In this document: positions 1-64,000 of the stretch, piece by piece | Layout: the number at the start of each line of letters is the position of its first letter | Numbering within the stretch: position 1 is the first letter of the stretch | NCBI GenBank assembly: GCA_963771045.1 | Contig: CAVYRW010000004.1 | Coordinates: 1,056,001 to 1,120,000 of the forward strand | Reading direction: 5' to 3' | Length of the DNA: 64,000 nt | Origin: Waddliaceae bacterium | GTDB lineage: Bacteria > Chlamydiota > Chlamydiia > Chlamydiales > SLFE01 | The notes under the pieces: generated by a model | Databases searched by the model: none | The model's input: only the letters and a program-made list of their open reading frames with translations | What the model was told of the DNA's origin: nothing | Position numbers and translations under genes: made by a program

Positions 1-987
1 CGAGTCAATCTTTCCTTTAGAGTCGACGGGGTGATGATCGGGAGGCCTGTGTTTGTCGGAACGGAGGTCAAAAAGGATGATGTTGTCGCCAGGCTCGATC
101 CGAAAGATTTTGAAGTGAAGCTGCAAACGGCTCAAGGCAATCTGGAAAAGGTAGAGGCGCAGTATCGTTTTGCCCAAAGGGATTACAAAAGGGCGACGGG
201 CCTCTGGAAGAAGGATCCCGGGGCTATCAGCCAGAGCCTTCTCGATCAGAAAGAAGAGCAGGTCAACCAGCTCAAAGGAGAGCTTGTTTCGCTCCAGGCT
301 CAAGTGGAGGGGGCGAAAGATCAGTTGTCTTATACGTATCTACGCTCACCGATCGATGGCATGGTTGTGGCTACCTATGCCGAACCCTACGAGTATGTGA
401 AGGCCAAGCAGTCCATCATGCGGCTGCTTGATACTTCGCAGGTTGAAATGGTAATTGACGTCCCTGAAAACGTCATCACCGAAATTCCCTATGTCAAAGA
501 TATCATTGTGCAGTTCGATGCTCTTGCTGGAAGGCAATTCTCTGCGGCGGTAAAAGAGATTGGGACAGAAGCTTCTGCGACAACCCGGACATACCCTGTC
601 ACCCTTCTCATCGACCAACCTGAAGATAAGCCCGTCATTTTAGCCGGGATGGCCGGCTATGCAAAGATGAGCGGACCCCACACTCAGGAACTGAGCGAAA
701 AAGGGTATTTGCTTCCGACAACAGCGGTCTTTTCCGATGTCGATAAGTCCAAAACCTATGTCTGGGTTGTGAATCCCGAGACGATGAGGCTCGAGCTTAA
801 GGAAGTAGAGAAGGGAAGCCTAGTCGAAAGAGGGATCATGGTGACTGAAGGGGTAAAGGCCGGAGAATGGGTTGTCACCGCCGGCGTCGCTCTCCTTAGA
901 GAGGGACAAAAGATCAAAATCCTGCCCGTAGAAATCAATCCGCAAGGAGAACAAATCGAGCTGCCCGAAGATGAAGCGATTTATTGA
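1..987 (+). CDS. RND efflux periplasmic adaptor (MFP) subunit, 5'-truncated by window edge
   Basis: Frame is open from base 1 (RVNLSFRVDG...). Lipoyl/hairpin motifs VKKDDVVARLD and YTYLRSPIDG, plus TRTYPV and GEWVVTAG. Directly upstream of the RND permease. Confidence 0.93.
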   Translation, partial: RVNLSFRVDGVMIGRPVFVGTEVKKDDVVARLDPKDFEVKLQTAQGNLEKVEAQYRFAQRDYKRATGLWKKDPGAISQSLLDQKEEQVNQLKGELVSLQAQVEGAKDQLSYTYLRSPIDGMVVATYAEPYEYVKAKQSIMRLLDTSQVEMVIDVPENVITEIPYVKDIIVQFDALAGRQFSAAVKEIGTEASATTRTYPVTLLIDQPEDKPVILAGMAGYAKMSGPHTQELSEKGYLLPTTAVFSDVDKSKTYVWVVNPETMRLELKEVEKGSLVERGIMVTEGVKAGEWVVTAGVALLREGQKIKILPVEINPQGEQIELPEDEAIY

Positions 988-3900
988 ACTGGCCCTAGAA
1001 AAAACGGTCGTCACATACGTTATCAGTTTCCTCATCCTGATCGGCGGGATCGTGAGCTTCTTATCTCTTGGGCAGCTTGAGGACCCTGTTTTCAGCATTA
1101 AATCGGCTGTAGTGGTGACGTCTTATCCCGGAGCCAGCCCGCAGGAAGTTGAACTGGAAGTCACCGACCTGATCGAGCAAGCTATCCAGCAGATGCCCCA
1201 GGTCAAAGATATCTATTCCATATCAAGACCAGGATTGTCTTACATTAAAGTGGATATCAAAGATAAATACTGGTCGGGCAAGCTGCCGCAAATTTGGGAC
1301 GAGCTGAGAAGAAAAGTTGGCGACGCCGAAAAATACCTCCCTCCGAATGCCGGAAAGCCGGTAGTCAACGACGATTTTGGTTTTGTCTACGGTTTTTTGC
1401 TTGCCGTCACAGGGGAGGACTATAGCTACAAAGATCTTGAAGATTACGCCAAGATCATTAAAAAAGAGCTCGGCCTCGTCGAGGATGTCGCCCGGATCAA
1501 TCTTTGGGGAGCCAGGGAAAAGGTTATCTATGTGGATGTTTCCGAGCAGCAGATTGCTGAGATCAACCTGACTCCCGAGACCTTTTTTTCCACACTTAAA
1601 AATCAAAACACTGTCGTCGACGCCGGATCTGTCGACAATGCTTGGGAGAGGTTCCGGATCGATCCGACAGGGGAGTTCGCAAGCCCTGAAGAGATTGGAG
1701 AGCTTATCATCCGTCCCAGGTCGAATGATATTGTCACCAATACCCTCCATGTCGCCGATCAAAGAGGAGGAGTCGAAAATATCACCAATTTGATGGAAGG
1801 GGAGAGCGAAAGGATTATCAGACTCAAGGATGTTGCCAGGATCAGAAGAGGTTACCAGGAGCCGCCGCCGACCATGATGCGCTACGGAGGCAAGCCTGCG
1901 ATCGGCATCGCCATTGCGGGAACCGATGATTCGAACATCGTCGCCGTAGGCGAGAGGCTAGGCAAGAGGCTTTCGCAAATTATGGAAAAGCTCCCCGTCG
2001 GCATCGAGGTTCACCGGGTATCTTGGCAATCAGAAATCGTCGATGAAGCCGTAAGCAGCTTTCTGATTAGCTTTCTTGAGGCTTTGATCATCGTGATGAT
2101 CGTTCTGATCATACCAAGCGGCTTTAGGATCGGCGCGATCATCGGCATTGATTTGATCCTGACAATTTTGGCGACGTTTATTGTCATGGCCATACTTCGA
2201 ATCCCCCTGCAAAGAATGTCGCTTGGCGCCCTGATCATCTCGCTTGGGATGATGGTCGATAATTCTATTGTGGTGTCCGACAGCATTGCTGTGAAGATCA
2301 GGCAGGGCGTTGGCAGGACCAAAGCGGCAATTGACGCGGCATACAGCAATTATTTTCCCCTTCTCGCTGCGACTCTTGTCGCCGTCATGACATTCTACCC
2401 GATATACGGCTCAGTCGGAAGTACCGGAGAGTATTGCGCGACCCTTTTTATCGTTGTCGCAGCAGCGCTTTTGCTAAGCTGGCTGATCTCTTTGACGCTC
2501 ACCCCGATTAAATGCGTTAACATGCTTCCAGATCCGCCCAAAGATGAAGAAACAAAAGACGAATTTGCCGGCCCTGTTTTCCAGGCTCTCAGAAAAATCC
2601 TTCGGGGCCTGATCAAAGTCCGTTTTCTCACAGCCCTTGTTCTCATCTGCATGCTTGCCGCTTCGGCTTTCGGTTTCGGCTTTGTCGATCAAATGTTTTT
2701 TCCCGATTCTACCCGTCCGCAGCTCATGGTCGATTACTGGGGGCCTGAGGGGATACGGATTCAGAAGGTCGCGCAAGATACCGCACAAATGGAAAAAGAA
2801 TTTCTCAAAAGCGACATGGTCGACAGTGTCACGACATTCATCGGGGCGGGTCCGCCGCGTTTTTATCTTCCCGTCGATTCGGAAAGGCCCAATCAAAACT
2901 ATGCTCAGTTGATCGTCAATTTTCATAACTTTCGTGATATCGACGCTTTTATCAAAAAATATCAGCAATGGACTGAAAACAATATATCTCAGGCTATGAT
3001 CCGCTACCGCAAATACGCTGTTGGACCGGGAGATGCTTGGAAGTTTGAATTGAAAATCACCGGACCGGGAGAAGCGAATCCGGATACGCTCCGTTCGATT
3101 GCCAACCGTGTGTTAAGCATCGTGGAGGCGTCTCCTTATGGAATAGACTGGCGCCTTGATGTGATGAACCCTGTCCTTAAGTATGTCCCTGAGTATGATC
3201 AGAAAAGAGGGAGGTGGTCTTCAGTTTCCCGCATGGACCTCGCTAGAGCCTCGCAAAGAAGCTATGACGGCAATCAGGTTGGAATCTACCGGGAAGGAGA
3301 CACTCTTTATCCGATAATTGTGAGGGCAGTTCAAAGCGAACGAAGCTCGCTCCTAAATAATTTCGGCACGGTTCAAATTACTCCTGATTTCACTACATGG
3401 ACCGTTCCCATGGCACAGGTTATTAACGGGACGGAAAATCACTGGGAGGATCCGATTATCGCTCGGTGGAACAGGCGGAGGGAGGTCGCCGTTCAAGGAG
3501 TGCCGAAAATGGGGATCACATTTCCCACACTGCAAAGAAGCGTCATGAACAACATTAATCAAATCAAACTTCCGCCGGGATACGAGTTCTTTTGGGACGG
3601 GGAGGCCGATAGCTCAAAAACTGCAAAGGAGCAGCTAATCCCCGGCTTGGTCCCGGCAATTGTTGTGATACTCGTTCTTCTTGTTCTTGTTTTTAACGCT
3701 CTTCGACCTGTTTTAATCATTCTCATCACAATTCCTTTTGCCGCGATCGGAATTACCCTTGGACTTCTTGTGTTCAAAATTCCTTTCGGCTTTATGGCTC
3801 TTCTTGGAGGGATGAGCCTTGTGGGGATGATGAACAAAAATATCGTTATTCTCTTAGACGAGGCGAACCTCAATTTAGAAAAAGGAATGAGCCGCTACCA

Positions 3901-4114
3901 AGCCATCATCGAAGCTTCTGTCTCGCGGGCGAGGCCAGTGCTTCTCGCTGCGGGGACAACCATACTCGGCGTCGCTCCGCTTTTGCAGGATGTGTTCTGG
4001 GTCTCGATGGCTGTAACCATTATGGCTGGGCTTGCTTTCGGATCGCTGCTGACCCTGATATGCGTTCCGGTTTTTTATACGATTATATATCGGATCAAAG
4101 GAGGGGATGCGTGA
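971..4114 (+). CDS. RND efflux permease, AcrB/AcrD/AcrF family
   Basis: 1047 aa. YPGASPQEVE, GMMVDNSIVV, SRARPVLL and GLAFGSLLTL..VPVFY motifs; RND hydrophobicity pattern. Confidence 0.96.
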   Translation: MKRFIELALEKTVVTYVISFLILIGGIVSFLSLGQLEDPVFSIKSAVVVTSYPGASPQEVELEVTDLIEQAIQQMPQVKDIYSISRPGLSYIKVDIKDKYWSGKLPQIWDELRRKVGDAEKYLPPNAGKPVVNDDFGFVYGFLLAVTGEDYSYKDLEDYAKIIKKELGLVEDVARINLWGAREKVIYVDVSEQQIAEINLTPETFFSTLKNQNTVVDAGSVDNAWERFRIDPTGEFASPEEIGELIIRPRSNDIVTNTLHVADQRGGVENITNLMEGESERIIRLKDVARIRRGYQEPPPTMMRYGGKPAIGIAIAGTDDSNIVAVGERLGKRLSQIMEKLPVGIEVHRVSWQSEIVDEAVSSFLISFLEALIIVMIVLIIPSGFRIGAIIGIDLILTILATFIVMAILRIPLQRMSLGALIISLGMMVDNSIVVSDSIAVKIRQGVGRTKAAIDAAYSNYFPLLAATLVAVMTFYPIYGSVGSTGEYCATLFIVVAAALLLSWLISLTLTPIKCVNMLPDPPKDEETKDEFAGPVFQALRKILRGLIKVRFLTALVLICMLAASAFGFGFVDQMFFPDSTRPQLMVDYWGPEGIRIQKVAQDTAQMEKEFLKSDMVDSVTTFIGAGPPRFYLPVDSERPNQNYAQLIVNFHNFRDIDAFIKKYQQWTENNISQAMIRYRKYAVGPGDAWKFELKITGPGEANPDTLRSIANRVLSIVEASPYGIDWRLDVMNPVLKYVPEYDQKRGRWSSVSRMDLARASQRSYDGNQVGIYREGDTLYPIIVRAVQSERSSLLNNFGTVQITPDFTTWTVPMAQVINGTENHWEDPIIARWNRRREVAVQGVPKMGITFPTLQRSVMNNINQIKLPPGYEFFWDGEADSSKTAKEQLIPGLVPAIVVILVLLVLVFNALRPVLIILITIPFAAIGITLGLLVFKIPFGFMALLGGMSLVGMMNKNIVILLDEANLNLEKGMSRYQAIIEASVSRARPVLLAAGTTILGVAPLLQDVFWVSMAVTIMAGLAFGSLLTLICVPVFYTIIYRIKGGDA

Positions 4115-5550
4115 GAAAATTCCTCATTCTTCTACTCTTTATTTTGACCGGCTGTTTTAAAGTCGGCCCGAATTTTCACGATCCGGCCACGCCTATGCAG
4201 CAAGAGTGGATGGAGTGCGGTGAGATGGAGGTCGATTGCGGCGAAAAGGTGATCACCGAATGGTGGAGTGTTTTCAACGATCCGAAACTCACAGAACTGA
4301 TCGATGTTGCCCAATGCCAAAACCTAGACCTCAAAATTGCCGCCTTCAGAGTCATAGCATCCCGTTATCTTTTCGCGATCGCCGTTGGAGAGTGGTTCCC
4401 TCAACTGCAGGATCTCGTCGGCGATGCCACCCGCACCGAGATCAGCAAAAACGCTCCCAACACTGTTTTTGCCGACAGGGTCTTTTGGGATTTCAACATT
4501 GGACTTTTAGCCTCTTGGGAAATCGATTTTTGGGGCAAGTTCAGACGAGGCATCGAGGCGGCTAACGACGATCTTTGGGCCTCTTATTACAACTACAACG
4601 ATGTTCTTGTGATCCTTCTTGCCGATGTCGCCTCCACATATGTCACGATTAGAACATTAGAGGAGCGGATCGAAATCGTCAAACATAATATCGCTATACA
4701 AACAAGAAGCCTTGAGATTGTCGAAGCGAGATGGCAGGCCGGCGTTGTTACCGAACTCGACGTGCAGCAGGCAAGGACCCTCCTCACTGCCACACAGTCG
4801 AGATTTCCGCTTCTTGAAGCCGATCTTCGGGCTGCCAAGAACGCTCTTTCCATCCTTCTTGGGGTGACCCCTGAAGACCTCACCTGCTATCTTGATGAAC
4901 CCGGACAAATTCCTGAATCGCCACCGGTCGTGGGCGTCGGCATTCCCGCTGAAATTCTCTGCCGCAGGCCAGATGTCAGGCAAGCGCTCTACGAGGCGGC
5001 CGCCCAGAGTGCCCGGATCGGCATCGCTACTGCCGATCTTTATCCGGCCATCTCGATTACCGGCTTTATTGGTTTCGAATCGAGCGCCGATACCATGATG
5101 ACCGCGTTGGGGGGAGGGGGGAGCCTTTTCAGTTCAGACAGCCTGACCTATATCTTCAGTCCCAATTTTGCCTGGAAAGTGTTCAACTACGGCCGACTGA
5201 AAAACCGCGTTAACTTTGAATACGCCACATTTTGCCAATTTATCCTCAATTACCAGAACACAGTCATATTGGCTTACAGTGAAGTTGAAGATGGTTTAAT
5301 TTCTTACGTTAAAACGCAGGATCAAGCCCATTTCCTCGCTGAAAGCGTTGCCTCGGCTAAGCGGGCCGCAGAAGTGGCCCGCACGCAGTATGTCGAAGGA
5401 CTTGCCGACTACACCCGGGTCCTTGAAACCGACCGTTCCCTTGTTGATCAGCAAGAGCAGTACGCCATCAGCCGCGGCAGCATCGTCCAGGCCTTAATCT
5501 CCACTTACCGCGCTCTTGGTGGCGGATGGCAAAGCTGCCCATTGGATTAG
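4111..5550 (+). CDS. Outer membrane efflux lipoprotein (NodT/OprM family)
   Basis: GTG start at 4111 overlaps the permease stop (GTGA) and follows a GGAGG RBS. Lipobox LTGC, SWEIDFWGKFRR, RRPDVRQA, C-terminal YRALGGGW. Confidence 0.95.
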   Translation: MRKFLILLLFILTGCFKVGPNFHDPATPMQQEWMECGEMEVDCGEKVITEWWSVFNDPKLTELIDVAQCQNLDLKIAAFRVIASRYLFAIAVGEWFPQLQDLVGDATRTEISKNAPNTVFADRVFWDFNIGLLASWEIDFWGKFRRGIEAANDDLWASYYNYNDVLVILLADVASTYVTIRTLEERIEIVKHNIAIQTRSLEIVEARWQAGVVTELDVQQARTLLTATQSRFPLLEADLRAAKNALSILLGVTPEDLTCYLDEPGQIPESPPVVGVGIPAEILCRRPDVRQALYEAAAQSARIGIATADLYPAISITGFIGFESSADTMMTALGGGGSLFSSDSLTYIFSPNFAWKVFNYGRLKNRVNFEYATFCQFILNYQNTVILAYSEVEDGLISYVKTQDQAHFLAESVASAKRAAEVARTQYVEGLADYTRVLETDRSLVDQQEQYAISRGSIVQALISTYRALGGGWQSCPLD

Positions 5551-5597
5551 TACCTATAAAATTATTCAAAGAGCTAAGTATGAGTTGTATCACCGTA

Positions 5598-5790
5598 TTG
5601 AAAGCAATGGGAGCCAAGACGAGGAAATATGACTTCCGCAACAGAACGGATCTAAGCTTGCAGCAGATAGCGAGGTGGTATAATCCAGTTTTACACCCGT
5701 GATTGTGACCTAATCTGAGGCTGGTTAAATTATTATGGCCGTTACTACAGGTCGGCTTTGTACTCACTCTGGAGGCATTTCAACAATTGA
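5598..5790 (+). pseudogene. Group II intron reverse transcriptase/maturase (domain X) remnant, interrupted by a 22-bp IS-end fragment
   Basis: Translates LKAMGAKTRKYDFRNRTDLSLQQIARWYNPVL / RGWLNYYGRYYRSALYSLWRHFN. Removing 5695-5716 restores the NPVLRGWLNYYG maturase motif in frame. Confidence 0.8.
5695..5724 (+). repeat. Isolated IS982/MITE terminal repeat fragment
   Basis: ACCCGTGATTGTGACCTAATCTGAGGCTGG is identical to 8953-8982. Confidence 0.9.
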
Positions 5791-6156
5791 AGCTATGAAA
5801 TGATGGTAGAATGACTGTATTTATATGGGGTCCACCTCAAAATATATGAGGTGTAATTATGAATAATATTTCTAACAGTAATTCTGAAGCTGGAAAAACA
5901 AAAATTGTATCAGCTATTGTTCCGGATGGACATTGCGTCAAACTGAATATCGTACATGTCAGACAGTAGATACTCTAATTAATTGGACTTTGTATTTGAC
6001 TCATCCCATCTGCAAAGCCTTGGCATCCGCTGGCGGTAAAAATGACAAGCCGCAACGCTATACAAATGTACAATCTTTAAACGCTGTGACCGTCTGCTTC
6101 GGCAACCCCTTAAGGGGGTTGCCTGCTATAGCACCATGCAGCTAGCGAGAGATTGG

Positions 6157-7017
6157 TTAACTTGAAGGAATGGTAAAAGTGAACGTCTGCGGCGGAGCGG
6201 GAACGGCAGGGTCCCCGACAAAAGTGAGCACTTGAGTATCAAATAAATCCCCGTTCAAATAAGCCCTCATGGTGAAGATGACTTGGGCATTTGAGTCATA
6301 ATCAGTCGCTACGACAGTATATTGACTCCCTGCTAAAACATTGAAAATTGTATTGCTTGTCAAGGTTGGTGAACTTGTATCGTCTGTAAAAAAACTCTGA
6401 AAGACGGTATCATTGGGAAGCCTGATCTCAAAACTTAGATCTAAAGTGGTATCTCCCGTGTTTATATCAATATCAAATTCGAAAAAAAGATCGCCGGCAG
6501 ACTCCTGAGAGAGTTCCGGGCAATCACTGCAGTTGTTCCCCAGGGAAGAATAGACGCCGGCTCCAATTATCCCTCCGACAGCCACAGCTGGGACAAGCCA
6601 TTTTTTAAATCGGCCGACGGGATAACAACAGTCTTTGCATTCCCCATACGGCTCGTAGAAGCAACAATCGGAATCATTATAGTCATTCTCATAGCAGCAA
6701 TAATCGGGATCTTCCGGCGTATACACCTCCATTTCCCTAGCGACAACGGGAAAAGGACCCTTTCCGCTTCTCATGGGATTTACACTCTCTGGGGGCTTTT
6801 CGGAAGCGGCTGTTTTGGAATTAGAAACTTCCTTTTTTCTTCGATCAATGATGGCAACTTGAGACGGTTTTTCTGAATATCTTATTCCGTTATACTGTTT
6901 TTCTCTTTCAACGATGTTGCGATTTTCTCCCTGAATAGGGGATACCCCGACTGTCGGCTCAGCTGCGAGCGAGGTCCATAAAAGCAATAACGTGATTATC
7001 CAATTCAAGCGAGACAT
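6157..7017 (-). CDS. Hypothetical exported protein with Cys-rich segment, internal hydrophobic helix and beta-rich C-terminus
   Basis: 286-aa ORF with AGGAGG RBS. Signal-peptide-like N-terminus (WIITLLLLWTSLAA), CC-rich stretch and LVPAVAVGGIIGAGVY segment. Confidence 0.75.
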   Translation of the reverse strand: MSRLNWIITLLLLWTSLAAEPTVGVSPIQGENRNIVEREKQYNGIRYSEKPSQVAIIDRRKKEVSNSKTAASEKPPESVNPMRSGKGPFPVVAREMEVYTPEDPDYCCYENDYNDSDCCFYEPYGECKDCCYPVGRFKKWLVPAVAVGGIIGAGVYSSLGNNCSDCPELSQESAGDLFFEFDIDINTGDTTLDLSFEIRLPNDTVFQSFFTDDTSSPTLTSNTIFNVLAGSQYTVVATDYDSNAQVIFTMRAYLNGDLFDTQVLTFVGDPAVPAPPQTFTFTIPSS

Positions 7018-7332
7018 AGTATTTCCTCCTAAGTTCGCAACTTTTTATATAGTTGATGTTTTGGTCAGCAGTCTTCGGTTTCGCTTATTTACGCTGATCT
7101 TCGATCAGCCTACTCGTCATCCATAGCTAAAGTTATGTATTTCATGTAAAATAAGCGATACCTTGGCTGGAGTTCAAAATCATCTATCTCAACTCTATGA
7201 AAAGTTGCCTATGTTTAAAATACGAAGATTATTTAAAAAAAAAATTCAAGTCAAGCACTTAGAACCGGTGGGGTTGTAATTGACGTCTTTTGAACCTCCC
7301 CATGGCTAAAGCCAGGGGATTCCGGACGGGGC

Positions 7333-8376
7333 TCACGCACACCTCTCGAGGCTCGTTCCGAGCCCGACAAGGAGAGTGTTAATCGCAGCATTGTGATCGC
7401 GATCGTGTAGAATACCACATCCTGTACACTCCCATTGTCTTACCGACAAGCCTGATGTCCCTGTTGGGCCTGTTTTGGCCAAACAGTTCGAACAGGTCAT
7501 GGTGGAACCTTTGGAATCAACTTCGATGTACTTCCTACCGCCTGCACGGCACTTGTATGAGAGCATTTGGCGAAGTTGGTAGTGGCCGCTTTCCGCCACT
7601 GATTTCCCGTATTTCTTGGCTATCCCTTGGATATGATCTTTGCTAAAGGCAATCGTTTCGTATTCCTCAACAAGTTTCCGAGATAGCTTATGGTTGTCGT
7701 CTTTGCGACGATTTTTAATTCTTTCTTGCAATCTTGAGGTCAGCTTTTGCCTCTTTCCTCTTTGTGCCTGTGCTAGTCGGCTTTCTAATTGCTTTAATCG
7801 TTTTGGTTTCTGAATCTTTTTCCCGGTGGAGAGGGGTAATGTTGTCTTAAATCCCGGATCAATACCGATTTTTTTGTATCTTTTATGTGGTATAGCCTTC
7901 GGTTCTGCCTCGATAAATAGACAAAGATACCAACCTGATGCACGTTTAACAATACGACCACATTTGATCTTTCCTTGAGGAATTTCCTGTTTGTGAAAGC
8001 GAATCAACCCAATTCCCGGGAGTTTAAAGTACACGCCGTCTGGTCTTCTAATTGGATCAAGGAAAGGGATCGAGTTGAGACGGTTTCGACAACCTTTAAG
8101 CCTAGGCTTTTTCCCTAGCTTTTTAAAACATCGGCTCCAAGCATCCCAAGCGGTACATAGCATCCCTTGCAATGTGTGGGAGGGTATATCGAGTTTCTTT
8201 CCATGATTCGCTAGCAGATTCTGAAACTCTTTCTTGCTGTAGAAAATGCTGTCCTTTGCGTCGAGTTCGATTTTTCGGATTGCCCAATTCCAAACACGAG
8301 TCAAAATTAAAAGCCATTCGGAAAGAACTGCTTCTTGCTTAGATTTTACTCTTAATTTGATTTGGGTTTGAATCAT
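7333..8376 (-). CDS. tnpB: RNA-guided endonuclease TnpB family protein
   Basis: RuvC-I IGIDPG, zinc ribbon CSNC...CTGC, RuvC-III HDRDHNAA. ATGA overlap with tnpA. Confidence 0.93.
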   Translation of the reverse strand: MIQTQIKLRVKSKQEAVLSEWLLILTRVWNWAIRKIELDAKDSIFYSKKEFQNLLANHGKKLDIPSHTLQGMLCTAWDAWSRCFKKLGKKPRLKGCRNRLNSIPFLDPIRRPDGVYFKLPGIGLIRFHKQEIPQGKIKCGRIVKRASGWYLCLFIEAEPKAIPHKRYKKIGIDPGFKTTLPLSTGKKIQKPKRLKQLESRLAQAQRGKRQKLTSRLQERIKNRRKDDNHKLSRKLVEEYETIAFSKDHIQGIAKKYGKSVAESGHYQLRQMLSYKCRAGGRKYIEVDSKGSTMTCSNCLAKTGPTGTSGLSVRQWECTGCGILHDRDHNAAINTLLVGLGTSLERCA

Positions 8377-8774
8377 ACCGTTTTCTGATTCTCCACATAT
8401 TGCTTAATCACACTTAGAGGAGCACCCCCTACCGTCGAAACGAAATAAGAATTTGTCCAGAGGGTGGGAAGACGAGAACGAAGGTGAGGAAAACTTTGTC
8501 TTAAAATTCTTGAGCTTTTCCCTTTGATTTCCTTAATCAACTTATGGATGCCATATTGAGGATCAACCTCAACGAGAAGATGCACATGATCCGGCATTAA
8601 TTCCATAGCAAGTATTTCGCTTCTCCTTAATTGGCAAACTTCCTCGATGATTGCCCTGAGTTCCTTTTGGACAAAATCGTTTAGTACATTACGCCTATAT
8701 TTTGGACACCACACAACGTGGTACTTGCATGAGTACACCACATTGTGATTAGATTTGTATTTAGAAATCGTCAT
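8373..8774 (-). CDS. tnpA: IS200/IS605 Y1 (HUH) transposase
   Basis: YHVVWCPKYRR, HUH motif DHVHLL, LWTNSYF, catalytic Tyr in KQYVENQ. Confidence 0.96.
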   Translation of the reverse strand: MTISKYKSNHNVVYSCKYHVVWCPKYRRNVLNDFVQKELRAIIEEVCQLRRSEILAMELMPDHVHLLVEVDPQYGIHKLIKEIKGKSSRILRQSFPHLRSRLPTLWTNSYFVSTVGGAPLSVIKQYVENQKTV

Positions 8775-9783
8775 GCTAACGCATTATATGGCGACAACTA
8801 ATATAATTCAAGTCGCTCCTTAACCCCATAACTAATTCCAGGGGATTGCGTCGCGATTTCGTTCAAAGATATCACCGCGCAGTTCGACGCTCTTTCTGAA
8901 AGGCAATTCTACGGCGATGTTTAACTAAACCGCAGTATAAATTTCACTTTTGACCCGTGATTGTGACCTAATCTGAGGCTGGGCGCTACAGATGGAGGTT
9001 AGATTTCGAAAATTTTGACGAGAGGCATGTCTTAAGACATGCCGGAGGAGAAATTTATCGAAAGATGACCTTCAGCTGTAGATGATTGGCCTTATTGGTT
9101 ATTATGATTTTTTTTAAAAATGGAGGAAATTATGATCAATCAAGTTATTACTATTTACTGCGTTTGCGATGAATTCACTCGTTGTTTTGGAATCATTGAC
9201 GATCCACAGTGCAAAATGAGCACAAGCGAAATTATGACCTTTGCTTTGGCTATCGCTTTAATGTATGGTTGCGATTACAAGAAAACCCGTCTTGTTTGCA
9301 AATATTTTTGTTTTTTCAAGAAAATACTTAGTCACAGTCAATTGGTAAGAAGAATACACAAAATTCCTAGGTGTGTATGGTTCATGGTATTTTATGCGCT
9401 GCAAATACTACTAAGAAATTCTAAGAATTTATCATTTATCGTGGACAGTTTTCCTGTAAAGGCATATGAGAATCATAAAAGTTTCCGAGCTCGGATTTTT
9501 TCAGATAAGGAATATCATGGATATACCGTTTCTAAAAAGCAGTATTTTTTTGGAATAGAAGTTCATATGGTAATTGATACCGATGGCGTTCCCATTGAAT
9601 TCTCTTTGACTCCAGGAAATTGTTCTGACATCAAAGCTTTTAAAAATATGGATTTAGAACTTCCAAAGGGGTCGATAATTTTTGGAGATCGAGCTTATAT
9701 AAACTACGAATTAGAAGACAGATTATTGAAAATACAAGGAATAAAATTGATTCCAAAAAGGCGTCAAGATCTTAAAAGATAAC

Positions 9784-21974: not shown

Positions 21975-23940
21975 TATTTTTTCTATCCTGGTAAAGCGAT
22001 CGAACCAATTCCGGTTCGGCCAGCGTTGATATATCTCCCAGGTTTTCAAGGTCGTTTTCCGCTATCTTGCGTAAAACCCTTCTCATGATCTTTCCTGACC
22101 TGGTTTTTGGCAAATTTGGGGTGTATTGGACATACTTCATATCGGCAATCGGTCCGATTTCCCTTTTTAACAGCTGCAAAAGTTCGGCAGTCATTTTCTC
22201 GGAAGGTTCAGCTGTGTCGACCAAAGTAATAAAAGCATACAGCCCTTGTCCCTTGACATTATCGGGGACGGGAACGACGGCAGCTTCGGCAACGGCCTCG
22301 TGCTCGACCAGGGCGCTTTCAATTTCTGCGGTTCCAAATCTGTGACCCGATATGTTGACAACGTCATCAATTCGTCCGAGAAGCCAGTAGTCTCCGTCTT
22401 TATCTTTTCTTGCCCCGTCGCCGGTAAAGTAAACGTCCTTAAATGTTGAAAAATAAGTATCAATGAATGCCTGATGGTCTCCCCAGGTCGTTCTCATCAT
22501 GCCGGGCCAGGGCTTTTTGATGCAAAGAGAGCCCCCTTCGTCAATATCGCATTCAGTTCCATCTTCTCTTAGGATAACCGGCTCTATGCCGAAAAACGGT
22601 TTGATGGCAGATCCCGGCTTCAGTGTGTGGCAATAAGGCATTGGAGAGATGAGGATGCCCCCTGTTTCTGTCTGCCACCAGGTGTCGACGACAGGAGTTT
22701 TGCCATGTCCTATGATTTCATAATACCACATCCAGGTTTCGGGATTGATCGGCTCTCCGACGGTCCCTAACAGCTTGAGGGAGCTGAGATCGTATTTTTG
22801 CGGCCAGGTCTCTCCATGGCTGATCAGTGTTCTGATAGCGGTTGGCGCTGTATAAAACTTGGTCACTCGGTGTTTTTCGACTACCTGCCAAAAACGGCCG
22901 GGATCGGGATAGGTCGGAATGCCTTCAAACATAAGAGTGGTCGAACCGTTTGCAAGAGGGCCGTAAACTACATAACTATGGCCTGTGATCCACCCGAGGT
23001 CGGCGGTGCACCAGAACAGATCGTCATTTTGGATATCAAAAACTGTTCGATGACTCAAAGAGGCATGAAGAAGGTATCCTGCCTGCGTATGGACGACTCC
23101 CTTGGGCTTTCCTGTAGATCCGGATGTATAGAGGATAAAGAGGGGATCTTCGGCTTTCATCTCCTCGGGAGGGCAGTCGGCACTGGATTTGTCCATCAGA
23201 TCGTGATACCAGTAATCCCTGCCGTTTTCCATCGGACAGGCCTCTTCTGTTCTTCTCAAAACAATCATCGATTCCACTGAGGGGGAATTCAGCAGCGCCT
23301 CGTCGGCTATCTTTTTTAAGGAAATTTTCTTCCCTCCGCGCAATCCTTCATTTGCTGTAATCAGCAGCTTGCAGCCCGAATCCTCAATACGGTGGCTGAG
23401 CGATTCGGCGCTGAATCCTCCAAATACGACGGAATGGACGGCCCCGATGCGAGCGCAGGCCAGCATGGCTATGGCCAGCTCGGGCACCATAGGCATGTAA
23501 AGACATACACGGTCGCCTTTGGCAATCTTGAATGACTTGAGAACATTGGCAAAACTACACACTTCTTTGTGCAGCGTATTGTAATCGATAATCAGCCAAT
23601 CGTTGTCATTGTCTCCCTGCCAGACAATAGCGGGCTGTTTACCTCTTTTTTCAAGGTGCCGGTCAAGACAATTGACAGACACATTCAACACGCCGTCTTC
23701 GAACCATGTGTGCCTCACGGTTCTTTTTGCCGAATCCCACTCGTATTTTCCGGCGATTTCCGGTTCCTTGATCCATTGAAGCGAATTGGACATCTCCAGC
23801 CAAAATTCATCGCTTTCGTTAAGTGATCGCTCATACATGTCATCATATTGCTTTACATTTCTTACATAAGCCGCTGCACTGTAGGGAGGAGGAAAATGCC
23901 TTTTTTCCTGCAGATGATGTTCAACGGATTCATCGGTCAT
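21955..23940 (-). CDS. acs: Acetate--CoA ligase (acetyl-CoA synthetase)
   Basis: YTSGSTGKPKG, DTWWQTETGG, PKTRSGKIMRR. AGGAG RBS before the ATG at 23940. Confidence 0.98.
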   Translation of the reverse strand: MTDESVEHHLQEKRHFPPPYSAAAYVRNVKQYDDMYERSLNESDEFWLEMSNSLQWIKEPEIAGKYEWDSAKRTVRHTWFEDGVLNVSVNCLDRHLEKRGKQPAIVWQGDNDNDWLIIDYNTLHKEVCSFANVLKSFKIAKGDRVCLYMPMVPELAIAMLACARIGAVHSVVFGGFSAESLSHRIEDSGCKLLITANEGLRGGKKISLKKIADEALLNSPSVESMIVLRRTEEACPMENGRDYWYHDLMDKSSADCPPEEMKAEDPLFILYTSGSTGKPKGVVHTQAGYLLHASLSHRTVFDIQNDDLFWCTADLGWITGHSYVVYGPLANGSTTLMFEGIPTYPDPGRFWQVVEKHRVTKFYTAPTAIRTLISHGETWPQKYDLSSLKLLGTVGEPINPETWMWYYEIIGHGKTPVVDTWWQTETGGILISPMPYCHTLKPGSAIKPFFGIEPVILREDGTECDIDEGGSLCIKKPWPGMMRTTWGDHQAFIDTYFSTFKDVYFTGDGARKDKDGDYWLLGRIDDVVNISGHRFGTAEIESALVEHEAVAEAAVVPVPDNVKGQGLYAFITLVDTAEPSEKMTAELLQLLKREIGPIADMKYVQYTPNLPKTRSGKIMRRVLRKIAENDLENLGDISTLAEPELVRSLYQDRKNNEPILR

Positions 23941-24036
23941 TGAGCTGTCTCCTGAAATTTGAAATAATGAATATCTAAACACAAATCGAATATTTTTTAA
24001 ACCGGTAAATTAACCGTTATATTATAATTTGTCATT

Positions 24037-24660
24037 ATGTTGATACACAATGCTAAAGTTCGCCTGTCCCCGGGAAGGGGAATTGGCCTCTTTGCTACAG
24101 AAGATATACCTACGGGGACAGTCATCTGGTGTCCTTGCGATAAATGCGAATATTATGAAAAAGGGGTATTGGGTCACTGCTCCGATGAAATGGCTTTCAG
24201 GCTTGAAGAACATGGGTATTATCTTGTAAATGGCGATATTCTGATTCCCTGCCAAAATGCCTGTTACATGAATCACTCCTGCGAGGCGAATTGTTTGGAT
24301 TTCGGACTGGATTTTGGTCTTGCTGTCAAGCCGATAAAAAAAGACGAGGAAATTTTTTGCGATTATCGCAACTGGCAAAATGACCCTGATTGGGAATTTA
24401 ACTGCTGCTGTGGAACTGCCAGGTGTCAAAAAAAAATCAGTCCAAGGCATGGTGAAGCTCGTGATTTGCAGCAAGAATGGATGAGAAAACTTAATGGAGG
24501 ACTGAAGCAAATGGCATCAGTCCGGCAGGGACTTTTCGAAACATTGATAAGGTGCAGCCACCACTTCCCCCGGTTGATCCGCAACATCGGCCTGTTCGAT
24601 CACAAAACTGCTGTTACCGTTAGAGCGCCGCATTTCATCAAGGAAGGGGATAAGCTTTGA
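24037..24660 (+). CDS. SET domain protein-lysine methyltransferase with post-SET motif
   Basis: GxG motif GRGIGLFA, NHSCEANC, EEIFCDY and post-SET CCCGTARC. Confidence 0.9.
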   Translation: MLIHNAKVRLSPGRGIGLFATEDIPTGTVIWCPCDKCEYYEKGVLGHCSDEMAFRLEEHGYYLVNGDILIPCQNACYMNHSCEANCLDFGLDFGLAVKPIKKDEEIFCDYRNWQNDPDWEFNCCCGTARCQKKISPRHGEARDLQQEWMRKLNGGLKQMASVRQGLFETLIRCSHHFPRLIRNIGLFDHKTAVTVRAPHFIKEGDKL

Positions 24661-25761
24661 TACAAATCCTTCCTCTAGCGAATCTTTGTCTGTATTGACG
24701 GCATAAGAGAAAAAGATATGCTTTTCGTTTTCATTACGTGCGGGGAAATAGAGAATTCCGGCCTTAAAGCCCCATTGCTCTCCAACGGCCTGCCAAAAGC
24801 TGCACCCTTCCTGAAAACAAAGCTGCCAGATTCCCAGACTATAGCGGTACTCTTTAGCTTTAACAAGAGGGATTTTGTTATCAAAAGGATGAACGGGAAA
24901 ACAATGGCGTCGGCAATCATTTAGAAAATTTGTCTGAAAGATAAGGTTTCGAAATCCGATGAGAAGATCCTCAGGGGTACTTATCAGAGCTCCTGCCGAC
25001 CATTCGTCCCAACTGTCATCAACTAGGTCTGAGATATCAAGATAGTTTGAAACCGGAGATGTCGCAAACAAAGACACATTCAGCAAATTTATGGCGGCAT
25101 AGGCTCTGGCGATTTTTTCATTAAGGCTAATGTAAACCGAGCTTTTCGGCATTATCAGAGGTTCGGTCACATTATCCCTAACTGCCTCGATAAAGGGTTG
25201 TCCTGACAGCTCTTCGACAACGATGCCGAGTATTAAATAATTGAGGTTGGAATATTGGAAATCTTGACTCTCGTTATACTCACTATTGGCCAAAGCGAAT
25301 TCCACAAATGCCCAAGGCAAGATTGGTTTTTTTTTAAGTGAGGTGAACATTCGGAGGTAGGGAAATGTTTCCTGGAAATCGGGAAGGCCGGAAGTGTGGG
25401 TCAGAAGCTGCAATACGGTGATGTCTTTAAGGGGCGGGTATTTTTTGCATAATGTATCGAATCTTCCGCCCAATTCGTTTAATTTTGTTTGAATGGGTAA
25501 ATTTTTTCTTTGAAGAAGGTCAAAGACCAGAAAACCGGTGAATGTTTTGATCACACTGCCGCATTTGAACAAGGTGTCCGGCGTTATCTTTTCCTTGTTT
25601 CTGAGGTCGGCATAGCCTGCACAAAGTATTTCAGGGGGCTTGTCATTGACGGCGATAGCGGCGCAAACGCCCGGGGCATCAATACGCAATGTGAAATCGG
25701 CTGCCCGGCAAAGCAGCGCAGCCGATAAAAAGCATAAAATAAAGGGCAATCTTATTTTCAC
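24517..25761 (-). CDS. Secreted serine hydrolase (beta-lactamase-like / S12 peptidase family)
   Basis: GTG start and signal peptide; SxxK (GSVIK), LLTHTSGL, YSN, AGALIST. Last gene of the operon. Confidence 0.88.
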   Translation of the reverse strand: MKIRLPFILCFLSAALLCRAADFTLRIDAPGVCAAIAVNDKPPEILCAGYADLRNKEKITPDTLFKCGSVIKTFTGFLVFDLLQRKNLPIQTKLNELGGRFDTLCKKYPPLKDITVLQLLTHTSGLPDFQETFPYLRMFTSLKKKPILPWAFVEFALANSEYNESQDFQYSNLNYLILGIVVEELSGQPFIEAVRDNVTEPLIMPKSSVYISLNEKIARAYAAINLLNVSLFATSPVSNYLDISDLVDDSWDEWSAGALISTPEDLLIGFRNLIFQTNFLNDCRRHCFPVHPFDNKIPLVKAKEYRYSLGIWQLCFQEGCSFWQAVGEQWGFKAGILYFPARNENEKHIFFSYAVNTDKDSLEEGFVSKLIPFLDEMRRSNGNSSFVIEQADVADQPGEVVAAPYQCFEKSLPD

Positions 25762-25762
25762 C

Positions 25763-26995
25763 TTATGCGATAGCTCTCATTTTAAGCAGCTCAGTCAACA
25801 GTTTTTCACAAAGAGCTGTCTCGCTAAATGATGACAATACAACCTCTTCGCTTTTATTGAGTTTATCGATAAGCTCGATAAGTTCCTGATGGTTGTCCAT
25901 GCATTCACAATAGCCGTTTGCAGAAACAAAAAGCTGTCCGCTAGGCACTAGATCCCACATGATCGGAGCAGCCGAGCATTTTTTATAGGCACAGGAGGAT
26001 TCCAAACTGGCTTCGGCTTTTGGAGGAAGCCCCGCCACAGCGCAAGCTGTCTGGTGCATGATCCGCTGCTGATTCAGTTTGTCTTGGAAATCGAGGTTTT
26101 TGACAGCTTGGAAACAGTCATTGAGCTCTATAGACCAGCATTCCGAGGCGACTGTTTTATTCTCCTTGCCGAACTGATCCTTGATGGCCTCTTCAATCAC
26201 ATCCAATGTGACAGATTTTGCCCAGCCATCCATGTATACGGAGATATTGACGCACATGCAAAGCTCAGGAGAGCTTCCGACGTGCCAGTACAGTCCGGGG
26301 CAATAGGTAGCCTGGCCGGGGGCTGCGATAAAGGTTCCTCGATGTTCTTTTCTCCAGTTGATATCGCCTGTGCTTAGGTATTCTTCGGACCCTGTTGCAA
26401 GCTGGCCGATAGGGTTGTCTTCGGGCTTGGCAGCATGGGGAGGCCAGATGTAAAAATACTTATTACCGGAGATCGTAAAGTGGAAATTGTGGCAAGAGGC
26501 TCTGTGGATGCTTCCGGGTGTCTTAACATAGCGGCCTAAAAACATTTCCACATCGATGGATCCTTTGGGGATGCCGGTCTGCTGAATAAACGGGTATAAA
26601 AAGTGTTGTACGCGCTCTGTGAGGACCGGAGAGTATTGGGTAATCTGGTTGATAAAGATCATGAAGTCTTTATTTCCAGTCATCTGATCCAATCTGGAAA
26701 CAAAGCTTTCGAGGTTGGCATCTTCAGGGGAAGGGAGGTGCCTTTTGACCTGATGCAGCATTTGTTTAGAATCGACAAACATTTTCAGATCGGCGAACTT
26801 TCCTTTGTTTCGGTATTTTTCCGAAGCTTCAACCACGATATCAAAAATTTCTTGTTCCGTTGCCAGCGGGACCTGAAATTGCATCAGCTTCCCTTTTTGA
26901 CACCAAGTGGCATCGACAAATTCTTTCCAGCTCGATTCGTCAAGGCAGGGTCCTTCGATTTGATTCTTTTTTTCTGATTCAATAGCGCAAACCAT
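25763..26995 (-). CDS. JmjC/cupin-fold Fe(II)/2-oxoglutarate oxygenase-like protein
   Basis: FLGRY..TP..IH, GNKYFYIWP, PGQATYCPGLYWH cupin pattern with a winged-helix-like C-terminus; the metal motif reads HRA. Confidence 0.75.
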   Translation of the reverse strand: MVCAIESEKKNQIEGPCLDESSWKEFVDATWCQKGKLMQFQVPLATEQEIFDIVVEASEKYRNKGKFADLKMFVDSKQMLHQVKRHLPSPEDANLESFVSRLDQMTGNKDFMIFINQITQYSPVLTERVQHFLYPFIQQTGIPKGSIDVEMFLGRYVKTPGSIHRASCHNFHFTISGNKYFYIWPPHAAKPEDNPIGQLATGSEEYLSTGDINWRKEHRGTFIAAPGQATYCPGLYWHVGSSPELCMCVNISVYMDGWAKSVTLDVIEEAIKDQFGKENKTVASECWSIELNDCFQAVKNLDFQDKLNQQRIMHQTACAVAGLPPKAEASLESSCAYKKCSAAPIMWDLVPSGQLFVSANGYCECMDNHQELIELIDKLNKSEEVVLSSFSETALCEKLLTELLKMRAIA

Positions 26996-27004
26996 GTGTT
27001 TCTC

Positions 27005-28894
27005 CTATTTGTATAATGATATTTTTGTATTCTCGGAAATCCATGAGAGGCTGTTTTCCCACGATAGATCGGGAAAACCGAGCCGATCCCTTAATTGCTT
27101 AGAAAACTCGGGCATAATTGGGTAAAGACCTATGGCAAATTGTTTCAAAGCGAGCAGTTCCAACGAGACTTGGGTCGGGAAGGTCTCCGGATCGAGGGGG
27201 CTTACCTGATTGAGGTAATCGGCCAGCTGTTCCATAAATCCGGCGAGCGCCTCTGCGGCCTGCTTATTTGAGAATGACGCTGGAGTATAGCAGCTTCGAA
27301 TTTGTTTTCTAAAGAAAACCAATTCATTAAAGAATTGTCTGTCCCTTTCACTCCAGAGATAAGGTGAAGAAGCGGCGCCTCCCCAGGTTTCAAGATGTTT
27401 TTCTATGGATTTCAACGTCTCTTGCCATTTTCCGCATACGACCGTCTCAACAAATTCTTCGTATTGATTGACCGAAAAATTCGTGCGGCTCTGTTCCGGA
27501 CTTTGCAAAGAGAGATAAAACCGCGTCGGTTCTACAGTCTCTTCATTGATATGCGACAGCAGCCAGATGGCATGCTTGCGGCTTGTGGAGAATTTTTCGT
27601 TATCGAGTAAAAAGAATTCGTTTGAAATCAATCCAACTGGAAGCGCGCATGTGTTTAACGCCATAAAAATCGCGGGAAATAAAAAGCAGTTAAAAAAAGC
27701 ATTGTCCTTGCCGAAACATTGGATCAGTTTTTTATCCGGGTAGTGGGTTTCAGAGAAAAAGTGGTGGGCAAGACCCATTTCGAACCAAACAGAGATGACC
27801 TGACCGCTGTCTGCCGGCACAGGAACTCCCCAATCAAAGGGGAAGGAGACCGGATAATCAGGTAGAGGTTTTCTTAAGATCGATTGACACCAATTTCTAA
27901 GAGAGCTGTTCATTGGGCACTCCTGCAGAAATGTTTCGATTTTTTCTCTAAAAGGCTCAAGAGGAAAAAAGTATCTTTCTGTTTCAATCTTTTGAATGTC
28001 TCCCGAAGTCACTGTCGATTGAGGAGCGTCTATCTGCTGGCAATCATGGACATAGGCACACTCTTCGCAGAGATTGCCCCTGCAGCGAGCATGGCAATAG
28101 GGGCAAAAACCGGACAGGAAAGCTTCAAAAAGAAAAATGCCTTCTGAATCAATAAAACCCTCTTCTTTTCTTTTAACGAGTGTGCCCGATTGGCAGAGGG
28201 AGAGAAATCTCTTCTGAATTTGTTCTTGATAGCCTAGTATCGCATCCGGTTTTGTAAAACGGTCCAATTCGACTTTGCTTTGGGCAAGAGCCTCTTCGAT
28301 ACGTCTTCCGAATTGCTTAGCCGTTTCTTTGTTTGAGATCTTAAGATCGCGAGCCTTTTGAGCGGTATAGCTTTGATGGTCGTCTTGTCCTGTTTGATGG
28401 ACGGCATGGGTACCTTCAAGAAGCATCCCTCTTCTTAAGATATCAGCCCTCAAATAGGGGCCGCTTAAATGGCCAAGATGAAGATCGCCGTTTGGAGTTG
28501 GGGGAGTCGATGTAATGACATAGTCAAAAGCCTGCTGTTTTGTAGCGCCCTTTTCAAACCAGTTCATATCTTCCCACCAAAGGCTTAAGAAAACTAGGGA
28601 CGAATCATTTGCTGTGTTTGTCACAGAATGCTCTTCAAAGGGAAGGAATTGCATGATTGCGTTTGAGTTAAACGGAAGCCTTTTTTTACCGGATCTTACC
28701 TCGCCCTTGCCTTGAAGGTGGATAAATATCTCGCAGTCATGGTGGATATGGGCAGAGGTCGTCTCGCCTGGCTGCAGGACGAGATACGCGGCTTTCATCG
28801 GGGGACTTGGTTTCTCCAGCCCGAATTCAATCTTTTGAAACCCGGCGTTGAAAAGCCGCTTACATTCTTTAGGGCAAAGTTTTATTTCCTGCAT
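27005..28894 (-). CDS. Cupin / methionyl-tRNA-synthetase-like fusion (hydrazine synthetase, Spb40/Tri28/PyrN type)
   Basis: N-terminal cupin HIHHDCE...PFEEH...LSLWW. MetRS-like HIGH motif PTPNGDLHLGH, zinc knuckle CPYC...CEEC, KMSKS variant KFSTS. Clustered with a Lys N6-hydroxylase and an FAD oxidase. Confidence 0.9.
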   Translation of the reverse strand: MQEIKLCPKECKRLFNAGFQKIEFGLEKPSPPMKAAYLVLQPGETTSAHIHHDCEIFIHLQGKGEVRSGKKRLPFNSNAIMQFLPFEEHSVTNTANDSSLVFLSLWWEDMNWFEKGATKQQAFDYVITSTPPTPNGDLHLGHLSGPYLRADILRRGMLLEGTHAVHQTGQDDHQSYTAQKARDLKISNKETAKQFGRRIEEALAQSKVELDRFTKPDAILGYQEQIQKRFLSLCQSGTLVKRKEEGFIDSEGIFLFEAFLSGFCPYCHARCRGNLCEECAYVHDCQQIDAPQSTVTSGDIQKIETERYFFPLEPFREKIETFLQECPMNSSLRNWCQSILRKPLPDYPVSFPFDWGVPVPADSGQVISVWFEMGLAHHFFSETHYPDKKLIQCFGKDNAFFNCFLFPAIFMALNTCALPVGLISNEFFLLDNEKFSTSRKHAIWLLSHINEETVEPTRFYLSLQSPEQSRTNFSVNQYEEFVETVVCGKWQETLKSIEKHLETWGGAASSPYLWSERDRQFFNELVFFRKQIRSCYTPASFSNKQAAEALAGFMEQLADYLNQVSPLDPETFPTQVSLELLALKQFAIGLYPIMPEFSKQLRDRLGFPDLSWENSLSWISENTKISLYK

Positions 28895-29895
28895 AAAGCT
28901 ACCTGCTGGGTAAAATGGTTTTTTATCCGGTTGGCAAGGGCCGGAGCCAGACGGTATCCGGACCCCGACCCTGCTGTGACGGCTATGCGCCGGCCGGAGT
29001 CATCGACCTGAAAAACAGCGGGAGTAAAATCCTTGCTGTAGGCGTCGCAAAAGACGCGTCCTCCCATGACATTTGCCGCCATTTTTTTGCAATAGCGCGA
29101 CAAAATTGCTCGTCCCGATTGGAGAATTTTTTCGTTAAGGAAAAATTGTTCGGTTGGAAGGCAGTCCCATTGGCAGAGGGTAAAGCTGAATTTCCATTGA
29201 TTTGATTGGTAATCGGGAAGGAGGAAGGCGTCATCATCAAAGAAATAATAAAGAGGTGTCGTTTCATTTAATCGGATATCCGAGGCAATATGCAAACAGG
29301 CGATTTTTTTTGTCCGGATCCCTTTTGTTTTTTGTGTAAGCCAAGGGCCTGTCGCTTCGATGACTCTTTCACTGTTGATAACAGATTGCAAAGAGTTGAA
29401 GATATAGCCGTTTTCACAGGATTCGACATTAAAAACCGGCGTGCCTTCAAAAATTTGGACGCCCTGTTTTTTCAGCCAGAGAGCCAGCTCTTTGCATGTC
29501 GCGTAGACATCGCCGGAATAGGCTGCCGCACCTTTCAAATGAAGGCGATTGAACTTGCCTTCTATGGGAGCGTCCAACTCTGCTAAGACAGCTTTTTTTG
29601 CCTCTTCAAGACTATTGGAGGAAACGACAACGCTTAAAGGATGATGCCTGATATCGAGTTCGGGAACAATTGACTTGAGTTTTTTCCACTGCTCGATGCT
29701 TTCTAAAGTCAATCGCCTCTTTTCCTCTGTGCGTCCGATCGGGAAGTCGACGCCGAGTGAATATAGACTGGCGCCCGTACCGACTAAAGATTTTTCAAAA
29801 ATCGCTATAGTCCAATCGGGCCTTTCGGCTTTAATCATTGCAGCGGAAGTCAACCCAATGATGCCGCCGCCGATAACAGAAAGATCCAACTTCAT
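28882..29895 (-). CDS. FAD-dependent oxidoreductase (D-amino acid oxidase-like; Spb39/Tri27 type)
   Basis: VIGGGIIG, GTGASLYS.G, ATGPW, FCDAYS, AGSGSGYRLAPALA. Confidence 0.88.
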   Translation of the reverse strand: MKLDLSVIGGGIIGLTSAAMIKAERPDWTIAIFEKSLVGTGASLYSLGVDFPIGRTEEKRRLTLESIEQWKKLKSIVPELDIRHHPLSVVVSSNSLEEAKKAVLAELDAPIEGKFNRLHLKGAAAYSGDVYATCKELALWLKKQGVQIFEGTPVFNVESCENGYIFNSLQSVINSERVIEATGPWLTQKTKGIRTKKIACLHIASDIRLNETTPLYYFFDDDAFLLPDYQSNQWKFSFTLCQWDCLPTEQFFLNEKILQSGRAILSRYCKKMAANVMGGRVFCDAYSKDFTPAVFQVDDSGRRIAVTAGSGSGYRLAPALANRIKNHFTQQVALCRK

Positions 29896-29910
29896 AATCT
29901 ACCTATTTGT

Positions 29911-31200
29911 TTACACAATCGGCTCGAGTACGGGGTGCTGATGCGCCCTTTCTTTTGAGCTGCTGTGAAGAGGATAAATTTCTTGTCCGCATAAGCTATT
30001 GACAATCATAGCCGACCGCCATGCCATCAAACTTAAATTGGCATCGGCAACACCTCGACAATGCCGCGATCCATTCTGGATATAGATTTTGGCTTTGTCG
30101 GTATAATCCCATTGAACGGAGTAATCCTCGTTAGTCTGTAAATGGCCGTCTTCTGTAGATGAAATATATTCTTGCAGAGATTTTAAATAAGTAGGAAACT
30201 CCCAGCGGTATCCTGTACTCAGGATAACATAATCAACAAGGCGGGAAGACTGGTTTTTTTCAAGGATATTGTAATAAGAAACATTCCATTGATCTTCTTC
30301 TTTTTCGATTTTGTTGACTTGGGTATTGGTATGGATTTCGAGTCCCTTCCATCCATCACGGAATTTTAACTGATACCACCTCTGATAGAGGTCTCTCAGA
30401 AGTTCGTCGTTGATTCCGTCGCTTGCCAATTTATGTTGATTGAGCAGGATTTTTTTGACGTCTCTTTCCTTGAGGAAAAATTGCTCGACATAATTGGGAG
30501 TGAACCAATCATTGGCAAACGGGGAGTCATCAAGGGGGGCCAGATGGCTTCTGCGGGTGAGCCAGCAGAGACTCTCCGGGAGGGCATCGTTTGATGACAA
30601 GATGTCATTGACGATCTCAGCCCCTGTCTGGCCTCCACCTACAACAATTGCTCTTCGCCCTTTTAAATCGGGCTTGATCTCAAGAAAGCGGCTGGCATGG
30701 AACATGGTTTTTTGCGAAGACGGCAGGTGAAATGATGGAATGTTTGGGGCAAGTCCGGTGCCAATTACAATATGCCGCGATTTCACAAATTTATCCTGAT
30801 AAAAAATATGAAAATAAGGCTCGTGAAACTCCACTTTCTTTACCTTTGAGTCAAAACATATATTATCCACCGAATTGCAGACCCATTGTAGATACTGTTC
30901 AAACTCCCACCTCCTGGGGGTTTCAAACTTGGCATTAAGATGGGTATAAAAGCGGTTGTGGCGCTTGAGGAAATTCAAAAAACTATAAGGACTCATCGGA
31001 TCGACCAAAGTGACAAGGTCTTTCAAATAGGAAACTTGTAAATTGGAATTGGGAAAGAGAAGCCCCGGATGCCAGGAAAAAGTTTCTTTGGCCTCTAAAA
31101 ACAGCGAATTAACCTGTTTAACAGGATGCAAAAGGGCCGCAAGACTTAAATTGAAGGGGCCGACGCCTATACCTACCAGATCATAAAGTTTTTGACCCAT
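29911..31200 (-). CDS. L-lysine N6-monooxygenase (IucD/SidA family)
   Basis: GIGVGPFNLSLAAL, FSWHPG, LQVSYLKDLVT, VVGGGQTGAE, STGY, HCRGVADANLSLMAWRS. Confidence 0.95.
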   Translation of the reverse strand: MGQKLYDLVGIGVGPFNLSLAALLHPVKQVNSLFLEAKETFSWHPGLLFPNSNLQVSYLKDLVTLVDPMSPYSFLNFLKRHNRFYTHLNAKFETPRRWEFEQYLQWVCNSVDNICFDSKVKKVEFHEPYFHIFYQDKFVKSRHIVIGTGLAPNIPSFHLPSSQKTMFHASRFLEIKPDLKGRRAIVVGGGQTGAEIVNDILSSNDALPESLCWLTRRSHLAPLDDSPFANDWFTPNYVEQFFLKERDVKKILLNQHKLASDGINDELLRDLYQRWYQLKFRDGWKGLEIHTNTQVNKIEKEEDQWNVSYYNILEKNQSSRLVDYVILSTGYRWEFPTYLKSLQEYISSTEDGHLQTNEDYSVQWDYTDKAKIYIQNGSRHCRGVADANLSLMAWRSAMIVNSLCGQEIYPLHSSSKERAHQHPVLEPIV

Positions 31201-31202
31201 AA

Positions 31203-32264
31203 TCAGCTTCTCCTTTCAAGCAAAGGGGGATAACGATGAATTTTTCCGTTGTAATCTTCTACAACATACGATTCATGCTTATCGTCTGTTGAGAGTTCCT
31301 TCAAATAGTTGGGATTGATAGGAACCTTGCCAAAACCGCCCGGAAGATCCAATGCATAAGTTGGCTGGCAAAGGCCCGAAAGTCTGCCCCTTATTTTTTT
31401 TAGCAATTGCTGCCCTTCTTCAATAGTTGTCCTGAAATGAGACGTCCCCTTGGCATAGTCGCCATGGTGAAGGTAATAAGGTTTGATCCTGTTTTTGACG
31501 AGCGCCCTAAACAGGTTTTCCAGCTTAACGGGGTCATCATTGATTCCTTTGAGAAGGACGCTTTGGCTGAGCATAGGAATACCTGATTCTACTATCCTGG
31601 CGATTGCCTTTTTGGACTTGTCGATAAACTCTTTTGCATGGTTGGTGTGGAGTATAATATAAAGAGCTTTATCGGTTTTCAATGCTTCTAGCATCTCATC
31701 AGAGATGCGGTCAGAGTCGACTATCGGAACGCGGGTGTGTATTCTGATCACTTCCACATGATCAATTGACGATAAACGGGTGATGATTTGCTTGATCATG
31801 CTCGGAGGCATAAAGAGAGGGTCCCCGCCGGTAAGAATGACTTCCCAGATTTCCTCAGTGTTTTGAATATACTCGAAAGCGGCGTCCAGTTCCTTTCGGT
31901 TCAATCCCGATTTGGCAGATCCTACCTTTTCTCTCCTGAAACAGAAGCGGCAATAGACAGGACATACAGTCATAGGAAGAAAGAGGCAGCGGTCAGGATA
32001 CCTGTGCACAATCCCTTTGACGGGACTGCGTGCGTTATCCCCGATGGGATCGGCCAGTTCTTCTTGTTTTACAGATAACTCTTTGGCATTGGGGACAAAT
32101 TGAGCGGATATAGGATCATCGTCATTATTGATATCGATCAATCCTGCCATCTGATCAGTAATTGATAAGGAAAAGCGATCGACAACTTGCTTGAGTTCGC
32201 TGACTTTTTCTTCTGGAATAATTCCTAAGTCATGCAGCTCATCAACTTTCTTAATTTTACCCAT
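31203..32264 (-). CDS. KamA-family radical SAM protein (lysine 2,3-aminomutase-like)
   Basis: VHRYPDR, CxxxCxxC (CPVYCRFC), TGGDP, QSVLLKGIND, PYYLH, PLP-lysine motif PGGFGK. Confidence 0.93.
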   Translation of the reverse strand: MGKIKKVDELHDLGIIPEEKVSELKQVVDRFSLSITDQMAGLIDINNDDDPISAQFVPNAKELSVKQEELADPIGDNARSPVKGIVHRYPDRCLFLPMTVCPVYCRFCFRREKVGSAKSGLNRKELDAAFEYIQNTEEIWEVILTGGDPLFMPPSMIKQIITRLSSIDHVEVIRIHTRVPIVDSDRISDEMLEALKTDKALYIILHTNHAKEFIDKSKKAIARIVESGIPMLSQSVLLKGINDDPVKLENLFRALVKNRIKPYYLHHGDYAKGTSHFRTTIEEGQQLLKKIRGRLSGLCQPTYALDLPGGFGKVPINPNYLKELSTDDKHESYVVEDYNGKIHRYPPLLERRS

Positions 32265-32288
32265 AATTCTTCCCCCATTTTTTAATTG

Positions 32289-33593
32289 TCATTGGTGCAA
32301 TACCGCCCCTTCCATTTTTAGGAAACGTTTTTCGATATCAAAAGCCTCTTCCAAAAGGTTGGAAAAAATGATATATCGTATTTTATTGTCAAGATGAATG
32401 GTATTCGAATGAATAAGAACACCTGTTTTTGTTTCGGGATTGAACGCGATATTTTCATTTTCGATATATTCTAGAACACTCTCAAAGGTTATATCGCCGT
32501 TAGCAACCGCGGCATCCTGCACCCAGCAGGTATGCGGATAATAGTCAGGATCAACCAATCTTCTGGCTAGATAATCAATGAATGTTCCTGCAGTGCGCCT
32601 AAAATTGGACTCGGTCGCAAAAAACTGGCCTTGATCATCCAGGCAGCAGTCGACATCGCAAATTCCTCTAAATCCAAGACTGTGCAGATAATTGCCAAAT
32701 CTTAAGCCGACATCGGAAAGCCTATTCTGCTGGTTATGGTCAATTGTATTTGGCGGCGTGACCATACCGCTGTAAGCGGCGCCTGGACATCTTTGGTCGC
32801 AGATATATAAAATATGCGGCCCCTGCTCTGTTACCTCGATTTCAACACTTGGCAACGCGGTAAAATTAACGAACTGCTCAACGATAAAACGGAATGGCTG
32901 GCTTGAGTAGCATGACAAGTTCTTCTCGAGCAATGCAAGAACAGTCGTGTTTTTAATATCCTCCTTGCCGATGATGACATGGCCGTAGCCGTTTGAACTT
33001 CTGTCGAATTTAATGATCACTTTGTCTGAGGAACAAAGCAGTTTTTCAACATTGGCAGCAAGATCCTGCAGACCGGAACAGAAACATCCTTTGACAGTCG
33101 GAATGCCAAGTTTATGCATCAACTTGCGGAAACCGGATTTTGTGTTGATGTCATAAAAGGCTTCCATGAGTTCGCGGGAAGGAAATTCCTTGTATCCCCA
33201 AATCGGAGATCCAACTTCCCATGCCAATGAAAGCGTTGGACGGTCCGAAGCAAAGGGGAGTAGAGAGGCATCCCGGTGATGTTTGACATAATCTCCCATC
33301 TTCTCGAAGGTATCGTCCATGCGGACGCGGTGGGCGAGAAGATCGGTCAATTCCCCTTTAGGAGTCAAGGTTTTGACTTTATCGGGGTTGATTCCAATTG
33401 TTTTGGCCACATACTTTTTAAAAACAGGATCGATAGGCACAGGTGTCACGATAAGGTCGTTTTCGTTTGCAATCCACATCTTTCTCGGCGTGATAGCCGA
33501 CATCGCTTTGGCATAGCGCATTGTCGGTATCTCAATCATCAGCTCGTTAACGACGTTGGCAAATATTATCCACGGTTTTCGATTGGTATTCAT
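32289..33593 (-). CDS. preATP-grasp / PGM1-like ATP-grasp peptide ligase
   Basis: IIFANV, NTKSGFR, IIKFDRSSNGYG, IVEQFV, GFRGICDVD, ESNFR ATP-grasp motifs. Confidence 0.85.
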   Translation of the reverse strand: MNTNRKPWIIFANVVNELMIEIPTMRYAKAMSAITPRKMWIANENDLIVTPVPIDPVFKKYVAKTIGINPDKVKTLTPKGELTDLLAHRVRMDDTFEKMGDYVKHHRDASLLPFASDRPTLSLAWEVGSPIWGYKEFPSRELMEAFYDINTKSGFRKLMHKLGIPTVKGCFCSGLQDLAANVEKLLCSSDKVIIKFDRSSNGYGHVIIGKEDIKNTTVLALLEKNLSCYSSQPFRFIVEQFVNFTALPSVEIEVTEQGPHILYICDQRCPGAAYSGMVTPPNTIDHNQQNRLSDVGLRFGNYLHSLGFRGICDVDCCLDDQGQFFATESNFRRTAGTFIDYLARRLVDPDYYPHTCWVQDAAVANGDITFESVLEYIENENIAFNPETKTGVLIHSNTIHLDNKIRYIIFSNLLEEAFDIEKRFLKMEGAVLHQ

Positions 33594-33602
33594 GATTTTC
33601 TC

Positions 33603-34343
33603 CTACTTTTTAAATCCGCCGTAAACAGCATGCCCTGCGCTTGCCCAAAAGACTTCGATAGAAGCAAAGCCCGCCTCTTCCAGCCACTTGAGCTGGTCAT
33701 AAAGGCTCGATGGTTTGTCAATGGGATCATTTTCAGCATTCGGATCGGAATAGTAATTCCACTCGGTTCTTTTAAATGCCTCGTAAGCAGATTCGCTGCC
33801 GAAAATTTCCAGCGAACGTTTTTGAGTTTCCTCATCCCAGTTATCTGCGAAAATCTTTTTTGATTCCGGAGAGTTAGGGTACATGAGATCGGCGATAATC
33901 AATGCCCCTCCGGGTTCTAACTGGCCATAGAGATCTTTAAAGAGGGCCTTTTTCTGCGCCGCATCTAAATGATGGACCGCCAGTGAAGAAACAAAAGCAT
34001 GGACAGGCTGGGGGAATGTTCTCCACTCCATTTCGGCAAGGTCGAATTGTTTGACTTCGATCCTATCGGAATACTCTTTGTTTTTTCTTTTAGTTTCGTC
34101 TAGCATTTTTTGGCTTAGATCCATTCCCCATACTGTTGCCTTTGGAATGTTTTCTAAAAGCGCTTTGCAAGTATCTCCGGAGCCGCAGCAAAGCTCGACA
34201 ATAATGCCTTTTTTTTCCATTTTGGGAATGGCTTTTATGAGAATTTCAATTTGCCTTTCTTTTTGCGGAACAAAGCAATCGCCATATTTGATAAAGATTT
34301 CACTCTCATCTTCAGTCCATTTGTTTTCCGTTGTTTCGTTCAT
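33603..34343 (-). CDS. Class I SAM-dependent methyltransferase
   Basis: Motif I VELCCGSG, GMDLSQKML, SSLAVHHL, LEPGGALIIAD. GGAGGT RBS before the ATG at 34343. Confidence 0.93.
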   Translation of the reverse strand: MNETTENKWTEDESEIFIKYGDCFVPQKERQIEILIKAIPKMEKKGIIVELCCGSGDTCKALLENIPKATVWGMDLSQKMLDETKRKNKEYSDRIEVKQFDLAEMEWRTFPQPVHAFVSSLAVHHLDAAQKKALFKDLYGQLEPGGALIIADLMYPNSPESKKIFADNWDEETQKRSLEIFGSESAYEAFKRTEWNYYSDPNAENDPIDKPSSLYDQLKWLEEAGFASIEVFWASAGHAVYGGFKK

Positions 34344-34371
34344 GCTGACTACCTCCATTTTTTACATGACG

Positions 34372-34400
34372 ATCGTACTCGAATCGATAATTAATGTTAA
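34372..34400 (-). promoter_or_regulatory. Putative sigma70/sigma66 promoter of the hydrazine operon
   Basis: Minus strand TTAACA-N17-TACGAT, about 30 bp upstream of the methyltransferase start, preceded by an AT-rich tract. Confidence 0.45.
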
Positions 34401-34483
34401 AACAAAAAAAAGAATAAAATTTTGGAACGTATTGATTTATAATAATATTTAGAAAATTTCCGCTGCGTAAATTCTCATGTTAA

Positions 34484-34622
34484 ACCGGTGGTTGTAACCT
34501 AAAGGGTTATCTTACGATAAATTTTTCTTCCGTCATGTCTCAAGACATGCCTCTCGTCAAAATTTTCGAAATCCAACCTCCATCTGTAGCGCCCAGCTTC
34601 AGATTAGGCCGCAATCACGGGT
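34484..34622. mobile_element. MITE sharing ends with the IS982 element
   Basis: Imperfect TIRs ACCGGTGGTTGTAACCTAA / TTAGGCCGCAATCACGGGT and a 3-bp direct repeat TAA. The interior matches 8953-9070 in reverse complement. Confidence 0.85.
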
Positions 34623-34719
34623 TAAAGGTTGAATGTAAAACAGACAGCATGTATACCTTTATGATTTGTAAAAGCGATCTCATAGGAATAATGATAAACT
34701 TAAGCAACAGGGGAAAATC

Positions 34720-34917
34720 ATGAGCAAACGAAATTGTCCAAAATGCGAGTCGAAAGCGATCAAAAAAAATGGCTTTACAAGACACGGAAAACAAAATCAC
34801 CGCTGCCTTGATTGCGGGCGTCAATTTTCCTTGGAACCGAGCGATGAAGACTTTCAGGAATTTCTAAATCCGCAAATTCACGAGGAAACTTACATCAGCT
34901 GTAAAATCGTCGATTAA
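34720..34917 (+). pseudogene. IS1-type InsA zinc-ribbon fragment
   Basis: CPKC...KKNG...GKQNHRCLDCGRQF is homologous to the N-terminus of the IS1 transposase at 43709, then diverges. No TIRs seen. Confidence 0.7.
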
Positions 34918-37900
34918 TTATATGGCTGCATTTCCCAGGGAAAGGGTTGCGTTGTCGGTTTTGGAATTGGCTTTTGACCTAGCGTGCCGCCTAGAAGATC
35001 CATGAGTCCGCCGACAATCACCCCTTGAGGCCCTCCACGAAGCTGAGCGATAAACGCTGCAATCTTAGTCGAGGCTTTGTTTGAATTAATGCTCGGATCA
35101 GACAGGCTTCCCTTCATTGTCAATTGAAGATAATAATCTTTCGGAACGCCTTTCAACCCAAATGCCTGCCTCAGCGTCATTCCTCCAAGGCCGATCTTCA
35201 TATTGATATTATCATCGTAAAAATTCACCCTGCCCCAGGCAGCAACGGGATAGCGGCCAGCAACAAGCATGTCCACGCGGTTGATATCGGCCACGCCATT
35301 GTGATAGCTGAGATATAGGGGAGTGAACCATACGGAGATTAAATTCATGTCGGTCGAATACTTTAAAATGCTGAGGATCTGAGCAATTTGAAAGTCGTTT
35401 TTAAAGTACATCTTGCCTAAGTCGACTCTCATAGCGCCAACGGAAAATTGATAGGGGGCTTGAGACCACAACGGGTAGGAAAATCCATTTTGGTCAATGG
35501 TAACGCGTATCGGTTCTTCAGAACTATAGGCAGAATTCAAAAAGGGGAGCAGTTCATCCAGGATTGAATCCTGCAGTGTAGGCGTTATTGAAAACTCGGC
35601 GCTTAAAGGGGATTTGAGAGTCAGTATGCCCCGTGATAAGTAGCCGTCAAGCGACAATTTTCCGGTAGTTCCATTGATGGCTAATTGAATCGGTCCAGTC
35701 ATCTCCGACAAACTAACATTCAACTGGGCATTCACCCTGTGGCCGATTAGCGCTTTGACTTGATTAAGTACACTCTCATCCAGACATAAAAAGTTTGATA
35801 AAAGCAAAGCGGGAGCTTGGTGGGCTTCAGCCTGAACTTCCATAGAAGCTCCATGCCTGTTAAATGACCCGTCAGAATGAAAAATATCTTTAATGACAGA
35901 ACTAAAAGAAAATGGAGCTCTTCATTTTGCTCATTATAAATGCTGCCTCCGGCATCAAATTCAATCCCGATGGAATCAGATAAGTCGCTTGAGGCTGCGC
36001 GGGCGGCGACACCGTCAATGAATACCATGTCGTCTGTCATCGTGTCGAGGACATAAATACTTGCGGTATTCAGTTCGATAGCAATCGACGAATGGGAAGG
36101 GTTTATTAAAGGGATGACAAGATTCGAAATGTCTGCTTTTACCGAAGTTGATTGTTGAAGTTGCAGCTGATCGATAAGTCCGGTATTTTGACATAGTAAA
36201 TGTTTTCTGATTGCGGAAAATCTCTCAGGAGTCATTTCCCAATGTATAACAACAGGACGACTCGGGTCTTCGAGAGTCAACTGCTGGTCAGCCTTTAATG
36301 ATCCGGCAATGTCAAATTGATCCCCGTTGACCGAGAATATCACATGCCCTTCGCTGCCATCCAAATCGTCATAAACTTTGACAGCGGCATCAAGAGACGG
36401 GCCGATTAATCCATCAAGCTCGTCAATTTCTGTAAATGCGCTTATAACGACAACTGGAAATGCCGTTATCGCCGTTTCCGCATTCACTTTCCACTCTTCT
36501 ATATTACCGGTCCAGCCTGAGACCCGAACATGCCCTTCAAGCTTCCCTTTTTGTTCCATGTTTCGGTTGGCTGTGACGGCAGCAATGGTAAATGTTAACT
36601 CGTCATTTTTCGCATTTGCCGACCAGGGAATGAATATTTTTCTCAGAGATGCCATAGCATCCCCCTGATCTTCTCCTACCGATATTTCGTCGATCAAAAG
36701 CCGCCCTTTAGACGATATTTTGGACAATGAAAAATCGCGAACATCAAGTTTTACCTCATCGAGCAAAAGCTGCATTATGGCTGGAGAGCAGAGATGGTAA
36801 TCGTGCTGTTTTTGATCCTGAATCTCGGATAAAAGCTGAGGGGTTAGCATGTAGTTGATATATCCGGATAGGGCTAATTCGAAGGGGTTATCTGTTTTTC
36901 CACTGCCTGCCAGGTTTAAAACAAGCTGGCCATCTTCTGCGGCTAGGTCAAACTTCTCCACATGGGGGATAAAATCATCCGAGAGGTTGAGCTTAGAAGA
37001 CAATTTGAAGCGGAGTTCGTCTCCCAAAGATCTTGATAGGGGATTTTCCTGGTCAAATCGGTTGAGCCTTCCGATTAAAGAGAGCTGCAGGTGTTCTAAA
37101 GACAGGGCGTCAAGTGTTAATAAACCGTTCGTAAAATGGCATTGATTCACCCAGGGAAGATGAGAAAATTCGAGATCGCGAACCGAGATTGTGGATTGAA
37201 GGGCAATATCTTTAGGGGTGATTTTATCTGAAAGGTTTATGTTAAGGTGGTTGACTTGAATCGTTAAGGGAAGGGTTTTAGGCAGTATCTCGCTAAGGCC
37301 TGCATGGGGAGTATAATCAATGGCAATATTGATCGGCTCGACGAGTGCAATGTGAAAATCGTCCCACTCAAAAACGGCCTTCTGAATTTTTGCGGTGCTG
37401 GATGATAATTTCAATAAACCGTATTGTTCTTGATTTTCACGAACAAGGCGCAAAGACCCGTCAATATTGGAACCGAAAATTGATTTTGCCCATGTTTTGA
37501 ATCTTTTGTCTTGCGACAAGATAATTGAGAAGCGAGGCCCTAAGCCGTTTGCCTTCTAAAAGTAGATCATAATTCCTGTCTTCCGTTAGCGATAACCATC
37601 CTCGCACGGCTGCATCACTATCGCCGCCCTTATCGGTAATAATACCGGAGAGGTCAAAATCCAGTTTCTTAAGGTTGTCCGACAGCAAGACGATTCCTTC
37701 TGCATTTGTCAAGCTGACCCCGTTTTGCAAATCCATCCGAACAGGATTCAATTGGAATTTATAACCTTTTCCTGTCAGCAGGGAAATTTCCAGAGGGGTA
37801 TCGAAAGTCATGAAACCTTGCTTCTGCAATTTTTGTGCAAGGCTGTGCGGCATTGTATAAACGATCTTTCCTTCTTTGGAGAATACAGGCCCATTGTTTG

Positions 37901-38393
37901 TCATGCTGATATAGATATCGGCGTGTCCATTTTCCGACGAGGCGTCAATATGAATGATCTCATTATCCTGATCTACAGAAAGGTTAATGACTGGACCGGC
38001 AATTTCGGAGACGGTCAGAGATAAAGGAGTGAACGTCTCTTTGAATGTTTTTGCGGCCAAATGAGGCAGGGAAGCAGAGAGATTTTTCGTTTCAAATTTG
38101 TCTATCCACTCATTTGTGAACAAAAGACGGTAAATAGAGGAATTCACAGCAAGAGTGTCAAATTGAATATCGGATTCATCGCCGCCAGTCCAGTGAAAAC
38201 GGTTGGCTCGCTGAGGCCCAAACCAGCTGAGACGTACACGATCAACTTGAACCTTCCCTCCAAAAGTGTGCTCCAGATAAGGAATCAACAGATAATCCTT
38301 AGCCGGCCTTGTGGAAAGGATGAACGGTAGGGAGATGACAAATCCGATAAAAAATAAAACCGTATAGATGATTATTCGTAGACTTTTTGCCAT
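34914..38393 (-). pseudogene. Large chlamydial-type envelope protein (AsmA/TamB-like) split by two frameshifts into ORFs 38393-37461, 37519-35747 and 35843-34914
   Basis: N-terminal TM anchor plus LSWFGPQ, long beta-rich body, C-terminal WFTPL...RVDMLV...PFPWE. The three overlapping ORFs join into about 1160 codons. Confidence 0.7.
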
Positions 38394-38677
38394 AGATTTC
38401 TCCTAAACAGTAGCATAAGTATAATACCTTCAATACTTGAATGCAAAGAAAATAATTGATTGATTATCATATAGTTAAAGCTTGATATTAGCAAACCTTT
38501 ATTTTGGGTGCCAACTGTAAATTTTTAGTTTTCAAGTTCTTAAAATAATTTCCTTTTTAATAAAAATTATTTACACATAAGTTTAGATCGCGAAATAAAG
38601 CGCGGATCTCTCGTCACAGTTTCTTTAAGAAGCGGATCTTCACCGCTTCTTGCCAACCGACAAACAGGAGGTGGCAA

Positions 38678-41209
38678 ATGAACAAGATAAACACATTGAA
38701 CAATTCTAAAAATTTGTCTAGAAATCATCAATCTTTTTCGGGTAATCCGGACAAATTTACCGCAGTCATTCGTAGAATGAATGAAGGAGAACTTGCGGAA
38801 ACCAATTGCGTTTGGATGAGTGCAAAAGATATGCAGCGATATTTTCCGGAGCAAAACGAAGATAATGCTGCCTTTGCGAGAATTGCCAACCGCGTTTACC
38901 GCATTGCCGAAAAATCGTGGATAAAACCGGGTGAAATCGGATTGAATCCGGTTCAATTCGAAGAAGTGTCTGCCGTTATCAATAAAGATGATACTGTCCT
39001 TATAACACCCTATAGGCAGAACCCTGCCTGCCGCCGGGACTTAACGGAAGCAAAATTCATCATATCGCCGCAAAGTCTGGATGATACCGTATCAATTAGT
39101 CAAAACATCCTCGACTTGGGCGAGATTAAAAACTACTTTCATCAGCATTATGAGGGGCATTTTCTTAAAGAAGGACAGGTTCTTCACTGCAATTTTAACA
39201 ACCGAGAATTTTTCGCCACATTTCATTCAGGCGAGGCGCATCAAACTCCTGAAAACAAACTTTTTTTTAGTACAATTATACCAACGACTGAATTATTTTT
39301 TGAAACTGTTGAAACCTCTCCTTACATTTTAAGCGAAAAGACAAATACTATTGAACAGCCGACATTTAAATTCGATGTCTTGATAACGGGACTCGATAAT
39401 TATCCCGATACCACGCGCCCTCTTATCTATAATGTGGAAAAGTTTGAGGAGAAGGTTAGGCTTGCGTTGCAAAACGAGTGGCTTGTCCCCGGCATGTTTG
39501 TCGAATACTCCATTGCAGCAGGGGTTAATATCAAAGTTATTTTAAAAGAAACCCTATTGCCTAAAAAAAACGTCCAGCTTGCAAGAAAAGGAGCTGTCTA
39601 TACAAAAGCTTACCGCCTAACCCCGGAGGCCAAACTCGAATTTATTTCCGATAATGCAGATGTATGCGGCGTCAGAGGGGAGCCTCTTAAGCCGAAGCGG
39701 GTCACATTTCGAATCTGCATGATTGACTCTCTTCCCGGTTTAGATTCCATGCAGGAAGATATTAGCAATTGGATCAACGTATCCGAAGTGGGTCAAAAAA
39801 TCAGGGAATCGATAGACCTCTTTTCGGCAAACACGAAATTTTTTGTCGAACATGAGGGGTATCTTCTGAATTTGGAAATCTTTGCTATCGATAATGAAGA
39901 TCTCGTTAAGCACGATTCCGTCAATATGAAGCATTGGGAATTGTCTGATGATACGCGGATCTTTCTCAATTTAAAAAACGGCATCGACCTCAATCTCATT
40001 CCCGATACGAAAACACATTCGCTGAAAAAAATGACTGTGTATATTTCGACTAAAAAAACCCAGAAAAACATTGAACTTACCGAAGTGGATTTGGATGCCT
40101 TAAAGCAGGCAATTAAAGACTATCTTCCCATAGAGAGGTGCCTCAATCAGAAATTTACAGTTGATTTAGGGGGTGATCTTCTCCTCGACGTCAAGGTTAA
40201 AAATATGGCATTCAAAACAAGCAGATATAACGGAACGATTTATCCCCACCTTGGAAAAACAACATCCGACACTGAATTGGCTATTGAATACGATAACTAT
40301 CAAATCTGGATGAGCCACAAGCCGAATATCATAAGATTTAAAAACGGCGATGCCCGCCAAACTCTAGAAGAAGCCGGTTTGACAGGGCTGCCTGATGAAA
40401 TCGTCGAAGCTTTCGAACTCATTGCATACCCTTTGGGAGAATTAAGAGAATTAGCAAAAAAAATGAAAATCAAGTCACCCAATGGACTACTTCTCTATGG
40501 TGCTCCGGGAACGGGAAAAACCACATTTGCCAACGCTCTTGGAAAACTTCTGGATGTGACCAAGGACAATATCGTACAAGTCAAGCATGCCAACCTGCTT
40601 AGCAAGTGGGTCGGAGAGACTGAAAAAAATGTTAAAGCACTATTCGATAAAGCCCATAATAATAAAGATCAAAGGTTCATTGTCATCTTTGATGAGATCG
40701 AATCTCTTTGCGAAAAACGATCGAGAACGACAAGCTCCCCAAGAGCCAGCCTGGTAAACACTTTGCTTGAAGAAATGAGCTCTGCGCAGGATCTCGACAA
40801 TCTCATTGTTATCGGAACGACCAACCAGCTAGAGAGGATCGACGAGGCCTTCTTAAGACCGGGACGTTTTAGTGAAAAAATCGAATTTCCTCTGCCGGAT
40901 GCAGCGGGAAGGAAAAAAATCCTGGAATACTATATCAAGGACTTGCAAGAAGAAGAGGTCATCGAAGATGATATCGACCTTGACCGATTTGCGGCTGCCG
41001 CAAAAGACTTCTCGGGAGACCACTTAAAAGGGCTTGTTAAGAAAGCATCGAAATTGCGTCTGAGAAAGCTCGCTTCACTTAAACTCACAAAGGAGCAGGC
41101 CGAAAAACATCCTGATCGAAAGATCACAAACGCCGATTTTCTGGAGGCATTCGATAGCGTCAAGCCGCTAGTAGCAGGAAACGCTCCACCTGTCCACATG
41201 TATGTTTAA
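38678..41209 (+). CDS. NSF/Cdc48-like AAA+ ATPase with a single AAA module; paralogue of 16329-19595
   Basis: GAPGTGKT, SKWVGETE pore loop, VIFDEIE, DEAFLRPGR. The N-terminus (TNCVW..RIANRVY..W.K.G..GL) is shared with the paralogue; GGAGGT RBS. Confidence 0.87.
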   Translation: MNKINTLNNSKNLSRNHQSFSGNPDKFTAVIRRMNEGELAETNCVWMSAKDMQRYFPEQNEDNAAFARIANRVYRIAEKSWIKPGEIGLNPVQFEEVSAVINKDDTVLITPYRQNPACRRDLTEAKFIISPQSLDDTVSISQNILDLGEIKNYFHQHYEGHFLKEGQVLHCNFNNREFFATFHSGEAHQTPENKLFFSTIIPTTELFFETVETSPYILSEKTNTIEQPTFKFDVLITGLDNYPDTTRPLIYNVEKFEEKVRLALQNEWLVPGMFVEYSIAAGVNIKVILKETLLPKKNVQLARKGAVYTKAYRLTPEAKLEFISDNADVCGVRGEPLKPKRVTFRICMIDSLPGLDSMQEDISNWINVSEVGQKIRESIDLFSANTKFFVEHEGYLLNLEIFAIDNEDLVKHDSVNMKHWELSDDTRIFLNLKNGIDLNLIPDTKTHSLKKMTVYISTKKTQKNIELTEVDLDALKQAIKDYLPIERCLNQKFTVDLGGDLLLDVKVKNMAFKTSRYNGTIYPHLGKTTSDTELAIEYDNYQIWMSHKPNIIRFKNGDARQTLEEAGLTGLPDEIVEAFELIAYPLGELRELAKKMKIKSPNGLLLYGAPGTGKTTFANALGKLLDVTKDNIVQVKHANLLSKWVGETEKNVKALFDKAHNNKDQRFIVIFDEIESLCEKRSRTTSSPRASLVNTLLEEMSSAQDLDNLIVIGTTNQLERIDEAFLRPGRFSEKIEFPLPDAAGRKKILEYYIKDLQEEEVIEDDIDLDRFAAAAKDFSGDHLKGLVKKASKLRLRKLASLKLTKEQAEKHPDRKITNADFLEAFDSVKPLVAGNAPPVHMYV

Positions 41210-41217
41210 GAATCTTA

Positions 41218-41243
41218 AAGGCCGGAAGACAGCTTCCGGCCTT
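41218..41243. terminator. Probable bidirectional intrinsic terminator
   Basis: Perfect 11-bp stem AAGGCCGGAAG-ACAG-CTTCCGGCCTT between convergent genes. Confidence 0.75.
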
Positions 41244-41247
41244 CTCT

Positions 41248-41640
41248 TTACAGACCCCAAAAACCCATAATTGCCAGGTAGATTCCAAAGGCAAACATAA
41301 TAAAGCAAAGCAGATAGGCCGCTTTCTCATTTCTCTCCAGGAGCGAATGGCCAAGCTTGATAGCAGCCTGAGGAATCAGCACCCTGATCGCACCGACGAT
41401 TAGCATAATCCATCCAAAAATTGTAATGATTACCTGCCAGTTTGCTACCCAGATATTGTGGACCTCGATAACTAAAGCTCCTAAAACCAGAGAGATAAAA
41501 CCTGATATAAAAAGGATGACGGGCTGCTCTTCTATCGTGCGGACCGATTTTTGCAGCACCTTGAAATTGATTATGGCCCCTAAATACAGGATTGATAAAG
41601 TGATGCCCATCACGCGGGCTAAAAAAAATGAAATATCCAT
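41248..41640 (-). CDS. Small integral membrane protein (4 TM)
   Basis: Four hydrophobic segments and HNIW..W..IITIFGW motif. The ATG at 41640 follows GAGG. Confidence 0.8.
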   Translation of the reverse strand: MDISFFLARVMGITLSILYLGAIINFKVLQKSVRTIEEQPVILFISGFISLVLGALVIEVHNIWVANWQVIITIFGWIMLIVGAIRVLIPQAAIKLGHSLLERNEKAAYLLCFIMFAFGIYLAIMGFWGL

Positions 41641-41739
41641 CAGAATCCTCATGTTAAAATTTAGGATTATCAGATCAACTGAGATGCCGCAACAAAAAAA
41701 TGCCAATATGTTATTTTACGAACAAAGGAGTCAAATTGC

Positions 41740-42249
41740 ATGAATAATGTCGCACATAGAATTATCGAGGCAAACGGGCCGTTTCCCAATAACCCTAAAT
41801 TGCCTCTTTTGCACTACAAAAAGGTGCTGCAAGACTACGACCCCAAAAAAATTCGAGAAGCCTTCGCCTCAAACGGCTGGATCAATTCCTGGGTGAACGG
41901 CATTTACTCATATCATCACTTTCACAGCAATACTCATGAGGCGATCGGCATATCGAGCGGATCTTGCCAAGTGCAGATTGGGGGAAGCGGCGGGCATGTG
42001 TTTACTTTGGAGGCCGGCGATGTCGTCATCATACCCGCCGGCGTCTCGCACAAAAATGTCGGCTCATCCGAACGTTTTACTTGCATTGGCTGCTACCCCA
42101 TTGACATTCCTTATGACATGCATGAGGGCAAAGAAGAAGAGCGTCCCGATGTGGACAAAAGAATTGCCAAAGTACCCCTTCCCGAGAAAGACCCTGTTTA
42201 CGGTGAATCCGGTCCGCTTCACCTGCATTGGAAATCTCCGAAGCTATGA
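41740..42249 (+). CDS. Cupin domain protein (YjlB-like)
   Basis: PNNPKLPLL, YHHFHSNTHE, GDVVIIPAGVSH, DPVYG. Confidence 0.9.
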   Translation: MNNVAHRIIEANGPFPNNPKLPLLHYKKVLQDYDPKKIREAFASNGWINSWVNGIYSYHHFHSNTHEAIGISSGSCQVQIGGSGGHVFTLEAGDVVIIPAGVSHKNVGSSERFTCIGCYPIDIPYDMHEGKEEERPDVDKRIAKVPLPEKDPVYGESGPLHLHWKSPKL

Positions 42250-42347
42250 ATTTCTCCTGCAATCTATTTGCTTGCAATGAAGACATGATGTAATATCGTC
42301 GCATGCATATCTTATAAATTAGACAAACAAAAAAAAGGAATGACACT

Positions 42348-43466
42348 ATGTCTTTTCAAAAAAATAGAACGTTCTTGAAAAGAAAATTGAGCAATGCTTT
42401 GACCTTAGGAATGACTTTTCTGACCCTGGCAGGGTCTGCCGCCTCGCTGCCCGCTGCCTATGATGCGTGCTGTCCCGATCCATGCGAGACAAACTGCTGT
42501 GATCTTTGTTCTTGCTGCATGCCCGACTTTGTTGTTTGGGCCGACTTCATTTACTGGCAGGTTCATCCGGAAGGGCTGCAGTTTGCCAGAACCGATGGGA
42601 TCAGTCCGGATACGGCGACTCCGCTTGAAATCCCGGGCCATATAAAATCGCCCGATTGCAAAACCGAAGCGGGATTCAGAGTGGGAACCATTGTCGACAT
42701 TGGTTGCTGTAACTGGGACGTTTTTGCTCAATACACATGGCTTCGCCCATGTTTGAGCAAACGAATCGTTAACAACTTGATTCCCGATAGCGAGGAGGGG
42801 AGCGTCGGAGATTTGCACCCGCTTATTTGGAACCTGGCAGAGGACCTTGCCGGCGATCAGGCTATCAGTGAAGCCAAAGCAACCTGGCAAAATTCATACA
42901 ATGTCCTTGATTTTGGCATGGGACGAACGTTTTCCGTCAATTGCTGCTTTGATTTTCGTCCGCACTTAGGATTCAAAGCCACGTGGCAGCAAATGAAGTA
43001 CAACGTGTACTATACCAACCAAACATCAACGACAGACTCTGAAAGCATTCATCTCCAAAACAAGACGGATTTTAATGGAATCGGTCTTCGCGGCGGTTTC
43101 AATGCAGCTTGGAGATTTACCCCATGCGTCAGTCTTGTCGGGGGAGTTGCCGTTGCTGCTGTCTGGTCGGATATTGAGGTCCACCGCAAAGATTTTTACG
43201 AGTCGGGAAAAGTGCTTGACTTAGAAGACTGTCATTGCGCGTTGATACCGGCAACTGAACTTCTGCTAGGAATCCGATATGACACGACCGTGTGTTCTTG
43301 CTATAACATATTTGTTTTTGCCGGATGGGAAAATCAAATCTGGTGGAATCTCAATCGATTCATCTTTGTCAGCAACAGCTCAGGGGAGAGCAACAGCTAC
43401 CAATTCGGTTCTCACGGAAATGTCACTTATCAAGGGTTGACAGTGAGAAGCGGATTGATGTTCTAA
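42348..43466 (+). CDS. Cys-rich Lpg1974-family / MOMP-like outer membrane beta-barrel
   Basis: Signal peptide, Cys-rich N-terminus, ADFIYWQ, GFRVG, RPHLGFK, FAGWENQIWWN, QGLTV and a C-terminal Phe. Confidence 0.85.
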   Translation: MSFQKNRTFLKRKLSNALTLGMTFLTLAGSAASLPAAYDACCPDPCETNCCDLCSCCMPDFVVWADFIYWQVHPEGLQFARTDGISPDTATPLEIPGHIKSPDCKTEAGFRVGTIVDIGCCNWDVFAQYTWLRPCLSKRIVNNLIPDSEEGSVGDLHPLIWNLAEDLAGDQAISEAKATWQNSYNVLDFGMGRTFSVNCCFDFRPHLGFKATWQQMKYNVYYTNQTSTTDSESIHLQNKTDFNGIGLRGGFNAAWRFTPCVSLVGGVAVAAVWSDIEVHRKDFYESGKVLDLEDCHCALIPATELLLGIRYDTTVCSCYNIFVFAGWENQIWWNLNRFIFVSNSSGESNSYQFGSHGNVTYQGLTVRSGLMF

Positions 43467-43469
43467 GTA

Positions 43470-43509
43470 AAAAAAGCCCCAGTTATTTTATTTTAACCGG
43501 GGCTTTTTT
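43470..43509. terminator. Bidirectional intrinsic terminator
   Basis: AAAAAAGCCCC...GGGGCTTTTTT immediately after the porin stop. Confidence 0.8.
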
Positions 43510-43617
43510 GATTTAGATTTTCTTGTTGTAGGTTGAGTTAATTTTTTCTAGAATCTCTTGCAATTTGGCATCAGCTTCTCTAACTTTTTGGAGTAACTCC
43601 TTACTAGTTGAAGTTCT

Positions 43618-44443
43618 GGTGGTCCATAACATGTAATGCTCAATTTTTGAATTGACATTGATTTCCTTGTGCGTTTTCCTTTGTTTCTAAAACGAATGGA
43701 GGACCCAAATGACACCCACTTGTCCTAACTGTAAATCCACCAGTATCAAAAAGAACGGCCATATTCACAGTGGAAAGCAAAATCATAGGTGTTTGTCTTG
43801 TGGAAGGCAATTCGTCATCGATCCTCAGCAAAAAATAATATCAGATGAGACAAAATCAAGAGTAAGACAGGCATTGCTTGAACGCGTTTCTCTCGAAGGT
43901 ATTTGTAGAATCTTTGACGTCAGCATGCCCTGGCTTTTGAATTTTATGAACAGAATAATCGAAGATCTTCCAGAAGATTTGAATGCGGATGTCACTGGAG
44001 AAGAAGAGTTTGAGGTAGCTATACTTGAGCTTGATGAACAGTGGAGCTATGTAGGAAAGAAAAAAAATCCAATATGGCTTTGGCTCGCATTTCATTCAGG
44101 TACACGACAGGTATTAGCTATGCATGTAGGAAAAAGAAATAAGCAAGCAGCAGAATCCTTATTAGCGAAGCTCCCCGAGGACTTAAAAAAAAAGCCGTCT
44201 TTTATACGGATAAGTTCTCAATCTACTACGAAGTCCTTCCTTGGGAACAACATCGCCCAGTCGGAAAGGAGTCAGGTAAGACAAGCTACATTGAGAGATT
44301 TAATAACACGCTCAGGCAGCGATGCTCAAGGCTAGTGAGAAAAACCCTTTCATTTTCAAAGAAAATTGAGAACCATATTGGCATGATAAAATATTTTATA
44401 TGTGACTATAACCAGAGAAAAGCATTACAAGTTTAGGACTACC
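43618..44443 (+). mobile_element. IS1-family insertion sequence
   Basis: TIRs GGTGGTCCATAACATGTAATGCT / AGCATTACAAGTTTAGGACTACC and an 8-bp TSD GAAGTTCT (43610-43617, 44444-44451). Confidence 0.95.
43709..44436 (+). CDS. IS1-family transposase expressed via -1 frameshift
   Basis: Zinc ribbon and ELDEQWSYV; A9 tract at 44185-44193; the -1 frame continues FYTD...YIERFNNTLRQR...TLSFSK to TAG at 44434-44436. Confidence 0.9.
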
Positions 44444-44701
44444 GAAGTTCTATTGAGTTCCTTGTCAATGAGTTCAACCTGATCCTGAGCGGCAATAATA
44501 GCTTTAGAGATTAAATCAAGAGTTGGCTTAGCTTGGAATAAAGTAAACTCTCTATTATTGAGAGCCAAACAAACTGTATTATTCATATCTTGAAACCATT
44601 TAAGAGTATTCTCTGCAGCTTCTTTTGATTTTTTTAAAAGCTCAACTTCGTCATTAGTAAATTCTTCAAATATATCGGCTAAATTTTTTGGTTTAGAATT
44701 A

Positions 44702-46099
44702 GGTAGTGTAATCTGAACTGTGTAAATTAAGTTGCAAGTGTATTATAGTAAATACCTTGTAAACAAGTAGAAGGAGGTTCCTCCCCCTGCAGGGGGAGGG
44801 GCGACAAATTTTTAATTTTAATTTACACAGGAACAACTTATGAAATTCTCAAAACTAAAAATCGATCTCGATAAAGAGTTGTCGAAATGCGAAACCATGG
44901 ACGACTTATGTGGCAAAAACGGCCTTTTACAAAGGTTGTTGGGTGGTATGGTAGAACAACTCCTTGAGAAGGAAATGGAAGAGCATATCGGCTATTCCAA
45001 ATACTCACCTGAAGGCCATCACACCGGCAACAGCCGCAATGGCAAGCTTTCAAAATCTGTCCAAAGTTCCTACGGTCCTCTCGATTTAGAGGTGCCCCGA
45101 GATAGGAATGGTGATTTTGAGCCAAAAATCGTCAAGAAACGGCAACGAAATATTACCTCATTCGATCAGAAAATCCTCTCCATGTATGCAAAGGGAATGA
45201 GCACCCGGGATATACAGGCTCATGTTCAGGAAATATATGGTGCTGAAATATCCCCTACGGCCGTATCCCATATCACGGAAAAGGCTTTAGAAGTCGCAAG
45301 AGAGTGGCAATCAAGACCGCTTGAAAAGATCTACGCTATTACCTATTTTGATGCTATTCATTATAAGGTTCGTGAAGATGGAAAGGTGGTTACAAAAGCT
45401 GTGTATACCTGCCTGGGAATCGATCTTGAGGGGCGAAAGGATGTTTTAGGTTTATGGATCGGTGAAAACGAAGGAGCCAAATTTTGGTTACGAGTTTTCA
45501 CAGAGCTTAAAAATAGAGGCGTTGACGACGTTTTAATTGCCTGTGTTGATGGCTTAAAAGGAATGCCGGAAGCAATTAATGCCGTGTTTCCCGAGACTGA
45601 GATTCAGTTATGCGTCATCCATTTGATCCGAAATTCGTTTAAATACATTCCTCATAAGCATTCGAAGGAATTTGTGTCGGATCTGAAAAACATCTATCGG
45701 GCTGAAACAGAAATTTTGGCTGAGGAAAACCTGCTTGTTCTGCAGGAAAAATGGGCAACAAGATACCCCTTAGCCGTCAATCCCTGGGCAGACAACTGGG
45801 ATAATATCCGAACCTTTTTTAAATACCCCGAAGAAATTCGACGTATTATTTATACTACAAATGCCGTAGAATCACTCCACAGGCAGTTTAGAAAGACTAC
45901 AAAAAGCCGTTCTGTCTTTCCAACAGACGACTCTCTTTTCAAATTGCTATTTTTAACTGTCTCGGGCTTATCCGAGAAATGGACAAAGCCTATCAAAGGC
46001 TGGATATCAGCAATATCTCAGTTTTCAATTCTGTTTGGCGACAGGATGAAAAAAGCGATGGGGCTGTAAATGAGTTTACACAGTTTATTTTACACCCTC
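44702..46099 (+). mobile_element. IS256-family insertion sequence
   Basis: Imperfect TIRs sharing GTGTAA....AACTGTGTAAA and an 8-bp TSD TAGAATTA (44694-44701, 46100-46107). Confidence 0.93.
44840..46069 (+). CDS. IS256-family transposase
   Basis: NSRNG, VPRDRNGDFEP, YFDAIHYKVR, CVDGLKG, QLCVIHLIRNS, YTTNAVES. Confidence 0.97.
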   Translation: MKFSKLKIDLDKELSKCETMDDLCGKNGLLQRLLGGMVEQLLEKEMEEHIGYSKYSPEGHHTGNSRNGKLSKSVQSSYGPLDLEVPRDRNGDFEPKIVKKRQRNITSFDQKILSMYAKGMSTRDIQAHVQEIYGAEISPTAVSHITEKALEVAREWQSRPLEKIYAITYFDAIHYKVREDGKVVTKAVYTCLGIDLEGRKDVLGLWIGENEGAKFWLRVFTELKNRGVDDVLIACVDGLKGMPEAINAVFPETEIQLCVIHLIRNSFKYIPHKHSKEFVSDLKNIYRAETEILAEENLLVLQEKWATRYPLAVNPWADNWDNIRTFFKYPEEIRRIIYTTNAVESLHRQFRKTTKSRSVFPTDDSLFKLLFLTVSGLSEKWTKPIKGWISAISQFSILFGDRMKKAMGL

Positions 46100-46255
46100 T
46101 AGAATTATTATTTTCAACGTTCATCTTTCTTCTCCTTTTTTCCCAATTTTTAGAATGTAACTTTTCATACCTTAAGAGGATTAAGATTCGATAAAGGATC
46201 ACAATCCAATCCTTTTACATTTATTTTCGTATTCGCTATCTAAAGAGGAAATAGG

Positions 46256-47488
46256 GTGAGTATGGGCAATAACAAATTAACAAAATCGGAAAGAAATTTC
46301 TTAATTTTTCTAGGCATTCCGGCCTTCGGCATTGGGCTGGCCTATAATTTAGTCACAACTTACCTTCCTTATTTTATCGAGAGGCTTTCCGGTGCTGCAA
46401 TCACCGGGATGATGATCAGCATAGAAGGTGTTATAGCGCTGTTCATTCCTTTTATCATAGGATTTTGGTCCGACTCAATCTCCACAAAATACGGCAAGCG
46501 CTTCCCATTTTTCTTTCTTGGTTTGTTCATCATTTCCTCCATGCTGATTGTGATGCCGTTCAGCAGCGAAAATTTAGCCCTGCTAGGTATAGAACTTTTC
46601 GTATTTTTTATCGGCTTTTTTACATTATACGAAGCTTATTACACTTTCTTCCCGGACCTGGTTCCTCAAAAAGAAAGGGGGATATCGCAGGGAATACAAG
46701 GGGGCTTCCGCGAATTCGGACTGCTGCTAGCAATGGCTGGAGGAGGGTTCCTCATCGACGTCTGGAAACCTTTGCCATTTCTCCTTTTCACATTTTTATT
46801 ACTCCTAGCATCGGCCATTTTTACCGCAAAATTTTTAAAAAAAACCAGGCATTCCGAAGACACGCAAAGTGTGAAATGGTATAGCGCATTGAAACTTGTT
46901 AAAAACCCGAAAATCAAACTATGGCTTATCGCCAATATTTTATGGGAAGCCGCTTTTGCTGCTATTAGAGTGTTTATTGTCCTCTACTTTACAAGGGGGC
47001 TTTCTTTTTCGCTGACTCAAAGTTCGGGAGCCTTAGCCCTTGTCGGGGCAGCCGCAATTGTGGCAGCTCCATTTGCAGGGTGGTTGGCAGATAAATACGG
47101 CCACAAACCGGTTATCCTGGGTTCTGTCGTATTATTTGCGATCGGCCTGATTCCGCCTTTATTTACGACCAACATCTATTTTGTTTCCGCCATCATGCCT
47201 ATTGCCTTCTCCGCAGTCGTATTAATGACCCTTCCATTTTCCATTCTAATGGGATATCTCCCCAAAGAAGAGCAACATGGAGTCGGCGCTGCTTTATACA
47301 GTTTCAGCCAGGGCGTAGGAGCCCTTATCGGGCCCTTACTCGGAGGAGTTAGCGTTGAATTATTTAAGAACGTTCCGGTTTTAGCCTTTGAAAGCACACA
47401 TGGATACTCAGCCATTTTTCTAGTAGCCAGCCTCCTTTTGTTTGCGAGTGTCCCTTTTTCGATCCGTCTTTTTCAGCCCCAGCAGTAA
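46256..47488 (+). CDS. MFS transporter (possibly sugar/GPH-like)
   Basis: About 12 hydrophobic segments; MFS motifs GFWSD...GKRFPF and GWLADKYGHK. Confidence 0.92.
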   Translation: MSMGNNKLTKSERNFLIFLGIPAFGIGLAYNLVTTYLPYFIERLSGAAITGMMISIEGVIALFIPFIIGFWSDSISTKYGKRFPFFFLGLFIISSMLIVMPFSSENLALLGIELFVFFIGFFTLYEAYYTFFPDLVPQKERGISQGIQGGFREFGLLLAMAGGGFLIDVWKPLPFLLFTFLLLLASAIFTAKFLKKTRHSEDTQSVKWYSALKLVKNPKIKLWLIANILWEAAFAAIRVFIVLYFTRGLSFSLTQSSGALALVGAAAIVAAPFAGWLADKYGHKPVILGSVVLFAIGLIPPLFTTNIYFVSAIMPIAFSAVVLMTLPFSILMGYLPKEEQHGVGAALYSFSQGVGALIGPLLGGVSVELFKNVPVLAFESTHGYSAIFLVASLLLFASVPFSIRLFQPQQ

Positions 47489-47559
47489 AAAATGTTTTCT
47501 TGCCTCAATATCAAGGCCTGGTTGATAATGTATAAGAATTTTCTTTTAGGAGGTTAGAA

Positions 47560-48141
47560 ATGGATTTACAATCTTTTGCACAGTTAGATTTGAATCTAAA
47601 AATTCTCAACCATTTGTTCAATCAAATGGAAACAGATGTTAACGTCACTTTTTGGGGATCGAGAATTGTCACAACCGGCGAATTCAGGGGATCGGCATAT
47701 CTAGCTGATTTTGCCGAACAGGTTTTGTGGTTTTCACGATTACCGGACAAGTCGGAATTGTCGCTTGAAGAGAGAGTAGCAGGTATCCAGCTAGTTGACA
47801 CGATTCGTAAGTCCTATCGAGAATCGGACAAGATTTTGGATAAATATCCTGTGAAAAAAGCATTTAACATTTTTTGGCAAATTACCGGATATGATAGGGA
47901 TGAAAAGGTTGTACTTCCCCTATCAACAAGATTATTTATTGAAGATGAAATCACTAGAAAGAGCTTTTTAAGTTTTACCGAAAAACAATTCCACAAAGAC
48001 TTTGGGGATCTACCCTTGCCATTTGGTTCCTTTATCGATGAAAAGAGCGGCAAGAGGCTTTATGTAGCGGATGAAGGGCTTATTAAGAAAAAATCAGAGT
48101 TGAAAACAAGCCTTGAGGATTTTTATACTGTTCTTACTTAA
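47560..48141 (+). CDS. Hypothetical protein
   Basis: 193-aa ORF with AGGAGG RBS; no motif recognised. Confidence 0.7.
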   Translation: MDLQSFAQLDLNLKILNHLFNQMETDVNVTFWGSRIVTTGEFRGSAYLADFAEQVLWFSRLPDKSELSLEERVAGIQLVDTIRKSYRESDKILDKYPVKKAFNIFWQITGYDRDEKVVLPLSTRLFIEDEITRKSFLSFTEKQFHKDFGDLPLPFGSFIDEKSGKRLYVADEGLIKKKSELKTSLEDFYTVLT

Positions 48142-48203
48142 GCCAGTAGATGAAGGAGACGCGTAATGCGCCAATTTAGACTAAAAAGGGATAGGTAAAT
48201 CGT

Positions 48204-48398
48204 CAGCAATTCCCGCTGGAGCTGAAATCGCTGAAACAGAATTAGTTAAAACAGCCTCTTTCGTAGAATCGGTCTCTAATTTAACCGATCTTGAACTATT
48301 TTTAACCACTGACTCTTTTATCGCTCCCCTAGAGGAAACGCTTGAATCGCATTCTTTTTCCATGAAGCTTGAGTCAGAATTTCCAGCGGGAATTGCTG
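48204..48398. mobile_element. 195-bp MITE related to the IS at 9784-11355
   Basis: Perfect 17-bp TIRs CAGCAATTCCCGCTGGA / TCCAGCGGGAATTGCTG and a 9-bp TSD GTAAATCGT (48195-48203, 48399-48407). Confidence 0.93.
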
Positions 48399-48538
48399 GT
48401 AAATCGTTAGATGGAGGATTCGCTCTTTTCTCCCATCTCTTATGTTTATAATCTAAGGTAATGTCTCAATATAAATTTATCAAATCTTAATACTAATTTG
48501 TTAAGTTGATATCAATTCATTAACAATAAGAGTATTAT

Positions 48539-49093
48539 ATGGGACAAAGATTTGAAAATATAAAAAACCTTCCTGGTCATTTTGGAGATGCTACGCTCGA
48601 TGCTGGCAAAGCCCTATGGGGCGGAGCCTGGACACCTGTAGCCGGAATAACATTGGGTCTTTGGGAAACAGCAAATAAGCAGGCCAATAAAACCTATCTC
48701 TCAGCGTCTGTTTTATCCCGGGTTTTTTCCGGAGTTATCAAGGTTATTAACCCTAAAGCAAATGTGATTGACACTGAGGATTCGGGCTGTTCATTTTTCA
48801 ACAATATTCCAGGTAAATTTTTAAATTTTGCTGTTGATTGCGCAGGTAGCGAATCATTTCTGACAAGATATGTGATTTCTCGAGGAGCTGCGACTCTCGG
48901 CGTACTTACGGCCGTTATTACAGGAATTGCGGATATGATTTTAGCGGTACCTACAACAGCCCTTGCCCTAATAACTTTTGGATGTTCTCCTAGAATCAAT
49001 AAAATCGCAGTCAATCAGCTAAGATTTCCTGAAGCCCTTCATTTCATTGGATCAGGCCTAAGGTTATTGGTGAATCCGCATCCACGTTATTAA
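48539..49093 (+). CDS. Hypothetical protein with C-terminal hydrophobic hairpin
   Basis: 184-aa ORF with long hydrophobic stretch GAATLGVLTAVITGIADMILAVPTTALALITFG. Confidence 0.7.
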   Translation: MGQRFENIKNLPGHFGDATLDAGKALWGGAWTPVAGITLGLWETANKQANKTYLSASVLSRVFSGVIKVINPKANVIDTEDSGCSFFNNIPGKFLNFAVDCAGSESFLTRYVISRGAATLGVLTAVITGIADMILAVPTTALALITFGCSPRINKIAVNQLRFPEALHFIGSGLRLLVNPHPRY

Positions 49094-49121
49094 TTTTCAT
49101 TAATCTGAGCTAAGGACTATA

Positions 49122-49234
49122 ACCCGTGATTGTGACCTAATCTGAGGCCAATCATCTACAGCTGAAGATCATCTTTCGATAAATTTCTCCTCCGGCATGT
49201 CTTAAGACATGCCTCTCGTCAAAATTTTCGAAAT
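49122..49234. repeat. Truncated copy of the IS982-related MITE
   Basis: TIR ACCCGTGATTGTGACCTAATCTGAGG followed by the reverse complement of about 9003-9092, including the palindrome GGCATGTCTTAAGACATGCC. Confidence 0.9.
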
Positions 49235-49269
49235 GAAATTAGATTATGCGAGTACGATTAGGAAACTTA

Positions 49270-49479
49270 ATGAAGCTGCCCGACCACTTGAGAAATGCTA
49301 CGCTCAATGCTGACAAAGCCCTATGGGCGGAGCCTGGACACCTGTAGCCGGAATAACATTGGGTCTTTGGAAAACAGCAAATAAGCAGGCCGATAAAACC
49401 TCTTTTTCACGGCGCGTTTTTCCTGAAATTTTTTAGGGGAGTTATCAAGGTTATTAACCCTAAAGTAAATGTGATTGAC
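49270..49479 (+). pseudogene. Degenerate partial tandem duplicate of the gene at 48539-49093
   Basis: Near-identical blocks such as GGCGGAGCCTGGACACCTGTAGCCGGAATAACATTGGGTCTTTGG and GGAGTTATCAAGGTTATTAACCCTAAAG, with indels. Confidence 0.85.
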
Positions 49480-49534
49480 GCTGATTTCGCAGGGAAATCG
49501 TCAAGTTTAAGAACTACCCCACGATGACGCAAAA

Positions 49535-50362
49535 TCAATGAAAATCAAGCTGATTTAGCTCATACACGGGAATTTCAGGATTAAAAAACATCGACCATTT
49601 ACTGAGATTTGACGTTGTGCGAATAAGATAATCGCCTTTAGAAAGCAATAAGCAATCCATGACAGCCTCTAAACCATGCTGGTAAGGGCTTTTAGCAGCG
49701 TAATGAAGGGGCTTGCCGTCTGTTGAGCGATTTACATTCGGAAGATAACAAACCTTTTCACCATAGGCATTTATCATATATTCAAGAAAGCTTTGCTCAT
49801 CAGTAGCCACGAATATTTTATAAGATTTTCTGGCATCATTTTGAATTACTTTATTAACTTGGTTTTTCGCCTCATCATATGGAACCGGAAACGACTCATG
49901 TTCAAACTTATCAGTTCCTCGATAATGAACGGAAATTACATAACTTCCATAAAAGTTTTCCCTTTCAAAGTCTTTTAACATATTGAGTATAAATGGCTTT
50001 ACATGTATATATTTATCAATGTAGGCCCTTGCTTGATCCCTAGTTAGTTGCCTATTAATCCAGGGCTTAGAGTGGGGGATATTCGCAAGAAGAAACACAA
50101 TTTCATCTTCAACATATCCCACTTGAACTGATTCGCAATAATACTCCCACCAGTTGTCTCCATAGTCCGGGTCATAGTAAAGCCCTTTTTTATCGAAGGC
50201 AATTTCAAAACCGGAAAAGTTTCCTTCCTCATATGAATGAATAAGGGAAAGAATTGTCATCCAACCGCTGAACATTCCAGAATTTCTTGATTGAAGAATC
50301 GCGTAATCTAATGCTTGTAAATTACTAAAAAACAACATGATAAATAGAAATAAATGTTTCAT
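49535..50362 (-). CDS. NodZ-like / GT23-type fucosyltransferase
   Basis: Fucosyltransferase motifs SVHYRGTDK, IFVATD and DCLLLSKGDYLIRTTSNLS; signal-peptide-like N-terminus. Confidence 0.8.
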   Translation of the reverse strand: MKHLFLFIMLFFSNLQALDYAILQSRNSGMFSGWMTILSLIHSYEEGNFSGFEIAFDKKGLYYDPDYGDNWWEYYCESVQVGYVEDEIVFLLANIPHSKPWINRQLTRDQARAYIDKYIHVKPFILNMLKDFERENFYGSYVISVHYRGTDKFEHESFPVPYDEAKNQVNKVIQNDARKSYKIFVATDEQSFLEYMINAYGEKVCYLPNVNRSTDGKPLHYAAKSPYQHGLEAVMDCLLLSKGDYLIRTTSNLSKWSMFFNPEIPVYELNQLDFH

Positions 50363-50434
50363 TTACGCCTCATATTTGCTATAATTTTCTTATCTATTTT
50401 ATAAAAAAAGGAATACTATAAAAATACAAAACTT

Positions 50435-50530
50435 TATTTTAGCCCCTTCATCGCTAATTTTATTGTCACTCAAGTCAATCTCAGTAATAATATTATCCGT
50501 AAAGGCTCAATAATCGCCAACTTTGACATA
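50435..50530 (-). pseudogene. Leucine-rich repeat (RI-like) remnant
   Basis: Minus strand reads VKVGDY*AFTDNIITEIDLSDNKISDEGAKI, fitting LxxLxLxxNxIxDxGA. Confidence 0.55.
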
Positions 50531-50821
50531 TGCATTGATGAAAAATTTAATTATCAGATTTTCAGAAACTTGTAAATTTGGAACGTCTGATAATATATAT
50601 TATGTTAATTTAATCGATCTATTACAAAGGCAATGGGCACGATTTTTCTTAAATTAACAACATTGGGACCGCTCTCAAACCTTAAATATTGTATCCGTTC
50701 ACGGGGTAACTCTAGGAACGGCTACCGCCTCGCGCGCTACCCCACAAAAATAATAAAAATTTTATACGGCATAAAATAAGATTTTTATTATTATTCTGGT
50801 TGTTCAAAACCACTTTATAAC

Positions 50822-52219
50822 ATGAAGCCAACCTACGAAGAACTCTTTGAAAAGCTGAATAAAGCCTTGGAGGAAATTGAAATCCTCAAAAAGGAAAACC
50901 AGGCACTCAAGGCAAAAGTTAAGGAGCTCGAAGATAAACTCAACACCAACTCTTCGAATAGCTCTAAGCCCCCCTCGCAAGATCCTTTCAGAGCTCAAAG
51001 AAAGAAGGAACCTACGGGGCGTAAACAGGGAGCACAAAAAGGTCATAAGGGCCACCCCCGTCAACTAGTTCCAATTAATCAGGTGCAGTCGCTGCATAAC
51101 ATAAAGCCGGACACTTGTCCGAACTGCCACTCCCACTCGTTTAATTCGGAGGTGGTCAGAACGGATGTACGACAAGTAGTGGAATTACCGGACGCTCCTC
51201 CGGAAGTTACTCAATACAACATTCACACCTGTCAGTGTAGCGGATGTGGTAAGCATGTAAAGGCTGATATTCCCGAAGAAGCGCGATTTGGTTTTGGTCC
51301 CCGATTAATGGGTTTCGTCACCTCTCTTTCAGGAGAGTTTAGATTATCCAAACGTCAAGTCTGTGCTCTAATGGGCAGACTCAATATTCGGATATGTTCC
51401 GGCAGCGTGTGTAAAATCCATGTCCGAGCTAGTCAGATTTTAAAAGCACCATACGAAGAAATTAGGACACACACTCTAAATGAAGAACATATTTATGCCG
51501 ATGAAACGAGTTGGAAAACGATGTCGGAAAAGAGATGGATTTGGGTCGGAAGCGGCAAGGAAACTGTGTTTTTCGCAATCAAGGCTTCACGCAGCAACAA
51601 GGCATTCCGCGAGATCTTTGGTTCTTTCAAAGGGGGTTTAACAACCGATCGCTATAATGCCTATAATTCGCATGAAGGTCTGCGACAACTTTGCTGGTCG
51701 CATGCAGATAGAGATTTTGAAAAGATTGCAGGCAGGGATGGATTTGATAAATGGATCGGGGAACGGTTGTTAGAGTGTAAAAAGTCGATATTCAATCTTT
51801 GGCATAGCTACAAAAACGGTGAGATTGCAAGGGACGAACTGATCGAGAAGATCGAAATAGGCCCAAAAGAAGATTTGAAAGTCCTCCTCAAAGCTGGTGC
51901 AATTCACAAAGAATGTTGCAATAAAACGAGGTCGACTTGCGCTGATTTTTTTGGACGGTTCGAGATGTTATGGGTATTTGCCTATCATGAGAATATCGAA
52001 CCGACTAACAATACAGCCGAGCAACGTCTTAGAGGCGGAGTCATTTGGAGGAAGCTATGCTTTGGCTCACAATCAGAAGAAGGTGAGCGATTTGTCGAAC
52101 GGGTGTTAACAGTTGGTATGACATTGAAGTTACGTGCTCAAAATTCGTTCGATTATTTTACCGAATGTTTTAAAGCATACATTCATGGCGGACAAGCGCC
52201 GCCGATATTTTCAAAATAG
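50822..52219 (+). CDS. IS66-family transposase
   Basis: Coiled coil plus NSSNSSKPPSQD, GAQKGHKG, zinc finger, YADETSW, TDRY, QLCWSH, EPTNNTAEQRLR. Confidence 0.95.
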   Translation: MKPTYEELFEKLNKALEEIEILKKENQALKAKVKELEDKLNTNSSNSSKPPSQDPFRAQRKKEPTGRKQGAQKGHKGHPRQLVPINQVQSLHNIKPDTCPNCHSHSFNSEVVRTDVRQVVELPDAPPEVTQYNIHTCQCSGCGKHVKADIPEEARFGFGPRLMGFVTSLSGEFRLSKRQVCALMGRLNIRICSGSVCKIHVRASQILKAPYEEIRTHTLNEEHIYADETSWKTMSEKRWIWVGSGKETVFFAIKASRSNKAFREIFGSFKGGLTTDRYNAYNSHEGLRQLCWSHADRDFEKIAGRDGFDKWIGERLLECKKSIFNLWHSYKNGEIARDELIEKIEIGPKEDLKVLLKAGAIHKECCNKTRSTCADFFGRFEMLWVFAYHENIEPTNNTAEQRLRGGVIWRKLCFGSQSEEGERFVERVLTVGMTLKLRAQNSFDYFTECFKAYIHGGQAPPIFSK

Positions 52220-52312
52220 AAAACGGTTTCCTACGACACAAATTCACGAGGTAGTTCTCGGTTAACAAAACGTGTTAGAAGTTTACGACTCCCCCTGGGG
52301 GGGGGTACCCCC

Positions 52313-53551
52313 CAGGGAAATTGCATGAAGAAATGATTTGACATGTCAAGCCAGATTTTGAAGACTTTACCTTCTTAAAATGGAGGTATATAATGTCATC
52401 TCAAAATCTTATAAGTGAGACATCAATCATGATTAGCTTTTCCGTCCTGCCTGATCCTAGGGAATCGAGAAATCAAAAATATCCGTTATTCGATATTTTA
52501 ACTATAGCCATACTCGGGGTTCTTTGTGGTGCCGATGACTGGGTTGATGTCGCCTTATGGGGCGAATCTAACCAAGACTGGCTTAAACAGTACGGCATTG
52601 GAGAAAATGGTACTCCTTCACATGATACTTTTAGTCGTTTTTTCCGCTATGTAGACCCTGTTGCATTCGAAAAATGTTTCCTCTCTTGGACCCAGAAAAT
52701 TTCTAAAGCCGTTGAAGGTGTCATAGCTTTGGATGGAAAGACTATTTGCAATTCTAAAAGTTGCGGTACACAAGCTATTCATTTGGTAAGCGCATTCTCA
52801 GCCGAGAATGATCTTGTATTAGGGCAATTGGCCACTGAGGCCAAATCAAATGAGATAACAGCATTTCCATTATTGATTGAGATGTTGGATTTAAAAAAAG
52901 CTACTGTGACAATAGATGCAGCTGGCTGCCAAAAAACAATCGCATCTCTAATCCGCGAAAAAGGAGGCGATTACGTATTCGGACTTAAGAGGAATCAGGA
53001 AAATTTATACGCTGAAGCGGAACATTTTTTTAATCAAGCGCTTAACCTTAAGCCGGAAGAAGCTGAATGTGAATACTATATAACGGAGGAAAAATCAAGA
53101 AATCGTTTTGAGAAAAGAGAGGTGTGGGTAACATCGAATCTTGATTGGTTGCCGCAAGTGGAAGAATGGAAAGGTTTATCATCTCTGGCTTGTGTAAGGA
53201 GCACAAGGATTGTAAAAGAGAAAGAGACAGTAGAGCTAAGGTATTATATATCAAGTATAAAGGGCGATGCGGAAAGAATAGGAAAAGCCATAAGGAGTCA
53301 TTGGTCGATTGAAAACAAACTTCATTGGCAGCTTGATGTTTCTTATGGAGAAGATGGAAGCAAAGTTCGAAAAGATAATGGTGCGGAAAATTTTTCGATA
53401 ATTCGACGATCAACTTTGAATTTACTTAAAGCAGACAAGAAAACAAAAGCAGGTATCAAAAATAAGCGATCAAAAGCAGGTTGGAATAAGCAGTATATGA
53501 TAAATATTTTGACGGGAAAGTGTTAAATAATTTCTTCATGCAATTTCCCTG
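52313..53551 (+). mobile_element. ISAs1-family insertion sequence
   Basis: TIRs CAGGGAAATTGCATGAAGAAAT / ATTTCTTCATGCAATTTCCCTG; duplicated palindromic target GGGGGTACCCCC. Confidence 0.95.
52393..53526 (+). CDS. ISAs1-family transposase
   Basis: PDPR, PSHDTF, ALDGKT, KSNEITA, TIDAAGCQ, RSHWSIENKLHWQLDV. Confidence 0.97.
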   Translation: MSSQNLISETSIMISFSVLPDPRESRNQKYPLFDILTIAILGVLCGADDWVDVALWGESNQDWLKQYGIGENGTPSHDTFSRFFRYVDPVAFEKCFLSWTQKISKAVEGVIALDGKTICNSKSCGTQAIHLVSAFSAENDLVLGQLATEAKSNEITAFPLLIEMLDLKKATVTIDAAGCQKTIASLIREKGGDYVFGLKRNQENLYAEAEHFFNQALNLKPEEAECEYYITEEKSRNRFEKREVWVTSNLDWLPQVEEWKGLSSLACVRSTRIVKEKETVELRYYISSIKGDAERIGKAIRSHWSIENKLHWQLDVSYGEDGSKVRKDNGAENFSIIRRSTLNLLKADKKTKAGIKNKRSKAGWNKQYMINILTGKC

Positions 53552-53626
53552 GGGGGTACCCCCGTGAACAGATACAAAAAATACTAATATTACTCAAAGC
53601 TTTATCTTCATCTTCTTTATTTATAG

Positions 53627-53718
53627 GGCCGGGCCGTGCATTTTGCATAACTATGTGCTATGTTAAAGCGATGAACTTGTGGGAAGATAATAGGGAAAGT
53701 TATGTACACGGCCCGGCC
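53627..53718. repeat. Palindromic MITE/REP-like element
   Basis: 12-bp perfect IR GGCCGGGCCGTG / CACGGCCCGGCC; its interior resembles 59437-59490. Confidence 0.6.
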
Positions 53719-53850
53719 TCTTTTCTCAATTATTTATTAAAACTCTTCTAATTTTTTTTTTAATATTCATTGAATTCATCAAACCATGTGCCTTTTGGAC
53801 CACTAGGGTGGGGAAAATTATGCGCAATGCACGGTAAATATAATTGATTT

Positions 53851-54516
53851 TCACTTTTGATACTCCGTTTCCTGAAAGAAATTCCCCATATTTGGATCGA
53901 GCTTGTCATCGTTTTTCCAAACTATATATGATTCCTGATCGTAGGCACTCCCAATTATGTATATGGCATCTCGTGAAATCTGTTCAAAATCATTCAATTG
54001 AAGACTTTCATTTTTAAGTTTTTCTCCTTCGCACAAAACAATGAGTAAATGGTAATTTGCATTAGCTACTAGGATAGTTTCATTTATTTCTTCTGTTGAC
54101 AATTTTTTTTGAAGAAAGTAGTAAACTTCTTTATCATAAAGAAAGTATTCGACAGGTGACTCTTTGACTACTTTATCATTCGGGCCATAACACACTTCCT
54201 CTGCCAAACCATAACGGTGGTTATTTTGTTCCAAAAATTTTTTTATAAATTTTGTCATTGAGTCATCAGTTGAAGGTATTAATTGCCAATATCCTTTATT
54301 GCTTGGAGTCCTCATCATAGGAGGTTGTGGAAGGATTCCTCCAGAATCGAGATTTTCAAGATAATCAATCTGAGAATCTTCTGGGAGAATTGTAAAAAAG
54401 TGTCCCTTTTTAAAATCAATTTTTTCTATAAGAAATCTTGATAATGAATTTCCCCATTCTATATGATCTTTAAAATATGGCCATGCCGTTTCGTAATTTA
54501 ATTTCCATTTTTTCAT
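53851..54516 (-). CDS. Putative immunity protein of the upstream Rhs toxin
   Basis: The ATG at 54516 lies 4 bp after the Rhs stop. AT-rich, acidic; position typical of cognate immunity genes. Confidence 0.65.
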   Translation of the reverse strand: MKKWKLNYETAWPYFKDHIEWGNSLSRFLIEKIDFKKGHFFTILPEDSQIDYLENLDSGGILPQPPMMRTPSNKGYWQLIPSTDDSMTKFIKKFLEQNNHRYGLAEEVCYGPNDKVVKESPVEYFLYDKEVYYFLQKKLSTEEINETILVANANYHLLIVLCEGEKLKNESLQLNDFEQISRDAIYIIGSAYDQESYIVWKNDDKLDPNMGNFFQETEYQK

Positions 54517-54520
54517 GAAT

Positions 54521-57500
54521 TTACTTTCCTTTTTTCTTATTTTTACCTTTATTTTTTGGCTCACATCTTCCATCCGGATACAAGCGATAGCCTTTATGCT
54601 TTTTTTCTGGTTTATAATCCCAATGGGGACCTATTGGGGGTTTATGATCAAAATCGGGATTCAACTTTTCATCTCCTTTCACCCAGTTTCCTTTACCACT
54701 AGAAGGAGAACCCCTACCTTTCCATTCAAATCCATAATCAGCGGGTCCCTCGGGATTCCAACCAAAATGATCCCATTCATAAGGCACACCATCTCGAAAA
54801 CTTTGATTCATCCAATTTTCAATGTAGGGAACGGATTCATAGAATAGATATGTCACCGTAGCAGCTAGGACGGCTGAAGCGACTGTTTCGATGGCCGCTG
54901 CTCCAAAAATAAGCTCTAAGGCAATTGGAACAACTATAACAAAAGCGCCGTCGGGATCGGTGTATTTGAAGGGATTATTGAAGAGGTATTGGTAGAGGTT
55001 CGTTGAATCTTTGATTCCTGCAGGATCTGTTGTCATCCAACGAGCTAGGGCAGGATTGTAATATCTCTTCCCGAAATTGATGAGGCCTGTTTCAAAGTCA
55101 CACCTTTTTCCGGCATAGCGGTAAGGATTGGACCGAGTTTCTGAAGAGAGGGTTTCTCCAAAAGCAGAATAAGTGTAAGAGTGCGTTATTTTTTCGGCGG
55201 CAACATCAACAAGCTTTTTGACGTTTCCGAGGCAATCTAAAATGGGAGCAAAGGCTCTTCCCGAGAGCTCAATGGCAACAGGTTGGGAAGGCAGGCCAAA
55301 AACTCTTAAATCCTTTAGCTCCCCTTCATAGCAGGCAAGCTCTTGATCGTCATCGTAGAGATAATGCTCTTTTCTTTTTTCCGGAGAGCAGCAAGCGGTT
55401 GTTTTCGAGACCCTTCTGCCCAGGGGGTCATAGGAATAAGTGATTTTGAAGGCGTTATTTTGCGCTTCGACAAGACGATTCAAAGGGTCGTACTTAAAAG
55501 AAAATTGTCCATCCGAGGTGAGATTGCCTCTTCGGTCATAAGACTTGGAGACAAGTTCGTTTAAATCATTATAAGCAAAATACTCATCGTCTTTTTGAAG
55601 ACGGTTAAAGAGGGTATCAAAACAGTATGTATGGTCATTTTCGGATGTGAGCTGAGAAAGGGCGTCATAATCATAAAAGTTTTCCCTGTCATTTAGAGTT
55701 GATTTTATGAGATTGCCAAGTTCATTAAAGACGCAATTTTGCGAGATAAAAGGAGATGATACCGACAGTTTTCTTCCCATCTCATCATAGCTCGTGTAGA
55801 TCGTTCCCAAACCGCCGATCATAGACTCTTCTAGAAGATTTCCCGAAAGATCATACGAGTTAAAAGTATGTTCGTAGAGCAAATCATGATCGGTGTTATA
55901 CCTGGCCACGCGGCGAGGGTAAAGAGCGTCGTAGCTATATTCAATAACTCCTTCCGGAAAACGGATGAAAAGGGGACGATCCAGATGATCGTATTCTTTT
56001 TCTAAAACGAGCCCCTGAGCGCTTGTTTCTTTGAGAATATTGCCAAAGGGATCATATTCGCGAGTTATTGATAAAGACTGATTCACATCAGCCGCTTCTA
56101 AAACATCTCCTTTTTTGTTATAGCAGTAGCATAGATTAAGGGAACCATCAGATGAGCTCAGAGTTTCCATGAAACCCAAAGGGTTGTAGCCAAAGTAAAG
56201 TTTTATTCCATCGGGAAGAGTTTTTTCGGCTATTTTTCCCATAGGCGTATAAGCATATTCTACCCGCCTCTTACCAGATGCGGTCTCTGACTTAAGCCGG
56301 TTCATGCAGTCATAAGAGAAGGTAATTGTTTGGCTTCCATCGTTTAGAGAGACTAAATTTCCACATGCGTCGTAGGTTCTTTGACGGCTAAAAAGGGTTT
56401 CTCCCTTTTGATCGCAAGCCTCCTCTTTAACAATTCGGTCAAAGGAATCGTACATTGTCTGTTTTGAGAGTCCTTTTGGATCGATGGACACTGTTTTTAA
56501 GACGTAATGGCCCGAGGCTGTTTTCCATCTATCGTCATAGGCAGTGCTCGTATGGTTTCCTAGAGCATCTGTATGCATTGTTACGCGGTTAAAGGCATCG
56601 TAGGTAAAGGTCTCTTTTGCTTGGTTTTTAATAAGAGCGGATCGATTGTCATCGGTATCATATTCGTAGCCTATTTCAAATAAGATTTCTCCATCTGCAT
56701 CTGTTTTTGTTTCTTTTATGGTGCGGTCTAAAAGATCGTATTCATAGTGTTGAAAAAGCGGGCCTTTTTTCAAAGTTGCCAGTCTGCCAAGAGAGTCATA
56801 AATATACTCAAGGGTTCTTCCTTCCTTGACCTCCTTGATCTTTCTTCCGGCTCCATCGTAAGAATAATGGGTTGTGCAGCCATCTTTATCGGTTTCTTGT
56901 ATGAGATGAAAGGCGTTGTAGATAAAGGACTCTGAGGCAAGCTCTTCCCCTGAAGAAGAATAAATGGTCTTGGTAAGCACCCTTCCCAAAACATCTCGTT
57001 CGTAGACTATTTCTGTCCCTTCTTGATTCACATGTCTTGTGAGATGTCCCTGTTTTGAATAAGTGAAAGATTCCCGAGTCCCGTCGGGATAAATGATCTC
57101 TAAAGGAGACCCATACAGATTCGAACGAGTCCTTGTAGTATTTCCGTTAGGATCGGTTTTTGCGATCTCTCTTCCCAAGGCGTCGTATTCAATGGCAACT
57201 TGGACTTTTCGTTCCTGAGTTGAAGGGTATTCGACTAAAGCGGGTTTCAAAACGACGGGATCATTTTTGATGAGGGTAGCGTTTTGTTCATTGATGATTT
57301 TTTTGACAATAAGATCATTCAGATCATATTCATACTGAAAAGATTTGTATCCCCCTTCAGAGCCATAGTGCTTTTCAGTGATTAAGCGGCTTCTTAAATC
57401 ATAGGTGAACTCTTTTTTAAGTCTTCCGGAAAAAGATACCGAAGAGGTCAAGAGGCTGCCGTCATTATAAGTGTAGAGGGCCTTTTGACCTAGAGGATTG

Positions 57501-59281
57501 GTCTCGGATAACAGATTTCCTCTTTGATCATACTCTTTAAAGAGAGAATAGGCAAAGTTTCCGGCAGCATCATAAATATCTTCTTGGGAAACATTTCCAT
57601 ATTGGTCATAGCTTAAATGAGTTTTCTTAAGAGGCTTTTCTTCACCTCCCTCGCAATAACATTCTTGAATCCACTCGGGCATGTGAAGAAATGGGGTCTC
57701 TTGACGCAGAATATAGCGAGTGATTCTTCTTTGAGCCGTTCCCGAATCGCCGTCATCAACAATTTTTTGTATCAAATTCAGACTGTCGTCATATTCCCAA
57801 AACTCTCTTTGAAAAATTATTTCGCCATCGAGAGACATTTTTGATAGAGGGAGATTTGTTCCGGAAACATATTCAAAGACAACAGCTTTACCCTCCTCTT
57901 CTTCTTCTCGTAAAAGGAGGTTTCTTCCATCTTGAGAAAACTCTCGCCTTATAGAAAAAGTGATTGTCTCTCCGGTTATAGTTTCCAGAGTGGGATTGCC
58001 GAAGGCATCGTATTCATAATGTTTCTGACATAAGAGCTTATCGCCTTCAAAAAATTGCAAAGAAGAGAGCCTTTGATTTGAATCCCACTCAAACACTTTG
58101 ATTTTTTTGAGCGTCCCTTCGGGGGAAATTGTTTTGACGGATTGAAGGAGGAGGTTGTCGGTATATTCATAGACAGTTTTTGTTCCACTAGCGTGTTTAA
58201 ACGTTGTCTGTCCTCCCTTTTTTCGCGGCAGGTAGCTTATTTCTCCAATCATTCCCGAAGGAAAAGCAATATGGCTAGTTCTGTAGTGGGGGGCATTATC
58301 AGGAGATTCCACAGCTTCATATGAACAATGAAAAAATCCCTTCGGCGTTTTATATTCTGTGAGTGAAATGATGTCGGAATAAGAAATTGTCTCTTTGCCG
58401 GAGAGTGGGCTTTCCACAGATGTTAAAAGCCGAGGAGAGTTTATTGAATATTCAAACTTAGCTCCACCGTCTTTTCCCTTTCCTTCGGCTACTTGGTATC
58501 CATATTTGTATGTGGCTTTAGTAAAATTAGAACCAATAAATTCTTGTTCATTTAAATACGGAAACCCATGGACTTCTAAAGAAGAATAGATCGTACTTTC
58601 ATTGGAGTCCATGCTTTCAATTGATGTCAGGGCTTTGTGGTCATAGTGATACTTAAGGACTTTTCCATGGGGGAGAATTTCTTTTTCGAGTAAAAACGTC
58701 AATCCATTTTTATGTTCATAAACCCTGATTGTTCCATCGGGAAAATCAACTCGAAATTTATGATTCTCTGTTCTAATGCGGATATTGCGGACATCGTGCT
58801 TTCCGCTCGGCATTCCGCCAACAAAATTGCTGATTCCATAAAAACAACCGGCAAGTTTGTAACCTTCTTCTGTTTTCTCAAATTCCCATACTGCGCCATT
58901 CTGGTCGACGAGCTGAAGGATATTATTTGGCAAAACGACAAGTTTCAGATGAGGCAAACAGACAAAACCACGATAATGACCCAAAAGATTTGAATATCGA
59001 TAGAATTTATCGAGACCGGGATTGGAATGACAGGATAAGGGAAGAAAAGGAGCTATATATGTTCTATCCAGCCGGATATCCTGAGCCCCTTTGACGATCA
59101 GATCTGTTTTCTTAAGGCAAACCTGACCGCTTAGAGGGTTGATCCCCCCCCCAATTAACCAATCTTCATCGATATTCAAGTCGGAGACTTCATAGGAACT
59201 AGAAGGGATCAAGTTTTCCATTTTGTCTTCAGCAAATAAGGAAAAGTAAAATCCGAGCAGTAAAACGAAAATTGCTCTCAC
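54521..59281 (-). CDS. RHS/YD-repeat polymorphic toxin with Ntox37-like C-terminal domain
   Basis: GTG start after GGAGG with a signal peptide; many YD repeats; core end RYYNP..ARWMTTDP...NLYQY..NNP..YTDPDG; C-terminus GFEWKG...GNW...PDFDHKPPIGPHWDY...RLYPDG. Confidence 0.92.
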   Translation of the reverse strand: MRAIFVLLLGFYFSLFAEDKMENLIPSSSYEVSDLNIDEDWLIGGGINPLSGQVCLKKTDLIVKGAQDIRLDRTYIAPFLPLSCHSNPGLDKFYRYSNLLGHYRGFVCLPHLKLVVLPNNILQLVDQNGAVWEFEKTEEGYKLAGCFYGISNFVGGMPSGKHDVRNIRIRTENHKFRVDFPDGTIRVYEHKNGLTFLLEKEILPHGKVLKYHYDHKALTSIESMDSNESTIYSSLEVHGFPYLNEQEFIGSNFTKATYKYGYQVAEGKGKDGGAKFEYSINSPRLLTSVESPLSGKETISYSDIISLTEYKTPKGFFHCSYEAVESPDNAPHYRTSHIAFPSGMIGEISYLPRKKGGQTTFKHASGTKTVYEYTDNLLLQSVKTISPEGTLKKIKVFEWDSNQRLSSLQFFEGDKLLCQKHYEYDAFGNPTLETITGETITFSIRREFSQDGRNLLLREEEEEGKAVVFEYVSGTNLPLSKMSLDGEIIFQREFWEYDDSLNLIQKIVDDGDSGTAQRRITRYILRQETPFLHMPEWIQECYCEGGEEKPLKKTHLSYDQYGNVSQEDIYDAAGNFAYSLFKEYDQRGNLLSETNPLGQKALYTYNDGSLLTSSVSFSGRLKKEFTYDLRSRLITEKHYGSEGGYKSFQYEYDLNDLIVKKIINEQNATLIKNDPVVLKPALVEYPSTQERKVQVAIEYDALGREIAKTDPNGNTTRTRSNLYGSPLEIIYPDGTRESFTYSKQGHLTRHVNQEGTEIVYERDVLGRVLTKTIYSSSGEELASESFIYNAFHLIQETDKDGCTTHYSYDGAGRKIKEVKEGRTLEYIYDSLGRLATLKKGPLFQHYEYDLLDRTIKETKTDADGEILFEIGYEYDTDDNRSALIKNQAKETFTYDAFNRVTMHTDALGNHTSTAYDDRWKTASGHYVLKTVSIDPKGLSKQTMYDSFDRIVKEEACDQKGETLFSRQRTYDACGNLVSLNDGSQTITFSYDCMNRLKSETASGKRRVEYAYTPMGKIAEKTLPDGIKLYFGYNPLGFMETLSSSDGSLNLCYCYNKKGDVLEAADVNQSLSITREYDPFGNILKETSAQGLVLEKEYDHLDRPLFIRFPEGVIEYSYDALYPRRVARYNTDHDLLYEHTFNSYDLSGNLLEESMIGGLGTIYTSYDEMGRKLSVSSPFISQNCVFNELGNLIKSTLNDRENFYDYDALSQLTSENDHTYCFDTLFNRLQKDDEYFAYNDLNELVSKSYDRRGNLTSDGQFSFKYDPLNRLVEAQNNAFKITYSYDPLGRRVSKTTACCSPEKRKEHYLYDDDQELACYEGELKDLRVFGLPSQPVAIELSGRAFAPILDCLGNVKKLVDVAAEKITHSYTYSAFGETLSSETRSNPYRYAGKRCDFETGLINFGKRYYNPALARWMTTDPAGIKDSTNLYQYLFNNPFKYTDPDGAFVIVVPIALELIFGAAAIETVASAVLAATVTYLFYESVPYIENWMNQSFRDGVPYEWDHFGWNPEGPADYGFEWKGRGSPSSGKGNWVKGDEKLNPDFDHKPPIGPHWDYKPEKKHKGYRLYPDGRCEPKNKGKNKKKGK

Positions 59282-59734
59282 AACTCCCTCCAAAAAAAAT
59301 ATTTTAATCGAGATTTTATTATATGAAAAAGATTTAAAGCAAGATTATTTTAACGTCTACTCCTCGCAAAGAGCGAGGGGTTTTGCCACGGTACTTGTAC
59401 ATAATGTCGCGGTAGCAAGCGGCATCTTCAAAACGATGACCTTCTCGGAAGGTAATAGAAAAAGTTATGCACAATGCACAGCACGACCCTATCACTATCA
59501 CCGACCCTATCATGATATCGATTTGTCAATGACAAAAAACCAGATATTGTAAATAAACAAAGAATTTCGCGATAACCCCTTTGCGGCCCCTTCACAATCA
59601 AATCGAGAAATTAATAGTGAAAAAGAATGAAGATGAGTTAAAATGGATTTCGGTGTAGTAAATATAATATGATTTTCGGTTTACTCTATTATTTTCTTAA
59701 AAAAACTTTTAACATGCAAGATGCTGCAAAAAAT

Positions 59735-59920
59735 GGCCTTGTTGCGTAAGTTCTAATTAGAGGAGATTCTTAGCCCTCTTTTCGTCCAATTCCTTTTTTC
59801 TTAGGCCATATATCCTACTGGCATCCCGGTTGCAGTCATCATATTCAAAATAAATCCTTTTAATTGGAGCTCATTGCTCTGGGCATTTTCTGAACGGCTA
59901 AACAATGTATCCCCAAAAAT
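59735..59920 (-). pseudogene. IS5-family (IS903 group) 3' remnant
   Basis: End GGCCTTGTTGCGTAAG at 59735; the minus strand encodes IFGDTLFSRSENAQSNELQLKGFILNMMTATGMP. Confidence 0.7.
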
Positions 59921-59932
59921 GCCCAGAGCAAT

Positions 59933-60569
59933 GAGCTGTATTGGGATAATCGTGATTTGCTCACCATGTCAGTCGATGTAGTCCTGTACGATCTTACAAC
60001 TCTACGTTTTGAAAGCACTAGAGAAGACTTAGGACAACTTCGCCGTTTTGGATATTCCAAAGAGATGCGTAGCGACTGTACCCAGGTTATACTGGGTCTG
60101 CTAGTTGATACTGACGGTATTCCTCTTGGTTTCGAAGTTTATCCCGGTAACACCTTTGAGGGGGCTACTCTGGTTGATATTGTCCAGAGGATGCGCGCCA
60201 AATTCAAAGTGCGAAGATTTATTTTTGTAGCTGATCGAGGACTTTTCTCTGCAAAAAATCTGGAGCATATCCGAACTCAGTGCGGGCACGAAGCGGTTGG
60301 AGAGTTCATCGTGGGCATAAAGCTTGGACAGATCAAACAGCGACATGATGAATTTTACGATCGTGGCCGCTTTACTAAAGTAAACGATGATCTGGAATTG
60401 TATGAAACAAAACTTGGTGAAGATCGTTGTATCATTACTTGGTCTCGTCAACGAGCTGAACGCGACAGAAAAACCCGAGAAGATATTCTGACAAAGCTTA
60501 CAAAGAAAATCGCCAAAAAAAAGAAACCCACTCCCAAGGATTTTGTAACAAACAAAAACTACACCAAGT
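59933..60569 (+). pseudogene. IS1634-family transposase internal fragment
   Basis: VVLYDLTTLRFE, FGYSKEMRSDCTQV, PLGFEVYPGNTFEG, VADRG. The 5' part is missing and the 3' part is cut by IS4. Confidence 0.88.
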
Positions 60570-61471
60570 CACTAGTGTCCGGAATTTAAATCAAATAGTG
60601 TTAATTGGTTAGAACCCTGTAACTCTCTTGATTTTTTTACGGAATACGTAAGCGCCTCACTTAGAGCTGTTTTCTCAAAGACAGTGAGACTCAAAATTTG
60701 TAGAATTTTGTAGAGGCTGGCCTCAATTTTCAACTCCTTTTTAATAATGGCAACAAGCACATAAACGGAGATAGCTATCCAAATCTGACTCTTTACTGCA
60801 TTCTCTGAAGTACCGAAGAACGCTTTGATACGCAAATGTTGTTTGATCCATTTGAAAAATAATTCAACTTGCCACCGGCATCGATAAAGTTCAGCGACTG
60901 TTAGGGCAGGAAGAGTAAGGTTATTTGTCAAAAACACAAAGGTCTTCTCGGTATCGGTGTCGTAGTACTTGATACGGCGCAATTTTTCAGGATAGTGTTG
61001 GGCTGATTGGGCACCAGTTAGCACAACTGTTTGGTCACACCGAAGACCCGTATTATTGTCTACTGCGGCAGAGTACAGACGCCGGAACTTGAGGTTAGAT
61101 TTCGCCCGGATAACAAAAAAGGAGCTTGCTAAATTGAGTTCGTAAAGCCGAGAGAAATCCAGGTATCCGCGATCCATTATATAAAAAGCGCCCGGCTCAG
61201 GAATTAACAAATCAAGTGCATTTACGTCATGAAGTTTGCCGTCAGATATATGGATGAAGCTCGGGATATTGCCACGCAGATCCAATAAAGTATGCAATTT
61301 CACTGCAGCCTTAGTTTGACGAAAATGTGCCCAGGGAAAGACGGATAGACACAGATCAATAGTTGATGCATCTAGTGCGTACACAGTGCTATTGAGTTCA
61401 ACCCCAAAATCCTCGTTTACATACAATCCGCGAGCTTTGCTAATCAACGATTGAGCAAAGTTTGGTAAGCG

Positions 61472-64000: not shown

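Follow-up and report, generated by a model that had tools for sequence, protein, structure and literature searches.

Negamycin is an antibiotic active against Gram-negative bacteria and a readthrough lead that has been held back by supply. The biosynthetic route known so far depends on nitrite, a heme enzyme, and a ferredoxin supplied from outside, and only one of the three heterologous hosts tried supported it; the published neg2 cluster comprises ten genes in about 11 kb, with KamA second and the first five genes essential (bioRxiv 10.1101/2025.07.31.667836). Kitasatospora purpeofusca NRRL B-1817 is a named negamycin producer, NegJ makes hydrazinoacetate, and KinJ-type and Spb-type enzymes have been suggested to be interchangeable sources of hydrazino acids (PMC12154649). 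The Spb trio likewise yields hydrazinoacetate, and the same three adjacent enzyme types as in the locus described here are found in Spb38/39/40 (s56-p1), Tri26-28 (triacsin), Azs (azaserine), and NngKLM (N-nitroglycine). Surveys with antiSMASH have brought to light gene clusters in chlamydiae, for most of which no product is known; the one reported below predicts both a structure and a target.

The window, a stretch of 64,000 nucleotides from a Waddliaceae genome, carries nine genes (Table 1) that we regard, with good though not full confidence, as a negamycin-family cluster that would build the negamycin scaffold with a Spb-type trio replacing NegJ and a predicted chlorination of the beta-lysine chain. 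A first reading of the sequence only had listed eight co-oriented genes in close succession; it did not go as far as a negamycin-type product and overlooked both the SET gene and the H-x-A motif of the JmjC protein described below. All of these ORFs were found in their place and order, with spacings of 9, 24, 2, 15, −13 (an overlap), 9, and 1 bp from the methyltransferase to the hydrolase, and every domain call on the cluster proteins was backed by Pfam and NCBIfam. The ninth gene, which encodes a SET protein, is by sequence comparison part of the cluster, since its product is 40% identical to NegF. It is convergent with the operon, overlaps the 3′ end of the serine hydrolase gene by 144 bp, and was aligned with 14 cluster-borne SET proteins; an ordinary chlamydial SET protein was rejected, as the three other SET genes of the genome gave no match at E 1e-5. 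Scans for promoters (24 observed versus 16.8 ± 4.2) and terminators (9 observed versus 12.9) were near chance, and no RNA sequencing run was listed with the cluster stretch.

Table 1. Features of the chlamydial cluster (positions within the window)
Feature	Position	Strand	Domain evidence or remark
SET-domain methyltransferase, NegF counterpart	24037-24660	+	PF00856
Beta-lactamase-family serine hydrolase	24517-25761	-	PF00144; NegA-like only at family level
JmjC/Cupin_8, ROX-fold Fe(II)/2-oxoglutarate enzyme, NegC counterpart	25763-26995	-	PF13621; predicted halogenase
Cupin-MetRS hydrazine synthetase, Spb40/PyrN type	27005-28894	-	PF07883+PF09334
FAD oxidase (DAO family), Spb39 type	28882-29895	-	PF01266; predicted hydrazinoacetate release
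Lysine N6-hydroxylase, Spb38 type	29911-31200	-	PF13434, E 2e-103
Radical-SAM lysine 2,3-aminomutase (KamA), NegB counterpart	31203-32264	-	TIGR03822 over cut-off
PGM1-type ATP-grasp ligase, NegE counterpart	32289-33593	-	PF18604+PF18105; predicted joining of beta-lysine and hydrazine NH2
Class I SAM methyltransferase, NegD counterpart	33603-34358	-	PF13649; predicted N-methylation of hydrazinoacetate nitrogen
MITE-like repeat, multi-copy, upstream of operon	34505-34627		Boundary feature; copies elsewhere in the genome

When GTDB was searched with an ATP-grasp alignment of 31 sequences, 53 loci were retrieved, including that of K. purpeofusca NRRL B-1817 (L019), in which ten contiguous genes span 11.5 kb in the order hydrolase, KamA, JmjC, methyltransferase, ATP-grasp, SET, GNAT, alpha/beta hydrolase, MFS, and a Pfam-less protein. 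Because it has ten genes, KamA in second place, and a size of about 11 kb, this locus fits the published neg2. Its tenth protein carries the KinJ residues R497, M498, N501, H504, H541, R551, and R570 at identical spacing and is therefore NegJ; ESM Atlas gave no usable match and a single-sequence fold was unusable (pLDDT 37), and the identity was settled by motif spacing. The steps given to negA-I follow from the logic of their domains and from a single sentence of PMC12154649.

As for the chlamydial locus, its six genes outside the trio match negA-F of K. purpeofusca one to one, at a modest 27 to 52% identity. In a separate comparison of KamAs, the aminomutase is 54% identical to that of the neg locus, the remaining two of K. 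purpeofusca reaching 36% and 28%, and NegB is likewise over the TIGR03822 cut-off. The methyltransferase shares 37% identity with the fourth gene product of the K. purpeofusca locus, and the JmjC protein shares 28% with NegC. The ligase, whose family profile matches PGM1 (E 8e-35), is 32% identical to NegE over 423 aa, and the two fall in one 100/99 clade of the ligase tree, the position of the chlamydial protein inside the NegE family not being settled. The serine hydrolase contains the motifs S69-V-I-K and Y170-S-N and an N terminus that, read by eye, resembles a signal peptide; although 27% identical to NegA over 260 aa, it is no nearer NegA than unrelated chlamydial hydrolases are (26 to 34%). 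Aminomutase, NegE-type ligase, NegD-type methyltransferase, and NegC-type oxygenase thus occur together, as in neg (negA-J; bioRxiv 10.1101/2025.07.31.667836), and the predicted hydrazinoacetate intermediate is shared as well. The SET gene is inverted relative to neg, and the host is an intracellular chlamydia.

In contrast to neg, the chlamydial genome yielded no match to the heme N-N enzyme NegJ, and we therefore view the locus as a variant working like neg rather than as a canonical cluster. Matches to NegG (GNAT), NegH (hydrolase), and NegI (MFS exporter) were also absent from the genome at E 1e-5, which leaves export and self-protection unexplained. A Spb38/39/40-type route likely supplies hydrazinoacetate in place of NegJ, in which case nitrite would not be needed and the N-N bond would come from Lys N6. 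NegJ was found in 10 of the 53 loci, the full trio in 4 (Aquimarina, Verminephrobacter, S. ossamyceticus, and a Paraburkholderia MAG), a broken trio in 1, and both modules in none. The trio-type loci of S. ossamyceticus and Paraburkholderia nest among NegJ-type rows in the ligase tree, and their synthetases have the exact glycine code TPDQWMNH. The occurrence of the same downstream pathway with either module is a direct test of the proposed KinJ/Spb interchange. A pathway that starts from Lys, Gly, ATP, SAM, and O2 and is encoded in low-GC genes would also be easier to move than the known route to negamycin. No relative of the ligase was found in the viral contigs searched.

That the hydroxylase, cupin-MetRS, and FAD oxidase form a hydrazine trio, as had been proposed at first reading, was borne out by a PyrN match, a glycine-like pocket code, and a separate housekeeping MetRS on the same contig. 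In the synthetase, a cupin at the N terminus is joined to a MetRS-like domain. Among solved structures, the closest is PyrN, the pyrazomycin hydrazine synthetase (PDB 9VQ4/9L8V), with which the HLGH and KFSTS motifs align; PyrN-C is the best PDB match (E 5e-81), and the best MetRS scores E 3e-44. The pocket code is TPDQWMNN, in contrast to ALDGWANH in 7/7 aligned chlamydial MetRS, and the fusion was rejected as a housekeeping MetRS on both grounds. The cupin residues H49/H51/E55/H89 (H-x-H-x3-E...H) recur as an identical set in 115 of 119 homologs, E55 lying at the position of the essential E56/E54 of PyrN/AspHS. Glycine motifs for FAD and NADPH are present in the hydroxylase, whose gene adjoins the synthetase/oxidase pair, and oxidase homologs adjoin the synthetase in 4 named loci. 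Whereas a carrier protein/adenylation enzyme lies downstream in the Spb module, the chlamydial trio lacks these and goes together with the aminomutase and an ATP-grasp ligase that stands free.

The product is likely a beta-lysyl hydrazide of N-methyl-hydrazinoacetate, i.e., the negamycin scaffold, and the following route can be proposed from the enzyme families. Lys would be N6-hydroxylated by the hydroxylase, a family of known chemistry. The MetRS-like domain would adenylate an amino acid, probably Gly to judge from the code, and transfer it to the N-OH, after which the ester would be rearranged by the zinc cupin to Lys-NH-NH-CH2COOH, again by known chemistry. By analogy with Spb39/NngL, the FAD oxidase would cut the C-epsilon-N bond to give hydrazinoacetate, and KamA, like NegB, would provide beta-lysine. 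Methylation of the inner nitrogen may fall to the class I methyltransferase and formation of the hydrazide to the ATP-grasp ligase, with either step possibly first. Finally, the oxygenase would act at the carbon thought to be hydroxylated by NegC.

It is conceivable, if improbable, that the cluster belongs to the same family but makes a different molecule, i.e., that the synthetase takes another small amino acid (Ala, Ser), or that a change of partner in the oxidase or ligase leads to a hydrazide other than a negamycin analogue. PyrN, with code SFVQALNR, selects Glu, and its two Glu-binding arginines are absent from the chlamydial synthetase. Of the eight code residues, seven equal those of the glycine users Spb40/AzsN; the last is N instead of H, a position critical for side-chain recognition according to the PyrN structure, and the resulting code is the mark of a synthetase clade of 11 rows. 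A literature search for a substrate of TPDQWMNN found none. The clusters of Aquimarina and Verminephrobacter with this code have extra tailoring genes, the identity of the chlamydial ligase to NegE is low, and an oxidase of the Spb39-type family, Apy10, cuts on the other side. Against a different molecule stand the seven matching code residues and the use of one ligase family downstream of either module, its NegJ-type members receiving Gly-derived hydrazinoacetate. We favor the negamycin scaffold.

The JmjC protein has the motif H164-R-A166...H238, with two His and an Ala where Asp or Glu is expected. The hydroxylase triad of NegC is H-x-E...H, with H-x-E in 11/11 homologs from named loci, and the register was checked against H-F-D of YxbC. 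Among 150 relatives, which came from a profile search (a word-based search with the JmjC protein returned only itself), H-x-A is common to the three closest (35 to 47% identity), and one such gene adjoins a hydroxylase and an oxidase on an independent contig. Since the A166 codon is GCC, two changes away from Glu, and the three closest relatives share the motif, a sequencing error was rejected; in one DNA run, 14 short contigs matched within the stretch at ≥99%, none of them over the A166 codon, and these neither confirm nor contradict A166. The protein retains T159, K179, W184, and H238, which hardly vary across the family, and a structure model matches the NO66/YcfD fold. The 2His-1Gly/Ala Fe(II)/2-oxoglutarate radical halogenases also have H-x-A...H and lack a carboxylate ligand at the usual position; two were validated, AspX on aspartate and BtnX on biotin, and supplement rows of the predicted set contain JmjC-annotated proteins, the chlamydial enzyme being of the JmjC/ROX fold (PMC13489965). 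Two-His enzymes may nevertheless be plain hydroxylases, as in AspH (PMC8252765). This halogenase signature and its presence in the three closest relatives lead us to predict a chlorinated analogue, and chlorination rather than hydroxylation of the beta-lysine chain appears about evenly balanced. The oxygenase and NegC would then be a natural halogenase/hydroxylase pair with a predictable substrate. A chlorinated analogue would carry chloro for the 5-hydroxyl and, more speculatively, might form an aziridine with the neighboring amine.

The host was confirmed as a member of the Chlamydiota by five TLC nucleotide transporters, the histone-like protein Hc1 (whose model also matched in 1 of 14 control genomes), and a 16S sequence with 0 mismatches to two Chlamydiales primers. 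The sequence-only reading had further proposed an acquired island bordered by a MITE and an IS1 remnant. The island and the MITE stood; the latter has 11 other copies of at least 100 bp in the genome (84 to 92% identical) and is regarded here as a boundary feature. The 65-aa IS1-InsA-like ORF (34720-34917) did not hold as a trace of insertion or as a mobilizing element, because relatives with the empty site have it there too (88% and 71% identical). Direct repeats were absent from the two border stretches examined. Two relatives have the site in its empty form, and at the same site the sister species (G001) has a deletion scar with remnants of five cluster genes, of which the methyltransferase (intact, 86%) and the aminomutase alone were kept. 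The cluster is therefore native to the chlamydial genome.

The aminomutase is present as one copy and is the only EpmB-like gene of the genome, in which efp adjoins epmA; hence, it probably also serves in EF-P lysylation, being the only candidate EpmB of an EpmA/EpmB system. Most chlamydiae searched have a distinct EpmB (33 to 39%), whose place is taken here by a NegB-like gene of the biosynthetic operon. Such a capture would show how a secondary-metabolism gene can turn housekeeping and outlive its cluster. A less probable reading than a changed product is that the cluster is silent or being lost and owes its retention solely to an aminomutase that replaced the native EpmB. The efp-epmA pair without another KamA would fit this, as would the lack of an exporter, the loss of the pathway in the sister species, where KamA and the methyltransferase outlasted the rest, and a 73% identical KamA in a further genome (G002) without cluster genes in its 3-kb locus. 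On the other hand, none of the nine frames is interrupted and their lengths come close to those of homologs, while a neighboring host gene is split in three; the catalytic motifs are intact in the enzymes checked, and the cluster has outlasted the divergence from the sister species (85 to 90% nucleotide identity), all of which argues against this reading. An assembly chimera or contaminant, a concern raised at first reading, is hardly credible and in practice refuted: the genome is 90.6% complete with 2.1% contamination and none of the sequencing runs compared spans the stretch, but the cluster is embedded in a contig of 2.29 Mb that bears chlamydial markers, its G+C of 43 to 47% compares with 44.6% for the contig, and the sister genome with the remnants was independently assembled.

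As a tentative and rather doubtful extension, an obligate intracellular chlamydia might make a chlorinated negamycin analogue, via a NegC-derived JmjC/ROX halogenase and a hydrazine module swapped for NegJ, as a ribosome-targeting defense against coinfecting bacteria or a readthrough modulator in its eukaryotic host, with the aminomutase captured as the only beta-lysine source for EF-P. A literature search found no paper on Spb-type neg clusters or chlamydial hydrazine synthetases, though such clusters may already appear in supplements or other reports. Another genome of the same phylum (G219) contains a second hydrazine cluster, which is unrelated to this one.

The sequence-only reading had described eight tightly spaced open reading frames on the minus strand, and all eight stood, every domain call being backed by Pfam and NCBIfam. 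A SET-domain ORF converges on them, and we regard it as a real gene because its C-terminal part can be aligned with cluster-borne homologs. A GTDB scan, in which an alignment of 31 of 44 ligase homologs served as the query, returned 53 loci, among them L019 of Kitasatospora purpeofusca NRRL B-1817, with ten contiguous genes spanning 11.5 kb and the lysine 2,3-aminomutase gene (kamA) in second position. This is the layout given for neg2, where deletion of any of the first five genes (hydrolase, KamA, JmjC, methyltransferase, and ligase) is stated to abolish negamycin (bioRxiv 10.1101/2025.07.31.667836). Since seven active-site residues of KinJ recur in the tenth gene product, spaced as published (PMC12154649), this protein was identified as NegJ, and the labels negA to negJ were assigned from the gene order of L019. 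K. purpeofusca encodes three KamAs, as published, and the window enzyme is 54% identical to the neg one versus 36% and 28% to the others. Identities between window and L019 proteins were 27% for the hydrolase, 52% for KamA, 28% for the JmjC oxygenase, 37% for the methyltransferase, 32% for the ligase, and 40% for the SET protein.

Where neg has NegJ, the window cluster has an Spb-type trio of lysine N6-hydroxylase, cupin-MetRS fusion, and FAD oxidase. NegJ was found in none of the four genomes searched (the host, Streptomyces ossamyceticus, Aquimarina, and Paraburkholderia), the positive control being a locus-level BLAST run as a separate search. Among the 53 loci, NegJ occurs in 10, a complete trio in 4, a frameshifted trio in 1, and both in none; the remainder have neither within the DNA examined. 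In a ligase tree of 33 rows, from which short matches and most of a distant group were left out, the window protein falls into a 26-row clade with NegE (support 100/99), a placement to clade level only, and two trio-type rows are nested among NegJ-type rows. On these sequence comparisons, the simplest reading is that hydrazinoacetate would reach one downstream pathway from either of two modules; that the two might be interchangeable had been suggested on the strength of the converse observation (PMC12154649). Counterparts of the GNAT, the second hydrolase, and the MFS exporter were not found in the host genome; the S. ossamyceticus locus also lacks them, but has a different GNAT. The cluster product is probably built on the negamycin scaffold. 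As predicted from its genes, this is a negamycin-family cluster of a new form, in which another N-N module takes the place of NegJ and the oxygenase is a putative halogenase; our literature searches found no report of such chemistry for Chlamydiota.

The fusion protein could have been a housekeeping MetRS, but its best PDB match is PyrN-C (E value, 5e-81, versus 3e-44 for the best MetRS), a separate MetRS is encoded elsewhere in the host genome, and a search of 40 relatives with the fusion gave MetRS-level matches only. Cupin residues H49, H51, E55, and H89 are kept, as in 115 of 119 homologs. A FastTree built on 131 rows, after removal of a broken one (supports approximate), places the fusion in an 11-row clade, apart from seven chlamydial MetRSs, as expected of the hydrazine synthetase originally proposed. 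All 11 members share the pocket code TPDQWMNN. In the eight-residue code of Matsuda et al., glycine-using Spb40 and AzsN are quoted as TPDQWMNH (PMC12376268), and since the last position differs here and is called critical in the PyrN preprint, glycine is a likely but not certain substrate. For Spb39 and NngL, the chemistry that leads on to hydrazinoacetate has been documented (PMC11705231, PMC13274452), and Apy10 illustrates that the oxidase family is able to cut on the opposite side.

The predicted JmjC model (pLDDT 74) adopts the NO66/MINA53/YcfD ribosomal-oxygenase fold. The protein has H164-R-A166 and H238, against H-x-E in NegC and in 10 further homologs from named loci. In the top 150 matches to the profile, the motif is H-x-D in 88, H-x-E in 43, H-x-G in 15, and H-x-A in 4, the last being the window protein and its three closest relatives; on a metagenome contig, an H-x-A gene adjoins a hydroxylase and an oxidase. 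A 2His-1Gly/Ala site has been used as a halogenase criterion, with JmjC proteins among the predictions (PMC13489965), although AspH hydroxylates despite H-x-G (PMC8252765). The chances that the window protein is a halogenase appear about even, and a chlorinated cluster product seems rather unlikely overall. From one sentence in PMC12154649 and the negamycin structure, NegC would hydroxylate the lysine chain. The 15 H-x-G...H proteins, more distant JmjC/ROX-family members (within P0225-P0309), form a second set of candidate halogenases.

The suspected chlamydial host was confirmed: the genome (2.57 Mb in five contigs, the cluster lying on one of 2.29 Mb) encodes five TLC nucleotide transporters (0 of 14 control genomes) and Hc1, and its 16S genes have no mismatch to two Chlamydiales primers. 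The two genes on either side of the cluster, acs and a large hypothetical gene, lie only 0.4 kb from each other in G002, of the same genus, and 0.7 kb in G003, of the same family; these two genomes show the site empty. In G001, a congener at 85 to 90% nucleotide identity, the site is a deletion scar, with intact methyltransferase (86%) and KamA (93%) genes, the first 39 ligase residues, 25 hydroxylase residues, and two SET gene fragments. These remnants indicated that the cluster arrived before the two genomes split and is no assembly artefact, so that the earlier proposal of an acquired island rather than a chimera held. Its G+C content (43 to 47%) and GC3 (0.45 to 0.52) agree with those of the host. 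The cluster is real, intact, and native to this genome. Sampling of the phylum, which cannot prove absence, gave just two ligase matches in 400 other genomes, namely the G001 fragment and a distant protein (24%), and the synthetase matched one genome besides the host, G219 (2 of 400 scored including the host; one unscored).

(R)-β-Lysine is used by both EpmA and negamycin. In the host, efp adjoins epmA, and the cluster KamA is the only member of its family; epmA is kept in all four close relatives checked. Most of the 40 relatives have EpmB at 33 to 39%, and window-type KamAs occur in G001, G002 (73%), and G013 (55%), forming one clade with the host enzyme (support 99) apart from native EpmB. 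The survival of KamA in G001 beyond the loss of the pathway would fit a second, housekeeping role, in EF-P modification. In G002 and G013, the genes may be either cluster relics or a separate arrival.

The cultured S. ossamyceticus NRRL B-3822 (L015) carries negA/B/D/E at 61 to 76% together with a split Spb trio whose pocket code is the glycine code itself, and has neither JmjC nor SET; it is a predicted deoxynegamycin-type producer. The NegJ-type cluster of Dictyobacter arantiisoli (L013) adjoins a nitric oxide synthase gene, possibly a third nitrogen-oxide supply. Two symbiont genomes, Verminephrobacter and Mycoavidus, have a NegE-family ligase and KamA, the former with a full trio. Seven Streptomyces loci (L027, L029-L034) keep only KamA (72 to 75% to neg) and a NegE-type ligase (58 to 66%), with no N-N module near them; their predicted product is a beta-lysyl amide of something else. 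G219, of another chlamydial family, holds a second, unrelated hydrazine cluster (L091, L103).

Features of the window and of comparison loci
Feature	Position	Strand	Remark
SET-domain protein	24037-24660	+	converges on operon; 144-bp overlap with hydrolase end
Zinc-ribbon ORF, 65 aa	34720-34917		resembles N-terminus of IS1-family transposases
Split host gene	34914-38393		three ORFs; one 1159-aa frame in G001
Large AAA+ ATPases	16329-19595; 38678-41209		long unusual N-terminal parts; either side of region
TnpB gene (347 aa) and small upstream ORF	7333-8774		IS200/IS605-type element
Dense IS region	43709-63049		IS1, IS256, IS66 twice, ISAs1, IS4
NodZ-like glycosyltransferase	49535-50362		amid IS region
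Rhs/YD-repeat protein, 1590 aa	54521-59293		amid IS region
S. ossamyceticus cluster	L015 6514-16102
D. arantiisoli cluster	L013 7016-16520
G219 hydrazine cluster	G219:C2 about 1022700-1040600		hydroxylase, oxidase, 2402-aa NRPS, AMP-ligase, GNAT, acyltransferase, cupin-MetRS (pocket code GPDQWMNY), two methyltransferases

The split host gene is either a pseudogene or the result of assembly indels. The zinc-ribbon ORF matches 10 other places in the genome (64% over 36 aa) and is kept at the same site in three relatives (71 to 94%); it is possibly a domesticated fragment.

Follow-up and report, generated by a model that had tools for sequence, protein, structure and literature searches.

The window, by which we mean the analysed stretch of 64,000 nucleotides from a Waddliaceae bacterium, harbours a gene cluster which, judged by homology, is an intact relative of the negamycin cluster and likely makes a negamycin-type compound, possibly a chlorinated one. 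Its gene content, the homology of six of its genes to a locus of Kitasatospora purpeofusca, the exchange of its N-N bond-forming module and the His-x-Ala motif of its JmjC enzyme are read directly from the DNA. We give about even chances to a negamycin-family pathway in which a beta-lysyl N-methyl-hydrazinoacetate is formed without carrier protein, a hydrazine cassette stands in for NegJ and the JmjC enzyme chlorinates, the likely product being a chlorinated deoxynegamycin. In the literature found, a relative of the negamycin cluster with an exchanged N-N module and a His-x-Ala JmjC enzyme appears to be an undescribed variant; neither a cassette-type nor a chlorinated negamycin was described there, although figures of the primary NegJ paper may already mention cassette-type clusters.

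Table 1. Genes of the cluster in the window. L021, locus of K. purpeofusca NRRL B-1817; identities are at the protein level.
Feature	Position	Strand	Basis
Class I SAM methyltransferase	33603..34343	-	PF13649; 36-37% to L021:9239-9976
PGM1-type ATP-grasp ligase	32289..33593	-	PF18604 and PF18105; 32% to L021:9977-11227
Lysine 2,3-aminomutase (KamA), TIGR03822 type	31203..32264	-	TIGR03822; 52% to L021 gene
Flavin amine N-hydroxylase, Spb38 type	29911..31200	-	PF13434, E 2e-103
FAD oxidase, Spb39 position	28882..29895	-	PF01266
Cupin-MetRS-like hydrazine synthetase	27005..28894	-	Pfam; best PDB match PyrN-C
YcfD/ROX-fold JmjC Fe/2-oxoglutarate enzyme	25763..26995	-	28% to third gene of L021; model
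Beta-lactamase-family serine hydrolase, hydrophobic N-terminus	24517..25761	-	PF00144; 27% to L021:5557-6741
SET-domain protein	24037..24660	+	PF00856; 40% to L021:11224-11793

The cluster consists of eight co-directional minus-strand genes (24517-34343) and the convergent SET gene, whose reading frame overlaps that of the serine hydrolase by 144 bp. The seven genes noted in the preliminary description (25763-34343) are all present, intact and co-directional, and their Pfam/NCBIfam classes agree with those originally read: class I methyltransferase, PreATP-grasp/PGM1_C, radical SAM with LAM_C, Lys/Orn N-oxygenase, DAO-type FAD oxidase, Cupin_2 with a MetRS-like domain and Cupin_8. From the methyltransferase to the JmjC gene they are separated by 9, 24, 2, 15, -13 and 9 bp. 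The original limits proved too narrow, as the serine hydrolase gene, starting 1 bp after the JmjC gene, and the SET gene opposite to it had been overlooked. The proposed one-to-one mapping of genes onto pathway steps thereby does not hold, as two further conserved genes lack an assigned step, while the seven gene classes stand. All nine reading frames are intact, and their codon usage and GC3 are ordinary for the genome, hence giving no sign of recent transfer. The longest methyltransferase frame opens at 34358, yet GGAGGT just upstream of the ATG at 34343 makes the latter the likely true start. In agreement with the earlier reading, a Pfam scan of 15 proteins detected neither an NRPS nor a carrier domain; an exporter gene is absent from the operon. 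The numbers counted for promoters and terminators, 24 and 9 compared to shuffle means of 16.8 and 12.9, are uninformative. Among the sequencing runs listed with matches to the locus there is no RNA dataset; one soil run, which may represent the sample of origin, contains short exact pieces of the locus which leave the alanine codon of the JmjC metal motif uncovered.

Using a ligase profile, we retrieved the locus L021 from K. purpeofusca NRRL B-1817, which has been named as the producer of negamycin (10.1101/2025.05.27.656397). We take L021 to be the negamycin cluster because its ten genes, the aminomutase being the second, match the published ten-gene span and because the Arg-Met...His(+44)...Arg(+54) spacing described for KinJ recurs in the last of them; this tenth gene, at the NegJ position, has no family or PDB match. 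The neg gene letters (neg2, negA-J) are set by position in the locus and not taken from the published table. Six of the ten L021 genes pair with window genes as reciprocal best matches (25-52% identity), namely those for KamA, methyltransferase, ligase, JmjC enzyme, SET protein and serine hydrolase, and the best matches within the genome all fall into the window cluster. The serine hydrolase, JmjC enzyme, methyltransferase and SET protein correspond to the first, third, fourth and sixth gene of L021, respectively. Thus, the negamycin-type scaffold, formerly deduced from enzyme classes, now rests on homology to a characterised locus. Both loci share these six gene types and the lack of an NRPS, but differ in gene order and in their host, which is a chlamydia in the case of the window; moreover, K. 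purpeofusca possesses NegJ and a His-x-Glu JmjC enzyme where the window has the hydrazine cassette and a His-x-Ala enzyme. The NegJ-position protein yields no tblastn match at E<=1 in this 90.6% complete genome, and single queries with the FemAB-like, alpha/beta hydrolase and MFS proteins yield none at E<=1e-3. The latter three genes are also absent from most near loci. The ligase (32%) and the JmjC enzyme (25-28%) show low identity to their counterparts in the known locus.

KamA scores 469.8 bits against TIGR03822 (cut-off 396.25), a threshold which the L021 aminomutase likewise exceeds, and its CxxxCxxC motif and C-terminal PLP-lysine region align with those of 2a5h. It is the likely source of (R)-beta-lysine for the cluster. 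Against TIGR03821, the model of the EF-P beta-lysylation protein EpmB, it reaches 236.7 bits, below the cut-off of 369.3, and it does not lie beside efp and epmA, both of which are present about 0.9 Mb away. Since it is the only KamA-like gene of the genome it may nevertheless work like EpmB, and it probably also serves EF-P. The ligase matches its L021 counterpart over 423-426 residues (E 1e-65) and groups with it in one clade of 23 rows (SH-aLRT 100); matches to PDB 8ynd and to PGM1 are weak (E 6e-19 and 7e-12). Its predicted role is the formation of the beta-lysyl hydrazide bond, while the methyltransferase likely N-methylates the hydrazine.

As in the Spb38/39/40 systems (s56-p1; AzsLMN of azaserine; NngKLM; Tri28), genes for an N-hydroxylase, an FAD oxidase and a cupin-MetRS didomain adjoin each other in the window. 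Unlike in those systems, the cassette lacks carrier protein and succinylation genes and would feed an ATP-grasp ligase together with an aminomutase. The N-hydroxylase, whose best solved relatives are diamine/lysine N-hydroxylases, is predicted to make N6-hydroxy-lysine; a siderophore hydroxylase was rejected as no siderophore synthetase occurs among the proteins scanned. Homologues of the FAD oxidase, for which no close solved relative was found, adjoin the synthetase in six of six cassette loci. Two types of such oxidases have been described, Spb39 cleaving the lysine-side C-N bond and Apy10 cleaving at the C-alpha side, and the window enzyme is predicted to release the hydrazino acid. The synthetase, in which the cupin His/Glu motif is present, matches PyrN-C better than a true MetRS (E 5e-81 versus 3e-44), which led us to reject a MetRS paralogue serving translation; a separate housekeeping MetRS is encoded at C4:829106. 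Its pocket code is T130, P131, D171, Q174, W370, M373, N398 and N402 (TPDQWMNN) and thus equals that of the glycine-using AzsN, TPDQWMNH (PMC12376268), in seven of eight positions, the eighth being Asn for His. In a control of the register, TPDQWMNH occurred in these columns in 47 of 120 aligned proteins. The synthetase is therefore likely glycine-specific, although the PyrN structure designates the eighth position critical for side-chain recognition. [quoted passage not shown] A search for related loci with the synthetase as sole query confirmed none of 31 candidates.

The exchange of the N-N module becomes evident from comparison of related loci. Of the 33 loci encoding a ligase closely related to that of the window, KamA is found in 24, the methyltransferase in 21, SET in 20 and JmjC in 12, compared to 4, 0, 1 and 0, respectively, among 44 loci with distant ligases; these counts include several kin or duplicate loci and several short contigs. 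The association of the genes exceeds chance. Ten of the 33 near loci carry a NegJ-type module, six carry the cassette and none carries both, and the two types are interleaved on the ligase tree. In Streptomyces ossamyceticus (L018) a TPDQWMNH cassette accompanies genes 61-76% identical to those of K. purpeofusca, and its ligase nests among NegJ-type ligases with a support of 98. Published work has suggested KinJ and AzaEFG modules to be interchangeable. Like the window, L018 and the loci of Aquimarina sp. RZ0 (L012) and Verminephrobacter (L013) combine the neg core with the hydrazine cassette, L012 and L013 sharing even the TPDQWMNN code. They differ from the window in that L012 encodes a shorter JmjC enzyme with His-x-Glu while L013 and L018 contain no JmjC match within the fetched DNA. 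We found no published products of these three loci.

Within the phylum, no other intact copy of the cluster is present among 400 genomes scored. A genome of the same genus (G249) retains remnants of the cluster, those of the SET gene at the same place as in the window genome, as well as an intact methyltransferase (86% identical) and an intact aminomutase which is under purifying selection (dN/dS 0.06) though most of the cluster is lost. Two further candidates were rejected: the other chlamydial synthetase, in G202, differs in its code and lacks matches to ligase, aminomutase and JmjC enzyme within 20 kb, so that it belongs to an unrelated pathway, and a ligase in G139 is 22% identical and stands on a 5 kb contig free of neg-type neighbours.

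The JmjC enzyme matches its L021 counterpart with 28% identity over 292 residues (E 3e-27). Its metal motif reads His164-x-Ala166...His238, the alanine codon occupying 26498-26500. The position of Ala166 is taken by Glu in the K. purpeofusca protein and, in a weak match, by Asp in JMJD7; all 12 JmjC homologues from related loci have His-x-Glu. A HMMER library search provided relatives of the enzyme, whereas a word-indexed search returned the window protein alone. The three nearest of the 149 relatives listed (45, 39 and 36% identical) carry H-R-A as does the window enzyme, and the Ala-type enzymes fall into a single clade of six rows (support 100), two members of which have His-x-Asp. His164 and His238 are invariant in 125 aligned proteins and the 2OG-binding Lys179 nearly so. 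Glu150, Tyr156, Cys168, Lys179, Glu204 and Tyr206, invariant in Glu-type enzymes, are kept; since Glu150 and Glu204 thus also occur in Glu-type members they are not compensating changes. A structure model (pLDDT 92.8) most closely resembles the YcfD/NO66 fold (Z 18.6, rmsd 6.0, 345 aligned). A sequencing error or decay behind Ala166 was rejected. A 2His-1Gly/Ala motif marks all reported radical halogenases (PMC13489965), and the window enzyme is predicted from this motif to be one. It shares the 2His-1Ala motif in a double-stranded beta-helix with SyrB2, WelO5, BesD and AspX-type halogenases and, like AspX, neighbours an ATP-grasp ligase. It differs from these types in its full YcfD/NO66 ribosomal-oxygenase architecture. 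In the literature found, there is no biochemically proven halogenase of the JmjC/ROX fold, the JmjC proteins in the halogenase atlas being predictions. The preliminary description had assigned the C5 modification to this enzyme; with the iron-binding carboxylate replaced, a C5 hydroxyl is not the default expectation, and for the K. purpeofusca counterpart, too, hydroxylation is a proposal in the literature found. A search of viral contigs with the alignment of the Ala clade confirmed none of 121 candidates, and the ESM Atlas returned exclusively generic JmjC clusters for the protein.

Drawing on knowledge of the enzyme families, we envisage a pathway in which the hydroxylase would convert lysine to N6-hydroxy-lysine, which the synthetase would couple to glycine and subject to an N-N rearrangement before the oxidase would release hydrazinoacetate. 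N-methylation would fall to the class I methyltransferase or perhaps to the SET protein, the aminomutase would provide beta-lysine and the ligase would form the hydrazide at the expense of ATP. As far as the sequence tells, there is no indication of a synthetase using an amino acid other than glycine, of KamA acting on another substrate or of a ligase joining another pair, each of which would contradict the original reading. The JmjC enzyme, as predicted from its motif alone, would transfer chloride, most simply to C5, leading to 5-chloro-5-deoxynegamycin. That an intracellular chlamydia makes this very compound or a ring-closed product thereof, by means of a radical halogenase of YcfD/ROX JmjC fold, we put forward tentatively.

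The main rival, which we regard as less probable than the chlorinating pathway, is the same pathway without chlorination, the His-x-Ala enzyme either hydroxylating, which would amount to a second route to negamycin, or not turning over, which would leave deoxynegamycin. Two-His Fe/2OG enzymes can partly hydroxylate, and the Ala clade includes the two His-x-Asp members. In addition, five loci (L018, L013, L046, L048 and L054) hold core and cassette with no JmjC match in the fetched DNA, so that the enzyme is likely dispensable for building the scaffold. Against the absence of chlorination stands that Ala is common to four proteins just 33-45% identical to that of the window and that the surroundings of the active site are well conserved, a pattern speaking for selection and against decay. 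The alanine codon is two changes away from Glu.

Clearly less probable is a beta-lysyl hydrazide, chlorinated or not, carrying another amino acid such as Ala or Ser on its hydrazine side. TPDQWMNN is a distinct sub-type (10 of the 120 top homologues) for which we found no characterised enzyme in the literature, and mixed Ser/Gly and Ala/Gly hydrazine synthetases exist. However, besides the seven glycine-type residues, the codes of all six cassette-type neg loci read TPDQWMN followed by H, N or F, and in the NegJ route it is the glycine hydrazine that this ligase family receives. We consider it quite improbable that KamA is kept for EF-P only, with the ligase drawing on a different acyl donor, or that the cluster is inactive, so that no negamycin-type compound arises. 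Such a situation would fit the presence of efp and epmA next to a single KamA-like gene and the selection still acting on the aminomutase of G249, but KamA accompanies the ligase in 24 of the 33 near loci, across several phyla, and is of the same TIGR03822 type as that of K. purpeofusca; furthermore, all nine frames are intact in an assembly in which a gene next door is split.

Negamycin, an antibiotic which targets the ribosome, is active against Gram-negative bacteria and a lead for stop-codon readthrough; supply and synthesis are the bottlenecks of its development. The known biosynthesis depends on nitrite, on a heme enzyme and on ferredoxins of the host, and of three heterologous hosts only one supported it, while relatives of the window cassette have proved functional in E. 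coli; a single operon starting from lysine and glycine would be simpler to transfer between hosts. The loci found allow a direct test of the suggested interchangeability of KinJ and AzaEFG. C5 tolerates change, the 5-fluoro analogue being only 1.7-fold weaker when translation is assayed, and a natural C5-chloro analogue, if true, would bring new chemistry to this position; likewise, an amino-acid halogenase of JmjC fold would add a novel biocatalyst. The gene set also points to a chlamydial symbiont which equips itself, or its host, with an inhibitor of translation. If our reading is true, the negamycin family would consist of modular clusters spread over different phyla, in which N-N modules of two kinds can replace each other and the chemistry at C5 can be switched.

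The seven minus-strand genes from which the preliminary description had proposed a negamycin-like β-lysyl-N-methyl-hydrazinoacetate are present as claimed, intact and tightly packed. Codon usage across the cluster is typical for the host genome. The adjacent AMP-binding gene encodes an acetyl-CoA synthetase (94% identity in a same-genus genome), and neither an NRPS nor a carrier protein domain was seen among the 15 window proteins scanned, in agreement with what had been stated beforehand. The serine hydrolase and SET reading frames overlap tail-to-tail by 144 bp (24517-24660). Because homologs preserve the end of SET, it may be the hydrolase whose tail is extended.

Genes of the cluster in the window
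Gene	Position	Strand or orientation
Methyltransferase	33603-34343	-
ATP-grasp ligase	32289-33593	-
KamA-like aminomutase	31203-32264	-
N-hydroxylase	29911-31200	-
FAD oxidase	28882-29895	-
Cupin-MetRS synthetase	27005-28894	-
JmjC enzyme	25763-26995	-
β-lactamase-family serine hydrolase	24517-25761	operon's continuation, 1 bp gap
SET gene	24037-24660	opposite to operon

A profile from 38 ligase relatives yielded 31 loci from genomes and 46 from metagenomes, among them that of Kitasatospora purpeofusca NRRL B-1817 (L021), a negamycin producer possessing the KinJ-family heme enzyme NegJ (10.1101/2025.05.27.656397). L021 comprises ten co-directional genes, in the order serine hydrolase, aminomutase, cupin, methyltransferase, ligase, SET, FemAB-like, alpha/beta hydrolase, MFS and a 689-aa protein, to which neg letters are assigned here by position. 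This layout fits the published neg locus, described as a ten-gene span with kamA2 second from one end and a KinJ homolog at the opposite end (10.1101/2025.07.31.667836); in the last L021 gene, Arg-Met, His(+44) and Arg(+54) are spaced as described for KinJ (10.1101/2025.05.27.656397). In the comparison with this characterised cluster, which had been suggested earlier, six of the ten L021 genes find their best host-genome match inside the window cluster (serine hydrolase 27%, aminomutase 52%, cupin/JmjC 25%, methyltransferase 37%, ligase 32% and SET 40% identity). The FemAB-like, alpha/beta hydrolase and MFS genes have no match in the host genome at E ≤ 1e-3, nor has the NegJ-position protein at E ≤ 1. 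With six homologous genes, the window cluster would, as previously read, work like a negamycin pathway. Judged by sequence it falls outside the defined neg cluster, since neither NegJ nor the His-x-Glu triad was found.

The best solved match of the window synthetase is PyrN-C (E 5e-81). Read at the eight positions given in PMC12376268, its pocket is TPDQWMNN, while that of AzsN, which uses glycine, is TPDQWMNH (PMC12376268). The alignment register is sound, since 47 of the best 120 of 1350 matches show TPDQWMNH; ten of these 120 show TPDQWMNN. All six cassette-type neg loci carry TPDQWMN followed by H (two), N (two) or F (two), and four TPDQWMNN synthetases share their longest-contig size with a ligase match, one pair being confirmed by L012 (Aquimarina sp. 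RZ0). Glycine is probably the amino acid used, short of certainty because the differing eighth residue, Asn in the window, corresponds to PyrN Arg425, which is critical for side-chain recognition (10.1101/2025.08.22.671884).

The JmjC enzyme, whose model (pLDDT 92.8) displays a complete YcfD/NO66 fold, matches the third L021 gene product with 28% identity over 292 aa (E 3e-27). Its metal-binding motif is His164-Arg-Ala166...His238, that of the L021 protein His-Arg-Glu, and all 12 JmjC homologs of the fetched loci possess His-x-Glu; two changes would turn the Ala166 codon into one for Glu. Of 928 library matches, the best 150 (query included) show the triads HDH (102), HEH (27), HGH (16) and HAH (5). 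H-R-A occurs in all three nearest relatives among the matches listed (45, 39 and 36% identity), which together with two His-x-Asp proteins and the window enzyme form a 6-row clade (support 100) in a quick 56-row tree restricted to proteins of 300-520 aa and built without the lower-ranked Asp/Glu rows. Matching longest contigs, shared by one Ala-type relative and one TPDQWMNN synthetase (19,635) and by one Asp-type relative, a synthetase and a ligase (50,719), are indirect signs of sister clusters. Since residues invariant in Glu-type members, E150 and E204 among them, are kept, the window enzyme is suggested to act on the same diamine substrate. The 2His-1Gly/Ala motif is common to all reported radical halogenases, and two new ones were proved by applying this rule (PMC13489965); SyrB2-type enzymes follow it as well (PMC2938197). 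Because His-x-Ala matches this rule, chlorination is our best guess and a rather likely one; in the available text of the halogenase atlas JmjC proteins figure as predictions only (PMC13489965). The simplest chlorination site would be C5. A 5-chloro-6-amino unit could cyclise to a ring. C5 of negamycin is tolerant of change: in a translation assay the loss is 2-4-fold with H and 1.7-fold with F at this position (PMC12797225). Sixteen His-x-Gly proteins and one more His-x-Ala protein of this family, mostly outside the window clade, are further candidate halogenases (P0185, P0200, P0202, P0210, P0217, P0221, P0225-P0227, P0249, P0259, P0271, P0273, P0291, P0304, P0305, P0261).

Concerning the product, we give a chlorinated negamycin-type compound about an even chance. 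Negamycin or deoxynegamycin itself is possible, albeit clearly less probable. A hydrazide of a non-glycine amino acid, conceivable in view of the residue at the Arg425 position, is unlikely given the otherwise AzsN-like pocket, and that no negamycin-type product is made at all appears more improbable still.

The same-genus genome G249 holds the cluster in decay at the same site (L104, G249:C5:56000-75000, locus 10141-12412), with methyltransferase (86%) and aminomutase (93%) intact, the ligase cut after 39 and the hydroxylase after about 29 residues, and SET fragments followed by acs. Hence the cluster predates the split from G249 and extends from methyltransferase to SET. The dN/dS values of the two surviving genes, pairwise figures spanning both lineages, are 0.06 and 0.11, similar to acs and ribD, and place both under purifying selection. 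Two transposase-like ORFs lie upstream of the remnant. In the host assembly efp and epmA are adjacent (G000:C4:2004060-2005515) with no epmB beside them, and no KamA-like gene other than the cluster aminomutase is found. KamA-like matches occur in 35 of 40 relatives, mostly near 35% identity; G249, G401 and G040 have a single one each, of cluster type (93, 73 and 55%), plus epmA. The cluster aminomutase has thus probably replaced EpmB. EpmA uses (R)-β-lysine and negamycin is 3R, which would favour negamycin over the 3-epi series.

The host (2.57 Mb, 5 contigs, 90.6% complete) is read as an environmental chlamydia; five TLC nucleotide transporters score above cut-off, an OmcB-family match is weak and below it, and a Chlamydiales 16S primer matches exactly. 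The cluster is rare in the phylum: among 400 genomes scored, the ligase profile matches two, the host and G139 (protein 22% identical), and the JmjC profile one. A second full-length synthetase match exists in one of 299 other phylum genomes (G202), in a different context; the other matches listed begin after the cupin domain (~24-30% identity), as ordinary MetRS would give. The G202 synthetase (L011, G202:C2:1027000-1046999, 6176-13581; code GPDQWMNY) adjoins an AMP-binding enzyme, a peptidase-like ORF and two methyltransferase-like ORFs, with no N-hydroxylase match within the 20 kb examined.

Around the cluster, three overlapping ORFs without Pfam matches (34914-38393, minus strand) correspond to a single 1159-aa ORF in G249; one sequencing-run contig carries an extra base near 35909, and the splitting likely reflects indels in the assembly or else a gene that has recently decayed. 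The region is flanked by two large AAA ATPases related to each other and both kept in G249 (16329-19595 and 38678-41209; 1088 and 843 aa). Dense insertion-sequence remains (IS200/IS605 tnpA and tnpB, IS1, Mutator, IS66, DDE) occupy 7333-11259 and 43709-63716, and a 1590-aa RHS-repeat protein lies at 54521-59293. Possible exporters, though unlinked, are an MFS transporter (46256-47488) and an RND efflux set (31-5550).

The K. purpeofusca hydrazine derives from nitrite and glycine, and deletion of spb38-40-like genes in the producer had no effect (10.1101/2025.07.31.667836). In the window cluster an Spb38/39/40-type cassette of N-hydroxylase, FAD oxidase and cupin-MetRS synthetase takes the place of NegJ. 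Of 33 near-ligase loci, which include kin or duplicates (L020-22, L019/28, L048/49/54, L027/56), ten contain a NegJ-type gene, six the complete three-gene cassette and none both; the remainder contain neither in the DNA examined, many being short. On a quick 29-row ligase tree without near duplicates, fragments, most of the distant loci and L019, whose extracted sequence contained a stop, both types interleave: cassette-type L018 (Streptomyces ossamyceticus) is sister of the K. purpeofusca pair (support 98) within a clade containing NegJ-type L023, and L013 (cassette) pairs with L015 (NegJ; support 98). The window ligase has no starred close sister on this tree. L018 (6259-15436) combines a neg core 61-76% identical to four K. 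purpeofusca genes with a TPDQWMNH cassette, JmjC and SET matches being absent, and is a culturable candidate for making deoxynegamycin via the cassette route. Neg-type clusters beyond Actinomycetota, together including both module types, occur in L012, L013 (Verminephrobacter), L015 (Mangrovicoccus) and L017 (Dictyobacter); the available preprint text reports conservation in seven Actinomycetota only. The KinJ preprint suggested module interchangeability as possible (10.1101/2025.05.27.656397), and the cassette- and NegJ-type loci found here open it to testing.

Follow-up and report, generated by a model that had tools for sequence, protein, structure and literature searches.

The locus described here raises the question of whether a JmjC-type Fe(II)/2-oxoglutarate (2OG) oxygenase that lacks the carboxylate of its metal site acts as a halogenase. 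The gene lies in the window, i.e., the whole stretch of 64,000 nucleotides that was analysed, from a chlamydia-like bacterium. A preliminary description of this DNA had noted HxA in place of the HxD/E motif and had proposed a candidate halogenase. As judged from sequence comparison, we favor the reading that the enzyme is a radical chlorinase whose target is C5 of either beta-lysine or deoxynegamycin, with a rough probability of 0.6.

The open reading frame at 25763-26995 on the minus strand encodes 410 amino acids, and its translation holds ...TPGSIHRASCHNFHF...GNK...W and ...CPGLYWHVG. At window positions 26498-26506, the plus strand reads ggctctgtg. Its reverse complement, CAC AGA GCC, encodes His164-Arg165-Ala166, which confirms that HxA replaces HxD/E. 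The distal His of YWH, described earlier as retained, is His238. The HxD/E...H facial triad is absent from the protein, which reads H164-x-A166...H238, and the 2His-1Ala/Gly motif of radical halogenases is present. K179, N170, and N250, which we take to be the 2OG-binding residues from FIH numbering and from a pairwise alignment with JMJD7, are kept and are invariant across the HxA clade. In that alignment with Drosophila JMJD7 (7yxg), a weak match (E 0.27), HRA falls on HKD.

The protein matches the Pfam family Cupin_8 (1.5e-6, over the curated cut-off). An AlphaFold2 model made from a 143-row alignment has a mean pLDDT of 92.5, and NO66 and YcfD, both ribosomal oxygenases, match it best in Foldseek (E about 1e-14). 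In a VIA structure comparison, Z scores were 18.1 for 4csw and 18.0 for 4lit, whereas two halogenases, OocPQ and HalB, reached about 11. The best ROXA match (Z 18.1) has an rmsd of 5.7 over 337 aligned residues, and YcfD and NO66 score 18 and 17. A search of the PDB sequences with the 143-row profile gave 51 matches, namely YxbC, YcfD, FIH, JMJD5/7, MINA, NO66, and one unrelated designed protein, with no halogenase among them. Because the Pfam match, the predicted model, its structural neighbours, and the PDB profile matches agree, the protein is assigned to the JmjC enzymes of predicted ROXA architecture without the facial-triad carboxylate. The likeness to the ROXA family (YcfD, NO66, MINA53) extends over the whole chain of the predicted fold, comprising the JmjC and C-terminal domains. 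However, identity is 9-14%, and the ROXA members are HxD protein hydroxylases, whereas the window protein is encoded by a small-molecule pathway gene and lacks the carboxylate. A housekeeping YcfD role was rejected because a search of 60 relatives did not find the gene, and 399 further genomes from the phylum gave a single distant match.

The known radical halogenases (SyrB2, WelO5, BesD/HalB, CurA, AspX, and BtnX) share the 2His-1Ala/Gly motif and a fold of the double-stranded beta-helix type with the window protein. AspX, in the accessible text on it, also shares a free amino-acid context with an ATP-grasp ligase. These enzymes belong, however, to another subfamily, and in the window protein 2OG would bind to a JmjC-type Lys. 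Kinship with the BesD/HalB or SyrB2/CurA families was considered and rejected, since neither appears among the 51 PDB matches and the Z score is about 11, versus 18 for YcfD. BesD is thus an analogy and not a relative. The ESM Atlas gave nothing beyond unnamed JmjC clusters.

Is Ala166 an accident of this genome? A phmmer search against 1.84 billion representative sequences returned 928 hits, the best 150 of which were examined. In the 150-row alignment (self included), the metal-ligand column, which is the Ala column, holds D in 102 rows, E in 27, G in 16, and A in 5. The preliminary description had suggested alignment with homologues as a check, and the three closest among the 928 hits, P0002 (45% identical), P0003 (39%), and P0004 (36%), all read H-R-A and not D/E. 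An IQ-TREE phylogeny was inferred from 46 of 166 rows with the motif column taken out. The four H-R-A proteins group at UFBoot 100 and SH-aLRT 77, so that the node is not fully starred, and the HxD protein P0005 is the sister of this clade (99/92). P0097, the remaining one of the five HxA proteins, is instead sister to the HxE enzyme encoded in an Aquimarina cluster (100/100). Members of the four-protein clade are only 31-43% identical to one another, and H164 and H238 are invariant among them, as are the three presumed 2OG binders.

In all 166 aligned rows, the 21 proteins without D/E carry G or A without exception, and each of the 21 keeps H164, H238, and K/R179. The minimum number of switches to G/A is 6 on a weakly supported FastTree, and about 5-6 among the best 150 homologues. 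The chance that five single-base replacements would all give G or A is roughly 0.01-0.02, a figure that speaks against random decay and is silent on the choice between a halogenase and a two-His hydroxylase. P0004 uses the codon GCT, which is consistent with an old Asp-to-Ala change. Since Ala is fixed across so divergent a clade, a single-base decay from GAC, as had been offered as an alternative, is unlikely. By these comparisons, Ala166 is unlikely to be a recent decay and is a real, conserved feature of a probably functional enzyme.

It had also been suggested that nearby Cys or His residues supply the missing ligand. This is unlikely because the same residues occur in carboxylate-bearing relatives: C168 is found in 39 of 43 HxE rows and H172 in 37 of 43. 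As further substitute ligands, C232, C246, and C248 are likewise improbable by sequence, being present in the HxD sister P0005, and so is H169, which is variable and occurs in two of the four HxA clade members. In the second sphere, the aligned rows show no clear change common to all A/G lineages.

Other searches covered less ground. Word-indexed homologue searches returned the protein itself, or itself and P0097, and missed the phmmer relatives, so they are silent on rarity. Among the matches listed in a metagenome scan were one close relative (L002, the same protein as P0004) and two distant fragments. A plasmid search found distant members alone, 21% identical at best and mostly from Ralstonia, and the one that was read is HxD. 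On a Ralstonia solanacearum plasmid record (L025:7646-11250), the gene of this distant HxD member comes after a 77-aa ORF that contains three nearly identical repeats, and before genes for an MFS transporter and a methyltransferase. The arrangement has a RiPP-type look and was matched in 107 Ralstonia records. The wider family also contains sixteen HxG members in at least three lineages, all of which keep both His residues and the Lys and are further halogenase candidates (P0021, P0036, P0038, P0046, P0053, P0057, P0061-63, P0085, P0095, P0107, P0109, P0127, P0140, and P0141). No characterised HxG enzyme was found in the plasmid search.

The JmjC gene is the seventh of an eight-gene minus-strand operon, which is convergent with a SET gene. 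Gaps within the operon range from -13 to 24 nt. The JmjC gene is full length, with flanking gaps of 1 and 9 nt. A class I SAM methyltransferase (33603-34358; Methyltransf_25; 37% to its Kitasatospora purpeofusca counterpart) comes first. It is followed by a preATP-grasp/ATP-grasp ligase (32289-33593; PF18604 and PF18105; 32% to the counterpart) and a lysine 2,3-aminomutase-like radical SAM enzyme (31203-32264; TIGR03822, over cut-off; 52%). The next three genes encode a Spb38-like lysine N6-monooxygenase (29911-31200; PF13434, 2e-103), a Spb39-like FAD-dependent oxidoreductase (28882-29895; PF01266), and a Spb40-like cupin-MetRS hydrazine synthetase (27005-28894; Cupin_2 and tRNA-synt_1g). The JmjC gene then precedes the last operon gene, which encodes a beta-lactamase-fold serine hydrolase with a hydrophobic N-terminus (24517-25761; PF00144; 27%). 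The SET-domain protein of the negamycin-locus type (24037-24660, plus strand; PF00856) is 32-46% identical to the SET genes of 15 of 18 compared loci. The SET gene shares 144 nt with the 3' end of the hydrolase gene, and its role may be tailoring or self-protection. No precursor-like ORF is apparent upstream of the operon. A promoter and terminator scan was near chance (24 versus 16.8 +/- 4.2, and 9 versus 12.9).

The N-hydroxylase, flavin oxidase, and cupin-MetRS resemble the Spb38/Spb39/Spb40 cassette (s56-p1, azaserine, and FuzDEFG). The pocket of the synthetase reads T130, P131, D171, Q174, W370, M373, N398, and N402. With positions assigned from the spacing of motifs and no Spb40 sequence in the comparison, seven of these eight residues agree with the Spb40/AzsN code TPDQWMNH, the last position being N. 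The eight-residue code is that given in the accessible text of PMC12376268. Because of the 7/8 match, hydrazinoacetate is the likely unit made by the trio. Unlike in the known cassettes, the trio is joined here to a negamycin core, for which K. purpeofusca uses NegJ and nitrite according to the accessible literature. As for a NegJ/nitrite route in the window, no unassigned large gene was found in the operon, and the Spb38-40-type trio stands in its stead.

How close is this operon to the negamycin loci? When 185,579 species genomes were scanned by motif, 18 loci were obtained, and the oxygenase of each reads H-x-E. Methyltransferase, ATP-grasp, and SET genes occur together in 15 of the 18, and with the aminomutase in 14. 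The same hydrazine trio as in the window is present in two, from Aquimarina and Streptomyces manipurensis. Another is from K. purpeofusca NRRL B-1817. The accessible text of a preprint names this strain as a producer of negamycin and states that the cluster encodes lysine hydroxylation (bioRxiv 2025.05.27.656397). In the available part of a second preprint, neg2 comprises ten genes, 8066-8075, including the aminomutase 8074 and the KinJ homologue 8066, and deletion of 8071-8075 abolished negamycin (bioRxiv 2025.07.31.667836). The order of locus L009 matches neg2: hydrolase, aminomutase, JmjC, methyltransferase, ATP-grasp, and SET, then FemAB-like, alpha/beta-hydrolase, MFS, and a large unannotated ORF. 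Among the 13 ORFs scanned in the K. purpeofusca locus, the JmjC is the sole recognisable oxygenase. By elimination, it would therefore be the enzyme that installs the C5 hydroxyl, and gene-order mapping places it as the third gene, putatively negC.

The aminomutase, oxygenase, methyltransferase, preATP-grasp, SET, and serine hydrolase genes are all found together in the window, whose cluster is, by its gene content and sequence, of the negamycin type. These six core genes share 27-52% identity with the neg2 locus (negA-negJ), and the oxygenase pocket residues are shared as well. The window JmjC is the positional counterpart of the negamycin-locus oxygenase in a comparison of the loci. However, the neg2 oxygenase is H-x-E and that of the window H-x-A. 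Compared with neg2 (L009), the window also lacks the FemAB-like, alpha/beta-hydrolase, MFS, and NegJ-position genes, and its host is chlamydia-like.

Identity to the K. purpeofusca JmjC is 20-28%. Nine positions conserved in the orthologues (K71, E150, G161, R165, C168, H172, E204, Y206, and Y254) are all kept in each of the four HxA clade members, and 13 of 15 cluster rows score nine, whereas the 102 HxD rows mostly have 0-3. These positions were chosen by eye from the same alignment, and the comparison is descriptive and not an independent test. P0004 is the sole clade neighbour with DNA, i.e., one of three relatives, and its gene (L002) adjoins a lysine N-hydroxylase and an FAD oxidase.

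Several of the compared loci have features of their own. Those of Aquimarina sp. RZ0 (L010:3727-15028) and S. manipurensis (L021:7893-18329) combine a negamycin-type core and a Spb38-40-type cassette with HxE oxygenases. In the Aquimarina locus, the JmjC is short (233 aa), and a carbamoyltransferase and an acyl-CoA dehydrogenase are encoded nearby. The closest relative of this JmjC, P0097, is HxA, a second independent switch. In the Dictyobacter arantiisoli locus (L013:3986-13658), genes for a nitric oxide synthase oxygenase and for a C-N hydrolase come after a negamycin-type core, and a 645-aa gene without annotation lies upstream. This arrangement may supply the N-N bond in a third way.

The proposed pathway would run as follows. 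The aminomutase would make beta-lysine, and the Spb38/40/39-type trio would convert lysine and glycine to hydrazinoacetate. The methyltransferase would N-methylate the hydrazine unit, and the ATP-grasp enzyme would link it to beta-lysine as a beta-lysyl hydrazide, giving deoxynegamycin. In the JmjC enzyme, chloride would occupy the vacant position on the iron. The Fe(IV)-oxo species would then take a hydrogen from C5, either of beta-lysine or of deoxynegamycin, and chlorine would rebound. The product would be 5-chloro-5-deoxynegamycin or its beta-lysine precursor, with Cl where negamycin has OH. Its likely role would be chemical defence of the niche of an intracellular bacterium. In the actinomycete pathway, the FemAB-like gene probably caps the C6 amine. 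Since the window cluster lacks such a gene, the Cl would be next to an uncapped amine, and ring closure to an aziridine could follow. If true, this closure would turn a ribosome binder into a reactive compound.

Halogenation is argued here from the motif, its conservation, and the operon context, and known enzymes lend it plausibility. In the accessible text of Kipouros & Chang (PMC13489965), all reported Fe/2OG radical halogenases are 2His-1Gly/Ala, both tested 2His-Gly/Ala candidates chlorinated, and Gly-to-Asp/Glu changes in BtnX led to hydroxylation. It speaks against halogenation that conversion of a lysine hydroxylase to a halogenase needed 14 changes, as stated in the accessible part of PMC11611013. 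A broader reading would make the protein a founding member of a class of radical halogenases with the JmjC/ROXA fold, which arose at least twice from the negamycin C5-hydroxylase lineage, and its product a chlamydial 5-chloro-5-deoxynegamycin with possible aziridine closure. Taken jointly, these parts fall a little short of an even chance, and the reading is tentative.

The earlier halogenase proposal gains from the Ala of the three closest homologues and is weakened by FIH D201G, a variant of the same fold that is still a hydroxylase. The main rival is a two-His hydroxylase like FIH D201G, with water, chloride, or substrate in the vacant site and OH rebound, in which case the cluster product, made via hydrazinoacetate, would be negamycin or a near analogue. 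This is a serious possibility, although well behind the chlorinase. In the accessible text of PMC3045019, FIH D201G keeps hydroxylation, but D201A, the exact analogue of the window enzyme, is hydroxylase-defective. AspH, with two His only, hydroxylates without halogenation, and its authors hold that other factors decide the outcome (PMC6817910, accessible text). A hydroxylase would also explain why the pocket residues of the orthologues are kept, and the G/A-only pattern fits it equally well. Selection might favor OH, because negamycin became less active when H, F, NH2, or OCH3 took the place of its C5 OH, as given in the available portion of PMC12797225. On the other hand, repeated fixation of G/A and its long retention in the clade would call for some benefit, which an impaired hydroxylase does not provide, and the natural 2His-Gly/Ala enzymes in the accessible text of Kipouros & Chang halogenated.

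The remaining readings are much less probable than the hydroxylase. The enzyme might have another radical outcome, such as desaturation or ring closure, or act on a carbon or substrate other than C5 of beta-lysine. The distance of the HxA clade from the actinomycete orthologues (20-24% aligned identity) and the repeat-peptide neighbour of the wider family member L025 would suit this improbable case, and the genomic context that was read covers one of the three clade relatives, P0004. The window operon, however, has every negamycin-core partner and no apparent upstream precursor-like ORF, and the pocket signature is common to the orthologues. Slightly more improbable still is an inactive or decaying enzyme in a cluster that makes a deoxy compound. 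FIH D201A is dead as a hydroxylase in its accessible description, deoxynegamycin keeps much activity (2- to 4-fold lower; PMC12797225, accessible text), and a change of a single base, GAY to GCY, leads from the Asp of the sister to Ala. Yet the four clade members, at 31-43% identity, all keep both His residues, K179, N170, and N250. The gene is also of full length with little space to its operon neighbours, and the AlphaFold model is confident (pLDDT 92.5). That GCC is an assembly error for GAC is very improbable. One public sequencing run, X1, contained 25% of the sequence words, with no RNA run among those listed. The contigs of X1 leave the codon uncovered, but 14 of them elsewhere on the cluster are 99%+ alike with no differences listed, and a base-call error is unlikely because three independent proteins carry H-R-A.

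Radical halogenases and negamycin clusters are already known kinds. New here are a natural HxE/HxA pair in one pathway type, a predictable substrate, and the intracellular lineage. In the accessible part of the Kipouros & Chang atlas, JmjC candidates are predicted halogenases and known as predictions alone. The table of its Fig. 1c mentions JmjC 105 times, and cluster 8 consists of bacterial JmjC proteins of 390-440 aa (PMC13489965). Of 11 'Chlamyd' rows in the accessible atlas, the two listed are algae. In the open literature, which lacks most subscription papers and includes the accessible part of PMC2938197, no validated JmjC halogenase was found. Among the literature matches listed, likewise from the open literature, no relevant report of a chlorinated negamycin or a chlamydial negamycin was found. 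A 2025 review, in its accessible text, names no C5 replacements other than H, F, NH2, and OCH3 (PMC12797225).

Radical halogenases are uncommon and in demand. Engineered two-His variants of JmjC enzymes are known not to be simple halogenases. The negamycin loci and the window together provide a natural matched pair, in which H-x-E enzymes with a known hydroxylated product are set against H-x-A in the same cluster type, so that substrate, position, and outcome are predictable and testable with one protein. Such a pair bears on what beyond an open iron site decides between chlorination and hydroxylation. If the enzyme is a chlorinase, the product would be an undescribed chlorinated relative of negamycin from an environmental chlamydia-like bacterium, and possibly a halogenated analogue of an antibiotic that acts on Gram-negative bacteria and causes stop-codon readthrough. 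The operon also places a complete pathway of the antibiotic type in a lineage of obligate intracellular bacteria.

The host genome contains five TLC nucleotide transporters, an Hc1 histone-like gene, and a weak OMP6 match below the cut-off, which point to an environmental chlamydia. Because the JmjC gene was not found in the 60 relatives, horizontal acquisition is suggested as the simplest reading, and it would have occurred some time ago. The one distant match in the 399 other genomes of the phylum is an ordinary Cupin_8 protein. The GC content of the cluster (0.448) equals that of the contig (0.446). Just upstream of the cluster, at window 34720-34917 on the plus strand, is an InsA-like zinc-ribbon fragment of 65 aa with a weak Pfam match below the cut-off.

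A cupin-MetRS hydrazine synthetase 33-35% identical in sequence and with another pocket code is encoded in a genome of the same order (L036:1-13581; G227:C2). It adjoins an NRPS-like gene and genes for an AMP-binding enzyme, an acyltransferase, and two methyltransferases, and no match to the window N-hydroxylase was found within 20 kb. The window also encodes two AAA ATPases, of 1088 aa (16329-19595) and 843 aa (38678-41209), both on the plus strand. They have long, related-looking N-terminal regions with no listed Pfam family, and their architecture is presumably reminiscent of NSF/Cdc48-type proteins.
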